Assembly: GCA_965645245.1 (NCBI GenBank)
Contig: OZ287076.1
Coordinates: 1,426,001 to 1,490,000 of the forward strand
DNA length: 64,000 bases
Direction: 5' to 3'
Source of the DNA: Massalongia carnosa
Lineage: Eukaryota
In this document: piece after piece, positions 1-64,000 of the stretch
Position numbering within the stretch: the stretch's first letter is position 1
Layout: each line of letters starts with the position of its first letter
Notes under the pieces: generated by a model
Told to the model about the DNA's origin: nothing
Databases searched by the model: none
The model's input: the letters and a program-made list of their open reading frames with translations, nothing else
Program-made: the position numbers and the translations under genes

Positions 1-2401
1 ACTGCTAAATGTAATGAAAAAGCTGAAATTATCTCGCATAATAATTCAATGGGTCAAGCATTTCATGACAAAACGATCGATCAATTTGATATTCGATGAA
101 AACAAAAGCAAAACATATTATGTCGAATCAGGAATTCCACAAGGTTCACCAATCTCGCCTATTCTATTTCTGATTTACATTCGTCACTTGTTTCCGAAAA
201 TACGAATGAAATTTATTGCACATTCTCCCAGTTTTATTGACGATGTTGCAATATATGTCGAAAATAAAACTGCAAAACAAAATTGCAAAGAAATCGAAAT
301 CATAGTCAAAACAGCTTTTGATTGGGCCGCATCGAATAATGTCAAATTTGATTACGATAAATCCGAGCTGATTCACTTCGAAAAGACAAGAAATGTATCG
401 AAAGACACATTGGAATTACCAAACGGGACAGTACTAGAACCGAAAAATATAGTCAAATGGTTGGGCGTCTGGTTAGACCGGAAACTGAATTTCAAAAAAC
501 ACGTCGAAACGCGAATCTCTTCTGCGAATCGATCGTTTTTTGCAATTCAGAATTTGATGAAATCCGAATGGGGTCTGAAACCGACCGCATGCAGACAGCT
601 CTATTTGTCATGCATTATTCCTATTTCGGACTATGGCTCAGAAATTTGGTATAATGGTCAAAAGAAATATGAAAAACTATTTCAGAACCTACAAAATCGA
701 ATGATTCGAAAGATTTTAGGAACTTTCAAAACCACACCTATTCAGGCGATGGAAATTGAATCACATGTTTTACCAGTTAAACTTCGATTATTAATGAAAA
801 ATCAAAAATACGCAATTCGATTATTGAAGATTGCCGAAAATAACCCTATTTGTCAAAGAATTCCAAATACATATTCGATAAAATTCGAAAACATCGGTTT
901 TGACACTAGTTTATGGAACAACAAATATGCCGAATGGAACGAAGACGAAAAACAAACAAATAAACGACATCCTAATCAGCTCATTCGCGTTCTTCATTCC
1001 GTTTCCGACATAGTTCACAAAACTGATGAGTTTGAACAATCAAATCATTTTATTAAACCTTGGAAATCGCCGTGCAAAATCGAATTTCAAATCGAAAATA
1101 CATAGGAATCTGCTAAATCAAGTTATTATTCGACCTTATCCAAAATTCAATCAATGAACTCCGATAAATCCCGAGTTTTACTTTATACGGATGGATCAAA
1201 AATCGAATTTGCAACGTCTGCAGTCACATTTGCGCCAATTATGAGGAATTGGAGTAGTATTATCAATAATTTTGATCGATTTATCGAAAAAGATTGACTG
1301 ATCAAGTATCATACGATTTCGAAAAGCTGGAAATTAAGCAAACAGTCAAGCATTAAAAATGCTGAACTGCATGCAATTTTACAAGCAATGAAATGGGTCT
1401 ATAAATTGTCTAATACTAATATTTTATCGAACTTGGAAAAAACGATTTGGATTTTTTCTGATAGTATAAACGCGATAAACGAAATTCAGAACTTGAAAAA
1501 TCATATTTTCGCAAGACAAATTCGAAAGCTCGCAAAACGCTTATTTGAAAGCAATTATCAGGTGATTTTGCAATGGGTTCCGAGTCATTCGAATATTACC
1601 GAAAACGAAATTGCAGACAAAATAGCAAAGACGGGCCATAATCAAATCCTAGTCGAGTCCTCGGCTATAACATTTGATTATGTAAAAGATCAAATAAATC
1701 AAAATATGCTAACCACATGGACGAATCAATGGCAAAAATGCAAATCAAAAGGCAAATACTACGAGAAATTCGAAATGAAACCTGGCATATCGAGATTTTA
1801 TTATTTATCAAACAACTGTTCCAAATTGATATTTGCTACTATTATGCAATTAAAATTCGGACACGGCTATTTTCGATCATATTTACATCGATTGAAAGAT
1901 TATAATTCGTCAAAATGCTCAAATCGATGCAATCAACGACAAACGCCAGAACACTTGTTATTGAATTGCATTCATTATTTCGATGAAATTCAAAACATGA
2001 AACAAACCATCGATACTACGATCAACTTGAATATGTTGTTTAATACAAAAATCGGAAATGACATTTTGATTAAATTCATTGTCAATAACAAAATCGCGAC
2101 TAGAAAATGGATACTAAGTCAGCTTGATATCGAAACTGGAGGTTGGGGAGAGATCGAACAGTAAAATCAGAAACGATTTATGCTTAAACAGTTACGAACT
2201 TACAAAGATAAATTGTAAAATCGATAATTTTCGATTACTATAGGTTGTTACTAACAAGGAGTAAAAATGGGGAAAAATTGACGATACATAGATGGGTTAT
2301 AAAGGGTTGATTTATTTGTAATATAGAAACATATCCTAAAATAGTTTAGTGTCATAACCTTAGGTTGAATACACTTAATGAATAAATAAAAAATAAAAAA
2401 A
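1..2401 (+). mobile_element. Tad1-like LINE, subfamily B, 3' part (RT C-terminus, RNase H, 3' UTR, poly-A); ORF2 interrupted by stops
   Basis: ORFs 14-1105 and 1388-2164 are nearly identical to ORF2 of the intact copy at 20703-24716 (GIPQGSPISPILF, FIDD, YTDGS). Premature TAG at 1103 and TGA near 1297. A-rich tail at ~2381-2401, followed by sequence matching the 5' UTR of subfamily A. Confidence 0.95.
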
Positions 2402-5400
2402 ACAAAACTTCTTGGTTTTCATTTGAAATTAAGGTTACCGGTACCGTATAAACTATTCCATTTTGGGTTTTTTCGATTTTCGTTGAACTGCCGACCAACA
2501 ATCTGCTGAAACGAAGGGGAAAAACGTCTGAAATAGGGTTAAACCAAAGGCCCTGTTTCGACTAACCTGAATAGGAAGTCTCCTACTCTCTCATTGTACT
2601 TGATGTTTATTTCTGGATCAAAAACATTTTTTAAAAAAAAAATTTTTTCTGTTCGATCGTAAAATTCTTATTATATTCCAAATATCGTAGTGTCAAGGTA
2701 AAAAGTTAAATAAGATATATTGCCTAAGCGAGGAACGGTCTATTTTAACTCGACTAGGATTTATGTGACTTGTTATTGTCAAATAAATAGGGTTTGGAAG
2801 GCAAGAGTCTTTAGACCAGTAAATCGGTGTAAAAACTCTCTATTCTGAATATTACGTCCGGGGAACGTCAGAATAAACTATTTGGTGGCGATAAAGGGGA
2901 TATAGCAAAGGCAAAATCGATTTATTTATAAAATCATGTTTAACGCGGTAATAAACCGCCGGAATATACCAAGGACACCACCCCCAGCCGGTCCCGCCCC
3001 CCTATCGACTCCTTACCCGGCCCCCCCCCGACACTCCCCCGGACCATCTCCGGTGGCGTTGATAGGGAGCTCTCCCCGTCTTGAACCTATGGATCAAACT
3101 CGCGAATATGCATCAGCCCCGTCAACACCGACACCAAAGGCAACGAAATTCCCATCGGGTCCATTTTCCACTATCTTGCCGATGCCTTCATTGAACTTAA
3201 ACATTGGATCAAGCCCACCAATCAAACGAAATAAAAGACGCACATTTGACGAACATTCGAGAGATAGCCAAGAAGCGATCAATCGGGCAAATTCAATTGA
3301 GCTTCTAAAGTCGGCCAAAAAAGCATTATTGCAATCATTTGTACTGGACAAAAATCCACAAACGGCTTTCGTAATTGACAACGTTAATTCGTTGATTTCG
3401 AAAAAATCAATCAATTTACAAACATCCTTAGATATGATTAACTATAAAATGGGCATAGTACTTGATCAAACTAGTCATCTTTCCTCAAAAACGTCACAAC
3501 AACAAACGACTCCACTACAGAATGGTCCAAAAATCCAAAAACCTGTTGTTAAATTGAATGAAAATTCAATTATCGAAAATCAGACCATTCGCAAAGGAGC
3601 CACCGGGGTCTCTGGTAACAATGTTAGCACAACCGGTACATGGAGTCAAATGCTTGGAAAAGCAACCGAAAACTCCGAAAATTGGACTACTATTCAAAGG
3701 AAAAGTTCGAATCATAATTCGAACAAAGTCGATCGATTTGATGCAATCAAGGCCAGAGGACTCGTGATTTCACCGAAAAATCCTGACGCTCAAATCGACT
3801 CTATGAAGTTGCGTGATCAAATTAACGCGCTATTAAAAAACGCAAATTTAAATATCATCGTCAATACTGTTGAAAAGTCCAAAATCGGTCAGAATATCGT
3901 TCTCATCACTAGCCCTGACAACAATGCCGAAGAATTGTTGAAAAATAAATCTTCATGGGAACACATTTTCGAATCACAAAGAATTCGAAAAGACGAATCC
4001 TGGTTTAAAGTCATAGCACACAGAGTAAATATCTCGTTATTCGATAATAACATGCAATATTTGCAAACCGAAATCGAAAAATACAATTCGAATATGCAAC
4101 TATGTGATTTACCAAGATGGCTTGCTCGGGATCGTCAAAACAAAGTCACGTCGTCGGTAGTTTTGACTTTCAATAATCAAAATCAAGCGTCAAACGCGTT
4201 AAGAGGCGTGAATATCGCGGGTAGACATTGTGACACGGAAATATTTGCTTCCGTTCGTCCAAACACGCAATGTATTAATTGTCAGAAATTTGGACATAAG
4301 CATTAGCAATGCAAAAGTCCGGCAAAATGCAATATATGCGCACAAATTCATGAAACGCATAATCATGAATGCACAACATGAAAGTCTTAAATTGCATGCG
4401 CACATTCAATTCTGAAATGCGTCAATTGCAACAAAAATCATCAATCGAACGATATAGGTTGCGAAATGTTTATCTCGCTAAATCCTAGAAAATCGAATGA
4501 TGAATTAATGCTTTGTTAATGGCGGGACAACATTCGTTGACAAATATCGAAAATACACAAAATGTCAAATTTATTCAACATAATTGTGCAAAGTCAACGA
4601 ATGCAATGATTTCGTGTCTGGAATATGCAGTATTAATCGTGTTGATATTGTGTTATTACAGGAACCATGGACGCGAGATCAAAAAACAATTTCCCATTCG
4701 TCATTCACATGTATTATGCCGAAAATAGCGACTTATCGGCCGAGAGTAGCTATATTCGTTACAAAATGCAATCCAAAATTACAATGCACGCCTAGAACGG
4801 ATCTTATAAACGATACTGATCTGCAAATTATCGAAATTACAATTGAGAAGTTCGAAAAGTGCAGATCTTTTACCTTTACAATGAAAATAGTCTAAACGAT
4901 CGAGAAACATATACAATCGATCGACTCTTAGATAAATATCAACCTATATCAACTGATCAATTTGTCATATGTGGAAATTTCAATGCACATCATAGCTGGT
5001 GGAATTCGAAGATTCAAAATGCAATTCAATCAGAAAATCTAGTCAAATGGTTAAAATTAAACAAATGTAGTTTAATAAATACGCCTAATCTATATACATT
5101 TTTTGCTCATTCAGGAAATTCTTCATCTACACCCGTTTGCAAAATGGTGTGCCGAACTTTGAACCCCGAAACTGTGCGGTAAAAAAAAATAATATGCGAC
5201 AGAATTGGACCACACATCAGAATTTGGTCCAGTAGCTAATGGCCCTCCTCCCTTTCACACCACCTTTTGCAGTCTGCAGGATAAATGATATGTAGTGTTC
5301 TCATGTAGATCTTTATTCTTGCTACCTCGTAGTTTCAAAGCCAAACATGGGACGATCATTCAGCATCATCAAATGCCAGGCTATAAAGTTCGGACTGGAA

Positions 5401-8400
5401 TCGGGTGAAGATGCTACTGGTGTCAGCAGCAGACAACTACGTAAGATGAGACATAATTGGGAACATTTCAGTGAGGTTGCAAAACCTCAGCTTGCTACTG
5501 GCCAGCGCAAGAAAATGAATCAACAACAAATCGATCAACTACTCGTGTATCTAGATCAGAGACCTACCTCTTATTTGGACGAGAGGTGCTGGTTTTTGTA
5601 TGATGAATTAGATGTCTTGGTGAGCGAGTCTACGGTTTCTCGAACTCTTAAGCAGATGGCCTGGAATCGAGAGATGGCTATTCGTATAGCACAACAACGC
5701 AACCAATCATTGCGTGGTAAAGGTAGACGTGATGAAAGATCAAGAATACGGGCATTTAAAACTGGTGATGATGATCTAGGAGGATTGATCCTAAGCATTT
5801 GTTTAAATGAAGGTGCTGAGTTCCTAGGTAATTCAGTAGTAGATGCCCGTTTTCAGGATTGTTTGGAGGGCTGTTTGGGGGGCTGTTTTGAAGGCTGTTT
5901 AGGAGGCTGTTTTCGAGGCATGATGGCTGGAATAACTACGTTGAAAGTTCATATAAACGACAATCAAAAGGATATCATTAACCGTACTATCCTATAGACT
6001 GCAAATGGCAGTGTGAAGGGGAGGAAGGCTATTAACTACTGCACCAAATTCTGATATGTGGTCCAATTCTGTCGCTTATTTTTTTTTTTTTTTTACCGCG
6101 CAGTTTCGGGGTTCAAAGTTCGGCACACCATTTTGCAAACGGGTGTATTATTGATTTAACATTTGCAAATTCTAAAATCGAAAACGCAATTACAAATTGG
6201 TCAATCGATGAAAACGCAGTCACGGGTTCAGATCATGAAGTTATTCGATTTGAACTTATCGCGTCTTTCAAGAACTTGACGTCACACGCAACCGCATTAT
6301 CGAATAAATACAACTGCAATAAAGCCGATTGAGATAAATTCGCGAAGTTTCTAGACGAAAATGAAATAAACTACGAGTCCCAAATACAAAGTCTATTGAA
6401 CAATTATCAATTTGATGAATAAGCGTTATATTTGCAAAACGTTATCAAAAACGCGGCTGAAATGTTTATTCCGAAGACAAAAATATGCGCAAAATCGAAA
6501 AATTGGTGGTCGCAAGATTTATCCGGACTTCGAAAAATCATGTGTAGACATCGTCGAGAATGGAAGAATAATCCGTCCTATTTTAGTCATCAAACATTTA
6601 GACATAGTCGAATCGGGTACTTTTCATGCAATTCGAAAAGCGAAACAGCAAACTTGTTTGGCTTTCCTCGAAAACGCAGCGAATAAAGACGTATTTACAG
6701 CTTATAAATACACTAAACTGCGCATGTTCGAAAAAATACCACCTATTCAATATGAAAATAAGTTAAATGTTCAAATCGATCACAAATGCGATGCGTTTGT
6801 GTCAGCAATGTACACAAAAAACCCGTTCATGGATGATAATATTGAAGATTTAACGAATCAAGACAGCGAAAATGACAACAATTGGTCGAATTTAACCGAA
6901 AATAAATTACAAAATGCGATTAGTTTGTTTAATCCAAAGAAATCATGTGGACCTGATGCAATCAATTTCACAATAATTCAAAAATCGTTTAAACCATTGA
7001 AAAACGTGTTTTTCACTATTTATTCTAAATTTATACAAATCGGTTATCACCCGTTATGTTGGAGAACAGGACTCGGTGCTGTTTTAAAAAAACCTAATAA
7101 ACCAGACTACTCGCTGCCAAAATCATATCGAATTATTACCTTACTGAATTGTCTTGGTAAAATTGCGGAGAAAATAGTTGCGAATCGACTAGCCTACCTC
7201 GGCGAAAATTCGAGCTTGTTAGATACCGAACAAATAGGCGGACGCAAAAATCATTCTGCAATCGATGCGGTAATAAACGACGTTCATGATATTGAAATCG
7301 CAAACCGAAACAAAAACGTTTTATCATGTCTATTACTCGATGTCAAAAGTAGCATCTGACTTTGTTTCGATTAATCAATTGCTAAATGTCATGAAAAAGC
7401 TGCATTTATCTCGCATAGTTATTCAATGGGTCAAGCATTTTATGACAAAACGATCGATCAATTTGATATTCGATGAACACAAAAGCAAAACGTACTATAT
7501 CGAATCTGGAATTCCACAAGGTTCACCAACTTCGCCAATTCTATTTCTGATTAATATTCGTTACTTATTTCCGAAAATACGAATGAAATTCAATGCTCAT
7601 TCACCTAGCTTTATAGACGATGTTGCAATATATGTCGAAAATAAAACTGCCAAACAGAATTGCAAAGAAATCGAAATTATCGTCAAATCAACTTTTGATT
7701 GGGCCGCAACGAATAATGTCAAATTTGATGACGAAAAATCTGAGTTGATTCACTTCGAAAAGTCAAGAAATGCATCAAAAGACAAAGTGCAATTACCAAA
7801 CGGGACAATACTAGAACCAAAAAATTCTGTCAAATGGTTAGGAGTCTAGTTAGACCGAAAACTAAATTACAAAAAACACGTCGAAACGCGAATTGCTTCT
7901 GCAAATCGATCGTTTTCCGCAATTCAAAATTTGATTAAGTCTGAATGGGGACTAAAGCCAAAAATGCAGACAGCTCTATTTGTCATACATTATTCCTATT
8001 TCGGACTATGGCTCAGAAATCTGGTATAACGGTCAAAAGAAATATGAAAAGCTATTTCAGAATCTGCTAAATCGAAAGATTCGAAAGATTTTAGGCACAT
8101 TCAAAACCACGCCTGTTCAGGCGATGGAAATTGAATCGCATATTTTACCAGCCAAGCTACGATTGTTGATGAAAAATCAAAAATACGAAATTCGATTATT
8201 GAAGATTGCCGAAAATAATCCTATTTGTCAAAGAATTCCCAGTACCTATTGGGTGAAATTCGAAAACATCGGTTTTGACACTAGTTTATGGAACAACAGA
8301 TATGCTGAATGGAACGAAGACGAGAAAAAATCGAGTAAACCTCATCCTAGTCAGCTTATCCGTATTCTTCATTCCGTTTCGGATATAGTTCACAAAACTG

Positions 8401-9781
8401 ATGAATTCGAATCAGTAAATAATTTCATCAAACCATGGAAGCCGTCTTGTAAAATCAAGTTCCAAATCGAAAGATCAAAAGAAACAGCAAAGTCAAGTTA
8501 TTATTCGACTTTATCAAAAATTCAATCAATAAACGCCGATAAATCTCGAATGTTACTCTATACCGATGGATCAAAAACCGAGTTTTCAACTTCCGCTGTC
8601 ACATTTGCACCAATTACGCGAAATTGGAACAATTTCACCGATAACTTCAATCGTTTTATCGAAAAAGATTTTCTCCTCAAACATCATACGATTTCGAAAA
8701 GCAGGAAATTAAACAAACAAGTCAAGCGTTATAAATGCTGAACTGTATGCGATACTACAAGCAATAAAATGGGTATACAAATTAGCAATTGCGAATATTC
8801 TCTCCAATTTGGAAAAAACGATTTGGATTTTCTCCGATAGCATAAACGCGATAAACGAAATTCAGAACTTGACAAATCATGCTTACGCAAAACAAATTCG
8901 AAAATTCTCGAAATGCTTATTCGGAAACAATTATCAGGTGGTTCTACAATGGATTCCTAGTCATTCGAAAATCGTCGAAAATGAAATTGCAGATAAAGCA
9001 GCAAAAGCGGGATGTAGTCGAATCCTAGTCGAGTCTTCGATAATAATATTTGATTATGTAAAGGGTCAAATATATCGGAATATGTTAGCCACATGGGCGA
9101 ATCAATGGCAACAATGCAAGTCAAAAGGCAAATACTATGAGAAATTCGAAATGCGGCCGGGCAAATCGAGTTTTTATTATCTGTCGAATAATTGTTCGAA
9201 ATTAATATTTGCGACTATTATGCAAATGAAATTCGGACACGGTTATTTTCGATCATATCTGCACCGATTGAAAGATTATAATTCGTCAAAATGCACAGGG
9301 CGCTGCAGCGAACGTCAAACGCCAGAATACTTATTGATGAATTGCATACATTATTCAAATGAAATCCTAAACATGAAACAAAATATCGATACCACAATTA
9401 CTTTTAAAATGTTGTTTAATACTAGGATCGGAATTAATTTTGATTAAATTTATTGTTGATAACAAAATCGCGACTAGAAAATGGATGCTAGGTCAGCTCG
9501 ATGACGAAAATATCGAAACGGGAGGTTAGGGAGAGATCGAACAGTAAAATTAGAAATGATTTATGCTGGAATATTTACGAGCTTTACAAAAACAAATTGT
9601 AAAATCGATATTTCGATTACTAAAGGTTGTTACTAACACGGAGTAAAAACGGGGCAATATTGACGATAGATAGTTGGGTTATAAAGGGTTGATTTATTTG
9701 TAAAATAAAACCATATCTTAAAATAGTTTAGCGTCATAACCTTAGATTGAATACACTTAATGAATAAATAAATAAAAAAAA
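2402..9781 (+). mobile_element. Tad1-like LINE, subfamily A, degenerate near-full-length copy (A1), interrupted by a Tc1-like element
   Basis: Colinear with the intact copy 10554-17306 from mid-5' UTR (ACAAAACTTCTTGG) to the poly-A at ~9762-9781. ORF1 2936-4306 has a premature stop; ORF2 is broken by frameshifts and stops. Confidence 0.95.
5130..6145 (+). mobile_element. Internally deleted Tc1/mariner (IS630-Tc1) DNA transposon with ~145-bp imperfect TIRs and TA TSD
   Basis: Termini CACCCGTTTGCAAAATGGTGTGCCGAAC... (5130) and ...GTTCGGCACACCATTTTGCAAACGGGTG (6145). TA at 5128-5129 and 6146-6147; removing the insert restores LINE CTTCATCTA|TTATTGATTT. ORF 5347-5997 has a Tc1-type HTH (RPTSYLDE...VSESTVSRTLKQMAW) but no DDE domain. 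Confidence 0.88.
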
Positions 9782-11463
9782 TCGAAATTCATTCGAATCG
9801 GTTATCACCCGTTATGCTGGCGGACAGGACTCGATGCAGTCCAGAAAAAACCTAATAAATCAGACTCTTCGTTTCCAAAATCATATTGAATTATCACATT
9901 ACTAAATTGTCTTGGTAAAATTGCTGAGAAAATCGTTGCAAATCGACTAGCCTATTTCGGTTAAAGTTCGAATTTACTCGATATCGAACAGATGGGCGGA
10001 CGCAAAAATCATTCTTCAATTGACGCAGTAATGAACGTTGTTCATGATATTGAAATTGCAAATAGAAATAAAAACGTCTTATCATGTTTATTACTCGATG
10101 TCAAAGGCGCATTTGACTTTGTCTCGATTATCAACTGCTAAATGTTATGAAAAAGCTGAAATTATCTCGCATGATAATTCAATGGGTCAAGCATTTCATG
10201 AAAAAACGATCGATCAATTTGATATTTGATGAAAACAAAAGCAAAACATATTATGTCGAATCTGGATTTCACAAGGCTCACCAATCTCGCCTATTCTATT
10301 TCTGATTTACATTCTTCACTTGTATCCGAAAATACAAATGAATTTCAATGCACATTCTCCCAGTTTTATTGACGATGTTGCAATATATTTCGAAAATAAA
10401 ACTGCAAAACAGAATTGGAAAGAAATCGAAATCATAGTCAAAACGGCCTTTGATTGGGCCGCATCGAATAATGTCAAATTTGATTACGATAAATCCGAGC
10501 TGATTCACTTCGAAAAGACAAGAAATGTATCGAAAGAGACATTGGAATTAATTGGAGATCAGTCATCAGCAAAAAGCCAACCCCCAAAACATCGGTACCC
10601 TATATTTTGATATACTGAAACTTTCCCAACTTATTCTCCTCATTCTTCTCATTCATTTGAGCCTACCAGAAGCTAAAACCCATCAGAATTGGGTACAGGA
10701 GAGCTCTTCCACTGCTCCTGCAGAGTTTTCCTCGCGGTCTATCCGCCCCTTCACCAAAAAGCGCGTCCAAAAAATCTACAAAACACAAAAACACCAACAA
10801 CAACGTCAAAAATCGCTCGATTTTCGATATTTCTTCGGTTTAATTGTCGCATAGATCTCATCTATTATCACAAAAATTATCTACAAAATATCATCACTGT
10901 CGCGTAACTGTACAACCTGTTCTCGAGACAACAAAACTTCTTGGTGTTCATTTGAAAATTAAGGTTACCGGTACCGTATACACTATTCCATTTTGGGTTT
11001 TTTCGATTTTCGTTGAACTGCCGACAAACAATCTGCTGAAACGAAGGGGAAAAACGTCTGAAATAGGGTTAAACCAAAGGCCCTGTTTCAGGCTAACCAG
11101 AATAGGAAGTCTCCTCTCTCTCATTGTACTTGATTTTTATTTCTGGATCAAAAACATTTTTTAAAAAAAAAATTTTCTGTTCGATCGTAAAATTCTTATT
11201 ATATTCCATATATCGTAGTGTCAAGGTAAAGAGTTAAATAAGATCTATTGCCTAAGCGAGGAACGGTCTATTTTAACTCGACTAGGATTTATTTGACTTG
11301 TTATTGTCAAATAAATAGGGTTTGGAAAGCAAGAGTCTTTAGACCAGTAAATCGGCGTAAAAACTCTCTATTCTGACTATTACGTCCGGGGAACGTCAGA
11401 ATAAATTATTTGGTGGCGATAAAGGGGATATAGCAAAGGCAACATCGATTTATTTATAAATCC

Positions 11464-13047
11464 ATGTTTAACGCGGTAATGAACCGCCGGAATATACCAA
11501 GGACACCACCCCCAGCCGGTCCCGCCCCCCTATCGACCCCTTACCCGGCCCCCCCCCGACACTCCCCCGGACCATCTCCGGTGGCGTTGATAGGGAGCTC
11601 TCCCCGTCTTGAACCTATGGATCAAACTCGCGAATATGCATCAGCCCCGTCCACACCGACACCAAAGGCAACGAAATTCCCATCGGGTCCATTTTCCACT
11701 ATCTTGCCGATGCCTTCATTGAACTTAAATATTGGATCAAGCCCACCAATCAAACGAAATAAAAGACGCACATTTGACGAACATTCGAGAGATAGCCAAG
11801 AAGCGATCAATCGGGCAAATTCAATTGAGCTTCTAAAGTCGGCCAAAAAAGCATTATTGCAATCATTTGTACTGGACCAAAATCCACAAACGGCTATCGT
11901 AATTGACAACGTTAATTCGTTGATTTCGAAAAAATCAATCAATTTACAAACATCCTTAGATATGATTAACTATAAAATGGGCATAGTACTTGATCAAACT
12001 AGTCATCTTTCCTCAAAAACGTCACAACAACAAACGACTCCACTACAGAATGGTCCAAAAATCCAAAAACCTGTTGTTAAATTGAACGAAAATTCAATTA
12101 TCGAAAATCAGACCATTCGCAAAGGAGCCACCGGGGTCTCTGGTAACAATGTTAGCACAACCGGTACATGGAGTCAAATGCTTGGAAAAGCAACCGAAAA
12201 CTCCGAAAATTGGACTACTATTCAAAGAAAAAGTTCGAATCATAATTCGAACAAAGTCGATCGATTTGATGCAATCAAGGCCAGACGACTCGTGATTTCA
12301 CCGAAAAATCCTGACGCTCAAATCGACTCTATGAAGTTGCGTGATCAAATTAACGCGCTATTAAAAAACGCAAATTTAAACATCATCGTCAATACTGTTG
12401 AAAAGTCCAAAACCGGTCAGAATATCGTTCTCACCACTAGCCCTGACAACAATGCCGAAGAATTGTTGAAAAATAAATCTTCATGGGAACATATTTTCGA
12501 ATCACAAAGAATTCGAAAAGACGAATCCTGGTTTAAAGTCATAGCACACGGAGTAAATATCTCGTTATTCGATAATAACATGCAATATTTGCAAACCGAA
12601 ATCGAAAAATACAATTCAAATATGCAACTATGCGATTTACCAAGATGGCTTGCTCGGGATCGTCAAAACAAAGTCACCTCGTCGGTAGTTTTGACTTTCA
12701 ATAATCAAAATCAAGCGTCAAACGCGTTAAGAGGCGTGAATATCGCGGGTAGACATTGTGACACGGAAATATTTGCTTCCGTTCGTCCAAACACGCAATG
12801 TATTAATTGTCAGAAATTTGGACATAAGCATTATCAATGCAAAAGTCCGGCAAAATGCAATATATGCGCACAAAGTCATGAAACGCATAATCATGAATGC
12901 ACAACATGCAAGTCTAAAATCGCATGCGCACATGCAATTCTGAAATGCGTCAATTGCAACAAAAATCATCAATCGAACGATATAGGTTGCGAAATGTTTA
13001 TCTCGCTAAATCCTAGAAAATCGAATGATGAATTAATGCTTGGTTAA
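11464..13047 (+). CDS. LINE ORF1 gag-like nucleic-acid-binding protein (527 aa)
   Basis: Pro-rich N-terminus; C-terminal CCHC knuckles CINCQKFGHKHYQC, CNICAQSHETHNHEC, CVNCNKNHQSNDIGC typical of Tad1/Jockey ORF1. Confidence 0.93.
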   Translation: MFNAVMNRRNIPRTPPPAGPAPLSTPYPAPPRHSPGPSPVALIGSSPRLEPMDQTREYASAPSTPTPKATKFPSGPFSTILPMPSLNLNIGSSPPIKRNKRRTFDEHSRDSQEAINRANSIELLKSAKKALLQSFVLDQNPQTAIVIDNVNSLISKKSINLQTSLDMINYKMGIVLDQTSHLSSKTSQQQTTPLQNGPKIQKPVVKLNENSIIENQTIRKGATGVSGNNVSTTGTWSQMLGKATENSENWTTIQRKSSNHNSNKVDRFDAIKARRLVISPKNPDAQIDSMKLRDQINALLKNANLNIIVNTVEKSKTGQNIVLTTSPDNNAEELLKNKSSWEHIFESQRIRKDESWFKVIAHGVNISLFDNNMQYLQTEIEKYNSNMQLCDLPRWLARDRQNKVTSSVVLTFNNQNQASNALRGVNIAGRHCDTEIFASVRPNTQCINCQKFGHKHYQCKSPAKCNICAQSHETHNHECTTCKSKIACAHAILKCVNCNKNHQSNDIGCEMFISLNPRKSNDELMLG

Positions 13048-16000
13048 TGGCGGGACAACATTCGTTGACAAATATCGAAAATACACAAAATGTCAAATTT
13101 ATTCAACATAATTGTGCAAAGTCAACGAATGCAATGATTTCGTGTCTGGAATTTGCAGTATTAAATCGTGTTGATATTGTTTTATTTCAGGAACCATGGA
13201 CGCGAGATCAAAAAACAATTTCCCATCCGTCATTCACATGTATTATGCCGAAAATAGCGACTTATCGGCCGAGAGTAGCTATATTCGTTACAAAATGCAA
13301 TCCAAAATTACAATGCACGCCTAGAACCGATCTTATAAACGATACTGATCTGCAAATTATCGAAATTACAATTGATGAAGTTCGAAAGGTGCAGATCTTT
13401 AACCTTTACAATGAAAAAAGTCTAAACGATCGAGAAACATATACAATCGATCGACTTTTAGTTAAATATCAACCTATATCAACTGATCAATTTGTCATAT
13501 GTGGAGATTTCAATGCACATCATAGCTGGTGGAATTCGAAGATTCAAAATGCAATTCGATCAGAAAATCTAGTCAAATGGTTAAAATTAAACAAATGTAG
13601 TTTGATAAATACGCCTGATCTATATACATTTTTTGCTCATTCAGGAAACTCTTCATCTATTATTGATTTAACATTTGCAAATTCTAAAATCGAAAACGCA
13701 ATTACAAATTGGTCAATCGATGAAAACGCAGTCACGGGTTCAGATCATGAAGTTATTCGATTTGAATTTATCGCGTCTTTCAAGAACTTGACGACACACG
13801 CAACCGCATTATCGAATAAATACAACTGCAATAAAGCCGATTGGGATAAATTCGCGAAGTTTCTAGACGAAAATGCAGTAAACTACGAGTCCCAAATACA
13901 AAGTCTATTGAACAATTATCAATTTGATGAATCAGCGTTATATTTGCAAAACGTTATCAAAAACGCGGCTGAAATGTTTATTCCGAAGACAAAAATATGC
14001 GCAAAATCGAAAAATTGGTGGTCGCAAGATTTATCCGGACTCCGAAAAATCATGTGTAGACATCGTCGAGAATGGAAGAATAATCCGTCCTATTTTAGTC
14101 ATCAAACATTTAGACATAGTCGAATCGAGTACTTTCATGCAATTCGAAAAGCGAAACAGCAAACTTGGTTGGCTTTCCTCGAAAACGCAGCGAATAAAGA
14201 CGTATTTACAGCTTATAAATACACTAAACCGCGCATGTTCGAAAAAATACCCCCTATTCAATATGAAAATAAGTTAAATGTTCAATTCGATCACAAATGC
14301 GATGCGTTTGTTTCAGCAATGTACACAAAAAACCCGTTCACTGATGATAATATTGAAGATTTAACGAATCAAGACAGCGAAAATGACAACAATTGGCCGA
14401 ATTTAACCGAAAATGAATTGCAAAATGCGATTAGTTTGTTTAATCCAAAGAAATCATGTGGGCCTGATACAATCAATTTCACAATAATTCAAAAATCGTT
14501 TCAACCATTGAAAAACGTGTTTTTTACTATTTATTCTAAATTTATACAAATCGGTTATCACCCGTTATGTTGGCGAACAGGACTCGGTGCTGTTTTAAAA
14601 AAACCTAATAAACCAGACTACTCGCTGCCAAAATCATATCGAATTATTACCTTACTGAATTGTCTTGGTAAAATTGCGGAGAAAATAGTTGCTAATCGAC
14701 TAGCCTACCTCGGCGAAAATTCGAGCTTGTTAGATACCGAACAAATGGGCGGACGGAAGAATCATTCTGCAATCGATGCGGTAATAAACGTCGTTCATGA
14801 TATCGAAATCGCAAACCGAAACAAAAACGTTTTATCATGTCTATTACTCGATGTCAAAGGAGCATTTGACTTTGTTTCGATTAATCAATTGCTAAATGTC
14901 ATGAAAAAGCTGCATTTATCTCGCATAGTTATTCAATGGGTCAAGCATTTTATGACAAAACGATCGATCAATTTGATATTCGATGAACAGAAAAGCAAAA
15001 CGTACTATATCGAATCTGGAATTCCACAAGGTTCACCAATTTCGCCAATTCTATTTCTGATTTATATTCGTTACTTATTTCCGAAAATACGAATGAAATT
15101 CAATGCTCATTCACCTAGCTTTATAGACGATGTTGCAATATATGTCGAAAATAAAACTGCCACACAGAATTGCAAAGAAATCGAAAGTATCGTCAAAACA
15201 GCTTTTGATTGGGCCGCAACGAATAATGTCAAATTTGATGACGACAAATCTGAGTTGATTCACTTCGAAAAGTCAAGAAATGCATCAAAAGACAAAGTGC
15301 AATTACCAAACGGGACAATACTAGAACCGAAAAATTCTGTCAAATGGTTAGGAGTCTGGTTAGACCGAAAACTAAATTACAAAAAACACGTCGAAACGCG
15401 AATTGCTTCTGCAAATCGATCGTTTTTCGCAATTCAAAATTTGATGAAGTCTGAATGGGGACTAAAGCCAACTGCATGCAGACAGCTCTATTTGTCATGC
15501 ATTATTCCTATTTCGGACTATGGCTCAGAAATCTGGTATAACGGTCAAAAGAAATATGAAAAGCTATTTCAGAATCTGCAAAATCGAATGATTCGAAAGA
15601 TTTTAGGCACATTCAAAACCACGCCTGTTCAGGCGATGGAAATTGAATCGCATATTTTACCAGCCAAGCTACGATTGTTGATGAAAAATCAAAAATACGC
15701 AATACGATTATTGAAGATTGCCGAAAATAATCCTATTTGTCAAAGAATTCCCAGTACCTATACGGTGAAATTTGAAAACATCGGTTTTGACACTAGTTTA
15801 TGGAACAACAGATATGCTGAATGGAACGAAGACGAGAAAAAATCGAGTAAACCTCATCCTAGTCAGCTTATCCGTATTCTTCATTCCGTTTCGGATATAG
15901 TTCACAAAACTGATGAATTCGAATCAGTAAATAATTTCATCAAACCATGGAAGCCGTCTTGTAAAATCAAGTTCCAAATCGAAAGATCAAAAGAAACAGC

Positions 16001-17060
16001 AAAGTCAAGTTATTATTCGACTTTATCAAAAATTCAATCAATAAACGCCGATAAATCGCAAATTTTACTCTATACCGATGGATCAAAAACCGAGTTTTCA
16101 ACTTCCGCTGTCACATTTGCACCAATTACGCGAAATTGGAACAATTTCACCGATAACTTCAATCGTTTTATCGAAAAAGATTGTCTCCTCAAACATCATA
16201 CGATTTCGAAAAGCTGGAAATTAAACAAACAGTCAAGCGTTAAAAACGCTGAACTCTATGCGATACTACAAGCAATAAAATGGGCATACAAATTGACAAT
16301 TGCGAATATTCTCTTCAATTTGGAAAAAACGATTTGGATTTTTTCCGATAGCATAAACGCGATAAACGAAATTCAGAACTTGACAAATCATACTTACGCA
16401 AAACAAATTCGAAAATTCTCGAAATACTTATTCGGAAACAATTATCAGGTGGTTCTACAATGGATTCCTGGTCATTCGAAAATCGTCGAAAATGAAATTG
16501 CAGATAAAGCAGCAAAAGCGGGACATAGTCGAATCCTAGTCGAGTCTTCGATAATAACATTTGATTATGTGAAGGGTCAAATAAATCGAAATATGTTAGC
16601 CGCATGGGCGAATCAATGGCAACAATGCAAGTCAAAAGGCAAATACTATGAGAAATTCGAAATGCAGCCGGGCAAATCGAGTTTTTATTATCTGTCGAAT
16701 AATTGTTCTAAATTAATATTTGCAACTATTATGCAAATGAAATTCGGACACGGTTATTTTCGATCATATCTGCACCGATTGAAAGATTATAATTCGTCAA
16801 AATGCACAGGGCGCTGCATCGAACGTCAAACGCCAGAACACTTATTGATGAATTGCATACATTATTCAAATGAAATCCTAAACATGAAACAAAATATCGA
16901 TACCACAATTACTTTAAAAATGTTGTTTAATACTAGGATCGGAAATAATATTTTGATTAAATTTATTGTTGATAACAAAATCGCGACTAGAAAATGGATG
17001 CTAGGTCAGCTCGATGACGAAAATATCGAAACGGGAGGTTGGGGAGAGATCGAACAGTAA
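13047..17060 (+). CDS. LINE ORF2 polyprotein: APE endonuclease, reverse transcriptase, RNase H, C-terminal CCHC (1337 aa)
   Basis: QEP, GDFNAHH, IDLTF, SDH (endonuclease); YRIITLLNCLGK, LLDVKGAFD, GIPQGSPISP, FIDD, WLGV (RT); YTDGS, AEL, SDS, WIPGH, NEIAD (RNase H); C..C..QTPEHLLMNC. Confidence 0.97.
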   Translation: MAGQHSLTNIENTQNVKFIQHNCAKSTNAMISCLEFAVLNRVDIVLFQEPWTRDQKTISHPSFTCIMPKIATYRPRVAIFVTKCNPKLQCTPRTDLINDTDLQIIEITIDEVRKVQIFNLYNEKSLNDRETYTIDRLLVKYQPISTDQFVICGDFNAHHSWWNSKIQNAIRSENLVKWLKLNKCSLINTPDLYTFFAHSGNSSSIIDLTFANSKIENAITNWSIDENAVTGSDHEVIRFEFIASFKNLTTHATALSNKYNCNKADWDKFAKFLDENAVNYESQIQSLLNNYQFDESALYLQNVIKNAAEMFIPKTKICAKSKNWWSQDLSGLRKIMCRHRREWKNNPSYFSHQTFRHSRIEYFHAIRKAKQQTWLAFLENAANKDVFTAYKYTKPRMFEKIPPIQYENKLNVQFDHKCDAFVSAMYTKNPFTDDNIEDLTNQDSENDNNWPNLTENELQNAISLFNPKKSCGPDTINFTIIQKSFQPLKNVFFTIYSKFIQIGYHPLCWRTGLGAVLKKPNKPDYSLPKSYRIITLLNCLGKIAEKIVANRLAYLGENSSLLDTEQMGGRKNHSAIDAVINVVHDIEIANRNKNVLSCLLLDVKGAFDFVSINQLLNVMKKLHLSRIVIQWVKHFMTKRSINLIFDEQKSKTYYIESGIPQGSPISPILFLIYIRYLFPKIRMKFNAHSPSFIDDVAIYVENKTATQNCKEIESIVKTAFDWAATNNVKFDDDKSELIHFEKSRNASKDKVQLPNGTILEPKNSVKWLGVWLDRKLNYKKHVETRIASANRSFFAIQNLMKSEWGLKPTACRQLYLSCIIPISDYGSEIWYNGQKKYEKLFQNLQNRMIRKILGTFKTTPVQAMEIESHILPAKLRLLMKNQKYAIRLLKIAENNPICQRIPSTYTVKFENIGFDTSLWNNRYAEWNEDEKKSSKPHPSQLIRILHSVSDIVHKTDEFESVNNFIKPWKPSCKIKFQIERSKETAKSSYYSTLSKIQSINADKSQILLYTDGSKTEFSTSAVTFAPITRNWNNFTDNFNRFIEKDCLLKHHTISKSWKLNKQSSVKNAELYAILQAIKWAYKLTIANILFNLEKTIWIFSDSINAINEIQNLTNHTYAKQIRKFSKYLFGNNYQVVLQWIPGHSKIVENEIADKAAKAGHSRILVESSIITFDYVKGQINRNMLAAWANQWQQCKSKGKYYEKFEMQPGKSSFYYLSNNCSKLIFATIMQMKFGHGYFRSYLHRLKDYNSSKCTGRCIERQTPEHLLMNCIHYSNEILNMKQNIDTTITLKMLFNTRIGNNILIKFIVDNKIATRKWMLGQLDDENIETGGWGEIEQ

Positions 17061-19044
17061 AATTAGAAATGATTTATGCTGGAATATTTACGAGCTTTAC
17101 AAAAACAAATTGTAAAATCGATATTTCGATTACTAAAGGTTGTTACTAACACGGAGTAAAAACGGGGCAATATTGACGATAGATAGTTGGGTTATAAAGG
17201 GTTGATTTATTTGTAAAATAAAACCATATCTTAAAATAGTTTAGTGTCATAACCTTAGGTTGAATACACTTAATGAATAAATAAAAAAAAAAAAAAAAAA
17301 AAAAAACATTGGAATTAATTACCAAACGGGACAGTAATAGAACCGAAAAAAGTAGTCATATGGTTGGGCGTCTGGTTAGACCAAAAACTAAATTTCAAAA
17401 AAGACGTCGAAACGCGGATCTCTTCTGCGAATCGATCATATTTTGCAATTCAGAATTTGATGAAATCCGAATGGAGTCTGAAACCGACCGCATGCAGACA
17501 GCTCTATTTGTCATGCATTGTTCCTATTTCGGACTACGGCTCAGAAATTTGGTATAATGGTCAAAAGAAATATGAAAAACTATTTCAGAACCTACAAAAT
17601 CGAATGATTCGAAAGATTTTAGGAACTTTCAAAACCACACTTATTCAGGCGATTGAAATTGAATCGCATGTTTTACCAGTTAAACTTCGATTATTAATGA
17701 AAAATCAAAAATACGCAATTCGATTATTGAAGATTGCCGAAAATAACCCTATTTGTCAAAGAATTCCAAACACATATTCGATAAAATTCGAAAACATCGG
17801 TTTTGACACTAATCTATGGAACAACAAATATTCTGAATGGAACGAAGACGAAAAACAAACAAATAAACGACATCCTAGTCAGCTTATTCGCGTTCTTCAT
17901 TCCGTTTCCGACATAGTTCACAAAACTGATGAATTTGAAAAATCAAATCATTTTATTAAACATTGGAAAACGCCGTTCAAAATCGAATTTCAGATCGAAA
18001 ATACAAATGAATCTGCTAAATCAAGTTATTATTCGACCATATCCAAAATCTAATCAATGAACTCTGATAAATCCCGAGTTTTACTTTATACAGATGGATC
18101 GAAAATCGAATTTGCAACGTCTGCAGTCATATTTGCGCCAATTATGAGGAATTGGAACTGAACAACAAGAAACACAAGTACCGCAACTTTTGATACACTA
18201 TAACTTTAACAGTCAATTGAGCCTCTATTTCTCAGTCATTTGCGCTCCTCCAGAGTTAAAACGCTCACAGATTGAGTGTAGGAGAGCTCTAGCAAAGCTC
18301 CAGCAGAGTTTTTCTGCTGGTCGCACGCGACCGACGTGATAAAGCGCGCTCTAGAAGTTGGAAAAAACAACAAATACCAACAACCTCACCAAAAATCGCT
18401 CTTTTTTCTTGTTTTCTTCTGTTCTGTTGTCGCATGACCTTCAATTATTACTATAAAAATTATCTACAAAAATTATCTACTCTCGCGGGACTGTACAACA
18501 ACTGTCGCGACGTCAGAGTCTTCTAAAGTTCATTCCTCATTTAAGGTTACGGGAACTTCCGCAAGCACAAATTTTCATAGCATATTTCACGTATAATTTT
18601 TGCACATTCCATTTTCGGCTTTATAGATCTTCGTTGAACGGCCGGTCAACAGATCACTGAAAAGAAGGGGAAAAACGTCTGGAATAGGATTATACCAAAG
18701 GTCCTGTTTCAGATTAATCAGAATAGGAAGTCTCCTATTGTCTTACATTGCATTAAAATTTATCTTTATTGAAAAAAGCAAAAAAAAAACTTTCATTATT
18801 TTCACCTATTGTAGTGTCTGGTAAAGGGTTAAATAAGACTTACTGCCTTAGCGAGGAACGGTCTATTTTAACCCGATTAGGATTTATTTGACGCGTTATA
18901 GTCAAATAAATAGGGATAGGAAAGAAAGAGTCATTTGACCAGTAAACAAACAGGTGTAAATTCTATTCTGACTAGTACGTCCGGGGAAAGTCAGAATAAA
19001 TTATTTGGTGGCGATAAAAGGGATATTGCAAAGGCAAAAACACT

Positions 19045-20703
19045 ATGCTCAATCGAAGATTTAACCCGATAGGTCATAGACCAAATCGATTGATACCAAC
19101 AACTCCTCCCCCAGGCCCCCCTCCACAACATCTATGGATCCCCCCGAGTACTCCCCCGTGCCCCCCCCGAACCGACTCCCCCACGCCATCTTCGGTAGCG
19201 ATAATTGGGAGCAACCCCCTAACCGTAGAATCCACGGAGGCCATGGACCAAACGCGAGAATTTTCGTCCGCACCGTCCACACCCACCCCAAAAACGAAAC
19301 CTTTTGTCGCGCCATCTGGTGAATTCAGTACCAATCTGCCCATGCCATCATTGAATTCTGATATTCGACTGAGTCCACCAATTAAACGCAACAAAAGACG
19401 AACATTTGACGAACATTCGATTGAGAGTCAAGAAGTCATCAATCGATCAAAATCGATTCAACTATTGAATACGGCAAAAAATGCATTATTAGAGTCATTC
19501 GTAATAGATCAAAACCCCGAAACGGCTATGGTCATCGATCACGTCAATTCTCTACTGGCAAAGAAATCGATCAAGCCAAAAGCAACGTTAGAAATGATTG
19601 ATTGGAAATTGAATAGGGTGCTAGAACAAACTAGCCAAATTCCAGAAACAAAGAGACAATCGGTGCATCCTATACAGACAAAATCGAAGGGAAATTCAAA
19701 TGGAAATTCGAATTTGACTCAAAACGTCAACCCAGAAATTCGGAGCGAAACCGCCGGAGTCCCAGGGCCGCAGGTCAACGATACAGCTAGAACATGGAGC
19801 CAAATGCTCGGAAAAGCGACTGTCAATTCCGAAAATTGGACTACCGTTCCTCGATCCAAAAAAACAAACAAGAACAACAACAATAATTCGAATGCGAACA
19901 AATTCGATAATACTGACGATTTCAAGGCGATCAAATCTCGACGATTGATAATCACACCGAAAGCTCAAATCGGCGATATCGATTCACTGTTGCTTCGAAA
20001 CCAAATCAATTCGCTTTTTAAAGACGCGAAATTGACTATCGTTGTTAACACGGTCGAAAAGTCCAAAACGGGTCAAAACATCGTTCTGACTACTAGTCCT
20101 GATAACACTGCTGAAGATTTATTGAACAATAAATCAATATGGGAGCATTTATTCGACCCACGAACAGTTCGAAAGGACGAATCGTGGTTCAAAGTCGTCG
20201 CACACGGTGTAAATATTGCAACATTTGATGAAAACATGGAATATTTGCAAGACGAAATTCAAAAGTTCAATTCGAACATGCAATTATGCGATGTTCCCAG
20301 ATGGCTAGCACGTGATCGTCATAACAAGATCAAATCATCCGTTGTTTTGACATTCAATGATCGAAATATGGCCTTGAACGCGTTAAAAGGAGTCAATATC
20401 GCGGGCCGACATTGTGACACGGAAATATTTACCTCCGTTCGTCCAAACACACAATGCATTAATTGTCAAAAATTTGGACACAAGCATTATCAATGCAAAA
20501 GTCAAGCGAAATGCAGCATATGTGCGCAAAACCATGAAACACGCAATCATGAATGCACAACATGCAAGTCAAAAATTGCTTGTGCACACGCCGTCGTTAA
20601 ATGCGCGAATTGCAACAAGAATCATCAATCCAATGATGAAAATTGTGAAATGGTTATATCGTTAAATGTTCGAAAATCGACTGACGAATTAGCCGCTTTG
20701 TAA
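19045..20703 (+). CDS. LINE ORF1 gag-like protein, subfamily B (552 aa)
   Basis: Pro-rich N-terminus and three C-terminal CCHC knuckles; homologous to 11464-13047 with a divergent N-terminal half. Confidence 0.93.
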   Translation: MLNRRFNPIGHRPNRLIPTTPPPGPPPQHLWIPPSTPPCPPRTDSPTPSSVAIIGSNPLTVESTEAMDQTREFSSAPSTPTPKTKPFVAPSGEFSTNLPMPSLNSDIRLSPPIKRNKRRTFDEHSIESQEVINRSKSIQLLNTAKNALLESFVIDQNPETAMVIDHVNSLLAKKSIKPKATLEMIDWKLNRVLEQTSQIPETKRQSVHPIQTKSKGNSNGNSNLTQNVNPEIRSETAGVPGPQVNDTARTWSQMLGKATVNSENWTTVPRSKKTNKNNNNNSNANKFDNTDDFKAIKSRRLIITPKAQIGDIDSLLLRNQINSLFKDAKLTIVVNTVEKSKTGQNIVLTTSPDNTAEDLLNNKSIWEHLFDPRTVRKDESWFKVVAHGVNIATFDENMEYLQDEIQKFNSNMQLCDVPRWLARDRHNKIKSSVVLTFNDRNMALNALKGVNIAGRHCDTEIFTSVRPNTQCINCQKFGHKHYQCKSQAKCSICAQNHETRNHECTTCKSKIACAHAVVKCANCNKNHQSNDENCEMVISLNVRKSTDELAAL

Positions 20704-23700
20704 TGGCAGGACAGCATTCGTTGACAAACATCGAAAATACACAAAATGTTAAATTTATTCAACATAATTGTGCAAAGTCAACGAATGCAATGATATCGTG
20801 TTTGGAATATGCTTTATCAAATCAAATTGATATTGTTTTGTTTCAGGAACCATGGACACGAGATCAAAAAACAATATCACATCCGTCATTTACATGTATT
20901 ATGCCAAAAATAGCGACTTATCGCTCGAGAGTAGCTATATTTGTCACAAATGGCAATTCCAAACTGCAATGCACGCCTAGAACGGATCTTATTGACGATT
21001 CCGATATGCAAATTATTGAAATTACAATTGATGAAGTTCGAAAAGTGCAGATTTTCAATATTTATAACGAAAAAAGTCAAAGTGATCGAGAAACATACAC
21101 GATCGATCGACTTTTAATCCAATTACAACCAAAATCAACTGATCAATTCGTCATCTGTGGAGATTTCAATGCACATCATAACTGGTGGAATTCGAAAATT
21201 CAACAAGCAATTCGATCAGAAAATCTTGTCAAATGGTTGAAATTAAACAGGTGTAGCTTGATAAACACACCTGACTTATGTACATACTACGCCCATTCTG
21301 GAAGTTCTTCATCTGTTATTGATTTAACTTTTGCAAATTCTAAAATCGAAAATGCAATTACAAATTGGTCAATCGATGAAAACGCAGTCACAGGTTCAGA
21401 TCATGAAGTCATCCGATTTGAACTAATCGCATCTTTCAAAAACTTGACGTCACATGCAACCGCATTATCGAATAAATACAATTGCAATAAAGCTGATTGG
21501 AATAAATTCGCGAAGTATCTAGAGGAAAATTCAACCATCTACGAATCACAAGTTCAAAGTTTATTGAATAATCATCAATTCGACGAATCAGCGATATATT
21601 TGCAAAACATTATCAAAAACGCGGCTGAAATGTTTATTCCGAAAACGAAAATTTGTGCAAAATCGAAAAATTGGTGGTCGCATGATTTAACTGAACTTCG
21701 AAAAACCATGTGCAGACATCGTCGAGAATGGAAGAATTATCCGTCCGATTTTAGTCATCGGACGTTTAAACATAGTCGAATCGAGTATTTTCATGCAATT
21801 CGAAAAGCAAAACAACAAACCTGGTTGACTTTTCTAGAAAATGCAGCGAATAAAGACGTGTTTACCGCGTATAAATATAATAAACCGTGCATATTCGAAA
21901 AAATACCGCCGATTCTACATGAAAACAAGCTAAATGTTCAGTTTGATGACAAATGCGATGCATTTGTGTCAGCAATGTATACAAAAAACCCATTTATTGA
22001 CGATAATGAGGAAGATTTATCAAATCAAGACAGCGTAAATGATGATAATTGGCCAGATTTGACCGAAAACGAGTTGAAAAATGCGATTAGTTTATTTAAT
22101 CCGAAGAAAGCATGTGGACCTGATGCAATCAATTTTACAATTGTTCAAAAATCGTTTCAATCGTTGAAAAACGTGTTTTTCATGATTTATTCGAAATTCA
22201 TTCGAATCGGTTATCACCCGTTATGCTGGCGGACAGGACTCGGTGCAGTTCTGAAAAAACCTAATAAATCGGACTATTCGTTTCCAAAATCATATCGAAT
22301 TATCACATTATTAAATTGTCTTGGTAAAATTGCTGAGAAAATCGTTGCAAATCGACTAGCCTACTTCGGCGAAAATTCGAATTTACTCGATATCGAACAG
22401 ATGGGCGGACGCAAAAATCATTCTGCAATTGACGCAGTAATGAACGTTGTTCATGATATTGAAATTGCAAATAGAAATAAAAACGTCTTATCATGTTTAT
22501 TACTCGATGTCAAAGGCGCATTTGACTTTGTCTCGATTAATCAACTGCTAAATGTTATGAAAAAGCTGAAATTATCTCGCATAATAATTCAATGGGTCAA
22601 GCATTTCATGACAAAGCGATCGATCAATTCAATATTTGATGAAAATTTAAGCAAAACATATTATGTCGAATCAGGAATTCCACAAGGCTCACCAATCTCG
22701 CCTATTCTATTTCTGATTTACATTCGTCACTTGTTTCCGAAAATACGAATGAAATTCAATGCACATTCTCCCAGTTTTATTGACGATGTTGCAATATATG
22801 TCGAAAATAAAACTGCAAAACAGAATTGCAAAGAAATCGAAATCATAGTCAAAACGGCCTTTGATTGGGCCGCATCGAATAATGTCAAATTTGATGACGA
22901 TAAATCCGAGCTGATTCACTTCGAAAAGACAAGAAATGTATCGAAAGACACATTGGAATTACCAAACGGGACAGTACTAGAACCGAAAAATGTAGTCAAA
23001 TGGTTGGGCGTCTGGTTAGACCGAAAACTAAATTTCAAAAAACACGTCGAAACGCGGATCTCTTCTGCGAATCGATCGTTTTTTGCAATTCAGAATTTGA
23101 TGAAATCCGAATGGGGTCTGAAACCGACCGCATGCAGACAGCTCTATATGTCATGCATTATTCCTATTTCGGACTACGGCTCAGAAATTTGGTATAATGG
23201 TCAAAAGAAATATGAAAAACTATTTCAGAACCTACAAAATCAAATGATTCGAAAGATTTTAGGAACTTTCAAAACCACACCTATTCAGGCGATGGAAATT
23301 GAATCACATGTTTTACCAGTTAAACTTCGATTATTAATGAAAAATCAAAAATACGCAATTCGATTATTGAAGATTGCCGAAAATAACCCTATTTGTCAAA
23401 GAATTCCAAACACATATTCGATAAAATTCGAAAATATCGGTTTTGACACAAGTTTATGGAACAACAAATATGCCGAATGGAACGAAGACGAAAAACAAAC
23501 AAATAAACGACATCCTAGTCAGCTTATTCGCGTTCTTCATTCCGTTTCCGATATAGTTCACAAAACTGATGAATTTGAACAATCAAATCATTTTATTAAA
23601 CCTTGGAAATCGCCTTGCAAAATCAAATTTCAAATCGAAAATACAAAGGAATCTGCTAAATCAAGTTATTATTCGACCTTATCCAAAATTAAATCAATGA

Positions 23701-24716
23701 ACTCCGATAAATCCCGAGTTTTACTTTATACAGATGGATCGAAAATCGAATTTGCAACGTCTGCAGTCACATTTGCGCCAATTATGAGGAATTGGAGTAG
23801 TATTATCAATAATTTTGATCGATTTATCGAAAAAGATTGTCTGATCAAGTATCATACGATTTCGAAAAGCTGGAAATTAAGCAAACAGTCAAGCATTAAA
23901 AATGCTGAACTGCATGCAATTTTACAAGCAATGAAATGGGTCTATAAATTGTCTAATACTAATATTTTATCGAACTTGGAAAAAACGATTTGGATTTTTT
24001 CTGATAGTATAAACGCGATAAACGAAATTCAGAACTTGAAAAATCATATTTTCGCAAGACAAATTCGAAAGCTCGCAAAACGCTTATTTGAAAGCAATTA
24101 TCAGGTGATTTTGCAATGGGTTCCGAGTCATTCGAATATTACCGAAAACGAAAGTGCAGACAAAATAGCAAAGACGGGCCATAATCAAATCCTAGTCGAG
24201 TCCTCGGCTATAACATTTGATTATGTAAAAGATCAAATAAATCAAAATATGCTAACCACATGGACGAATCAATGGCAACAATGCAAATCAAAAGGCAAAT
24301 ACTACGAAAAATTCGAAATGAAACCTGGCATATCGAGATTTTATTATTTATCAAACAACTGTTCCAAATTGATATTTGCTACTATTATGCAATTAAAATT
24401 CGGACACGGCTATTTTCGATCATATTTACATCGATTGAAAGATTATAATTCGTCAAAATGCTCAAATCGATGCAATCAACGACAAACGCCAGAACACTTG
24501 TTATTGAATTGCATTCACTATCTCGATGAAATTCAAAACATGAAACAAACCATGGATACTACGATCAACTTGAATATGTTGTTTAATACAAAAATCGGAA
24601 ATGACATTTTGATTAAATTCATTGTCAATAACAAAATCGCGACTAGAAAATGGATACTAGGTCAGCTTGATGACGATATTTTCGAAACTGGAGGTTGGGG
24701 AGAGATCGAACAGTAA
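20703..24716 (+). CDS. LINE ORF2 EN-RT-RNase H polyprotein, subfamily B (1337 aa)
   Basis: Same motif set and same length as 13047-17060; uninterrupted frame. Confidence 0.97.
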   Translation: MAGQHSLTNIENTQNVKFIQHNCAKSTNAMISCLEYALSNQIDIVLFQEPWTRDQKTISHPSFTCIMPKIATYRSRVAIFVTNGNSKLQCTPRTDLIDDSDMQIIEITIDEVRKVQIFNIYNEKSQSDRETYTIDRLLIQLQPKSTDQFVICGDFNAHHNWWNSKIQQAIRSENLVKWLKLNRCSLINTPDLCTYYAHSGSSSSVIDLTFANSKIENAITNWSIDENAVTGSDHEVIRFELIASFKNLTSHATALSNKYNCNKADWNKFAKYLEENSTIYESQVQSLLNNHQFDESAIYLQNIIKNAAEMFIPKTKICAKSKNWWSHDLTELRKTMCRHRREWKNYPSDFSHRTFKHSRIEYFHAIRKAKQQTWLTFLENAANKDVFTAYKYNKPCIFEKIPPILHENKLNVQFDDKCDAFVSAMYTKNPFIDDNEEDLSNQDSVNDDNWPDLTENELKNAISLFNPKKACGPDAINFTIVQKSFQSLKNVFFMIYSKFIRIGYHPLCWRTGLGAVLKKPNKSDYSFPKSYRIITLLNCLGKIAEKIVANRLAYFGENSNLLDIEQMGGRKNHSAIDAVMNVVHDIEIANRNKNVLSCLLLDVKGAFDFVSINQLLNVMKKLKLSRIIIQWVKHFMTKRSINSIFDENLSKTYYVESGIPQGSPISPILFLIYIRHLFPKIRMKFNAHSPSFIDDVAIYVENKTAKQNCKEIEIIVKTAFDWAASNNVKFDDDKSELIHFEKTRNVSKDTLELPNGTVLEPKNVVKWLGVWLDRKLNFKKHVETRISSANRSFFAIQNLMKSEWGLKPTACRQLYMSCIIPISDYGSEIWYNGQKKYEKLFQNLQNQMIRKILGTFKTTPIQAMEIESHVLPVKLRLLMKNQKYAIRLLKIAENNPICQRIPNTYSIKFENIGFDTSLWNNKYAEWNEDEKQTNKRHPSQLIRVLHSVSDIVHKTDEFEQSNHFIKPWKSPCKIKFQIENTKESAKSSYYSTLSKIKSMNSDKSRVLLYTDGSKIEFATSAVTFAPIMRNWSSIINNFDRFIEKDCLIKYHTISKSWKLSKQSSIKNAELHAILQAMKWVYKLSNTNILSNLEKTIWIFSDSINAINEIQNLKNHIFARQIRKLAKRLFESNYQVILQWVPSHSNITENESADKIAKTGHNQILVESSAITFDYVKDQINQNMLTTWTNQWQQCKSKGKYYEKFEMKPGISRFYYLSNNCSKLIFATIMQLKFGHGYFRSYLHRLKDYNSSKCSNRCNQRQTPEHLLLNCIHYLDEIQNMKQTMDTTINLNMLFNTKIGNDILIKFIVNNKIATRKWILGQLDDDIFETGGWGEIEQ

Positions 24717-26556
24717 AATCAGAAACGATTTATGCTGAAACATTCACGAACTTACAAAGACAAATTTTAAAATCGATATTCTTCGATTACTATAGGTTGT
24801 TACTAACACGGAGTAAAAATGGGGAAAAATTGACAATACATAGATGGGTTATAAAGGGTTGACTTATTTGTAATATAGAAACATATCCTAAAATAGTTTA
24901 GTGTCATAACCTTAGGTTGAATACACTTAATGAATAAATAAAAAAAAAAATGAGGAATTGGAGTAATATTACCAATAATTTTTATCGATTTATCGAAAAA
25001 GATTGTCTTATCAAGTATCATACGATTTCGAAAAGCTGGAAATTAAGCAAACAGTCAAGCATAAAAAATGCTGAACTGCATGCGATTTTAAAAGCAATGA
25101 AATGGGTCTATAAATTGACGAATACTAATATTTTATCGAACTTAGAAAAAACGATTTGGATTTTTTCTAATAGTAGAAACGCGATAAACGAAATTCAAAA
25201 CTTGACAAATCATATTTTCGCAAGACAAATTCGAAAGCTCGCAAAACGCTTATTTGAAAGCAATTATCAGGTGATTTTGCAATGGGTTCCGAGTCATTCA
25301 AATATTACCGGAAACGAAATTGCAGACAAAATAGCAAAGACGGGCCATAATCAAATCCTAGTCGAGTCCTCGGCGATAACATTTGATTATGTAAAAGGTC
25401 AAATAAATCAAAATACGCTAATCACATGGACGAATCAATGGCAACAATGCAAATCAAAAGGCAAATCCTACGAGAAATTCGAAATGAAACCTGGCATATG
25501 GAGATTTTATTATTTATCAAACAACTGTTCCAAATTGATATTTGCTACTATTATGCAATTGAATTTCGGACACGGCTATTTTCGATCATATTTACAGCGA
25601 TTGAAGGATTATATTTCGTCAAAATGCACAAATCGATGCAATCAACGACAAACGCCAGTACACTTGTTATTGAATTGCATTCACTATTTCGATGAAATTC
25701 AAAACATGAAACAAAATATCGATACTACGATCAACTTTAATATGTTGTTTAATACAAAAATCGGAAATGATATTTTGATTACATTCATTGTCAATAACAA
25801 AATCGCGACTAGAAAATAGATACTAGGTCAACTTGATGACGAGATTTTCGAAACTAGAGGTTGGGGAGAGATCGAACAGTAAAATCAGAAACGGTTTATG
25901 CTGAAAAATTCACGAACTTACAAAGACAAATTGTAAAATCGATATTCTTCGATTACTATAAGTTGTTACTAACACGGAGTAAGAATGGGGAAAAATTGAC
26001 GGTACATAGATTGGTTATAAAGGGTCGATTTATTTGAGAAATATATCCTAAAATAGTTTGGTGTCTTAACCTTAGGTTGAATACACTTAATGAATAAACA
26101 AAAAAATAAAGAAAAATAAAGGAGTCTACCACACCATTTACAACTGCTGAAGAGATTTTCGATTATTTAAACCGAGTATATGGTGACCCTCACAAGGAAC
26201 AAACAGCAATTCGAGAATTCCGCGACCTTAAACAAGTGGGTAAATATCGAGAATTCCATACCTTCTGGTCAGAATTCCAACGCTTAGCCAACGAACTTGA
26301 ATATTCCGAAAAGACCCTACTGAATGAACTCCGCAACAAGATGAACTTTGAGCTCCAGAAGATGCTAGCCGTCGAGGCCTACAAAGCCACCGATTTGTAT
26401 GAATTCGCACGCCTATGCATGCATACTAATCAGACCATCCGCGAGGTTGAGACCAAGACGAAAGTCTATCGAAAGAACTTTGTTGGCCCCTCAGTACCTA
26501 TCGCAAGCACGGCCGGTGGGACGACCTCTATCGTAAAGGCCTTCACCCCCGCATTA

Positions 26557-28038
26557 ACGTATTAGCCACCCATTCGGGCCAGCCACCCAATCGGGCCACC
26601 CATCAAATATATCCTGGCCAACTATCCCCTTCCACCAAAAGGAAAACAACATCACCACGATGCTTCTACCATCCCAAATATTAACTAAAAATATCACTAT
26701 CCATACGCATTTCTTTCCAGACGGCCTTTGCGAACTTTACTTTACGATTTAAAGCATGATATCGCTCCTTTTCTCTGGCTAATGCCTCCTCTTTTTGCTG
26801 TTTCTCCTCGATCTTAGCCAGCTCCTCACCCACAGTTAGCACCCTCACTTTATCACACCCCTTTCTAGACGCCTTTTAGCGTCGCTGAGCCTGTTTTTCA
26901 AATAGTTCCTGATCGAAATGCCGTAGAATAACACTATCAGCCACGGGATTCAATGCGGATGTTTGAAGCAATTTAACATGCGCGCGGAGAGATGGAGTTA
27001 CACGGGTTAACAAAGCATCGCTAGCTACCTTAATGCGTTTGTTCGTTGTGAGGGTAGTGGTAACGATATTGCGAGGTGAAGGAATGATAGATCTAGGCAG
27101 TTTGCCTAAAACATGCTCGGGATTGTATAGAATAAGACCTGCCCCCCGCCATGCATTGATGATATTGATGAGGTTGTTTCCCTCTTGACTATCACTTTAG
27201 AACTATTCGCAATGCCCATGGCAAAACCTTTTTCATCCATATTGTAAATATCTTCATCTCCGACTCCATACTTTGCTCGGGTGGTCATGTACAGTTCAAA
27301 CCATTCCTTTAAGATTTTGGGACTGTGACGAAGCGAGATAGTGAATAGATTTCTACCATTGCGCCACCTGTCCTCCTGACCAAAAGGCACAATACTTAGT
27401 CCGCAGACCAACCTCTATTCTACTATAACTGGGACTCCTGCTATGTTCGCTGTAGGTCCTGCCGTCCCCACCACGCATGGTCGAACCGTTACAGGGATGA
27501 CTTGCGTCTTTTCTGGATTGATCCAAATTTCTTTTAAATATAGTTTGGAATTGGGGATGTCTATTCATGATAGTTTTATACCAATGATGTCCTAAGGGTT
27601 TTGAGTCCCCTTTTGCTTCCAGCAGACTTTTGGTCATGCCCTGAAGGTGTTGAATACTAGGTGGCCAGCCCCATGCAGTCATCCGATCTATCCACGTGAT
27701 CAAGCCCTGTTCTTCTTCTACTGATAGTCTTTGAGTGGCCTTATGGGAGGTTTTTGCGTCACGTCAGCCTTGAAAACTGGCCTGTAAGGTCGATCAGGGA
27801 ACTCTGTAAATGCGCGCTATCTCCCGCGGCGAAATGCCAGGGTTTTTGCGTATTTCTTCAATAGCCAAGTGTAATCTAGTAGCAGAGTCATGTACGGATA
27901 TGTTTTTAGGCATTTTATGTATAGTTTATCGATAAAGGAGTGATGGTGGTGGATTGGAAGGAAAAGATTAATATTCGGCTGCTAGATTTTGAGGGGTGGC
28001 CCGATTGGGTGGCTGGCCCGAATGGGGGGCTAATACGT
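26557..28038 (-). mobile_element. Fot1/pogo-like DNA transposon, internally deleted
   Basis: ~44-bp TIRs starting ACGTATTAGCC (26557-26600, 27995-28038); TA TSD at 26555-26556 and 28039-28040. The minus strand from ATG at 27913 encodes HTH-psq-like and CENP-B-type HTH segments and IYNMDEKGF; most of the DDD domain is missing. Confidence 0.9.
27324..27493. mobile_element. 170-bp solo LTR inside the Fot1-like transposase
   Basis: TGTGACG...CGTTACA termini; 5-bp TSD GGGAC (27319-27323) / GGGAT (27494-27498). It interrupts the transposase between RKDAS and PKILKEWF. Confidence 0.75.
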
Positions 28039-28101
28039 TAACCCGTACTCCCGCAATGCATTCCGTCACAAGCAGCCGATCTTCAACGCCCTTTATGGCC
28101 C

Positions 28102-29027
28102 GACTGTTTGTTTAATTTCCAGCTTTTCGAAATCGTATGATATTTGAGGAGACAATCTTTTTCGATAAAACGATTGAAGTTATTGGTGAAATTGTTCCAA
28201 TTTCGCATAATTGGTGCTAATGTGACAGCGGAAGTTGAAAACTCGGTTTTTGATCCATCGGTATAGAGTAACACTCGCGATTTATCGGCGTTTCTTGATT
28301 GAATTTTTGATAAAGTCGAATAATAACTTGACTTTGCTGTTTCTTTTGATCTTTTGATTTGGAACTTGATTTTACAAGACGGCTTCCATGGTTTGATGAA
28401 ATTATTTACTGATTCGAATTCATCAGTTTTGTGAACTATATCCGAAACGGAATGAAGAATACGGATAAGCTGACTAGGATGAGGTTACTCGATTTTTTCT
28501 CGTCTTCGTTCCATTCAGCATATCTGTTGTTCCATAAACTAGTGTCAAAACCTATGGTTTCGAATTTCACCGAATAGGTACTGGGAATTCTTTGACAAAT
28601 AGGATTATTTTCGGCAATCTTCAATAATCGAATTGCGTATTTTTGATTTTTCATCAACAATCGTAGCTTGGCTGGTAAAATATGCGATTCAATTTCCATC
28701 GCCTGAACAGGCGTGGCTTTGAATGCTCCTAAAATCTTTCGAATCATTCGATTTTGCAGATTCTGAAATAGCTTTTCATATTTCTTTTGACTATTATACC
28801 AGATTTCTGAGCCATAGTCCGATATAGGTTATCGAAAGTTTGTTAAATGTGTTGAATTTCATCAAAATAGTGAATGCAATTCAATAACAAGTGATCTGGC
28901 GTTTGTCGTTGATTGCATCGATTTGAGCATTTTGACAAATTATAATTTTTCAATCGATGTAAATATGATCGAAAATAGCCGTGTCCGAATTTTAATTGCA
29001 TAATAGTAGCAAATACCAATTTGGAAC
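28102..29027 (-). mobile_element. Two joined LINE ORF2 fragments (A-type 28102-~28829; B/D-type ~28830-29027)
   Basis: ORFs 28083-28274, 28436-28747 and 28843-29082 match non-adjacent parts of ORF2 on the minus strand. Confidence 0.85.
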
Positions 29028-29647
29028 TAACCCTCCATAGCACAATCAGTCCCACTGAGCAAAAAACGGCTGAAAAATACACACGCAGCTAAAAAAGGCA
29101 GAAAGCGCTCTAACAACTCAAATCCGCACTGGCAAAATGGGGTTAGCTGACTTCCTGTACAAGCGAAGGGTGCCCTCCGTCACCTCACCAGCCTGCTCAT
29201 GTGGCTGGCACAGACAAACTCCAGAACATGTAATCATGTTCTGCATACTTATTGACAATAGAGAACAGATGTTTCGCGCCGCCGGCACGAGCGACTATTA
29301 GCAGCTGACCAAATAATCCAAAACTCTGAAGATACTTACTGCTTGGCTAATGAAAACAGGCTTATTGAATCAATTCTCACTAGCATCAACATTATTGTAA
29401 AATCAACAATAGTTGAACCTTTCTTTCTTTCTTCTCTTTTCACAAGGCATTACAGTTCCCACACGTCTTTTGCACTGCGTCTCCCGCCCGACGTCGACCC
29501 GTAGTCACATCGGACGGGTATCAAGGGACATGGTTTTTACACCTGTGAAAGGTTTTCCATGTAACATAACTTAGATAGCTTTGCCCGCATGGGCCGGCCT
29601 ACGGCCGGTGTCATATCGGAGTATAAATACATCATCATCATCATCAT
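29028..29647 (+). mobile_element. 5'-truncated 3' end of an unrelated Tad1-type LINE with a (CAT)n tail
   Basis: Plus-strand translation AESALTTQIRTGKMGLADFLYKRRVPSVTSPACSCGWHRQTPEHVIMFC (LINE C-terminal zinc-finger region), then a UTR ending in CAT repeats at ~29630-29647. Confidence 0.8.
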
Positions 29648-29693
29648 ATAGGCAAAGTCATATACCTATTTCAACAACCAGGGTCTTATATAA

Positions 29694-29980
29694 TCATGAA
29701 ATCGAACCAACCCGATCCAGAATCAATTCCGCAGATGAATCTGACTAAGCTCCCGTTCCTTTATTCAGCTTAGTCAGAATCTCATTAACTAAATCGAGTT
29801 TAGACCCCTCTCAAAGGCTTCAGGTCAAAGCTGTACCATCACCATCAAAGCGTACCAACGACAGGAGAACCTCATCTCCGCCTTTTATCGTCAAACACCT
29901 CGTCAAACCTTCGTGCCGTACGTCTCCTAATAGGGGGAGGTGAACACTGATCGAATCTTCATGCAAAGGGGTGCGAGATA
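29694..29980 (+). mobile_element. Partial LTR of the gypsy-B family
   Basis: Reverse complement of part of LTR 39381-39828 (TCATGAAATCGAACCAACCCGATC...). Confidence 0.88.
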
Positions 29981-30404
29981 AAGATTTTAGGAACTTTCAA
30001 AACCATACCTATTCAGGCGATGGAAATTGAATCACATGTTTTACCAGTTAAACTTCGATTATTAATGAAAAATCAAAAATACGCAATTCGATTATTGAAG
30101 ATTGCCGAAAATAACCCTATTTGTCAAAGAATTCCAAACACATATTCGATAAAATTCGAAAACATCGGTTTTGATACTAGCTTATGGAACAACAAATATG
30201 CCAAATGGAAAGAAGACGAAAAACAAACAAATAAACGACATCCTAGTCAGCTTATTAGCGTTCTGGACTCCGTTTCGGTCATAGTTCACAAAACTGATAA
30301 AGTCGAACAAATAAATAACTTTATAAAACCCCATGGAAGTGGTCGTGTAAAATCGAATTTCAAATCGAAAACTCAAAAGAAACAGCAAAATCAAGTTATT
30401 ATTC
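29981..30404 (+). mobile_element. LINE ORF2 internal fragment (B/D-like)
   Basis: ORF 30020-30448 begins MEIESHVLPVKLRLLMKNQKYAIRLL and ends at the poly-T of the next element. Confidence 0.88.
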
Positions 30405-33400
30405 TTTTTTTTATTTATTCATTAAGTGTATTCAACCTAAGGTTATGACGCTAAACTATTTTAAGATATGGTTTTATTTTACAAATAAATCAACCCTTTA
30501 TAACCCAACTATGTATCGTCAATATTGCCCCGTTTTTACTCCGTGTTAGTAACAACCTTTAGTAATCGAAATATCGATTTTAAAATTTGTTTTTGTAAAG
30601 CTCGTAAATATTCCAGCATAAATCATTTCTAACTTTACTGTTCGATCTCTCCCCAACCTCCCGTTTGGATATTTTCGTCATCGAGCTGACCTAGCATCCA
30701 TTTTCTAGTCGCGATTTTGTTATCAACAATAAATTTAATCAAAATATTATTTCCGATCCTAGTATTAAACAACATTTTTAAAGTAATTGTGGTATCGATA
30801 TTTTGTTTCATGTTTAGGATTTCATTTGAATAATGTATGCAATTCATCAATAAGTGTTCTGGCGTTTGACGTTCGTTGCAGCGCCCTGTGCATTTTGACG
30901 AATTATAATCTTTCAATCGGTGTAGATATGATCGAAAATAACCGTGTCCGAATTTCATTTGCATAATAGTTGCAAATATTAATTTAGAACAATTATTCGA
31001 CAGATAATAAAAACTCGATTTGCCCGGCTGCATTTCGAATTTCTCATAGTATTTGCCTTCTGACTTGCATTTTTGCCATTGATTCGCCCATGTGGCTAAC
31101 ATATTTCGATTTATTTGACCCTTCACATAATCAAATGTTATTATCGAAGACTCGACTAGGATTCGACTATGTCCCGCTTTTGCTGCTTTATCTGCAATTT
31201 CATTTTCGACGATTTTCGAATGACTAGGAATCCATTGTAGAACCACCTGATAATTGTTTCCGAATAAGCATTTCGAGAATTTTCGAATTTGTTTTGCGTA
31301 AGTTTGATTTGTCAAGTTCTGAATTTCGTTTATCGCGTTTATGCTATCGGAAAAAATCCAAATCGTTTTTTCCAAATTGAAGAGAATATTCGCAATTGTC
31401 AATTTGTATGCCCATTTTATTGCTTTTAGTATCGCATACAGTTCAGCGTTTTTAACGCTTGACTGTTTGTTTAATTTCCAGCTTTTCGAAATCGTATGAT
31501 GTTTGAGGAGACAATCTTTTTCGATAAAACGATTGAAGTTATCGGTGAAATTGTTCCAATTTCGCGTAATTGGTGCAAATGTGACAGCGGAAGTTGAAAA
31601 CTCGGTTTTTGATCCATCGGTATAGAGTAAAATTTGCGATTTATGGGCGTTTATTGATTGAATTTTTGATAAAGTCGAATAATAACTTGACTTTGCTGTT
31701 TCTTTTTATCTTTCGATTTGGAACTTGATTTTACAAGACGGCTTCCATGGTTTGATGAAATTATTTACTGATTCGAATTTATCAGTTTTGTGAACTATAT
31801 CCGAAACGGAATGAAGAATACGAATAAGCTGACTAGGATGAGGTTTACTCGATTTTTTCTCGTCTTCGTTCCATTCAGCATATCTGCTGTTCCATAAACT
31901 AGTGTCAAAACCAATGTTTTCAAATTTCACCGTATAGGTACTGGGAATTCTTTGACAAATAGGATTATTTTCGGCAATCTTCAATAATCGAATTGCGTAT
32001 TTTTGATTTTTCATCAACAATCGTAGCTTGGCTGGTAAAATATGCGATTCAATTTCCATCGCCTGAACAGGCGTCGTTTTGAATGTGCCTAAAATCTTTC
32101 GAATCATTCGATTTTGCAGATTCTGAAATAGCTTTTCATATTTCTTTTGACCGTTAACCAGATTTCTGAGCCATAGTCCGAAATAGGAATAATGCATGAC
32201 AAATAGAGCTGTCTGCATGCAGTTGGCTTTAGTCCCCATTCAGACTTCATCAAATTTTGAATTGCGAAAAACGATCGATTTGCAGAAGCAATTCGCGTTT
32301 CGACGTGTTTTTTGTAATTTAGTTTTCGGTCTAACCAGACTCCTAACCATTTGACAGAATTTTTCGGTTCTAGTATTGTCCCGTTTGGTAATTGCACTTT
32401 GTCTTTTGATGCATTTCTTGACTTTTCGAAGTGAATCAACTCAGATTTGTCGTCATCAAATTTGACATTATTCGTTGTGGCCCAATCAAAAGCTGTTTTG
32501 ACGATAATTTCGATTTCTTTGCAATTCTGTGTTGCAGTTTTATTTTCGACATATATTGCAACATCGTCTATAAAGCTAGGTGAATGAGCATTGAATTTCA
32601 TTCGTATTTTTGGAAATAAGTAACGAATATAAATCAGAAATAGAATTGGCGAAATTGGTGAACCTTGTGGAATTCCAGATTCGATATAGTACGTTTTGCT
32701 TTGGTGTTCATCGAATATCAAATTGATCGATCGTTTTGTCATAAAATGCTTGACCCATTGAATAACTATGCGAGATAAATGCAGCTTTTTCATGACATTT
32801 AGCAATTGATTAATCGAAACAAAGTCAAATGCTCCTTTGACATCGAGTAATAGACATGATAAAACGTTTTTGTTTCGGTTTGCGATTTCGATATCATGAA
32901 CGACGTTTATTACCGCATCGATTGCAGAATGATTTTTCCGTCCGCCTATTTGTTCGGTATCTAACAAGCTCGAATTTTCGCCGAGGTAGGCTAGTCGATT
33001 AGCAACTATTTTCTCCGCAATTTTACCAAGACAATTCAGTAAGGTAATAATTCGATATGATTATGGCAGCGAGTAGTCTGGTTTATTAGGTTTTTTTTAA
33101 AACAGCACCGAGTCCTGTTCGCCAACATAACCGGTGATAACCGATTTGTATAAATTTAGAATAAATAGTAAAAAACACGTTTTTCAATGGTTGAAACGCT
33201 TTCTGAATTATTGTGAACTTGTTTGCATCAGGTCCACATGATTTCTTTGGATTAAACAAACTAATCGCATTTTGCAATTCATTTTCGGTTAAATTCGGCC
33301 AATTGTTGTCATTTTCGCTGTCTTGATTCGTTAAATCTTCAATATTATCATCCATGAACGGGTTTTTTGTGTACATTGCTGACACAAACGCATCGCATTT

Positions 33401-35985
33401 GTGATCGATTTGAACATTTAACTTATTTTCATATTGAATAGGTGGTATTTTTTCGAACATGCGCAGTTTAGTGTATTTATAAGCTGTAAATAAGTCTTTA
33501 TTCGCTGCGTTTTCGAGGAAAGCCAACCAAGTTTGCTGTTTCGCTTTTCGAATTGCATGAAAGTACTCGATTCGACTATGTCTAAATGTTTGATGACTAA
33601 AATAGGACGGATTATTCTTCCATTCTCGACGATGTCTATACATGATTTTTCGAAGTCCGGATAAATCTTGCGACCACCAATTTTTCGATTTTGCGCATAT
33701 TTTTTCTTCGGAATAAACATTTCAGCCGCGTTTTTGATAACGTTTTGCAAATATAACGCTGATTCATCAAATTGATAATTGTTCAATAGACTTTGTATTT
33801 GGGACTCGTAGTTTATTGCATTTTCGTCTAGAAACTTCGCGAATTTATCGCAATCGGCTTTATTGCAGTTGTATTTATTCGATAATGCGGTTGCGTGTGA
33901 CGTCAAGTTCTTGAAAGACGCGATAAGTTCAAATCGAACAACTTCATGATCTGAACCCGTGACTGCGTTTTCATCGATTTTAGAATTTGCAAATGTTAAA
34001 TTAATAATAGATGAAGAGTTTCCTGAATGAGCAAAAAATGTATATAGATCAGGCGTATTTATCAAACTACATTTGTTTAATTTTAACCATTTGACTAGAT
34101 TTTCTGATCGAATTGCATTTTGAATCTTCGAATTCCCCCAGCTATGATGTGCATTGAAATCTCCACATATGAGAAATTGATCAGTTGATATAGGTTGATA
34201 TTTAACTAAAAGTCGATCGATTGTATATGTTTCTCGATCGTTTAGACCTTTTTCATTGTAAAGGTTAAAGATCTGCACTTTTCGAACTTCATCAATTGTA
34301 ATTTCGATAATTTGCAGATCAGTATCGTTTATAAGATCCGTTCTAGGCGTGCATTGTAATTTTGGATTGCATTTTGTAACGAATATAGCTACTCTCGGCC
34401 GATAAGTCGCTATTTTCGGCATAATACATGTGAATGACGGATGGGAAATTGTTTTTTGATCTCGCGTCCATGGTTCCTGAAATAAAACAATATCAACACG
34501 ATTTAATACTGCATATTCCAGACACGAAATCATTGAATTCGTTGACTTTGCACAATTATGTTGAATAAATTTGACATTTTGTGTATTTTCGATATTTGTC
34601 AACGAATGTTGTCCCGCCATTAACCAAGCATTAATTCATCATTCGATTTTCTAGGATTTAGCGACATAAACATTTCGCAACCTATATCGTTCGATTGATG
34701 ATTTTTGTTGCAATTGACGCATTTCAGAATTGCATGTGCGCATGCGATTTTAGACTTGCATGTTGTGCATTCATGATTATGCGTTTCATGACTTTGTACG
34801 CATATATTGCATTTTGCCGGACTTTTGCATTGATAATGCTTATGTCCAAATTTCTGACAATTAATACATTGCGTGTTTGGACGAACGGAAGCAAATATTT
34901 CCGTGTCACAATGTCTACCCGCGATATTCACGCCTCTTAACGCGTTTGACGCTTGATTTTGATTATTGAAAGTCAAAACTACCGACGACGTGACTTTGTT
35001 TTGACGATCCCGAGCAAGCCATCTTGTTAAATCGCATAGTTGCATATTCGAATTGTATTTTGCGATTTCGATTTGCAAATATTGCATGTTATTATCGAAT
35101 AACGAGATATTTACTCCGTGTGCTATGACTTTAAACCAGGATTCGTCTCTTCGAATTCTTTGTGATTCGAAAGTGTGTTCCCATGAAGATTTATTTTTCA
35201 ACAATTCTTCGGCATTGTTGTCAGGGCTAGTGGTGAGAACGATATTCTGACCGGTTTTGGACTTTTCAACAGTATTGACGATGATGTTTAAATTTGCGTT
35301 TTTTAATAGCGCGTTAATTTGATCACGCAACTTCATAGAGTCGATTTGAGCGTCAGGATTTTTCGGTGAAATCACGAGTCCTCTGGCCTTGATTGCATCA
35401 AATCGATCGACTTTGTTCGAATTATGATTCGAACTTTTCCTTTGAATAGTAGTCCAATTTTCGGAGTTTTCGGTTGCTTTTCCAAGCATTTGACTCCATG
35501 TACCGGTTGTGCTAACATTGTTACCAGAGACCCCGGTGGCTCCTTTGCGAATGGTCTGATTTTCGATAATTGAATTTTCGTTCAATTTAACAACAGGTTT
35601 TTGGATTTTTGGACCATTCTGTAGTGGAGTCGTTTGTTGTTATGACGTTTGAGGAAAGATGACTAGTTTGATCAAGTACTATGCCCATTTTATAGTTAAT
35701 CATATCTAAGGATGTTTGTAAATTGATTGATTTTTTCGAAATCAACGAATTAACGTTGTCAATTACGAAAGCCGTTTGTGGATTTTTGTCCAGTACAAAT
35801 GATTGCAATAATGCTTTTTTGGCCGACTTTAGAAGCTCAATTGAATTTGCCCGATTGATCGCTTCTTGGCTATCTCTCGAATTTTCGTCAAATGTGCGTC
35901 TTTTATTTCGTTTGATTGGTGGGCTTGATCCAATGTTTAAGTTCAATGAAGGCATCGGCAAGATAGTGGAAAATGGACCCGATGG
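30405..35985 (-). mobile_element. Subfamily-A LINE (A3), 5'-truncated within ORF1, with several frameshifts
   Basis: Poly-T at 30405; ORF pieces from 30635-31402 through 35587-35994 match copy A2. Its 5' side abuts gypsy-A protease sequence at 35986; no TSD found. Confidence 0.93.
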
Positions 35986-38004
35986 AGTTGTCAAGACAGT
36001 GCTGACGGCAGTAAGGTGAGTTGAAAGTGAGAGAGTTCATGGCCCATCGTATGCTGACGTCGTGAATTTGCAGCCATTTAATGCCGAGAACGATGGGATA
36101 GTGACCGAGGCTGGTGACGAGAAGGTTAGCGGGTTCGGAATGCGAGGCGATGTCAAGGTTCAGACGGGCGAGGTGAGTAAGCTTTCCAGACGACACGGGA
36201 CGGCCGTCTGCGAGTTCAAGAATACGAGGGTTCTTTATGAGGGCGAGAGGTATGCGATGATGGTGCGCGAACGAGGAATCAACAAAGGCAAATCCAGATG
36301 CTCCACAATCAATCAATACATAAGTCTTGATTCTGATTGTTCCTATGGAAACAACAAGAGACACAACCAAATGCCTTCCATCCAAATCTTCTTCGGATAG
36401 AGGTTCTTTGGACAAGGAAAATGCCGAAATCGAAATAGTTTCTTTTTGTCTTCGGCCGCGACTTAGGCCGAAGACTGAACTTTTCCCTCCTCTTCCGAAG
36501 TCACCGTGCTCAGTTCATATGTCCTCACTCTAGGTTTTCCCTTGGAGGCTGGGCAGGAATTGGCGAAATGTCCTGATCCTCCACAGTACATGCATAGTCC
36601 TTCGTTCATGTGGCGTTATCTTTCCGCCGGGGTGATGGGACCGCGACGCCTGGAGGTCGACAGGTCCATGGCGTCCGTGTCTGCGGATGGGGTGATTGCG
36701 GGCCTAGGAGCGGGAGTGCTGAAGGTGGAGGTGGAAGAGGTCTTGGTAGTCGGGGTGGACGGGGCGGAGGAAGAGCGAGATGAACCATATGAAAATGGTT
36801 TGCGGATTGAGGCCTGGACGGAACGGAATCGATTATCAATTTTCTGGAGAACTTTTATGGTGTCGTCTAACGACGGGGGTAGGTCAACCGTGATGAGAGC
36901 AGATTTCAACTTATCACTGAGACCATCTAGGAGAATGGATCGCTTGGCTTCATCATCGAAGCCTGTGTCTGGAACGAGACGTTGATAATCTGATAGGTAT
37001 AGGTAGAACTCTTTATTCTTTTGTCGAAGCTGTCGCAGTTCCCTTTGTGCTGTCGCTTTTCTATCGGGGTCACCGAAGGCCAATTGCAATTTTGTATAAA
37101 ACGCTTCCATATCGACAAGAGCGATATTTCCATCTTTTTCCAGGTACGGCTGCAGTTGTTCCAATGCTCTCTCCTTCAAGCGGCTTAGTGCATAAGCGAG
37201 CTTGCTTTTCTCGGTGGGATAGTGGTCCTTGTTGATGTTCAGCTTTATTCGGAGTTGCGTCGTCTATCCCCGAAGTTCTGCCTTATCGCCACCAAAAGAA
37301 GATGGGTCCGGATGTTTGGTAGAACGATGTGACTTAGACTGCGAGGCATCGGTCAGATTGGTGCGAAGTTCGTCTATGACAACTTGTCCAGCGGCCATGG
37401 TGATTGCATTCTCGGACAGAGTGATGTTAACCTGCTCAAGTAAAGATAGTGCAGCTGCTTTGTCGGTCTCTAAAGTGGTGATAAGTTCCTGAGCATTGGC
37501 CGAGAAGTTGGTGACGCGAAGAAGGAACTCGAGCCATGCCTGTGGCTGTTGCTGCACGGCAGTTGTCAGTTCGTCGGCGTTGGAAACGGAGGTAGGGGGG
37601 TCGAGGTTGATGGACATGTTGGTGATGCACCAGGTGAATAGGCAGGTCGAACGTAGTGTCACGGTGCGAGGTCAGGTAAGAATTCAGGTGGTGCAAACGT
37701 GTGTTACTTAATTGTCTAGCTAGGTGGACAAGACGTTCGACAAGGAGAAAAGAAATACAGAAAATCCAACGTGGGCGAGTATAAGACTCTGGCGAACGGA
37801 ACTAGTCCCAATCCAGCCGTTGATCCAATTTCCCCAAGTCCCTAGCATGAAACTATCGCCATGACACTATTGATAGTCGGAACACTTACCTTTGAACCGG
37901 ATTAAGCTTAGTTCCTTTCGGATGGCTAACCGGCTAGTGCTTCGTTCAAGCAGCTAAGGTTGATTCAATGAACTAACTGGCAGGTGTCCAGTCACTCCAT
38001 GACA
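35986..38004 (-). mobile_element. Gypsy-A LTR retrotransposon, 5' part only (5' LTR, gag, protease)
   Basis: LTR 37657-38004 (TGTCACGG...CCATGACA). gag 36463-37617 has two in-frame stops and CMYCGGSGHFANSC. Protease motifs LIDCGASG and IVLGIKWL lie in 35986-36415. Confidence 0.88.
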
Positions 38005-39868
38005 TATACCAAATTTCTGAACCGTAGTCCGAAATAGGAACAATGCATGACAAATAGAGCTGTCTGCATGCGGTCGGTTTCAGACCCCATTCGGATTTCA
38101 TCAAATTCTGAATTGCAAAAAATGATCGATTCGCAGAAGAGATTCGCGTTTCGACGTGTTTTTTGAAATTTAGTTTTCGGTCTAGCCAGACGCCCAACCA
38201 TTTGACTACATTTTTCGGTTCTAGTATTGTCCCGTTTGGTAATTCCAATGTGTCTTTCGATACATTTCTTGTCTTTTCGAAGTGAATCAGCTCGGATTTA
38301 TCGTCATCAAATTTGACATTATTCGATGCGGCCCAATCAAAAGCTGTTTTGAATATGATTTCGATTTCTTTGCAATTTTGTTTTGCAGTTTTATTTTCGA
38401 CATATATTGCAATATCGTCAATAAAACTGGGAGAATGTGCATTAAATTTCATTCGTATTTTCGGAAACAAGTGACGAATGTAAATCAGAAAAAGAATAGG
38501 CGAGATTGGTGAACCTTGTAGAATTCCTGATTCGACAAAATATGTTTTGCTTTTGTTTTCATCGAATATCAAATTGATCGATCGTTTTGTCATGAAATGC
38601 TTAATCTATTGAATTATTATGCGAGATAATTTCAGCTTTTTCATGATATTTAGCAGTTGATTAATCGAGACAAAGTCAAATGCGCCTTTGACATCGAGTA
38701 ATAAACAGGATAAAACGTTTTTATTTCGATTCGCAATTTCGATATCATGAACGAGGTTTATTACTGCGTCAATTGCAGAAAGATTTTTGCGTCCGCCCAT
38801 CTGTTCGATATCTAGTAAATTCGAATTTTCGCCGAAGTAGGCTAGTCGATTTGCAACGATTTTCTCAGCAATTTTACCAAGACAATTTAGTAATATGATA
38901 ATTCGATATGTTTTTGGTAGCGAATAGTCTGATTTATTAGGTTTTTTCAGAACTGCACCGAGTCCTGTCCGCCAGCATAACGGGTGATAACCGATTCGAA
39001 TGAATTTCGAATAAATCATGAAAACCCCGTTTTTCAACGATTGAAACGATTTTTGAACAATTGTAAAATTGATTGCATCATGTCCACATGCTTTCTTTGG
39101 ATTAAATAAATTAATCGCATTTTGCAGCTCGTTTTCTGTCAAATCTGGCCAATTATCATCATTTTCGCTGTCTTGATTTGGTAAATCTTCCACATTATCG
39201 TCTATAAATGGGTTTTTATTGTACATTGCTGACACAAACGCATCGCATTTGTCATCAAACTGAACATTAAGCTTATTTTCTTGTAGAATCGGCGGTATTT
39301 TTTCGAATATGCGCGGTTTAGTATATTTATACGCGGTAAACACGTCTTTATTCGCCGCATTTTCTAGAAAAGTCAACCAGTGTCAAGGACTGGGCAGGGG
39401 CTTGAACTAATGTTCCTAGGAATTGGATATGGTGATCAAGATGTCTTTATTAATAAGACTATAGTTAGGTGATGGATTGCTATATAAGACGTCGGACAAG
39501 GAGTAAATAATCTAATTTACTTGTCCTTTCTTTTATATTTGTCTCGAACCCCTTTGCATGAAGATTTGATCAGTGTTCATCTCCCCCTATTAGGAGATGT
39601 ACGACACGAAGGTTTGACTAGGTGTTTGACGATAAAAGGTGGAGATGAGGTTCTCCTGTCGTTGGTACGCTTTAATAGTGATGGTACAGCTTTGACCTGA
39701 AGCCGTTGAGAGGGGTCTAAACTCGATTCAGTTAATGAGATTCTGACTAAGCTGAATAGAGGAACGGGAGCTTAGTCAGATTCATCTGCGGGATTGATTC
39801 TTGATCGGGTTGGTTCGATTTCATGACAGTAGCTCCCCTTTCAAGAGCTGAGCTCCTGCGAAGCAGTT

Positions 39869-42800
39869 TTATTCATGACAGCGACATCGAGGAATGGAAC
39901 AGGGGGTGAGATGTGGGCCGGATGCACCAGGATAGGCTTCCTGGTATTCGTCCAGAGCTTGTTGATAGTTGGTTAGTAGGTGAAATGGCTCCCAGGTTGG
40001 GGTATGTCCTTCCCAGTTGACGAAATACTTGAGAAGCGGAGGTTGATAACGTCTGTCCAGTTTCGAGTTCAGAATGCTGTTGACATACCATTCTCGCTGT
40101 CCATCTTCGGCTATTATTAGGTCGCGAAGCTCGGGAATTTGTCCTGGGAGGGGGTCGTCTGCGTCGTGTTGTAGCAGATTTACATGAAAGACCGGATGAA
40201 TTTTAACCGTGTCGGGGAGTTCCAGTTGAACAACAAGAGGGTTGGCGAACACCTTACAGACTCGGTAAGGACCGACATTTCGATCGTCCAGTTTGGCTGC
40301 CGGACGGGCTGTCTAGATATTTCGGGTGTTCAGCCATACCATGTCTCCTACAAGATAACGAGGACAGGGACGGCGGTTCTCATTGGCGGAAGATTCGTAT
40401 GAGGCCTGCGCGATCAACATCTCTTCTCGTAGGTGAGTGTCTACGTCTCGCATCTTGTCTACGAATCGATTGGCGGCGATCAGGTTAGCGATTCCCTGGG
40501 CGGTCATGTCTTGCGGAAGGGGCTCTTCGGGTTCGAATCCTACCCTGGGGTGTTGTCCATAATTAGCCAGGAAGGGAGAGGCGAGAATGCTGGAGGAGTC
40601 GGTGTTATTGCTGGAGAATTCGGCACCGGGTAAGTACTGGGCCCAGTCATTTTGCATGTAATTGACGTATGCCCGAAGATAGTGCTCCATGGTTGCATTA
40701 GCCCTCTCGGTTTGGCCATCTGTCTCGGGATGAAAACTGGTTGATAGCCTAGCATCAATTCTAAGCCGTTTACACATGATGTTCAAGAAATCGGAGGTGA
40801 ATTGGGTGCCTCGATCCGAAATCAAGGCGTCTGGGAGACCGTGTAATTTCCATACATTTTTGTAGAAGGAGTTAGCAGCCTCTTCTACCTCCATGGAGGT
40901 GGTGGGGACGAAATGTCGCATCTTGGAAAGGCGATCGATGAAGACGAGGATATAACGATAGGTTATACCCATGAAGGTGCTCGGAGGCAGCGGACCTACG
41001 TAGTCCATGGAAACGTCACGCCATCGACGTTCGGGTGGGGACAGAGGGCGTAGCAATCCTTGGTATCGTTGGCGGGATGGTTTGGATCGTCTACAGGTGT
41101 GACAGTTACGAATGAATCGTTTGACGGTTTGATGCATACTGGGCTACCAGTATGATCGATTCATTAGTTCGTAGCATTTGGAACGACCGGGATGGCCACC
41201 TGCTACGCTGTCGTGTGCCTGTTGAATGAGACGGAGACGGAGCCGATCCGAATTGGGTACGTATCGACGGTTTCGAAAATAAAGAATCCCTTCTTTATCT
41301 TCACATTCGGCTAGCTGAATGCCGTTATGATATCTGACATTATTGCGAAGCATGTCTAGAACTTTCAGAGAGAATTGATCCTGTTCCAGAGCTTGTTCCC
41401 ATAACAGCTGAGTTGGGACGTCGGTCGGGTCTTGGCCAGGATTGGTTTGGTCGGCAGGCTGATCCAGCTGTGGTTCAGGTTCAATGAACTCGTAATCATG
41501 TTCAACGGACTCGGGATCCTGTTCGATAAACGCGGGGGCTAGGATAATCGTGGATAAGAAACTTTTCGCCACTTCGTCGTCCAGGTTATGAGTTTTCAGG
41601 ATGGTTTGATGCTGCTATTTATGTCTTTCATCAGTTTCATCCCCCTCTTTAGGGAGGTCTCCTGAGCGACGAGTCAGTGCATCTAGTTTTCCACCAGCTT
41701 TTCCGGGTCGATAGACTATTTTAAAGTCATCGGGATAAGAATTCGGACCAGCGAGCTTGACGACGACTGAGTTGTTTGGTTGAAGCGAAGTATTCCAAAT
41801 TCTTATAATCTGCGATAACGCTGATGGGGTAAGCAGAACCTTCCAATTCCGGTCTCCATTCTTCGAAGCATCGGACGATGGCCATGAGTTCCTTGTCATA
41901 GATCTCATAATTGCATTCGGCCGGGTTGTGTTTCTTGGAGAAGTATGCGATGGGGCGAAGCACGTTCTCGTTGTTATACTGAGAAAGGATACCACCAGAG
42001 ACGTAGTCCGAAGCATCGGTTTCCACGATGATAGGACGATCGGGATCGAAATGCATCAGTATTAGTTCCGAGGTGAAAGCTTTTTTTAGAGTTTCGAATG
42101 CCTGTTGACATTTGTCAGTCCATTGAAAGCTGACCTCCTTTGGTTAGATTCGTTAGTGGGCCGGCTATCTTACTAAAGCCATATACGAATCGTCTATAGA
42201 AGTTAGCAAATCCCAGAAAGCTTTGTACATCTTTCATATTGATCGGTATTGGCCAATGAGTTACTGTTTCGATTTTAGCTGGGTCCATTTTGATTCCATC
42301 GGTGGTTACGATTAGTCCGAGATAGGCAACTTCTGTGACATGAATTTGCATTTGGTGATGTCTACTTGCAGCCCGGCTTCTCTCAGCTCGATGAGGATAC
42401 ATTTGACGTGGATTTCATGCTCGCCTTCAATTTCGCTGTAGATGAGAATGTCATCTAGATAGGCCGTGCAAAAGTCGTCGAGATACTCTCGAAGAGTATC
42501 ATTGATGAAGTGTTGAAAGGAGGCGGGGCCGTTACAGAGGCCGAATGGTAGGACCAGGGATTCGAAGAGGCCAAAACGGGTTCTGAATGCGGTGAGTTCT
42601 TCATCTCCTTCCTTGATGCGGAGCCGATTGAACGCTGAAATAATGTCCAGCTTGGTGAATATCTTAGCCCGACTCAGGCGATTTAGGGTTTCGGTGATCA
42701 GGGGAAGCGGATACCGATTCTTAATCGTGATGGCATTGAGGCCTCGATAGTCGACACAGAAGCGAAGTCCTCCTCCTGGCTTCTTTACGAACATGACTGG

Positions 42801-44259
42801 GGAGGCAGCGGGGGATTTACTAGCTCGGATAAAGCCTTTCGACAGGTTCTCATCAAGGTAGCGTCGGAGTTCTTCGATTTCGGTTCGACTCATGCCATAA
42901 AGAGCTTGATTCGGGATTGGAGAGCCTTCTTTTAGCTTTATGGCACGGTCGTAGGGTCGGTGTTCGGGCAGGACGTCCGATTCTTTTTTGGAGAAGACAT
43001 CCAGAAAGTCGTGATACTGTTTGGGTAGAAGGGGGGCTGGGTCGACGTTCTTTCGCTCACGATAAGCGTTCAGTTCTTCGGCGGTCACTGATGATTGCAG
43101 TGTCAAGGGTTGAGGTTCGGGTTCGGTCACTGAACATAACTGTGTCAGAGCCTGGTTCATACGGAACAGGGCTAAGTGATATTTCTTTTCACTAGGGCTG
43201 GACCGGGGGTTGGGTTGGTACGTTGGTTTCGAGTGTGCACAGTCAGTCTCTTGACGAAGGCGAGATTCGGGTTTGGGTTCAGGCTTAGGTTCAGGTTGAG
43301 TCAGGCCGAGAAAGTGATCGATTTCTTTCAAGGAGAGAGCAAACATCTCGTGACTCTTTTTTCGTCCGAGATAGTTGAGGTTGAGGGCGCCGATTTCACA
43401 GACGTCCAAAACAGGAGGATTGCGATTCTGCTGGGCAGCATGTCGCTGAGTGGAGGTGCGATACGAAGAGGGACTTCGATATCGGATTTTCGGTGAGTCG
43501 CCCTGCTCAATCGCTTTTTCGATACGACTGATATCCTGATTTTCGAGAGAAGTTGTCTTACTATCGCGCGGCGTGGTTTTATCGGACAGGACAGGTATTT
43601 CGGACAGGATTTGACTATTGGACGAGTAGTTTTCCGATTCCCATACTTCCTGACTTTCCGCAGGAGATAGGAATTTCTCGCCCGTGTAGGCCTTCACCTT
43701 GACTGGATGAGGGCTACAATGAGCCAGGCAGAAAGAGGAAGACAGGGAGAGAGAGTTGGACTCGAAATCAGCGAGAGCTTGATGTCGTCGCAACCACGGG
43801 TGTCCCAGGACGATAGGGTAGGTTTCCAGTCCTGTTACGAAAAGGAATAATCTTTCTACATGTCCGTTTAAGTCCATGATTACCTCGGCCACATGAGTGA
43901 TATTTCCAGTCAGAGCCGGCTGACCGTCGAAGCCTTCAAGGCGTCGGGCTTATTTATTTGAGGGGATGAAGGGGGATTTGGTGAGTTTGCGCAAACTTCT
44001 TGTCAATGAATGCATAGCCAGATGCACCACAATCAATCAGATTGAGAGCTTGAATTCGAGATCTACCTATACGTAAGATACATGATACCACTAGGTGGCT
44101 ATCTCGAAACGCTTCTTCGGTTTCAAACAGCTCCAAAGCGGAGGCTGCGGAAAAACGAGTGTTTGATTGAAGGGGGGGAGAAAACGAGTTGGCTAACAGA
44201 CAAGAAGAAATTAAAATAGGGCTCTGCGCGCGACGATGCGCAGAGTCTAGACGTTTCCC
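39869..44259 (-). pseudogene. Gypsy-B pol (protease-RT-RNase H-integrase-chromodomain), frameshifted
   Basis: Successive ORF pieces 43954-44136, 42312-43892, 42115-42402, 41727-42056, 41144-41572, 40313-41137 and 39869-40252 in canonical gypsy domain order. Confidence 0.92.
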
Positions 44260-45440
44260 GAGTCGTCAGTCTCGGGAGTGAGGGTCGAGACGACTTCCAT
44301 GTTGCGAAGGCGTTTGGTAGGCTTATTTGGACAGTCGGAGGCCGACCCGAGGTGTTGCAATTTGCAATAGAAGCACAGGTTCCAATTCTCGCAGATCTTC
44401 CTTACTCCCTCGGTTTTCAACGACTGACCTTTGACAGCCGCCATGGCCTGACTTAGGTCCATAGGGTCTCCAGCTGGGGGGAAGGCGGGGGTTGGGATCA
44501 ATGGGGTGACCGTGCCCGTGACGACAGTGCGGGGGAAAGGGGCAGCAGGAAGGTTGGTGCCGTTTCTTCGATTGGCGGGAGCTGATGTGGCCGGAGTCGT
44601 GGCCTTGGGTGCCAGATGACGGATCTGACGGATTTTCCGGTCCGTGCTTAACCACATTGCGACGTGCTCGTCGAAGGTGATTGGCTCCAGATTGGTGCCG
44701 GGGACTCGGTAGTGGACGGCCGCGGTTTGAACGGAGTAGTTGATGTTTGCCTTCATGGCATCAATCAACGAAGCGTCTTCCATTCTGGATCGGTCTTTTT
44801 TCTGAGAGAAGAGAGTGTTATACTCTTCGAAACTCAGAGAGCCCTGCTTGAGGGTTTCTCGAAGGTACTTACGGGCATCCTCTTGTTCGAAGGGGTTGCC
44901 GCAGGCTAGGCGAAGAGCAGAACGCCATTCGGAGAAGGTGGTGAGTCTACAAATGCCATCCACTCGATACGCATTCATAAGGTTGTGAGCTCGTTTCCCG
45001 ATGGTGAGCCGATTCTCCGCGTATGCAATCTTCGAGGTATCGGTGGAGTATCGATCATGATTAACGTGCATTCGTTGAATCAGGCTCTGTTCCGAGGAGT
45101 CCAACTTGGCTTCATCTCCATCGTACTCGGAGATGTCGGGAAGTTTTTCGGAACGAAGATCGGTTTTGGACTCGGAATTCCGGGTCAAAAGGAGCTGCAG
45201 GAGGGCAGCTATCTGAGGGTCCATTGCCGGAACGGACGAGGGAGACGAGGTTGATGCTGGAGTGGGTATAGGGGGGTCGGTAGCTGGGGCGGCCTGCAAC
45301 CGGGCTACCTCGTCTTCAAGTCGTCGTATTTCCGCGACGAATGCTTCAGGATTGGTTTGGAACTGGTTTTGAAACAACTTCACGTTCTCGTCGATGAGAG
45401 GATTTTGGGGGACGGTCATCTCTTCTGAAGACGAAGACAT
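44247..45440 (-). CDS. Gypsy-B Gag (397 aa)
   Basis: Open frame just after the PBS; SEKLPD, GDPMDL and an atypical knuckle CFYCKLQHLGSASDC. Confidence 0.85.
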   Translation of the reverse strand: MSSSSEEMTVPQNPLIDENVKLFQNQFQTNPEAFVAEIRRLEDEVARLQAAPATDPPIPTPASTSSPSSVPAMDPQIAALLQLLLTRNSESKTDLRSEKLPDISEYDGDEAKLDSSEQSLIQRMHVNHDRYSTDTSKIAYAENRLTIGKRAHNLMNAYRVDGICRLTTFSEWRSALRLACGNPFEQEDARKYLRETLKQGSLSFEEYNTLFSQKKDRSRMEDASLIDAMKANINYSVQTAAVHYRVPGTNLEPITFDEHVAMWLSTDRKIRQIRHLAPKATTPATSAPANRRNGTNLPAAPFPRTVVTGTVTPLIPTPAFPPAGDPMDLSQAMAAVKGQSLKTEGVRKICENWNLCFYCKLQHLGSASDCPNKPTKRLRNMEVVSTLTPETDDSGNV

Positions 45441-46684
45441 GATGGTGGAATATGAGGGGGGACAGGGGCTAGTGCTATGAAAGGCACCTTTAGATGTAGG
45501 TGCGACGTAATGTCAAGGACTGGGCAGGGGATTGAACTAATGTTCCTAGGAATTGGATTGGGTAATCAAGATGTCTTTATTAATAAGACTATAGCTAGGT
45601 GATAGATGGCTCTACAAGACGTCGGACAAGGAGTCAACAATCTAATTAACTTATCCTTCCTTTTATATTTGTCTCGAACCCATTTGCATAAAGATTTGAT
45701 CAGTGTTCATCTCCCCCTATTAGGAGACGTACGGCACGAAGGTTTGACGAGGTATTTGACGATAAAAGGTGGAGATAAGGTTCTCCTGTCGTTAGTACGC
45801 TTTGATGGTGATGGTACAGCTTTGACCTGAAGCCGTTGAGAGGGGTCTAAACTCGATTTAGTTAATGAGATTCTGACTAAGCTGAATAGAGGAACGGGAG
45901 CTTAGTCAGATTCATCTGCGGGATTGATTCTGGATCGGGTTGGTTCGATTTCATGATAACCAGGTTTGTTGTTTTGCTTTTCGAATTGCATGAAAATACT
46001 CGATTCGACTATGTTTAAACGTCCGATGACTAAAATCGGACGGATAATTCTTCTATTCTCGACGATGCCTGCACATGATTTTTCGAAGTTCGGTTAAATC
46101 TTGCGACCACCAATTTTTCGATTTTGCACATATTTTTGTTTTCGGAATAAACATTTCAGCCGCGTTTTTGATAATTTTTTGCAAATGTATCGCTGATTCG
46201 TCGAATTGATGATTATTCAATAAACTTTGTACTTTTGATGCGTAGTTGATTGAATTTTCGTCTAGAAACTTCGTGAATTAATTCCAATCGGCTTTATTGC
46301 AATTATATTTAGGGTACGGATAGAAGCACACCCCTTTGGTTACCCACACACCCCCCTCGGTTACCCACACACCCCCCTTGGTTACCCACACACCCCCGGT
46401 GGTTACCCACACACCCTACCCTAAAGTAGCTTAAGTTTGAAAAGTTTCTTCGGCCACTTTCCCTTATTGGCTGACCACCTTTCCTAACTAGGTTAAGCCG
46501 TTAAACTTTTCCCCACAACCTAATATTTTACTTAATCACCTGGCACGTGCCTAGCTGTACACCCCTTGCCAGCTCTGACCCAACTTTTTCAAACGGAGTC
46601 GATTGAGACCATCTTCGTCAATCAGACCACGATTTGATTAGACCAGTCTTTCTGCAGCCTAGCTACTCCACCTGTGGCCTGTAT

Positions 46685-46810
46685 CCCGTGCCAGCTGATT
46701 CTGATTATCCCCCCGTGCCAGCTAATTCTGATTATCCCCCCGTGCCAGCTAATTCTGATTGTCCCCCTGTGCCAGCTAATTCTGATTGTCCCCCCATGCC
46801 AGCTGATTTC
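46685..46810. repeat. 24-bp tandem repeat (~5 copies) encoding GGQSELAG-like units in the MULE C-terminus
   Basis: CCCGTGCCAGCTAATTCTGATTAT-like units read directly. Confidence 0.85.
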
Positions 46811-48803
46811 GGTTGTTTCTTTCTTCCACCTTGTTCCGCCCCTTTTCCTACACCTCGGGGTCGACCTCGTGGCCTTCCTCGTTTTCCGGGTGCTGGATCG
46901 GCTCTTTGTATAACACGTTCCACCTCTGGATCGACTATCTCGTTTATCCCAGCTGTCTCCATCTCGACACGTTCGAATTGAGAAGGTACTCGATTGGTAG
47001 AGGCCTCAAATGCTATGGTCCTTCTGTTGAGATTCTCAGCTCCTTGAAGACGTCCTCGAGTTCTTGCCATCTCCGGTTCTTGCACCAATAGTAAGTCATT
47101 TCTCGTATTGGCAGGCATGGTTCTCTGAAACCTACAATAGTTAGTAATCGCAGGGAAACTCTGAATGTATCCAATAACCTACCTCCAATGTGGATGAACG
47201 TCTTCAATCAACAGACTTCCTTCCTCATACAACCTTTCCTGGATTTTATGACTACATGGAAGTCCAGTTGTGATGGTGTAAACATGGATGCAAGGCCCCA
47301 ATACTATGGGTCGTCCGACCACAAGATTGTACTGAAGAAGTATCTTTCGTAGGGCATGAGGGGTGACGAATCCGGTTAATCGCTGAAACACTGGTTTTCG
47401 AAGATCCATGGGAAGTCGGTCTCTGGCTTCGTTGAATGTAATAAGATAGTTGTGAAGTTCATTGATCAATAGTAAGTTGATGCCATCCACCACCGTCTTC
47501 AGATCTCCGGTTGATGATCCCAGCTGACGTTTCAAAACTGCATGACCGCCTTCACCTCGAGATGTCGTCGTGGTATCAAAATGCAACATCTTGTCAGTGT
47601 AGCATTTGACGAAATGATGCCGAAAAGACAAATAAGTTGAGGTGATATACTCCACGCAATTTCCAGGAATCGTACCACAAAACCGCCCCCATAGTTGCCA
47701 GAATTCCGGTTCGGTAGTGGCGTATACGATGGATTTCCATTCAGCAAAGAAGGCATCCCATGCTTCTTTGGTATCAAAGCTTTTCTTACAACTGGCTACG
47801 ATATTGTTGTTGATGTGCCAAATGCAAAGAAGATTATTAGTGTTCGGAAAAGTCTGATCAATAGCGGACATCAAAGCACGTTCCATATCAGTGACGATAA
47901 CGACTGGATTAGGAAGTTCGAGTTGCAAATACAATGCCTTCAGATGAGACAATACCCACGTGTAATCGGCGGTGGTTTCTGATGCCATGAAACAGAAAGC
48001 CACATAGAAATTTGTATGCAGACTGGTCTGACCACTTACAATAAGAAGAGGCATGCGATATCGATTTGTCTTGTATGTGCAGTCCATTACCAACACCTCA
48101 TAGTTTGTCTTCAGAAGAGTTTGGGAGCTTTCTCTGACGAAGAAGAGATGAGTGATGCGATTCAGCTCATCTTTCTGCATGTGGTATGTCCAATGCCCTC
48201 GATCCAACTCTTGAATCAATGCCTGCACGGGGGTAAGCGGTCCCAGAATGTGGCGACGCATCTGAGCTTTGTGATTATAGATATCTCGAGGTTGAAAAGA
48301 GGATTAATAATCTGAGGATCGGCCGGATCGTCCGTGTTGACTGATCCCAAAGTGGGATCAGGAATGCGAAGACTAGATAAAACTTTGGAAGATGCTACTT
48401 GCACTGTTAATTGACGAGATATCTCACTTTTCACTTCTGCTGTCATCGCCATTCCTCTATGAACCGGATGGGCGCCAGCGAGACTGGACGAATGATTATG
48501 TTCCTCATTTACCACCTCCAGAATCCAGTTACCTCTATCTTCTTCCATTCGCTTGGCAGTCAGAAGAAACGGACATTCTATGCATCTACTGCTGGTATGA
48601 CGTCTTTCCTGTCCCTGAGGACCTCGGGGCTTTCCTTCTCGATCACAAATCAACCAGGCCTTTCTTCTTATTCCGAGTTTCGATTTCTTGGTCCGGCTTA
48701 ACACGATGGCATATCCTTGTGGGGCGGCATGCTCATTAACACGAATAACAAGGTCATCCAGTGATTCGAAGGATTGTCTATCTTCTGGAGGACGAAGACT
48801 CAT
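46732..48803 (-). pseudogene. MULE transposase (FAR1-like Zn finger, MULE DDE, SWIM, AT-hook tail); one frameshift near 48290, intron 47132-47182
   Basis: CDREG...CIECPF...HNH; MDCTYKTNRYRMPL; TDMERAL; LCIWH; TTSRGEGGH; GLPCSH. A GTAGGT...CTAAC...TAG intron joins HWR to FQRTMPAN; KRGRPRGRPR in the tail. Confidence 0.88.
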
Positions 48804-50477
48804 GATGACGACGTGGCGTCAGTAATGCGGGGTATCAATGCAGGGAAAACGCAGAATGAAGATGCAGGATCAAAATTCCCTAGTTAGGAAAGATGGTCAC
48901 CCGATAAGGGAAAGTGGCCGAAGAAACTTTTCAAACTTAAGCTACTTTAGGGTTAGGTGTGTGGGTAACCACCGGGGGTGTGTGGGTAACCGAGGGGGGT
49001 GTGTGGGTAACCAAAGGGGTGTGCTTCTATCCGTACCCTATATTTATTCGATAATTCGGTTGCATGTGACGTCAAATTCTTGAAAGATGCGATTAGTTCA
49101 AATCGGATGACTTCATGATCTGAACCTGTGACTGCGTTTTTATCGATTGCCCAGTTTGTAATTGCATTTTCGATTTTGGAATTTGCAAATGTTAAATCAA
49201 TAACAGATGATGAACTTCCAGAATGGGCGTAGAATGTGCATAAATCAGGTGTGTTTATCAAACTACATTTGTTTATTTTCAACCATTTGACTAAATTTTC
49301 TGCTCTAATTGCGTGTTGAATTTTTGAATTCCACCAGTTATGATGTGCATTGTAATCTCCACAAATGACGAATTGATTAGTTGATGTAGGTTGATATTTG
49401 ATTAAAAGTCGATCGATCGTGTATGTTTCTCGATCATTTTGACTTTTTTCGTTATAAATATTGAAAATCTGCACTTTTCGAACTTCATCAATTGTAATTT
49501 CAATAATTTGCATATCGGAATCGTCAATAAGATCCGTTCTAGGCGTGCATTACAGTTTGGGTTTGCATTTTGTGACAGATATAGCTACTCTCGAGCGATA
49601 AGTCGCTATTTTCGGCATAATGCATGTAAATGACGGATGTAATATTGTTTTTTGATCTTGTGTCCATGGTTCCTAAAACAAAACAATATCAATTTGATTT
49701 GATAAAGCATATTCCAAACACGAAGTCATTGCATTCGTTGACCTTCCACAGTTGTGTTGAATAAATTTGACATTGTGAGTATTTTCTATATTTGCCAACG
49801 AATGCTGTCCTGCCATTATAAGGCGGATAATTCGTCAGCCGATTTTCGTGGATTTAATGCAGTAAACATTTCACAATGTTCATCATTTGATTGATGATTT
49901 TTATTGCAGTTTGCACATTTCACAACAACGTGTGCACACGCAGTTTTCGATTTGCATATTATGCATTCATGATTACGTGTTTCGTGATTTTGTGCACAAA
50001 TATTGCATTTTGATTTGTTTCGACACTGATAATGCTTGTGTCCGAATTTTTGACAATTAATACATTGTGTATTCGGACGAACGGAAGTAAATATTTCCGT
50101 GTCAAAGTGTTTTCCCGCGATATTTACGCCTTTTAACGCGTTTAAGGCCTGATTTCGATCGTTAAAAGTCAAAACGACCGAAGAATTGACTTTATTTTCG
50201 CGGTCTCGCGCTAGCCATCTGGGTAAATCGCACAATTCCATGTTAAGGTTGAATTTCTGGATTTCATTTTGCAAATATTGCATATTTTAATCAAACGTTG
50301 CAATATTTATATAAGAGGGACAGTAGACTCTAGTCCTTATGGGTTATAATGCTCAGTGTGACTGCTAATAGAGTGGTAGGTGCTAAAGCTAAAAGCTGAT
50401 TCCCTGAAGATAGGAATCGAGCTTTCTATATACCCCTTGGGGTCCTATTTACTAACTACTTATCTAGTTACCTTTCT

Positions 50478-50601
50478 GCCTTGTTGCCTTCAGCTGAGGT
50501 CTAGTAGATAGCCTTGCTGCCTTCAGCTGAGGTCTAGCAGATAACCTTGTTGCCTTCAGCTGAGGTCTAGCAGATAGCCTTGTTGCCTTCAGCTGAGGTC
50601 T
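50478..50601. repeat. 33-bp tandem repeat (3.75 copies) with palindromic TCAGCTGA core
   Basis: GCCTTGTTGCCTTCAGCTGAGGTCTAGCAGATA-like units start at 50478, 50511, 50544 and 50577. Confidence 0.92.
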
Positions 50602-50916
50602 CCTAGGCGTCCCAGGCCTCCCATGAGATCGAGGCTTATCTGAATAGCTTCAGTTGCTGCCTAACATGTAAGAACCACTATCCAGGGAAGACGAATAGTA
50701 GTCAGCTACCTAAGAGACTAAGCATGAAGAAGAGAAATCTATCTACAAAGAAGAATGTGAAATCTATATGCCCGTTTGCCCTTCTTCTCGAAGTTTCCAT
50801 CCGGCTCTAGAAGCTTATCTCCGAAGCTTCGGTCGGAAAGAGCCGTTGGATTTAGCGCTCCCACACCCGAGTCCTGACACTACCCCCCCTTTTGGTTAGC
50901 GAGCTCCTGATCGCTG

Positions 50917-53900
50917 TCATGTGATTAGCTTCGGTCGCGGCTTCTTTGGATATTTCCGATGATATTCTTCCACAGTTTCTTTTGAATTCGCAAAATCTTC
51001 GGCCGGATACCATGTGTTATCCAGTGGGTAATTGCTCCATTTTACCTTGTATTGTAGCTTCTTGTTGAAAGTTCTTGAATCCAAAATATAATCAATTTCA
51101 AATTCTTCCTCGTTGTCAATAATTACCGGTGGTGGAGGCGGGGGTATTTGTCCGGGCAATGGGTCTTTACTTGCTGGTCGGAGTAATGATAAATGGAAAA
51201 CATCGTGTATTTTCATCGATGCTGGAAGATCTAACTTATAGCTATTCCCCAAAGCTTTTAATATCTTGTACGGTCCGATCATCTTATGATCTAGCTTTTT
51301 CGAAGGCCTTTCCGTTTTGATATTTTTGGTTGATAGCCAAACTTCATCTCCTTCTTTATAGGTTGGTGCCTCCTCCCGATGATTGTCCGCGAATCTCTTC
51401 TGACTTTCTTGGCTTCGTACTAGGTTTTCTTTTCCGAATTCCCAGATTTTCTCCATTGCTTGGCCGATATTTTTTGCTCGAGTTTTCAATATTCTTTCTC
51501 TGGCCGATCCGGTAGATGCGTCAATCGGATAGAAGCTCATCCTCGGTTCAAACCCATAGTTGACCTGAAATAGAGATAATCCACTTGAAGCTGAGACACA
51601 GGTATTTGATGCGAACTCGGCCATCGATAGCCACTCTGTCCAGTCATCTTGCTGATAATTGACATAGGTTCTCAGATATCGCTCCATTTCTTGATTGGAT
51701 ATTTCGCTTTGACCGTCGGTCTCGGGATGGAATGCGGTTGATAACTTGGCTTTTATTCCCAGCATTACGCATAGCGATTTCCATACTAGCGATACGAATT
51801 GAGGTCCCCTATCTGAGATTATCGTGGTCGGTAGGCCATGCAATTTCCATACATGTTTTATTAGCATTCGGGCCGTCTCTTCGGCAGTTGTCCCTTCTTC
51901 GTCCGTGGTGCATGGAATGTAATGATGCATCTTGGAAAATCGGTCTACTACCATTAATATTGCATTATGACCTTTGCTTTCAGGTAGGCCAGTTACGAAA
52001 TCCATTGATATATCTGTCCAGGGCCGGTCTGGTATAGGTAGCGGATTTAATAGTCCGGAATAACCGTCCCTTGGAGCTTTTGCTCTTTTGCATGTATGAC
52101 AATTTCGAATGTATTGTTCTATGGTCCCTTTCATCTTTGGCCAAAAAAAGAATTTCTTCATTATCTCGTAGGTCCGCTTTATTCCCGGATGGCCAACGGC
52201 TGGTTGATCGTGAACTTCCTGTATCAGCTTCATTCTCTTTTCTTCGGGGACAAATAGTTTGGCATTATTCTCGAGCGGATCTTTCGACTTTTCCGCGTTG
52301 ATCTCGTTCATTTCAAACCCCATTTCCTTTTGGATTTGAGGGTCTAGGCTTTCGAGAGGTAAGATTATCTGATGTTGATGCCTTTGCCTGTCATCTTCCT
52401 CTGATTCGGGCCTGTCTCCTGGTCTTCTAGTTAGTGCATCTGCCTTTGTATGGAATTTTCCAGCTTGGTATGTGATGACAAAATTGAAATCGGCCAGAAA
52501 TTCAGCCCATCTGGCCTGTCGCCTATTTAGCTTTTTGGTTGTCATGAAATATTCCAAGCTTTTATGGTCGGTCAACACTTTGATTGGGAGCTCGGTAGAT
52601 TGCAGCTCAGGCCTCCATTGTTCGAAACATTTGATTATTGCAAGCAATTCTTTATCGTATATTTCATAATTGCATTCGGCTGGCAACAGGCTCTTTGAAA
52701 AGAAGGCTACTGGTCTGATAAGTCCATCTTCACCTCTTTGCGATAATACTCCGGCTGACACATAATCAGATGAATCCGATTCCACGAACGTTTCTCGGCT
52801 TGGGCTGAAATGCGCGAGGACCGGGGCCTCGGTCACCCGTCTTTTCAATTCGGGAAAAGCTGCTTGGCAGGCTGGGGTCCAATTGAATGGTTCGTCTTTT
52901 CGAGTTAGATGTACGAGGGGTTTGGCTATTTTGGAGAAGTCTTTGATAAAACGTCTATAAAAGTTGATAAATCCTAGAAAGGCCTGCACCTGTTTAAGAT
53001 GCCTAGGGATGGCCCATTCGACGACTGCCTCAATTTTGGTAGGGTCCATCTTGATCCCATTCCGCCCGACTACCACTCCTAGGAACTTTGTTTCGGTCAC
53101 ATGGAATTCGCATTTATCCACATCAGCCTGAATACCAGCTTCTCGAAGCTTTTGTAGAACTTTTCGAACATGTTTTCGGTGGTCAGTCATGGTTTCACTA
53201 TAAACCAAGAGATCGTCCAGATAGGCTATTAGGAATTCGTCTAGATATTCTAAGAAGGTATCGTTGATGAAGTTCTGAAACGTAGCAGGGCCGTTGGTCA
53301 GTCCGAAGGGTAATACTAGAGATTTATATGACCCAAATCGCGTGCGGAAGGTTGTGAGATCTTCGTCCTTTTCGGTTTTCATCCTAAGTCGGTTAAAGGC
53401 ATGTCGAATATCTATTCTTGTCAAAAATCTAGCCCTGGCCAATCGAGACATTATCTCAGATATCAGAGGTAGGGGATATCGATTTTTTTTGGTGATTTCG
53501 TTTAGCTTTCGATAATCGACGCAGAACCGAAGTCCACCACTCGGTTTCTTGGCGAATAGTATCGGCGAGGCAAAAGGGGCCGAGCTGGCTGTAATAAATC
53601 CTTTCTTCAGATTTTCTTCCAAATATCTCTTGACCAGTAGGAGTTCTCCCTCTGACATATTATATAGCGGGGCATGCCCGGGTCCTTTACCTTCTAGCAA
53701 TTCGATGGTATGGTCATGCTTTCTATGAGGGGGCAGTTCATCAGCTTTTTCCTTAGAGAAAACATCAAGAAAATCGTGATACTCGGGGGGGACTATGGTC
53801 TTAGGATCGGTGATTGGCTTTTCTCCCTTGGCTAGTTCAAAGTTGATATCTCTCAGCGAGACTGCAAATATCTCGACATCCTTTTGTTTCGTTAATACAT

Positions 53901-54624
53901 TAAATGGGTCTGCACCTATCATCGCTATAGCCAGGGCTTCTTCGCTCTCGGCGTCGTTTCTCCAAGACTTTTGCTTCAAGATATCTTCCTTTCTTGATCT
54001 TCGAACTGAAATCGGGTTCGAGTTGCTATGATTCTTTTCATCGGGTTCGTCTCTTTTCAATATCTTCTTTGGTTGGAATATAGGCGTGGTGTCCTTTGTT
54101 GAGCCCGGTTCTTCTCTCCTGATTGGCGACGATGGGAAAGGCCTTTCAGGGGCACCTAGATGATTGCAATGATCGGGACGAAAAGAAATCGAATTCGTAT
54201 GCCCATGATAGCTAACACCATGTTTTCGCATCCAAGGCTTGCCAAGAATAATCGTTTGTTGGCCCAGCTCGGTGATCAACATTGGTGTTGAGCTCTCGGT
54301 ATGATTTCCAATTTTCAGAGATGGATAAATGGCCTGGGTAATAGGCTTGCCTTTTCTTCCATCATATGCCTTTATCTCTTTCCGTCTATTTAACGTCACC
54401 GGTGAGATATTAGCCTTTTCACATATTTCCTGCGCAGTTAGTCTATCAACAAAACAATAACCAGTAGATCCAGTATCAATTATCGCTCTCCTATTAAATT
54501 TATTTCCTACGATACAATCTTCCATTACTGGATGGTCATCGAATAAATCATCCTCCATAAAGAAAGATGTGATAACCAACTCATCTACCCCCGCCGCGTC
54601 TATGACGGAGGTGCGTCTTTTCCC
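50917..54624 (-). CDS. Gypsy-C Pol (protease, RT, RNase H, integrase, chromodomain), probably made by -1 frameshift from gag
   Basis: [33 protein letters not shown] and DDE integrase; GPY; chromodomain EFEIDYILDSR...YKVKW...WYP. The frame is open back to GGGAAAA at 54618-54624. Confidence 0.95.
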   Translation of the reverse strand, partial: GKRRTSVIDAAGVDELVITSFFMEDDLFDDHPVMEDCIVGNKFNRRAIIDTGSTGYCFVDRLTAQEICEKANISPVTLNRRKEIKAYDGRKGKPITQAIYPSLKIGNHTESSTPMLITELGQQTIILGKPWMRKHGVSYHGHTNSISFRPDHCNHLGAPERPFPSSPIRREEPGSTKDTTPIFQPKKILKRDEPDEKNHSNSNPISVRRSRKEDILKQKSWRNDAESEEALAIAMIGADPFNVLTKQKDVEIFAVSLRDINFELAKGEKPITDPKTIVPPEYHDFLDVFSKEKADELPPHRKHDHTIELLEGKGPGHAPLYNMSEGELLLVKRYLEENLKKGFITASSAPFASPILFAKKPSGGLRFCVDYRKLNEITKKNRYPLPLISEIMSRLARARFLTRIDIRHAFNRLRMKTEKDEDLTTFRTRFGSYKSLVLPFGLTNGPATFQNFINDTFLEYLDEFLIAYLDDLLVYSETMTDHRKHVRKVLQKLREAGIQADVDKCEFHVTETKFLGVVVGRNGIKMDPTKIEAVVEWAIPRHLKQVQAFLGFINFYRRFIKDFSKIAKPLVHLTRKDEPFNWTPACQAAFPELKRRVTEAPVLAHFSPSRETFVESDSSDYVSAGVLSQRGEDGLIRPVAFFSKSLLPAECNYEIYDKELLAIIKCFEQWRPELQSTELPIKVLTDHKSLEYFMTTKKLNRRQARWAEFLADFNFVITYQAGKFHTKADALTRRPGDRPESEEDDRQRHQHQIILPLESLDPQIQKEMGFEMNEINAEKSKDPLENNAKLFVPEEKRMKLIQEVHDQPAVGHPGIKRTYEIMKKFFFWPKMKGTIEQYIRNCHTCKRAKAPRDGYSGLLNPLPIPDRPWTDISMDFVTGLPESKGHNAILMVVDRFSKMHHYIPCTTDEEGTTAEETARMLIKHVWKLHGLPTTIISDRGPQFVSLVWKSLCVMLGIKAKLSTAFHPETDGQSEISNQEMERYLRTYVNYQQDDWTEWLSMAEFASNTCVSASSGLSLFQVNYGFEPRMSFYPIDASTGSARERILKTRAKNIGQAMEKIWEFGKENLVRSQESQKRFADNHREEAPTYKEGDEVWLSTKNIKTERPSKKLDHKMIGPYKILKALGNSYKLDLPASMKIHDVFHLSLLRPASKDPLPGQIPPPPPPVIIDNEEEFEIDYILDSRTFNKKLQYKVKWSNYPLDNTWYPAEDFANSKETVEEYHRKYPKKPRPKLIT

Positions 54625-55895
54625 GAATCTTCTGCTTCTGCGCTCATCTCGCTAACCCGTCCCTTTCTAGGCTGAGGGCAGTCTTTGGCCATATGCCCGG
54701 TCAGATCGCAGTTAAAACATCTTCCTTCCTTTATTCTTTTCTCCATGATTGGATCGGGATGGGGGGCTCGGGCCATAAAGGGCGTTGAAGATCGGCTGCT
54801 GGTAGCGGAAGGCATTGCGGGAGTACGGGTTAATGCGGGGGTGGAGGCCTTTACGATGGAGGTGGTCCCACCGGCCGTGCTTGCGATAGGTACTGAGGGG
54901 CCAACAAAGTTCTTTCGATAGCCTTTCGTCTTGGTCTCAACCTCGCGGATGGTCTGATCAGTATGCATGCATAGGCGTGCGAATTCATACAAATCGGTGG
55001 CCTTGTAGGCCTCGACGGCTAGCATCTTCTGGAGCCCAAAGTTCATCTTGTTGCGGAGCTCATTCAGTAGGGTCTTTTCGGAATATTCAAGTTCGTTGGC
55101 TAAGCGTTGGAATTCTGACCAGAAGGCATGGAATTCTCGATATTTACCCACTTGTTTAAGGTCGCGGAATTCTCGCAGTGCTGTTTGTTCCTTGTGAGGG
55201 TCACCATATACTCGGTTTAAATCATCGAAAATCTCTTCAGCAGTGGTAAATGGTTTGGTAGACTCCTTTCTAAATCTAGAGGCTATATGCTTGACTGCCT
55301 CACCACCAACCCGAGTCCGTACGTATGCCTTTTTCATGGCCTCGGTAGGGTACCAATCCGCATTGCCTTCTAGCTTATTTCGCATGCTAGATAGCCAGTC
55401 CTCGAAGTTGTCGTCTTTATTATTTTCGAGAATGGGTGGGTCAGGAAGCTTGGAAGATTTGCCAACTCCTTCGGGGGCAGGTGTTGACGCGGTAGTGGTC
55501 GTGTGTGTATGCACATTCTCGGCCGATACGGTGCTTGCGGACGATATGTTGGTGTTTTGAAGAAATTGGATTATCACCTTAGCTTTATCCAATTCCTCTT
55601 GGGCCGAGTCCCGCTCATCGCGAAGGGTCCGGGCTATCTCTAACGTTTCATTGAATCTTTCGGCCACCTTGTTCAATAGGTGGGTCTTCGTTCGGGACTC
55701 CGTCTTCAACTCAGTTATCATTTCCACCACCCGCTGGGGGTCCTGGCGGACAAATTCATTCAGTCTATCCACGGAGTCGATGCTATATGGGGAGTCATCA
55801 TCGATAATATTAGGGACAATGGACTCACGTCGGCCCTCCATGGGTTCGTCCATAGTGAGCCTACTCCTTCGAGGCTCGCTGATTACTCGGGGCAT
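54600..55895 (-). CDS. Gypsy-C Gag (431 aa)
   Basis: SSKLPDPP, coiled-coil-like N-terminus, canonical knuckle CFNCDLTGHMAKDC. Confidence 0.93.
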   Translation of the reverse strand: MPRVISEPRRSRLTMDEPMEGRRESIVPNIIDDDSPYSIDSVDRLNEFVRQDPQRVVEMITELKTESRTKTHLLNKVAERFNETLEIARTLRDERDSAQEELDKAKVIIQFLQNTNISSASTVSAENVHTHTTTTASTPAPEGVGKSSKLPDPPILENNKDDNFEDWLSSMRNKLEGNADWYPTEAMKKAYVRTRVGGEAVKHIASRFRKESTKPFTTAEEIFDDLNRVYGDPHKEQTALREFRDLKQVGKYREFHAFWSEFQRLANELEYSEKTLLNELRNKMNFGLQKMLAVEAYKATDLYEFARLCMHTDQTIREVETKTKGYRKNFVGPSVPIASTAGGTTSIVKASTPALTRTPAMPSATSSRSSTPFMARAPHPDPIMEKRIKEGRCFNCDLTGHMAKDCPQPRKGRVSEMSAEAEDSGKDAPPS

Positions 55896-58520
55896 TTCTT
55901 CTTTCTTTCTTGGGGGTATTCTTATCTTGTGATCTTCTATTCGATGGCCGAGAAATCCTGGTTTCTACGATCCTGGGTTCTGGTTCTTCTGGGTCTGAGT
56001 TCTTCTTTTGATTCTGGTAATTCTGGTGGCCTAGAAATCCTTGCTTCTAAGGTCCTATGATCTGGTTCTAGTCTAAGTTCCGGGTTCTTCTTCTAATTTT
56101 CCTGGTTGAACGGTTTAATATCGTGTTCAGGATAGCAAGGGTTAAAGAAGATGCTTAGTCTAATATAAGAACCACTATCCAGGGAAGACGAATAGTAGTC
56201 AGCTACCTAAGAGACTAAGCATGAAGAAGAGAAATCTATCTACAAAGAAGAATGTGAAATCTATATGCCCGTTTGCCCTTCTTCTCGAAGTTTCCATCCG
56301 GCTCTAGAAGCTTATCTCCGAAGCTTCGTTCGGAAAGAGCCGTTGGATTTAGCGCTCCCACACCCGAGTCCTGACATAACAAACTGGTAAGGCTGATTGC
56401 TGATGGCTTAGTATTGCTATCCGCCTTATCATGACTAAGCATCCGGATTATCAGTCACCCTGTCTTCTTGGGTGAGTCATCCCAGGAGCTAGCGCAGTCC
56501 TGTATTGCCGCGCTGTTACAATTTACTCCATGTGCGATCAATTTAAACCAGGATTCGTCTTTTCGAATTCTTTGTGTATCGAACATATGTTCCCATATAG
56601 ATTTGTTTTCCAACAATTCTGCAGCAGTGTTTTTCGAACTAGTAATGAGAACGATATTCTGACCGGTTTTCGATTTTTCGACCGTGTTGATTACGATATC
56701 TAACTTCGCGTTGCTGAATTGCGCGTTAATTTGATCTCGAAGTTTCAATGAGTCGATATCGCCGATTTGAATTTTTGGTGTAATTATCAGTCGTCTGAGT
56801 TTGATTGCATTTAATTCGTCGGTTTTGTCGAATTTGTTCGAGGTTTAACTCGAATTTTTCGATCTGGAAACAGTGGTCCAATTTTCGGAATTCACAGTTG
56901 CTTTTCCAAGCATTTGACTCCAGGATGGAGGCGTGTTATTGACCTTTGTACTCGTAACCCCGGCGGTTTCCTTTCGTGCGTTCGTGTTGACGACTTTATT
57001 TGGATTTTCAGTCGTATTGACTTATTGAACCCGAGTCGATTTTCGCGTTGTTTCTGAGGTTCGATTACTAGTCTGATCAATTACCTTGTCCAATTTCCAA
57101 TTCATCATGTCTAGTGTTGTTTTTATATTAATTGATTTTTTTGTCAATAAGGAATTGACATTATCAATGACTATTGCTGTTTCTGGATTTTGATCTAAGA
57201 TAAATGACTTCAATAACGCGGTTTTAGCCGTTTTGAGTAATCCAATCGATTGTGCTCGATTGATTGCTTCTTGGCTTTCCTCTACTCGTTCGTCGAATGT
57301 TTTTCGTTTGTTACGTTTGATAGGCGGGCTTAATTAAATCTATATTAGAATTTAACGATGACATGGGTAGATTGGTAGTAAATTGTCCAGATGGGAATTT
57401 GGTTACTTTTGGGGTCGGCGTAGTCGGGGCGGACGAATAATTTATGTGATTGATCCATAGGCTCGTCAAGTACAGGCGATTTTTCTATAAGTCCTACTGA
57501 CGAGAGCCCCGGAGATTCCATTTGGAGAGGGTTTTGAGGAGTACTCAGGGTTGTTCCCGGGGAGGCTCTCAATATAATTCGTCGAGTCCTAGGGAGTACC
57601 GGATTGAACATGATTTAATAAATAAATCGATATGCCTTTTCAATATCCCTTTTATCACCACCAAATAATTTATGCTGATGTTCCCCGGACGTACTAATCA
57701 GAATAGAAATTTACACCAATTTACAGGTCTAACGACTCTTGCTTTCCTATCCCTATTTATATGACAATAACTCGTCAAATAAATCCTAATCGGGTTAAAA
57801 TAGACCGTTCTTCGCTTAGGCAGTAAATCTTATTTAACCCTTTACCAGACACTACAATAGTTGAAAATAATGAAAGTTTTTGTTTTGCTTCTTTGCGATA
57901 AAAATAGATCTAAGGCAAGGTAAGATAATAAGAGACTTCCTATTCTGATTAATCTGAAATAGGATCTTTGGTATAATCCTATTCCAGACGTTTTTCCCCT
58001 TCTTTTCAGTGATCTGTTGACCGGCCGTTCAATGGAGATCGATAAACCCTAAAATGGTATATGCAGAAATTATACGTGAAATATACTGTGAAAATTTGTG
58101 CTTGCGGAAGTTCCCGTAACCTTAAATGAGAAATGAACTTCAAAAAAGTTGGTCGTCGCGTCAGTTGTTGTACAGTACCGCGACAGTAGATATTTTTTGT
58201 AGATAATTCTTGTAGTAATAATTGAGGGTAATGCGACAACAGAACAGAAGAAAGTGAGAAAAAAGAGCGATTTTTGGTGATATTGTTGGTATTTGTTGTT
58301 TTTTATAACTTCTTGAGCGCGCTTTATCACGTCTGTCGCGTGCGACCAGCAGAAAATCTCTGCTGGAGCTTTGCTAGAGCTCTCCTACACTCAATCTGAG
58401 TCCGTTTTTGCTCTGGAGGAGCTCAAATGACTGAGAAAGAGATTTTCAATTGACTTTGAAAGTTATAGAGTATCAAAAGTTGCGGTACTTGTGTTTCGAT
58501 AGGTGGTCTTTGGTGTCTAT

Positions 58521-59205
58521 CAAGCGTATTAGCTGCGGAACTGTACGGCATGGCACAACTCTGACAAAGATGCTCGGGTCGTCTGGATCTGAACATGAGA
58601 TTCCGTTGATACTGTGTACGGATTCCAAATCATTATATGATTGTTTGGTCCGATTGGGAACGACTAATGAGAAACGTTTGATGATCGATGTAATGAGCCT
58701 CCGACAGTCATATGAAAGGCGAGAAGTGACAGAAGTAATGTGGATTCATGGTCAGAATAACCCGGCAGATTCAATGACCAAATCCAAACCATCTTCGGCA
58801 CTAAAGGCAGTCATCGACATCAATCAGATCAACCTGGACACTTCCGAATAGGTAGAACGGGAGTTCAAAAAGGGAGCTGGGAATCAGGGGTAGGAATCGA
58901 GGCAAAGGGGTAAATTCCGGTCAAAAAGCGACCATTTTTTCCATCTTTCAAAGAGTGCCAATGTAGGTACCAAAAGGGGGATTCCAGAAGGGGATTCTAG
59001 GGCGATTCTTGAAGGAAGGGGACTAGCCAGATGAGGCTAGAATGGAATGGATCGGAAGGGCTAGAACAAGCGGTCACGTGCTTATCACGTCTTCGCCCAC
59101 TTATAGATAGTAGCCCTTCCCAGATAGAATCCATTCATCATCCACCAAACCAAGCACCAAGACGTAGTCATCGTATTACGCCAGGTGCAGGTAGGTGGAC
59201 CCACA
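58521..59205 (+). mobile_element. Ty1/copia 3' remnant: RNase H fragment and 3' LTR (58962-59205)
   Basis: SVLAAELYGM...LCTDSKSLYDCL...KRLMIDV...NPADSMTK (copia RNase H); TGTAGGT...ACCCACA termini downstream. Confidence 0.8.
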
Positions 59206-59304
59206 GCAATCTATTCATTCTCCGCAAAAAGAAAAAACGAAAAAATTTTAACTATCCGCAAAAATCAAATACCTGGATAAAAGGAAAGCAAACCAATCCA
59301 GAGC

Positions 59305-60286
59305 ATGACCCCGTCCCATCCACCCAATCCCAATCCCGTGAAGCTGAGTCTTCGGGGTGGCGGCTCTTCCGGTCACCGTAAAGAGGCTAGAAGACGGAAA
59401 TTCCAAAGGCAGGAAAAGATTATTCATTCTCCGGGTAGATCTTCGGGCTTGGGCTCGGGCTCGGAGGGGGGGGGCATTAAACTACCGGAAGATGCGCGTG
59501 GGAATAGGCTAGTTCGCGAACATCATGATGGGGAGAAGGGGCAGATATCGAGGACTGGCATGCCGAGTTCTGGTGATGATCGGAGGGGCTATAACGATTG
59601 GGATAAAGACCAGAAGGATACCGACATGACGGAATCCCCGATCACGGCATCGGCACCGCGAAAAGCCCCCCGATTCATCGCGTTCATCGGTAACCCCAAC
59701 CAAATCCCCGGGTGGGCTCAACTGTCATCGGTAAGGGAGGAGGCTAACGGATGGTTTGGCGTTCGAGGGACATAGGCAATCTCCCCTACACGAGCACCAC
59801 GGCTGCGATCACGTCGCACTTCGCCAGGGTGAAGCCGCAGTCGATCCGCCACGCGACGGCGAGAGGGACGGGCAGGTCGAAAGGGTTCGCGTTTTTGGAG
59901 TTTGGCGATTACGATCGCTTGAAGACTTGCTTGAAGGTGTACCATCACTCGGAGTTTGATGATGGGCTGTCGCCGTCGAGGAAAATTAATGTGGAGTTGA
60001 CGTACTTACTTCCCGCTCCGCCCTCCCTTTTTTCCTTCCTCCCCCCTGGGTTGATTTGTGTGTGTTTTTTGACTAATTGGATTGAATCAGTGCTGGAGGT
60101 GGAGGGAGTAGTCAGGTGCGAAAGTCAAAGTTACGGGCAAAGAACGAGAAACTTAATGAAGAACGTAGGAAGGGATTGGAAGAGGGGGAGAAACAGGATG
60201 GGAAGGCAAAAGGTGCAGGTGTCGCCCCGGTGTCTGACAACGAGCATGACATACACCCCAGCAGAAGGACTCGAATCATTCGTTAA
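59305..60286 (+). CDS. Nucleolar RRM RNA-binding protein, Nop6-like; exons 59305-59689, 59776-60001, 60091-60286
   Basis: GT-AG introns with CTAAC/CTAAT branch sites give RFIAFIGNLPY (RNP2), SKGFAFLEF (RNP1), RKINVELTAGGGG...KNEKLNEER and IHPSRR. The start codon is less certain. Confidence 0.85.
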
Positions 60287-60720
60287 ACTAATTGCGAAAT
60301 CTACCTATCAAAATAAATGGAGTTGAACTGTTGGCTTTGCTTTCACAGCCGATGCTGACTACAGCAATCGTTGCATGTTCCATAGTGGGTTCGACTGTAT
60401 CATTGACACGATGAATAATATCGTCTGGAGACTATCATCCGGCACTGCATAGCTTGATTGCCATTATCCTTCAATGAGCATGCTCCAAACGACTCTTTCC
60501 AGCCATTCATATCTACAGATTGACCAGTCCGATGCTCTAGCGCAACTGATTCTCCCAAAGAATGCGCCGTGAACATTGAATAAATCCCTTGAGATGTAAA
60601 TCGAAGCAGCTCGGTGGCCCAACATACGGGTTCCTCACCGCTATTGAACGGCAATATGATTTTGAAGCTTTGTGCCTCCATTGTTTATCGTTCGGTCTTT
60701 TATTATTAATCCAAGTCGTT

Positions 60721-61567
60721 TTACAGTATAGAGCATATCCCGCGCTTCTTTTGGGGCTTCCCAGCAGGCCGGGGGTTTAAGACGGCACTATTCATTCGTC
60801 AACAGTTACCACGATTAAGTAATGGGGAGGTTAGCTAAGTGTGTTTTACCGGATAGCCTCGTCAAACACGCTTTTAAGGTTTCTCTGGGTAAGAGCCGAG
60901 CATTCCAAATATTTGTGGGCTCTGATTTCTTTGGAAACCGTAAGGGCTTGTTCGTACGAGACCGGTTCCATTCTCTTCTGCCTCAGTGCTTCCGTTGTTC
61001 CTCGGTCTTCTCTCAAATCCAACTTTGTACCCACCAGTATGATTGGGACATTGGGTGCGTGATGCTCAATCTCTGGAAACCATTTCGCTTTGACGTTGTC
61101 GAACGAAGGAGGGCTGACGATCGAAAAACAAATCAAGAACACATCGGTTTGGGGGTATGATAAAGGTCTAAGTCTATCGTAGTCTTCCTGTCCAGCGGTA
61201 TCCCAAAGGCCGAGACTGATGGGTTTTCCATCTACCATGACGCTAGCCGAATAGTTATCAAACCTAAGCAGTTAGTTAGCAGAGCTGAGGTAAAGAAAGC
61301 TCTTTCAGAGAGTACCATACACAGTTGGTATGTATTCTCCAGGGAAAGCGTTCGTGGTATATGAGATCAAAAGGCATGTCTAAAGCAAACGTCAGCCATC
61401 AGACGGTCGCGTTTTCTTCAGTGCGCCAAGTAACAACCTTTCCCACCGCTCCATCACCCGTCACCACGCACTGTGATATCAAAGAAGTAAGCATCAGGTT
61501 CGCGGTCAATCCATAGAGCTGTTTTGATTCCGACCTTTAGTGACTGTGTTGCTGGCGCAGCCGCCAT
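60721..61567 (-). CDS. rac1: Rho-family small GTPase Rac1 (201 aa); exons 61535-61567, 61438-61470, 61321-61379, 60850-61263, 60721-60787
   Basis: Spliced product [46 protein letters not shown]...[21 protein letters not shown]...TKLD...CSALTQ, ending in a polybasic tail and CAAX box CSIL. Confidence 0.97.
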
Positions 61568-62644
61568 ATGATCAACGGTAGATGCAATATGGGGAGTAGC
61601 GAAAGTAGCCGAAGGTTTTATAAGTCTCTAAACAGATTTTGTTGGCCCGTCGTCGAAGAAGTACTGAGCAGCGCGATGTGAAAGCTTGGGAGGTTGCCCG
61701 CGTCCAAGCTTGGAGCGACAGTTAAGCTTTGGTTGTGAAAAGGAAGTTTGAGAGCAATGCTGGTTGATGATGAACGTTACGGGGTGGGCACACTTAGCAT
61801 TTCAGACTCAAGGTCATGCTCATATCCAATTGGCTAGGAGTCTACCGATCGTAAAATCGGTGTTGTACTAGAGCTATTCATAACCCTCAAGATATCAAGT
61901 GAGGGTACATATGTACGTCTGTAAGGATTATGCCTAGTAATTTTGATACTCTATCGTGCATGATGGTGGTACATAGGATTTCAACTTCCAAGGCTCATGC
62001 ATCCAACTCATGAGATTACCGGACTCTAACAGCCATCCCGATTTACAGATGAACTCTATCAAGATACATACTCCGTCCGAGAAATCGGGAATCTGCCCCA
62101 AGAAATTGCGGTCCATTGGACTAAATAGGGTTTACGAGCGAGGGGCTGTAACTGTTCCGATGGGAATGTCAATCAAACAGATGCAACTTTGCAAGGTGAT
62201 ACAGGTACCCTGTAAGCCATGCTCATCTTGGCTAGCGTGGCTAGATACCGAAAGAATTGTCGGCTAAAATCAGGTTTTACGTTTCAAATACATAGGAAGC
62301 AGAGGAATTGCCGACTTGACACACATTTTATAACAGGTACTCTATACTTAATCCTCTGTAGCTTGTCCCACGTTCATACTACATGCTACTGCTAGAGAAA
62401 ATCTTTCCTAGACGACATAACAGACAAGAATTCTCCCCTAGCGTCTACCTATTAAAGGAACGTATAACACACTATCCGTCCATGTTGAAAGGAAACTGAC
62501 TCCACATGGATAAACATCCTAAATAGAGTATCCTAGCATATTCCAAGGAAAATGTTAACGCAGCGGTGGCTAATGATTAAGACATCGGTAGAACTCATGA
62601 TACGAGTGACCTGTTCGAAGTCGTGGGAATCCTGAGATCCGAGG

Positions 62645-63306
62645 TCAGGCGCCTGTGGCGAGGCGACTCAAGGTGGTGGGCTTGCCAAGTAGGTCAAGGC
62701 TTCTTGTTGAGACTGTCAGATATGTCGGCGTCGCAGCGTGTCTTAGAGGATGAGATGGTGGGGTATGGGCCACGCTCCTGGTGGGATGGATGGTCTGAAA
62801 CACCGAATAGCTTGCAGTTCGACGAGCTAAAGATCGAATAATTGAAGCTGAGACATGCCCGGATGTGTTTCCTAGGCTTTTTTTGCTGCGTTTTCGAAGA
62901 CTTTGGTGTCGAATCAGAGGTGGGGAGATGACGGAAGCATTTGTCTCGTAGCTGGAGCATTTTGAGAGGGTGCGATGAAGCGCAGAGCCGAATTGAGCCG
63001 TTTGGCATTGGGAGGAAAGACATTGAAGAACAGTCTGGTCGCATTTTAGCTTGTGCACGGCATGATCGTAATGTGAAAGCTTTACACGCTGGAAAAGCTG
63101 GTCCTCGCACAAGCATCCTGTTCCATTGTTGCAAGGACTGACGATTCTGGAGTTATCCCAACATTTTCCTACACATGCTGGTGGCCTGTTAGCTCACTCT
63201 ATAGAAGTGCAAACAGGGGTTAATGTATACCTGGCGATGATAGCTCGGGGATAGCACAGGCGCTATGTAGAATGGCGAACAGTAGGATGATGAAACTAGT
63301 ATTCAT
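62645..63306 (-). CDS. Secreted CFEM-domain protein (~185 aa); exons 63231-63306, 63086-63177, 62645-63034
   Basis: Signal-peptide-like MNTSFIILLFAILHSACA. Splicing two GT-AG introns gives the 8-Cys pattern PACVGKCWDNSRIVSPCNNGTGCLCEDQLFQRTVLQCLSSQCQTAQFGSALHRTLSKC. The 3' exon structure is uncertain. Confidence 0.78.
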
Positions 63307-64000
63307 AGCGCTTAGATAACAGGCTCTGAGCTCAACTATCGCAACAGAAGAGAGAAGTGAAGATTTAGATAAGATGGGGCGATTTGGCCTGGTGAGAAGT
63401 GACTCTGTACTTGAAGTAATGACAGGCAAAGGTTACGCAACGAACGAGAATTTTAATGTACTGGGATTAAAGTAATATTGAAAGGTATTGAACGATGTTC
63501 TATGGAGAAGTGGAGATTGTGACATAGAACGTTTCTTAGATGGGTGAGAAAATAAAACGGCAGGCACTAAGCTTTCCTTCAGATCGTTCGACATGGAAGG
63601 TGCGTTTATCGCCAGCATGTAACCCCAGATTGCGGTTCTTGGCTGAGAGGAAGTGCCAAAAACCAGCGGTAAACTATCAGCTAAACTTCCTCAGGTTTGC
63701 TCTGTCGCCATAGTTCATTATTCCTTTCGTTTTCAAGGAGCACGACAAAGCAAAAGAACGCCGAAATAAAGGATTTTGGCTGAAGAGGTAGAAGCAAGTT
63801 ATACATGCTTGCATCGGCTGAAGAGTGCTTTGTGCCAATTTTTAAGATTATGACTTGAACCCCCCTGTCGTAATTATCATGAGAGAGGTCTTGCTTGACA
63901 GGGGACAATCCAAACCTCATTTGATAGGAGTTCATGTCAAGCACAAAAGCATGTACAATCTCTCCACAGATGATAAATCACATGTTAATAAAATAGCAAG

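What the first reader, a model, noticed from the sequence alone, without database searches (positions are those of the whole stretch)
10890..11463. Large covarying RNA structure in the LINE 5' UTR (candidate IRES, ribozyme or other cis-RNA)
Seen: the ~550 nt before the ORF1 ATG keeps conserved blocks in subfamilies A (here and 2402-2935), B (18480-19044) and D (57612-58190, minus), although the ORF1 N-termini diverge. The blocks form helices with compensatory changes. CTGAAATAGGG/CCCTGTTTCAG (11058-68/11081-91) becomes CTGGAATAGGA/TCCTGTTTCAG in B and .../TCCTATTTCAG in D. GAGTTAAA/TTTAACTC (11231-38/11272-79) becomes GGGTTAAA/TTTAACCC. ATTTATTTGAC/GTCAAATAAAT (11287-97/11306-16) has a variable loop. 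GTC-N4-GAC has three different loops. TATTCTGAC/GTCAGAATA (11369-77/11395-403) becomes TATTCTGAT/ATCAGCATA in D, around an invariant TACGTCCGGGGAA. A GTCGCG-type hairpin encloses ACTGTACAAC near 10900. Known: some non-LTR elements (R2, L1Tc, RTE) carry 5' HDV-like ribozymes or IRES-like structures; I do not recognise an HDV or hammerhead core here. Inference: an unclassified structured RNA governing translation or 5'-end processing, useful for elements that are co-transcribed from inside other LINEs.
Basis: partly seen in the sequence, partly recalled or inferred. Interest (0 to 1): 0.82.

Follow-up and report, generated by a model that had tools for sequence, protein, structure and literature searches.

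The report
Conserved hairpin modules in LINE leader
The long untranslated leader of a fungal-type jumping gene (a LINE) carries a row of small RNA hairpins that distant relatives also carry, and they most likely bind a protein that controls the element's own translation or packaging.

Summary
The interpretation needs changing. The region is the 3' half of an ~880-nt 5' leader (10585-11463) of an APE-RT-RNaseH LINE. Its ORF1 protein has three CCHC-like zinc knuckles.

- **Scanned leader.** It has 0, 0 and 1 ATG in copies A1, D and B, against ~9 expected and 12-14 CAT. This argues for 5'-end scanning and against an IRES.
- **No single large fold.** There are three conserved blocks (89-94% identity, against 45-67% at four-fold sites). 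They hold separate hairpins: H1 11056-11093, H2 11226-11284, H3 11287-11316 and H5 11369-11403.
- **Weak covariation inside the window.** Only 3 of 64 pairs changed on both sides, which 163 of 500 shuffles also reach.
- **Strong covariation with relatives.** The H2 module recurs in distant LINEs from metagenomes (ORF1 23-36% identical). The loop is kept and the stems are changed but still pair: 12 of 16 pairs changed on both sides, and no shuffle in 500 reaches the covariation score.
- **Position.** In six leaders from four lineages, a loop-motif hairpin ends 46-81 nt before the ORF1 ATG.
- **No known family.** Rfam gave no credible match, ribozymes included.

The binding partner is inferred, not shown. 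My best guess is ORF1p, acting as a packaging or translation operator.

The parts
10585..11463 (+). 5' leader of intact LINE copy A1 (~879 nt), free of ATG
   Evidence: Homology with B and D starts at about 10585. 0 ATG against 9.0 expected, with 14 CAT. The nearest upstream ATG is at 10525.
11056..11093 (+). H1: 15-bp hairpin with an 8-nt loop, -21.5 kcal/mol
   Evidence: All cells pair, with 5 one-sided wobble changes and 1 compensatory pair. Sense z is -7.2 against antisense -0.4. Model R3 recognises it as module-like (E 0.00017).
11226..11284 (+). H2 module: outer stem, 2x2 internal loop, 5-bp inner stem and a conserved 18-19-nt apical loop ending GGAAC
   Evidence: Distant LINEs keep the loop and change the stems in a compensating way.
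11287..11316 (+). H3: 11-bp A/U-rich hairpin with a variable loop, directly after H2
   Evidence: The stem never varies between the intact copies and is broken in the decayed copies A2 and D.
11369..11403 (+). H5: 9-bp hairpin whose 17-nt loop ends GGGGAAC; it ends 60 nt before the ORF1 ATG
   Evidence: The models did not detect it. Its module status rests on the loop-end motif and on its position.
11464..13047 (+). ORF1 (527 aa) with three CCHC-like zinc knuckles near the C-terminus
   Evidence: Pfam reported nothing at E<=0.001.
13047..17060 (+). ORF2 (1337 aa): APE endonuclease, reverse transcriptase and RNase H
18168..19044 (+). Leader of intact copy B, with H1 18677-18714, H2 18821-18879, H3 18882-18911 and H5 18964-18998
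57612..58490 (-). Leader of decayed copy D, with H1 57952-57989, H2 57787-57845, H3 57755-57784 and H5 57671-57705
   Evidence: H5 is lost in the fold of the full leader.
2401..2935 (+). Copy A2, truncated at its 5' end and decayed, with H1 2526-2562, H2 2698-2756, H3 2759-2788 and H5 2841-2875
   Evidence: None of its private changes in stems keeps a pair (0 preserving; 3 classed as disrupting plus 2 in complex columns). It has gained 2 ATG.

Best explanation
The finding lies in the ORF1-proximal half of a ~880-nt, ATG-free 5' leader of a Tad1/I-like LINE. The mRNA is read by ribosomes that scan from the 5' end.

The leader contains a tandem row of related sense-strand RNA hairpin modules: H1, H2, H5 and the adjacent H3. 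The best-defined one, H2, has a conserved apical loop that ends in a G-rich ...GGAAC motif next to the 3' arm. Its stems are free to change as long as they still pair. The module is old. It occurs in three groups of LINEs whose ORF1 proteins are only 23-36% identical. In six leaders from four lineages, a hairpin whose loop ends in the motif ends 46-81 nt before the ORF1 start codon.

Inferred mechanism: the loops are sequence-specific protein-binding sites. The most likely partner is the element's own ORF1 protein, which has three CCHC-like zinc knuckles. Binding would nucleate RNP assembly on the element's own RNA (packaging, cis-preference) and/or damp ORF1 translation, in the manner of a retroviral Psi leader or a coat-protein operator.

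Shown here: the ATG depletion, the conservation, the hairpins and the covariation. Inferred: the binding partner and the effect.
For: - **Scanned leader.** ATG counts are 0 of 879 nt (A1), 0 (D) and 1 (B). Dinucleotide shuffles expect 9.0, 9.7 and 8.5 (P<=0.001), and CAT occurs 12-14 times. In A1 and D the ATG-free run is 936-937 nt and begins 25-60 nt outside the element's 5' end. All 10 relatives with intact ORFs have ATG-free runs of 189-1117 nt before ORF1 (median 336). The median CAT-free run is 52 nt.
- **Selection on the blocks.** Blocks 11040-11115, 11215-11320 and 11369-11440 are 89%, 89% and 94% identical between A1 and B. Four-fold sites are 45% (ORF1) and 67% (ORF2) identical, and the spacers 40-53%.
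- **Hairpins form.** Pair probabilities are 0.97-0.99 for H1, the H2 core, H3 and H5 in the full leaders of both intact copies. H1 is the most extreme of 165 windows (z -7.3, next -4.7) and is strand-specific.
- **Substitution pattern.** Between the A and B/D lineages, 7 substituted stem columns keep pairing and 2 break it. In the dead copy A2, none keeps it and 3-5 break it.
- **Deep covariation.** A model built from the window copies alone finds L072 988-1044 (E 0.0038) and L079 (E 0.023 and 0.2).
  - On a MAFFT alignment of 5 sequences, 8 of 17 pairs changed on both sides (1 of 500 shuffles). The covariation score is 0.488 against 0.251 (0 of 500).
  - On 23 model-aligned rows, 86.7% of cells pair against 65.7% in shuffles. 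12 of 16 pairs changed on both sides (27 of 500). The score is 0.445 against 0.158 (0 of 500), and slid controls reach at most 0.138.
- **Distribution.** 37 hits have E<=0.003. All lie in leaders of the window family (8), L072 (2), L079 (2) and one metagenome family (25).
- **Sense strand.** U-G closes the inner stem in 18 of 23 rows. The antisense strand scores 11.5 bits against 91.
- **Specificity control.** None of 81 prokaryotic or viral loci that carry the exact 16-nt loop word by chance has the module. The best score is 13.6 bits, for the loop alone.
- **Position.** The hairpin nearest the ATG ends 60, 46, 80, 81, 60 and 67 nt before it in A1, B, L001, L006, L072 and L079.
- **Candidate partner.** All 12 ORF1 proteins examined have CCHC-like knuckles (three in 9, two in 2, one in 1). 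Retroviral NC knuckles bind exposed guanosines in leader hairpin loops (PMC7599994, passages read).
Against: - No binding, expression or structure-probing data exist. No RNA run was available.
- Only 3 of the 10 relatives with intact ORFs carry a detectable module (L001, L072, L079). L008, L012, L014, L021, L023, L031 and L077 do not. Yet all 9 of these 10 whose ORF1 was examined have CCHC knuckles (L077 was not examined). The module is therefore not a general requirement for such proteins.
- Inside the conserved blocks, unpaired positions are about as conserved as paired ones (17 of 131 against 12 of 127 differ). A sequence-level reading, including DNA-level sites, therefore explains part of the conservation.
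- The models do not detect H5. Its kinship to H2 rests on the loop-end motif and on position.
- The alignments were fitted to the model's structure. The 25 rows from one metagenome family are close relatives, many of them decayed.
- Hairpins of -9 to -21 kcal/mol in a scanned leader could simply tune scanning without any specific protein.
Confidence: 0.45

Rival explanations
1. The hairpins are a translation enhancer for a host factor or the ribosome. They would recruit initiation factors or the 40S subunit close to the ORF1 start codon, as an IRES-like or cap-independent enhancer, or they would tune scanning speed.
For: The hairpin nearest the ATG sits at a constant 46-81 nt before it in six leaders from four lineages. 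The loops are conserved in sequence. Abstracts report IRES activity upstream of both ORFs of mouse L1 (PMC3592465, abstract in the listing).
Against: ATG depletion covers the whole 879 nt, not only the last 60. A true internal entry site would not need that. The title of Dmitriev et al. 2007, seen only in a reference list, says the 900-nt human L1 leader is strictly cap dependent. No Rfam IRES family matched.
Confidence: 0.2
2. The conserved blocks are DNA-level elements of the internal promoter or enhancer, that is, transcription-factor sites downstream of the start site as in the human L1 5' UTR. The hairpins would then be incidental.
For: Unpaired positions in the blocks are as conserved as paired ones. 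H3 and H5 are near-perfect inverted repeats that fold equally well on both strands. By recall only, some invariant G-rich boxes resemble fungal zinc-finger factor sites.
Against: Across lineages the stems change sequence but keep pairing. A DNA site does not predict that. H1 and H2 rely on G-U pairs and score far worse on the antisense strand. The blocks lie 450-860 nt from the 5' end, and the first 300 nt are less conserved (61-71%).
Confidence: 0.12
3. The modules bind the ORF2 protein and coordinate late integration steps, as the structured 5' RNA of R2 does for its protein.
For: There is a precedent for a structured RNA near the start of the ORF that directs the protein's function in R2 (PMC2346776, title and abstract in the listing). 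Model R3 finds modules only in leaders, never in 3' UTRs of the window.
Against: R2 is a single-ORF element with a restriction-like endonuclease. No such role is known for APE-type two-ORF LINEs (recalled).
Confidence: 0.08
4. The region is a self-cleaving ribozyme that frees the element's RNA from read-through transcripts.
For: R2 elements carry HDV-like ribozymes at their 5' ends (PMC3774820, abstract in the listing). The copies here are nested in other LINEs.
Against: No ribozyme family matched at E<=10 over 10500-11600, which includes the 5' end, and none matched in L072 or L079. The hairpins lie 470-820 nt inside the element. ATG depletion upstream of them implies that the upstream part stays on the translated RNA. 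Simple hairpins lack the pseudoknots or junctions of known ribozymes (inference).
Confidence: 0.03

Closest known systems
Retroviral and LTR-retrotransposon Psi leader hairpins bound by nucleocapsid CCHC zinc knuckles (PMC7599994, passages read)
   Same: Several stem-loops sit in the 5' leader just before the first ORF. They show exposed G-rich loop residues, and the element's first protein carries CCHC-type knuckles.
   Different: This is a non-LTR element with no capsid. Binding is untested, the loop motif differs, and no dimerisation element was identified.
R2 5' RNA element that directs R2 protein function (PMC2346776, listing)
   Same: It is a structured RNA near the start of the ORF of a non-LTR retrotransposon, conserved in structure more than in sequence.
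   Different: R2 is a single-ORF, site-specific element whose element is a pseudoknot bound by the RT protein. Here simple hairpins sit in a two-ORF APE-type LINE.
Human L1 5' UTR, a ~900-nt leader translated cap-dependently (Dmitriev et al. 2007; only the title was seen, in the reference list of PMC4782638)
   Same: It is a very long leader that appears to be scanned from the 5' end. Here the evidence is ATG depletion.
   Different: By its title the L1 leader is GC-rich. This one is 37% GC and carries discrete modules shared across deep lineages.
HDV-like ribozymes at the 5' ends of R2 and other LINEs (PMC3774820, abstract in the listing)
   Same: They are structured RNAs in the 5' part of a LINE.
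   Different: They sit at the exact 5' junction and have a double pseudoknot. Here nothing matched, and the hairpins lie far from the 5' end.

Membership tests
Any Rfam 15 family (4227 models, including IRES, HDV-like, hammerhead, twister, pistol, hatchet and VS) | Covariance-model match at the gathering score, or at least a credible E-value | tested here: not met
   There were 0 matches at the gathering score in the whole window. Over 10500-11600 there were only two matches with E<=10, a miRNA at E 3.2 and a lncRNA at E 9.4. L072 and L079 gave 0 matches at E<=1.
HDV-like 5' ribozyme of LINEs | Located at the exact 5' end of the element so that cleavage defines the 5' terminus | tested here: not met
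   The conserved hairpins start 472-785 nt into the leader. The 5' end is at about 10585.
HDV-like 5' ribozyme of LINEs | Nested double-pseudoknot fold with a catalytic cytosine | tested here: inconclusive
   Rfam's HDV-type models gave no match. Such models are known to be insensitive (recalled), and no descriptor search was run.
IRES | Internal, 5'-end-independent ribosome entry shown in a bicistronic assay with controls | not testable with these tools
   Indirect evidence against it: ATG depletion over the whole leader.
Tad1/I-like LINE (APE-type, two ORFs) | ORF2 with APE endonuclease, reverse transcriptase and RNase H | tested here: met
   Pfam hits to Exo_endo_phos_2 (1.6e-19), RVT_1 (1.1e-35) and RNase_H (2e-10). 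The clade name is recalled; no tree was built.
Tad1/I-like LINE (APE-type, two ORFs) | ORF1 protein with CCHC zinc knuckles | tested here: met
   Three CCHC-like motifs lie at residues 446-509 of ORF1. Pfam zf-CCHC did not reach E<=0.001.
Psi-like packaging signal | Leader hairpins with exposed guanosines close to the first ORF | tested here: met
   The loops end in G-rich ...GGAAC. The hairpin nearest the ATG ends 46-81 nt before it.
Psi-like packaging signal | Specific binding by the element's knuckle protein, and a requirement for packaging | not testable with these tools
   No RNA-protein tool was available. This needs binding assays and mutant retrotransposition assays.

The most novel reading that the evidence does not exclude
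The GGAAC-loop hairpins are a Psi-like recognition signal. The LINE's own CCHC-knuckle ORF1 protein would use it to pick out and coat its own mRNA and to switch it from translation to RNP assembly. That would be a sequence-specific basis for cis-preference in an APE-type LINE clade, and it would be older than the split of lineages whose ORF1 proteins now share only about a quarter of their residues.
Probability: 0.3. Interest if true: 0.8.

Novelty: new variant of a known kind. Interest (0 to 1): 0.6.

Why it matters
5' UTRs of APE-type LINEs are usually treated as fast-evolving promoter regions (recalled). Sequence-specific RNA recognition in LINEs is known mainly for 3' ends and for R2.

Here a small RNA module in the leader outlasts near-saturation of the surrounding sequence. 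Lineages whose ORF1 proteins are only 23-36% identical share it.

It gives a defined, mutable target for an old question: how a LINE protein finds its own RNA. It is also a candidate new cis-regulatory RNA family for Rfam. The ATG-depletion test is a cheap computational way to separate scanned leaders from IRES candidates in other elements.

Tried and rejected
**Sources that gave nothing**
- No whole genome is held for this window, so genomic copies could not be collected.
- Earlier findings returned nothing by place or by sequence.
- Sequencing runs: no RNA holder is listed.
- Laying four Logan contig sets showed only the A, B and D states already in the window. Contigs were short and gave no phased new lineages.

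**Searches that missed or found only chance matches**
- A 24-nt pattern from H5 found 0 matches in metagenome contigs.
- blastn (E<=0.01) and nhmmer (E<=1) of the whole leader against the 80 related loci found nothing. Exact invariant motifs were absent. These searches missed the 19-nt shared loop, which surfaced only in a hairpin-pattern search.
- The 16-nt loop word found 1 viral and 83 prokaryotic contigs. All are chance matches without the stems.

**Structural ideas that did not hold**
- Long-range pairs in the global RNAalifold fold have broken cells and were not pursued.
- No conserved open frame lies in the blocks. Stop-to-stop frames there are at most 46 aa and do not line up between A1 and B.
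- Strong local hairpins in relatives' leaders gave a modest result. 6 of 10 have at most 5 of 60 shuffles as good, and 4 of 10 are unremarkable.
- A loose descriptor (a stem plus a loop ending in the motif) was not specific. Antisense controls also hit.

**Considered by eye and rejected**
- H2 as a short intron, judged from recalled splice signals. I rejected this because its interior is conserved and an intron would be lost on retrotransposition. It cannot be tested without RNA data.

**Technical**
- timed out and was rerun in a smaller form.
Full report
**What the locus is.** The window is a repeat-rich eukaryotic stretch of nested LINEs plus a Ty3/chromovirus-type LTR element.
- The LINE has a 527-552-aa ORF1. 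Its 1337-aa ORF2 carries APE endonuclease, reverse transcriptase and RNase H domains.
- The nearest named ORF2 relatives are ascomycete proteins, for example one from a lichen fungus at 43% identity. I therefore call it a fungal-type Tad1/I-like LINE. That clade name is recalled, not tested by a tree.
- No whole genome is held for the window.

**Checking the observation.** Four copies of the leader are in the window:

| Copy | Coordinates | State |
|---|---|---|
| A1 | up to 11463 | intact ORFs |
| A2 | 2401-2935 | truncated at the 5' end, 96% identical to A1, decayed |
| B | up to 19044 | intact ORFs |
| D | 57612 upward, minus strand | ORF1 decayed |

- Homology among A1, B and D begins at about 10585 in A1. 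B and D share an identical 5' start, and the sequences upstream of it are unrelated. The leader is therefore ~880 nt, not ~550.
The three compensatory changes are real.
- Over the whole leader, A1 and B are only 65-72% identical, less than the whole element at 81%. The conservation sits in three blocks, compared here with neutral benchmarks:

| Region | A1-B identity |
|---|---|
| Block 11040-11115 | 89% |
| Block 11215-11320 | 89% |
| Block 11369-11440 | 94% |
| Four-fold degenerate sites, ORF1 | 45% |
| Four-fold degenerate sites, ORF2 | 67% |
| Spacers between blocks | 40-53% |

**Is the structure more than chance, using the window alone?** Partly.
- On the four copies, the five local hairpins comprise 64 pairs, and 95.7% of cells pair. 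But 46 pairs never vary and only 3 changed on both sides. That count is reached by 163 of 500 shuffles, and the covariation score by 17 of 500.
- Column-shuffle tests on alignment folds (A1, B, D) gave these z-scores:

| Hairpin | Sense z | Antisense z |
|---|---|---|
| H1 | -7.2 | -0.4 |
| H2 | -2.3 | -2.1 |
| H3 | -5.2 | -11.6 |
| H5 | -3.0 | -3.8 |

- In a scan of 165 windows of 80 nt across the whole A1/B element, the H1 window is the most extreme (z -7.3, next -4.7). The leader overall is not clearly more structured than the rest: mean z is -0.91 against -0.49, and windows below -3 number 1 of 19 against 5 of 146. There is no evidence for one large fold.
- In the full leaders of the two intact copies, H1, the H2 core, H3 and H5 each have mean pair probabilities of 0.97-0.99. 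In the decayed copy D, H5 is lost.
- Between the A and B/D lineages, 7 substituted stem columns keep pairing and 2 break it. In the dead copy A2, none keeps pairing and 3 break it, plus 2 more in columns classed as complex.
- Against a purely structural reading, unpaired positions inside the blocks are about as conserved as paired ones (17 of 131 against 12 of 127 differ between A1 and B). Outside the blocks, 45 of 117 differ.

**The leader is scanned.**
- ATG counts in the leader, against dinucleotide-preserving shuffles (1000 each) and against CAT, the same word on the other strand:

| Copy | ATG observed | ATG expected | P | CAT observed |
|---|---|---|---|---|
| A1 (879 nt) | 0 | 9.0 | <0.001 | 14 |
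| D | 0 | 9.7 | <0.001 | 12 |
| B | 1 | 8.5 | 0.001 | 12 |

- The decayed A2 has gained 2 ATG.
- In A1 and D the ATG-free run is 936-937 nt and begins 25-60 nt outside the element's 5' boundary. In B, the next ATG upstream of its single internal one also lies just outside the boundary.
- Among the 80 related loci, 10 have intact ORF1 and ORF2. All 10 have ATG-free runs of 189-1117 nt before ORF1 (median 336), against a median CAT-free run of 52 nt.
- Selection against upstream start codons along the entire leader is what 5'-end-dependent scanning predicts. An IRES does not need it. It also implies that the 5' part stays on the translated RNA, which speaks against cleavage inside the region.

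**The decisive evidence came from distant relatives.**
- A DNA pattern scan of metagenome contigs found nothing.
- A protein-based scan with an ORF2 alignment fetched 80 loci at 27-50% identity.
- Whole-leader blastn and nhmmer found nothing in them.
- A hairpin-pattern search then showed that L072 carries, 166 nt before its ORF1 ATG, the same 18-19-nt apical loop as H2, between different stems. L079 carries a three-mismatch version.
- MAFFT aligns A1, B, D, L072 and L079 over 59 columns almost without gaps. On that alignment, 8 of 17 pairs changed on both sides (1 of 500 shuffles). The covariation score is 0.488 against 0.251 (0 of 500). This holds even though the outer stem of the window copies is one column out of register there.

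**Covariance models.**
- A model built from the four window copies alone (R1) found L072 (E 0.0038) and two sites in L079 (E 0.023 and 0.2) among 892 kb.
- Covariation counts on the model-fitted alignments:

| Alignment | Cells paired (shuffled) | Pairs changed on both sides | Covariation score (shuffled) |
|---|---|---|---|
| 7 rows | 94.2% (77.5%) | 9 of 16 (2 of 500 shuffles) | 0.446 (0.178; 0 of 500) |
| 23 rows | 86.7% (65.7%) | 12 of 16 (27 of 500 shuffles) | 0.445 (0.158; 0 of 500) |

- In the 23-row alignment, slid controls reach at most 0.138.
- A second model (R2) added a whole family from related metagenome assemblies, the L001 type. It also matched the window's H1 (E 0.0078).
- The third model (R3) gave 39 matches at E<=5, of which 37 have E<=0.003. 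These are 8 in the window (H2 four times, H1 four times), 2 in L072, 2 in L079 and 25 in the L001-type family.
- Caveats: these alignments are fitted to the model, E-values are rough, and the L001-type rows are close relatives, many with transition-rich decay.
- Control: 81 prokaryotic or viral loci carry the exact 16-nt loop word by chance. None has the module, and the best score is 13.6 bits for the loop alone.
- Strand: U-G closes the inner stem in 18 of 23 rows. The antisense of B's H2 scores 11.5 bits against 91.

**Anatomy of the module.**
- It starts with a purine-rich single-stranded flank.
- An outer stem of 4-8 bp follows, then a 2x2 internal loop.
- The inner stem has 5-7 bp, and its first two pairs are invariant.
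- The apical loop of 17-19 nt contains a 3-bp mini-hairpin (one compensatory U-A to C-G change in L079) and ends in ...GGAAC directly before the 3' arm.
- A conserved 3' flank closes the module.

H5 of the window has a different stem, but its loop again ends in GGGGAAC. The models do not detect it. L072 and L079 each have two or three modules.

A hairpin whose loop ends in the motif ends 60 (A1), 46 (B), 80 (L001), 81 (L006), 60 (L072) and 67 nt (L079) before the ORF1 ATG.

**Limits of the distribution.** Only 3 of the 10 relatives with intact ORFs carry a detectable module (L001, L072, L079). ORF1 of A1 is 36% identical to L001, 23% to L079 and 27% to L072. Lineages of intermediate similarity (L008, L012, L023, L031) lack a hit. 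The module is therefore either ancestral and repeatedly lost or diverged beyond detection, or it has moved between lineages.

**Mechanism.**
- Shown: a scanned, ATG-free leader; conserved blocks; sense-strand hairpins whose stems covary around conserved loops; and a fixed position before the start codon.
- Inferred: the loops are sequence-specific protein-binding sites.
- My leading candidate is the element's own ORF1 protein. It has three CCHC-like knuckles in A1 and B, and all 12 ORF1 proteins examined have at least one. Retroviral NC knuckles bind exposed guanosines in leader hairpin loops next to gag (PMC7599994, passages).
- Binding could nucleate RNP assembly in cis and/or repress ORF1 translation.
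- I put about 0.8 on 'real sense-strand RNA hairpin modules under selection' and about 0.35 on ORF1p as the partner.
- Rivals are a host-factor translation enhancer, DNA-level promoter sites, an R2-like role for ORF2p, and a ribozyme. Each is listed with its evidence.

**Comparison with what is known.**
- No Rfam family matches.
- In function the closest are Psi leader hairpins and the R2 5' RNA element (PMC2346776, listing only).
- In leader length and scanning it resembles the human L1 5' UTR. For that I saw only the title of Dmitriev et al. 2007, in a reference list, because the paper itself is not held.
- Mouse L1 IRES activity is stated in the abstract of PMC3592465. R2 ribozymes are stated in the abstract of PMC3774820.
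- Two full-text searches turned up no paper describing a conserved 5'-leader hairpin in APE-type LINEs. One combined non-LTR retrotransposon, UTR, RNA secondary structure and upstream AUG. The other combined non-LTR retrotransposon, ORF1, zinc knuckle, stem-loop and packaging signal. The library lacks most subscription journals, so this is weak evidence of novelty.

**Verdict.** It is a set of small modules in a scanned leader, not a large fold, and neither an IRES nor a ribozyme is supported. I class it as a new variant of a known kind, of moderate to good interest.

Noticed in passing
window 13047-13140: ORF1 ends and ORF2 starts on the same base (13047). The 80-nt window from 13059 is 97% identical between A1 and B. 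It has the second-strongest fold signal of the element (z -4.7 sense, -5.2 antisense). It may be a structure that serves ORF2 reinitiation.
   Followed up: no
window 50917-55895 (-): A Ty3/chromovirus-type LTR retrotransposon lies here. It has a gag ORF with a zinc knuckle and a pol ORF with protease, RT, RNase H, integrase and chromodomain.
   Followed up: no
window 18434: Copy B has a single upstream ATG in its leader, absent from A1 and D. It lies in an otherwise conserved stretch. By eye it opens a short upstream ORF of roughly 30 codons.
   Followed up: partly
window 11464-17060 vs 19045-24716: Four-fold-site identity between A1 and B is 45% in ORF1 and 67% in ORF2. The two halves may have different histories, through recombination between subfamilies, or ORF1 may evolve unusually fast.
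   Followed up: no
window 2401-9781: Copy A2 matches A1 in two pieces, 2401-5129 and 6146-9781. About 1 kb of other sequence lies between them and holds a 216-aa ORF at 5347-5997.
   Followed up: no
L001-type loci, e.g. L042 7906-7960, L063 1425-1479, L001 3761-3815 (-): Many module copies in this metagenome family differ by G-to-A and C-to-T transitions. This would be expected from repeat-induced point mutation or simple decay.
   Followed up: no
L104-L106, L114, L119, L121, L123, L126-L128, L130, L131, L144, L151, L152, L154, L157, L158: The 16-nt loop word occurs many times in a few Levilactobacillus genomes, so it is part of some bacterial repeat there. It is unrelated to the LINE module, and R3 gave no match.
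   Followed up: partly
run X2, laid on window 10585-11700: One public run laid 2092 contigs on the leader, with summed word depths in the hundreds of thousands. The family is extremely abundant in that sample.
   Followed up: no
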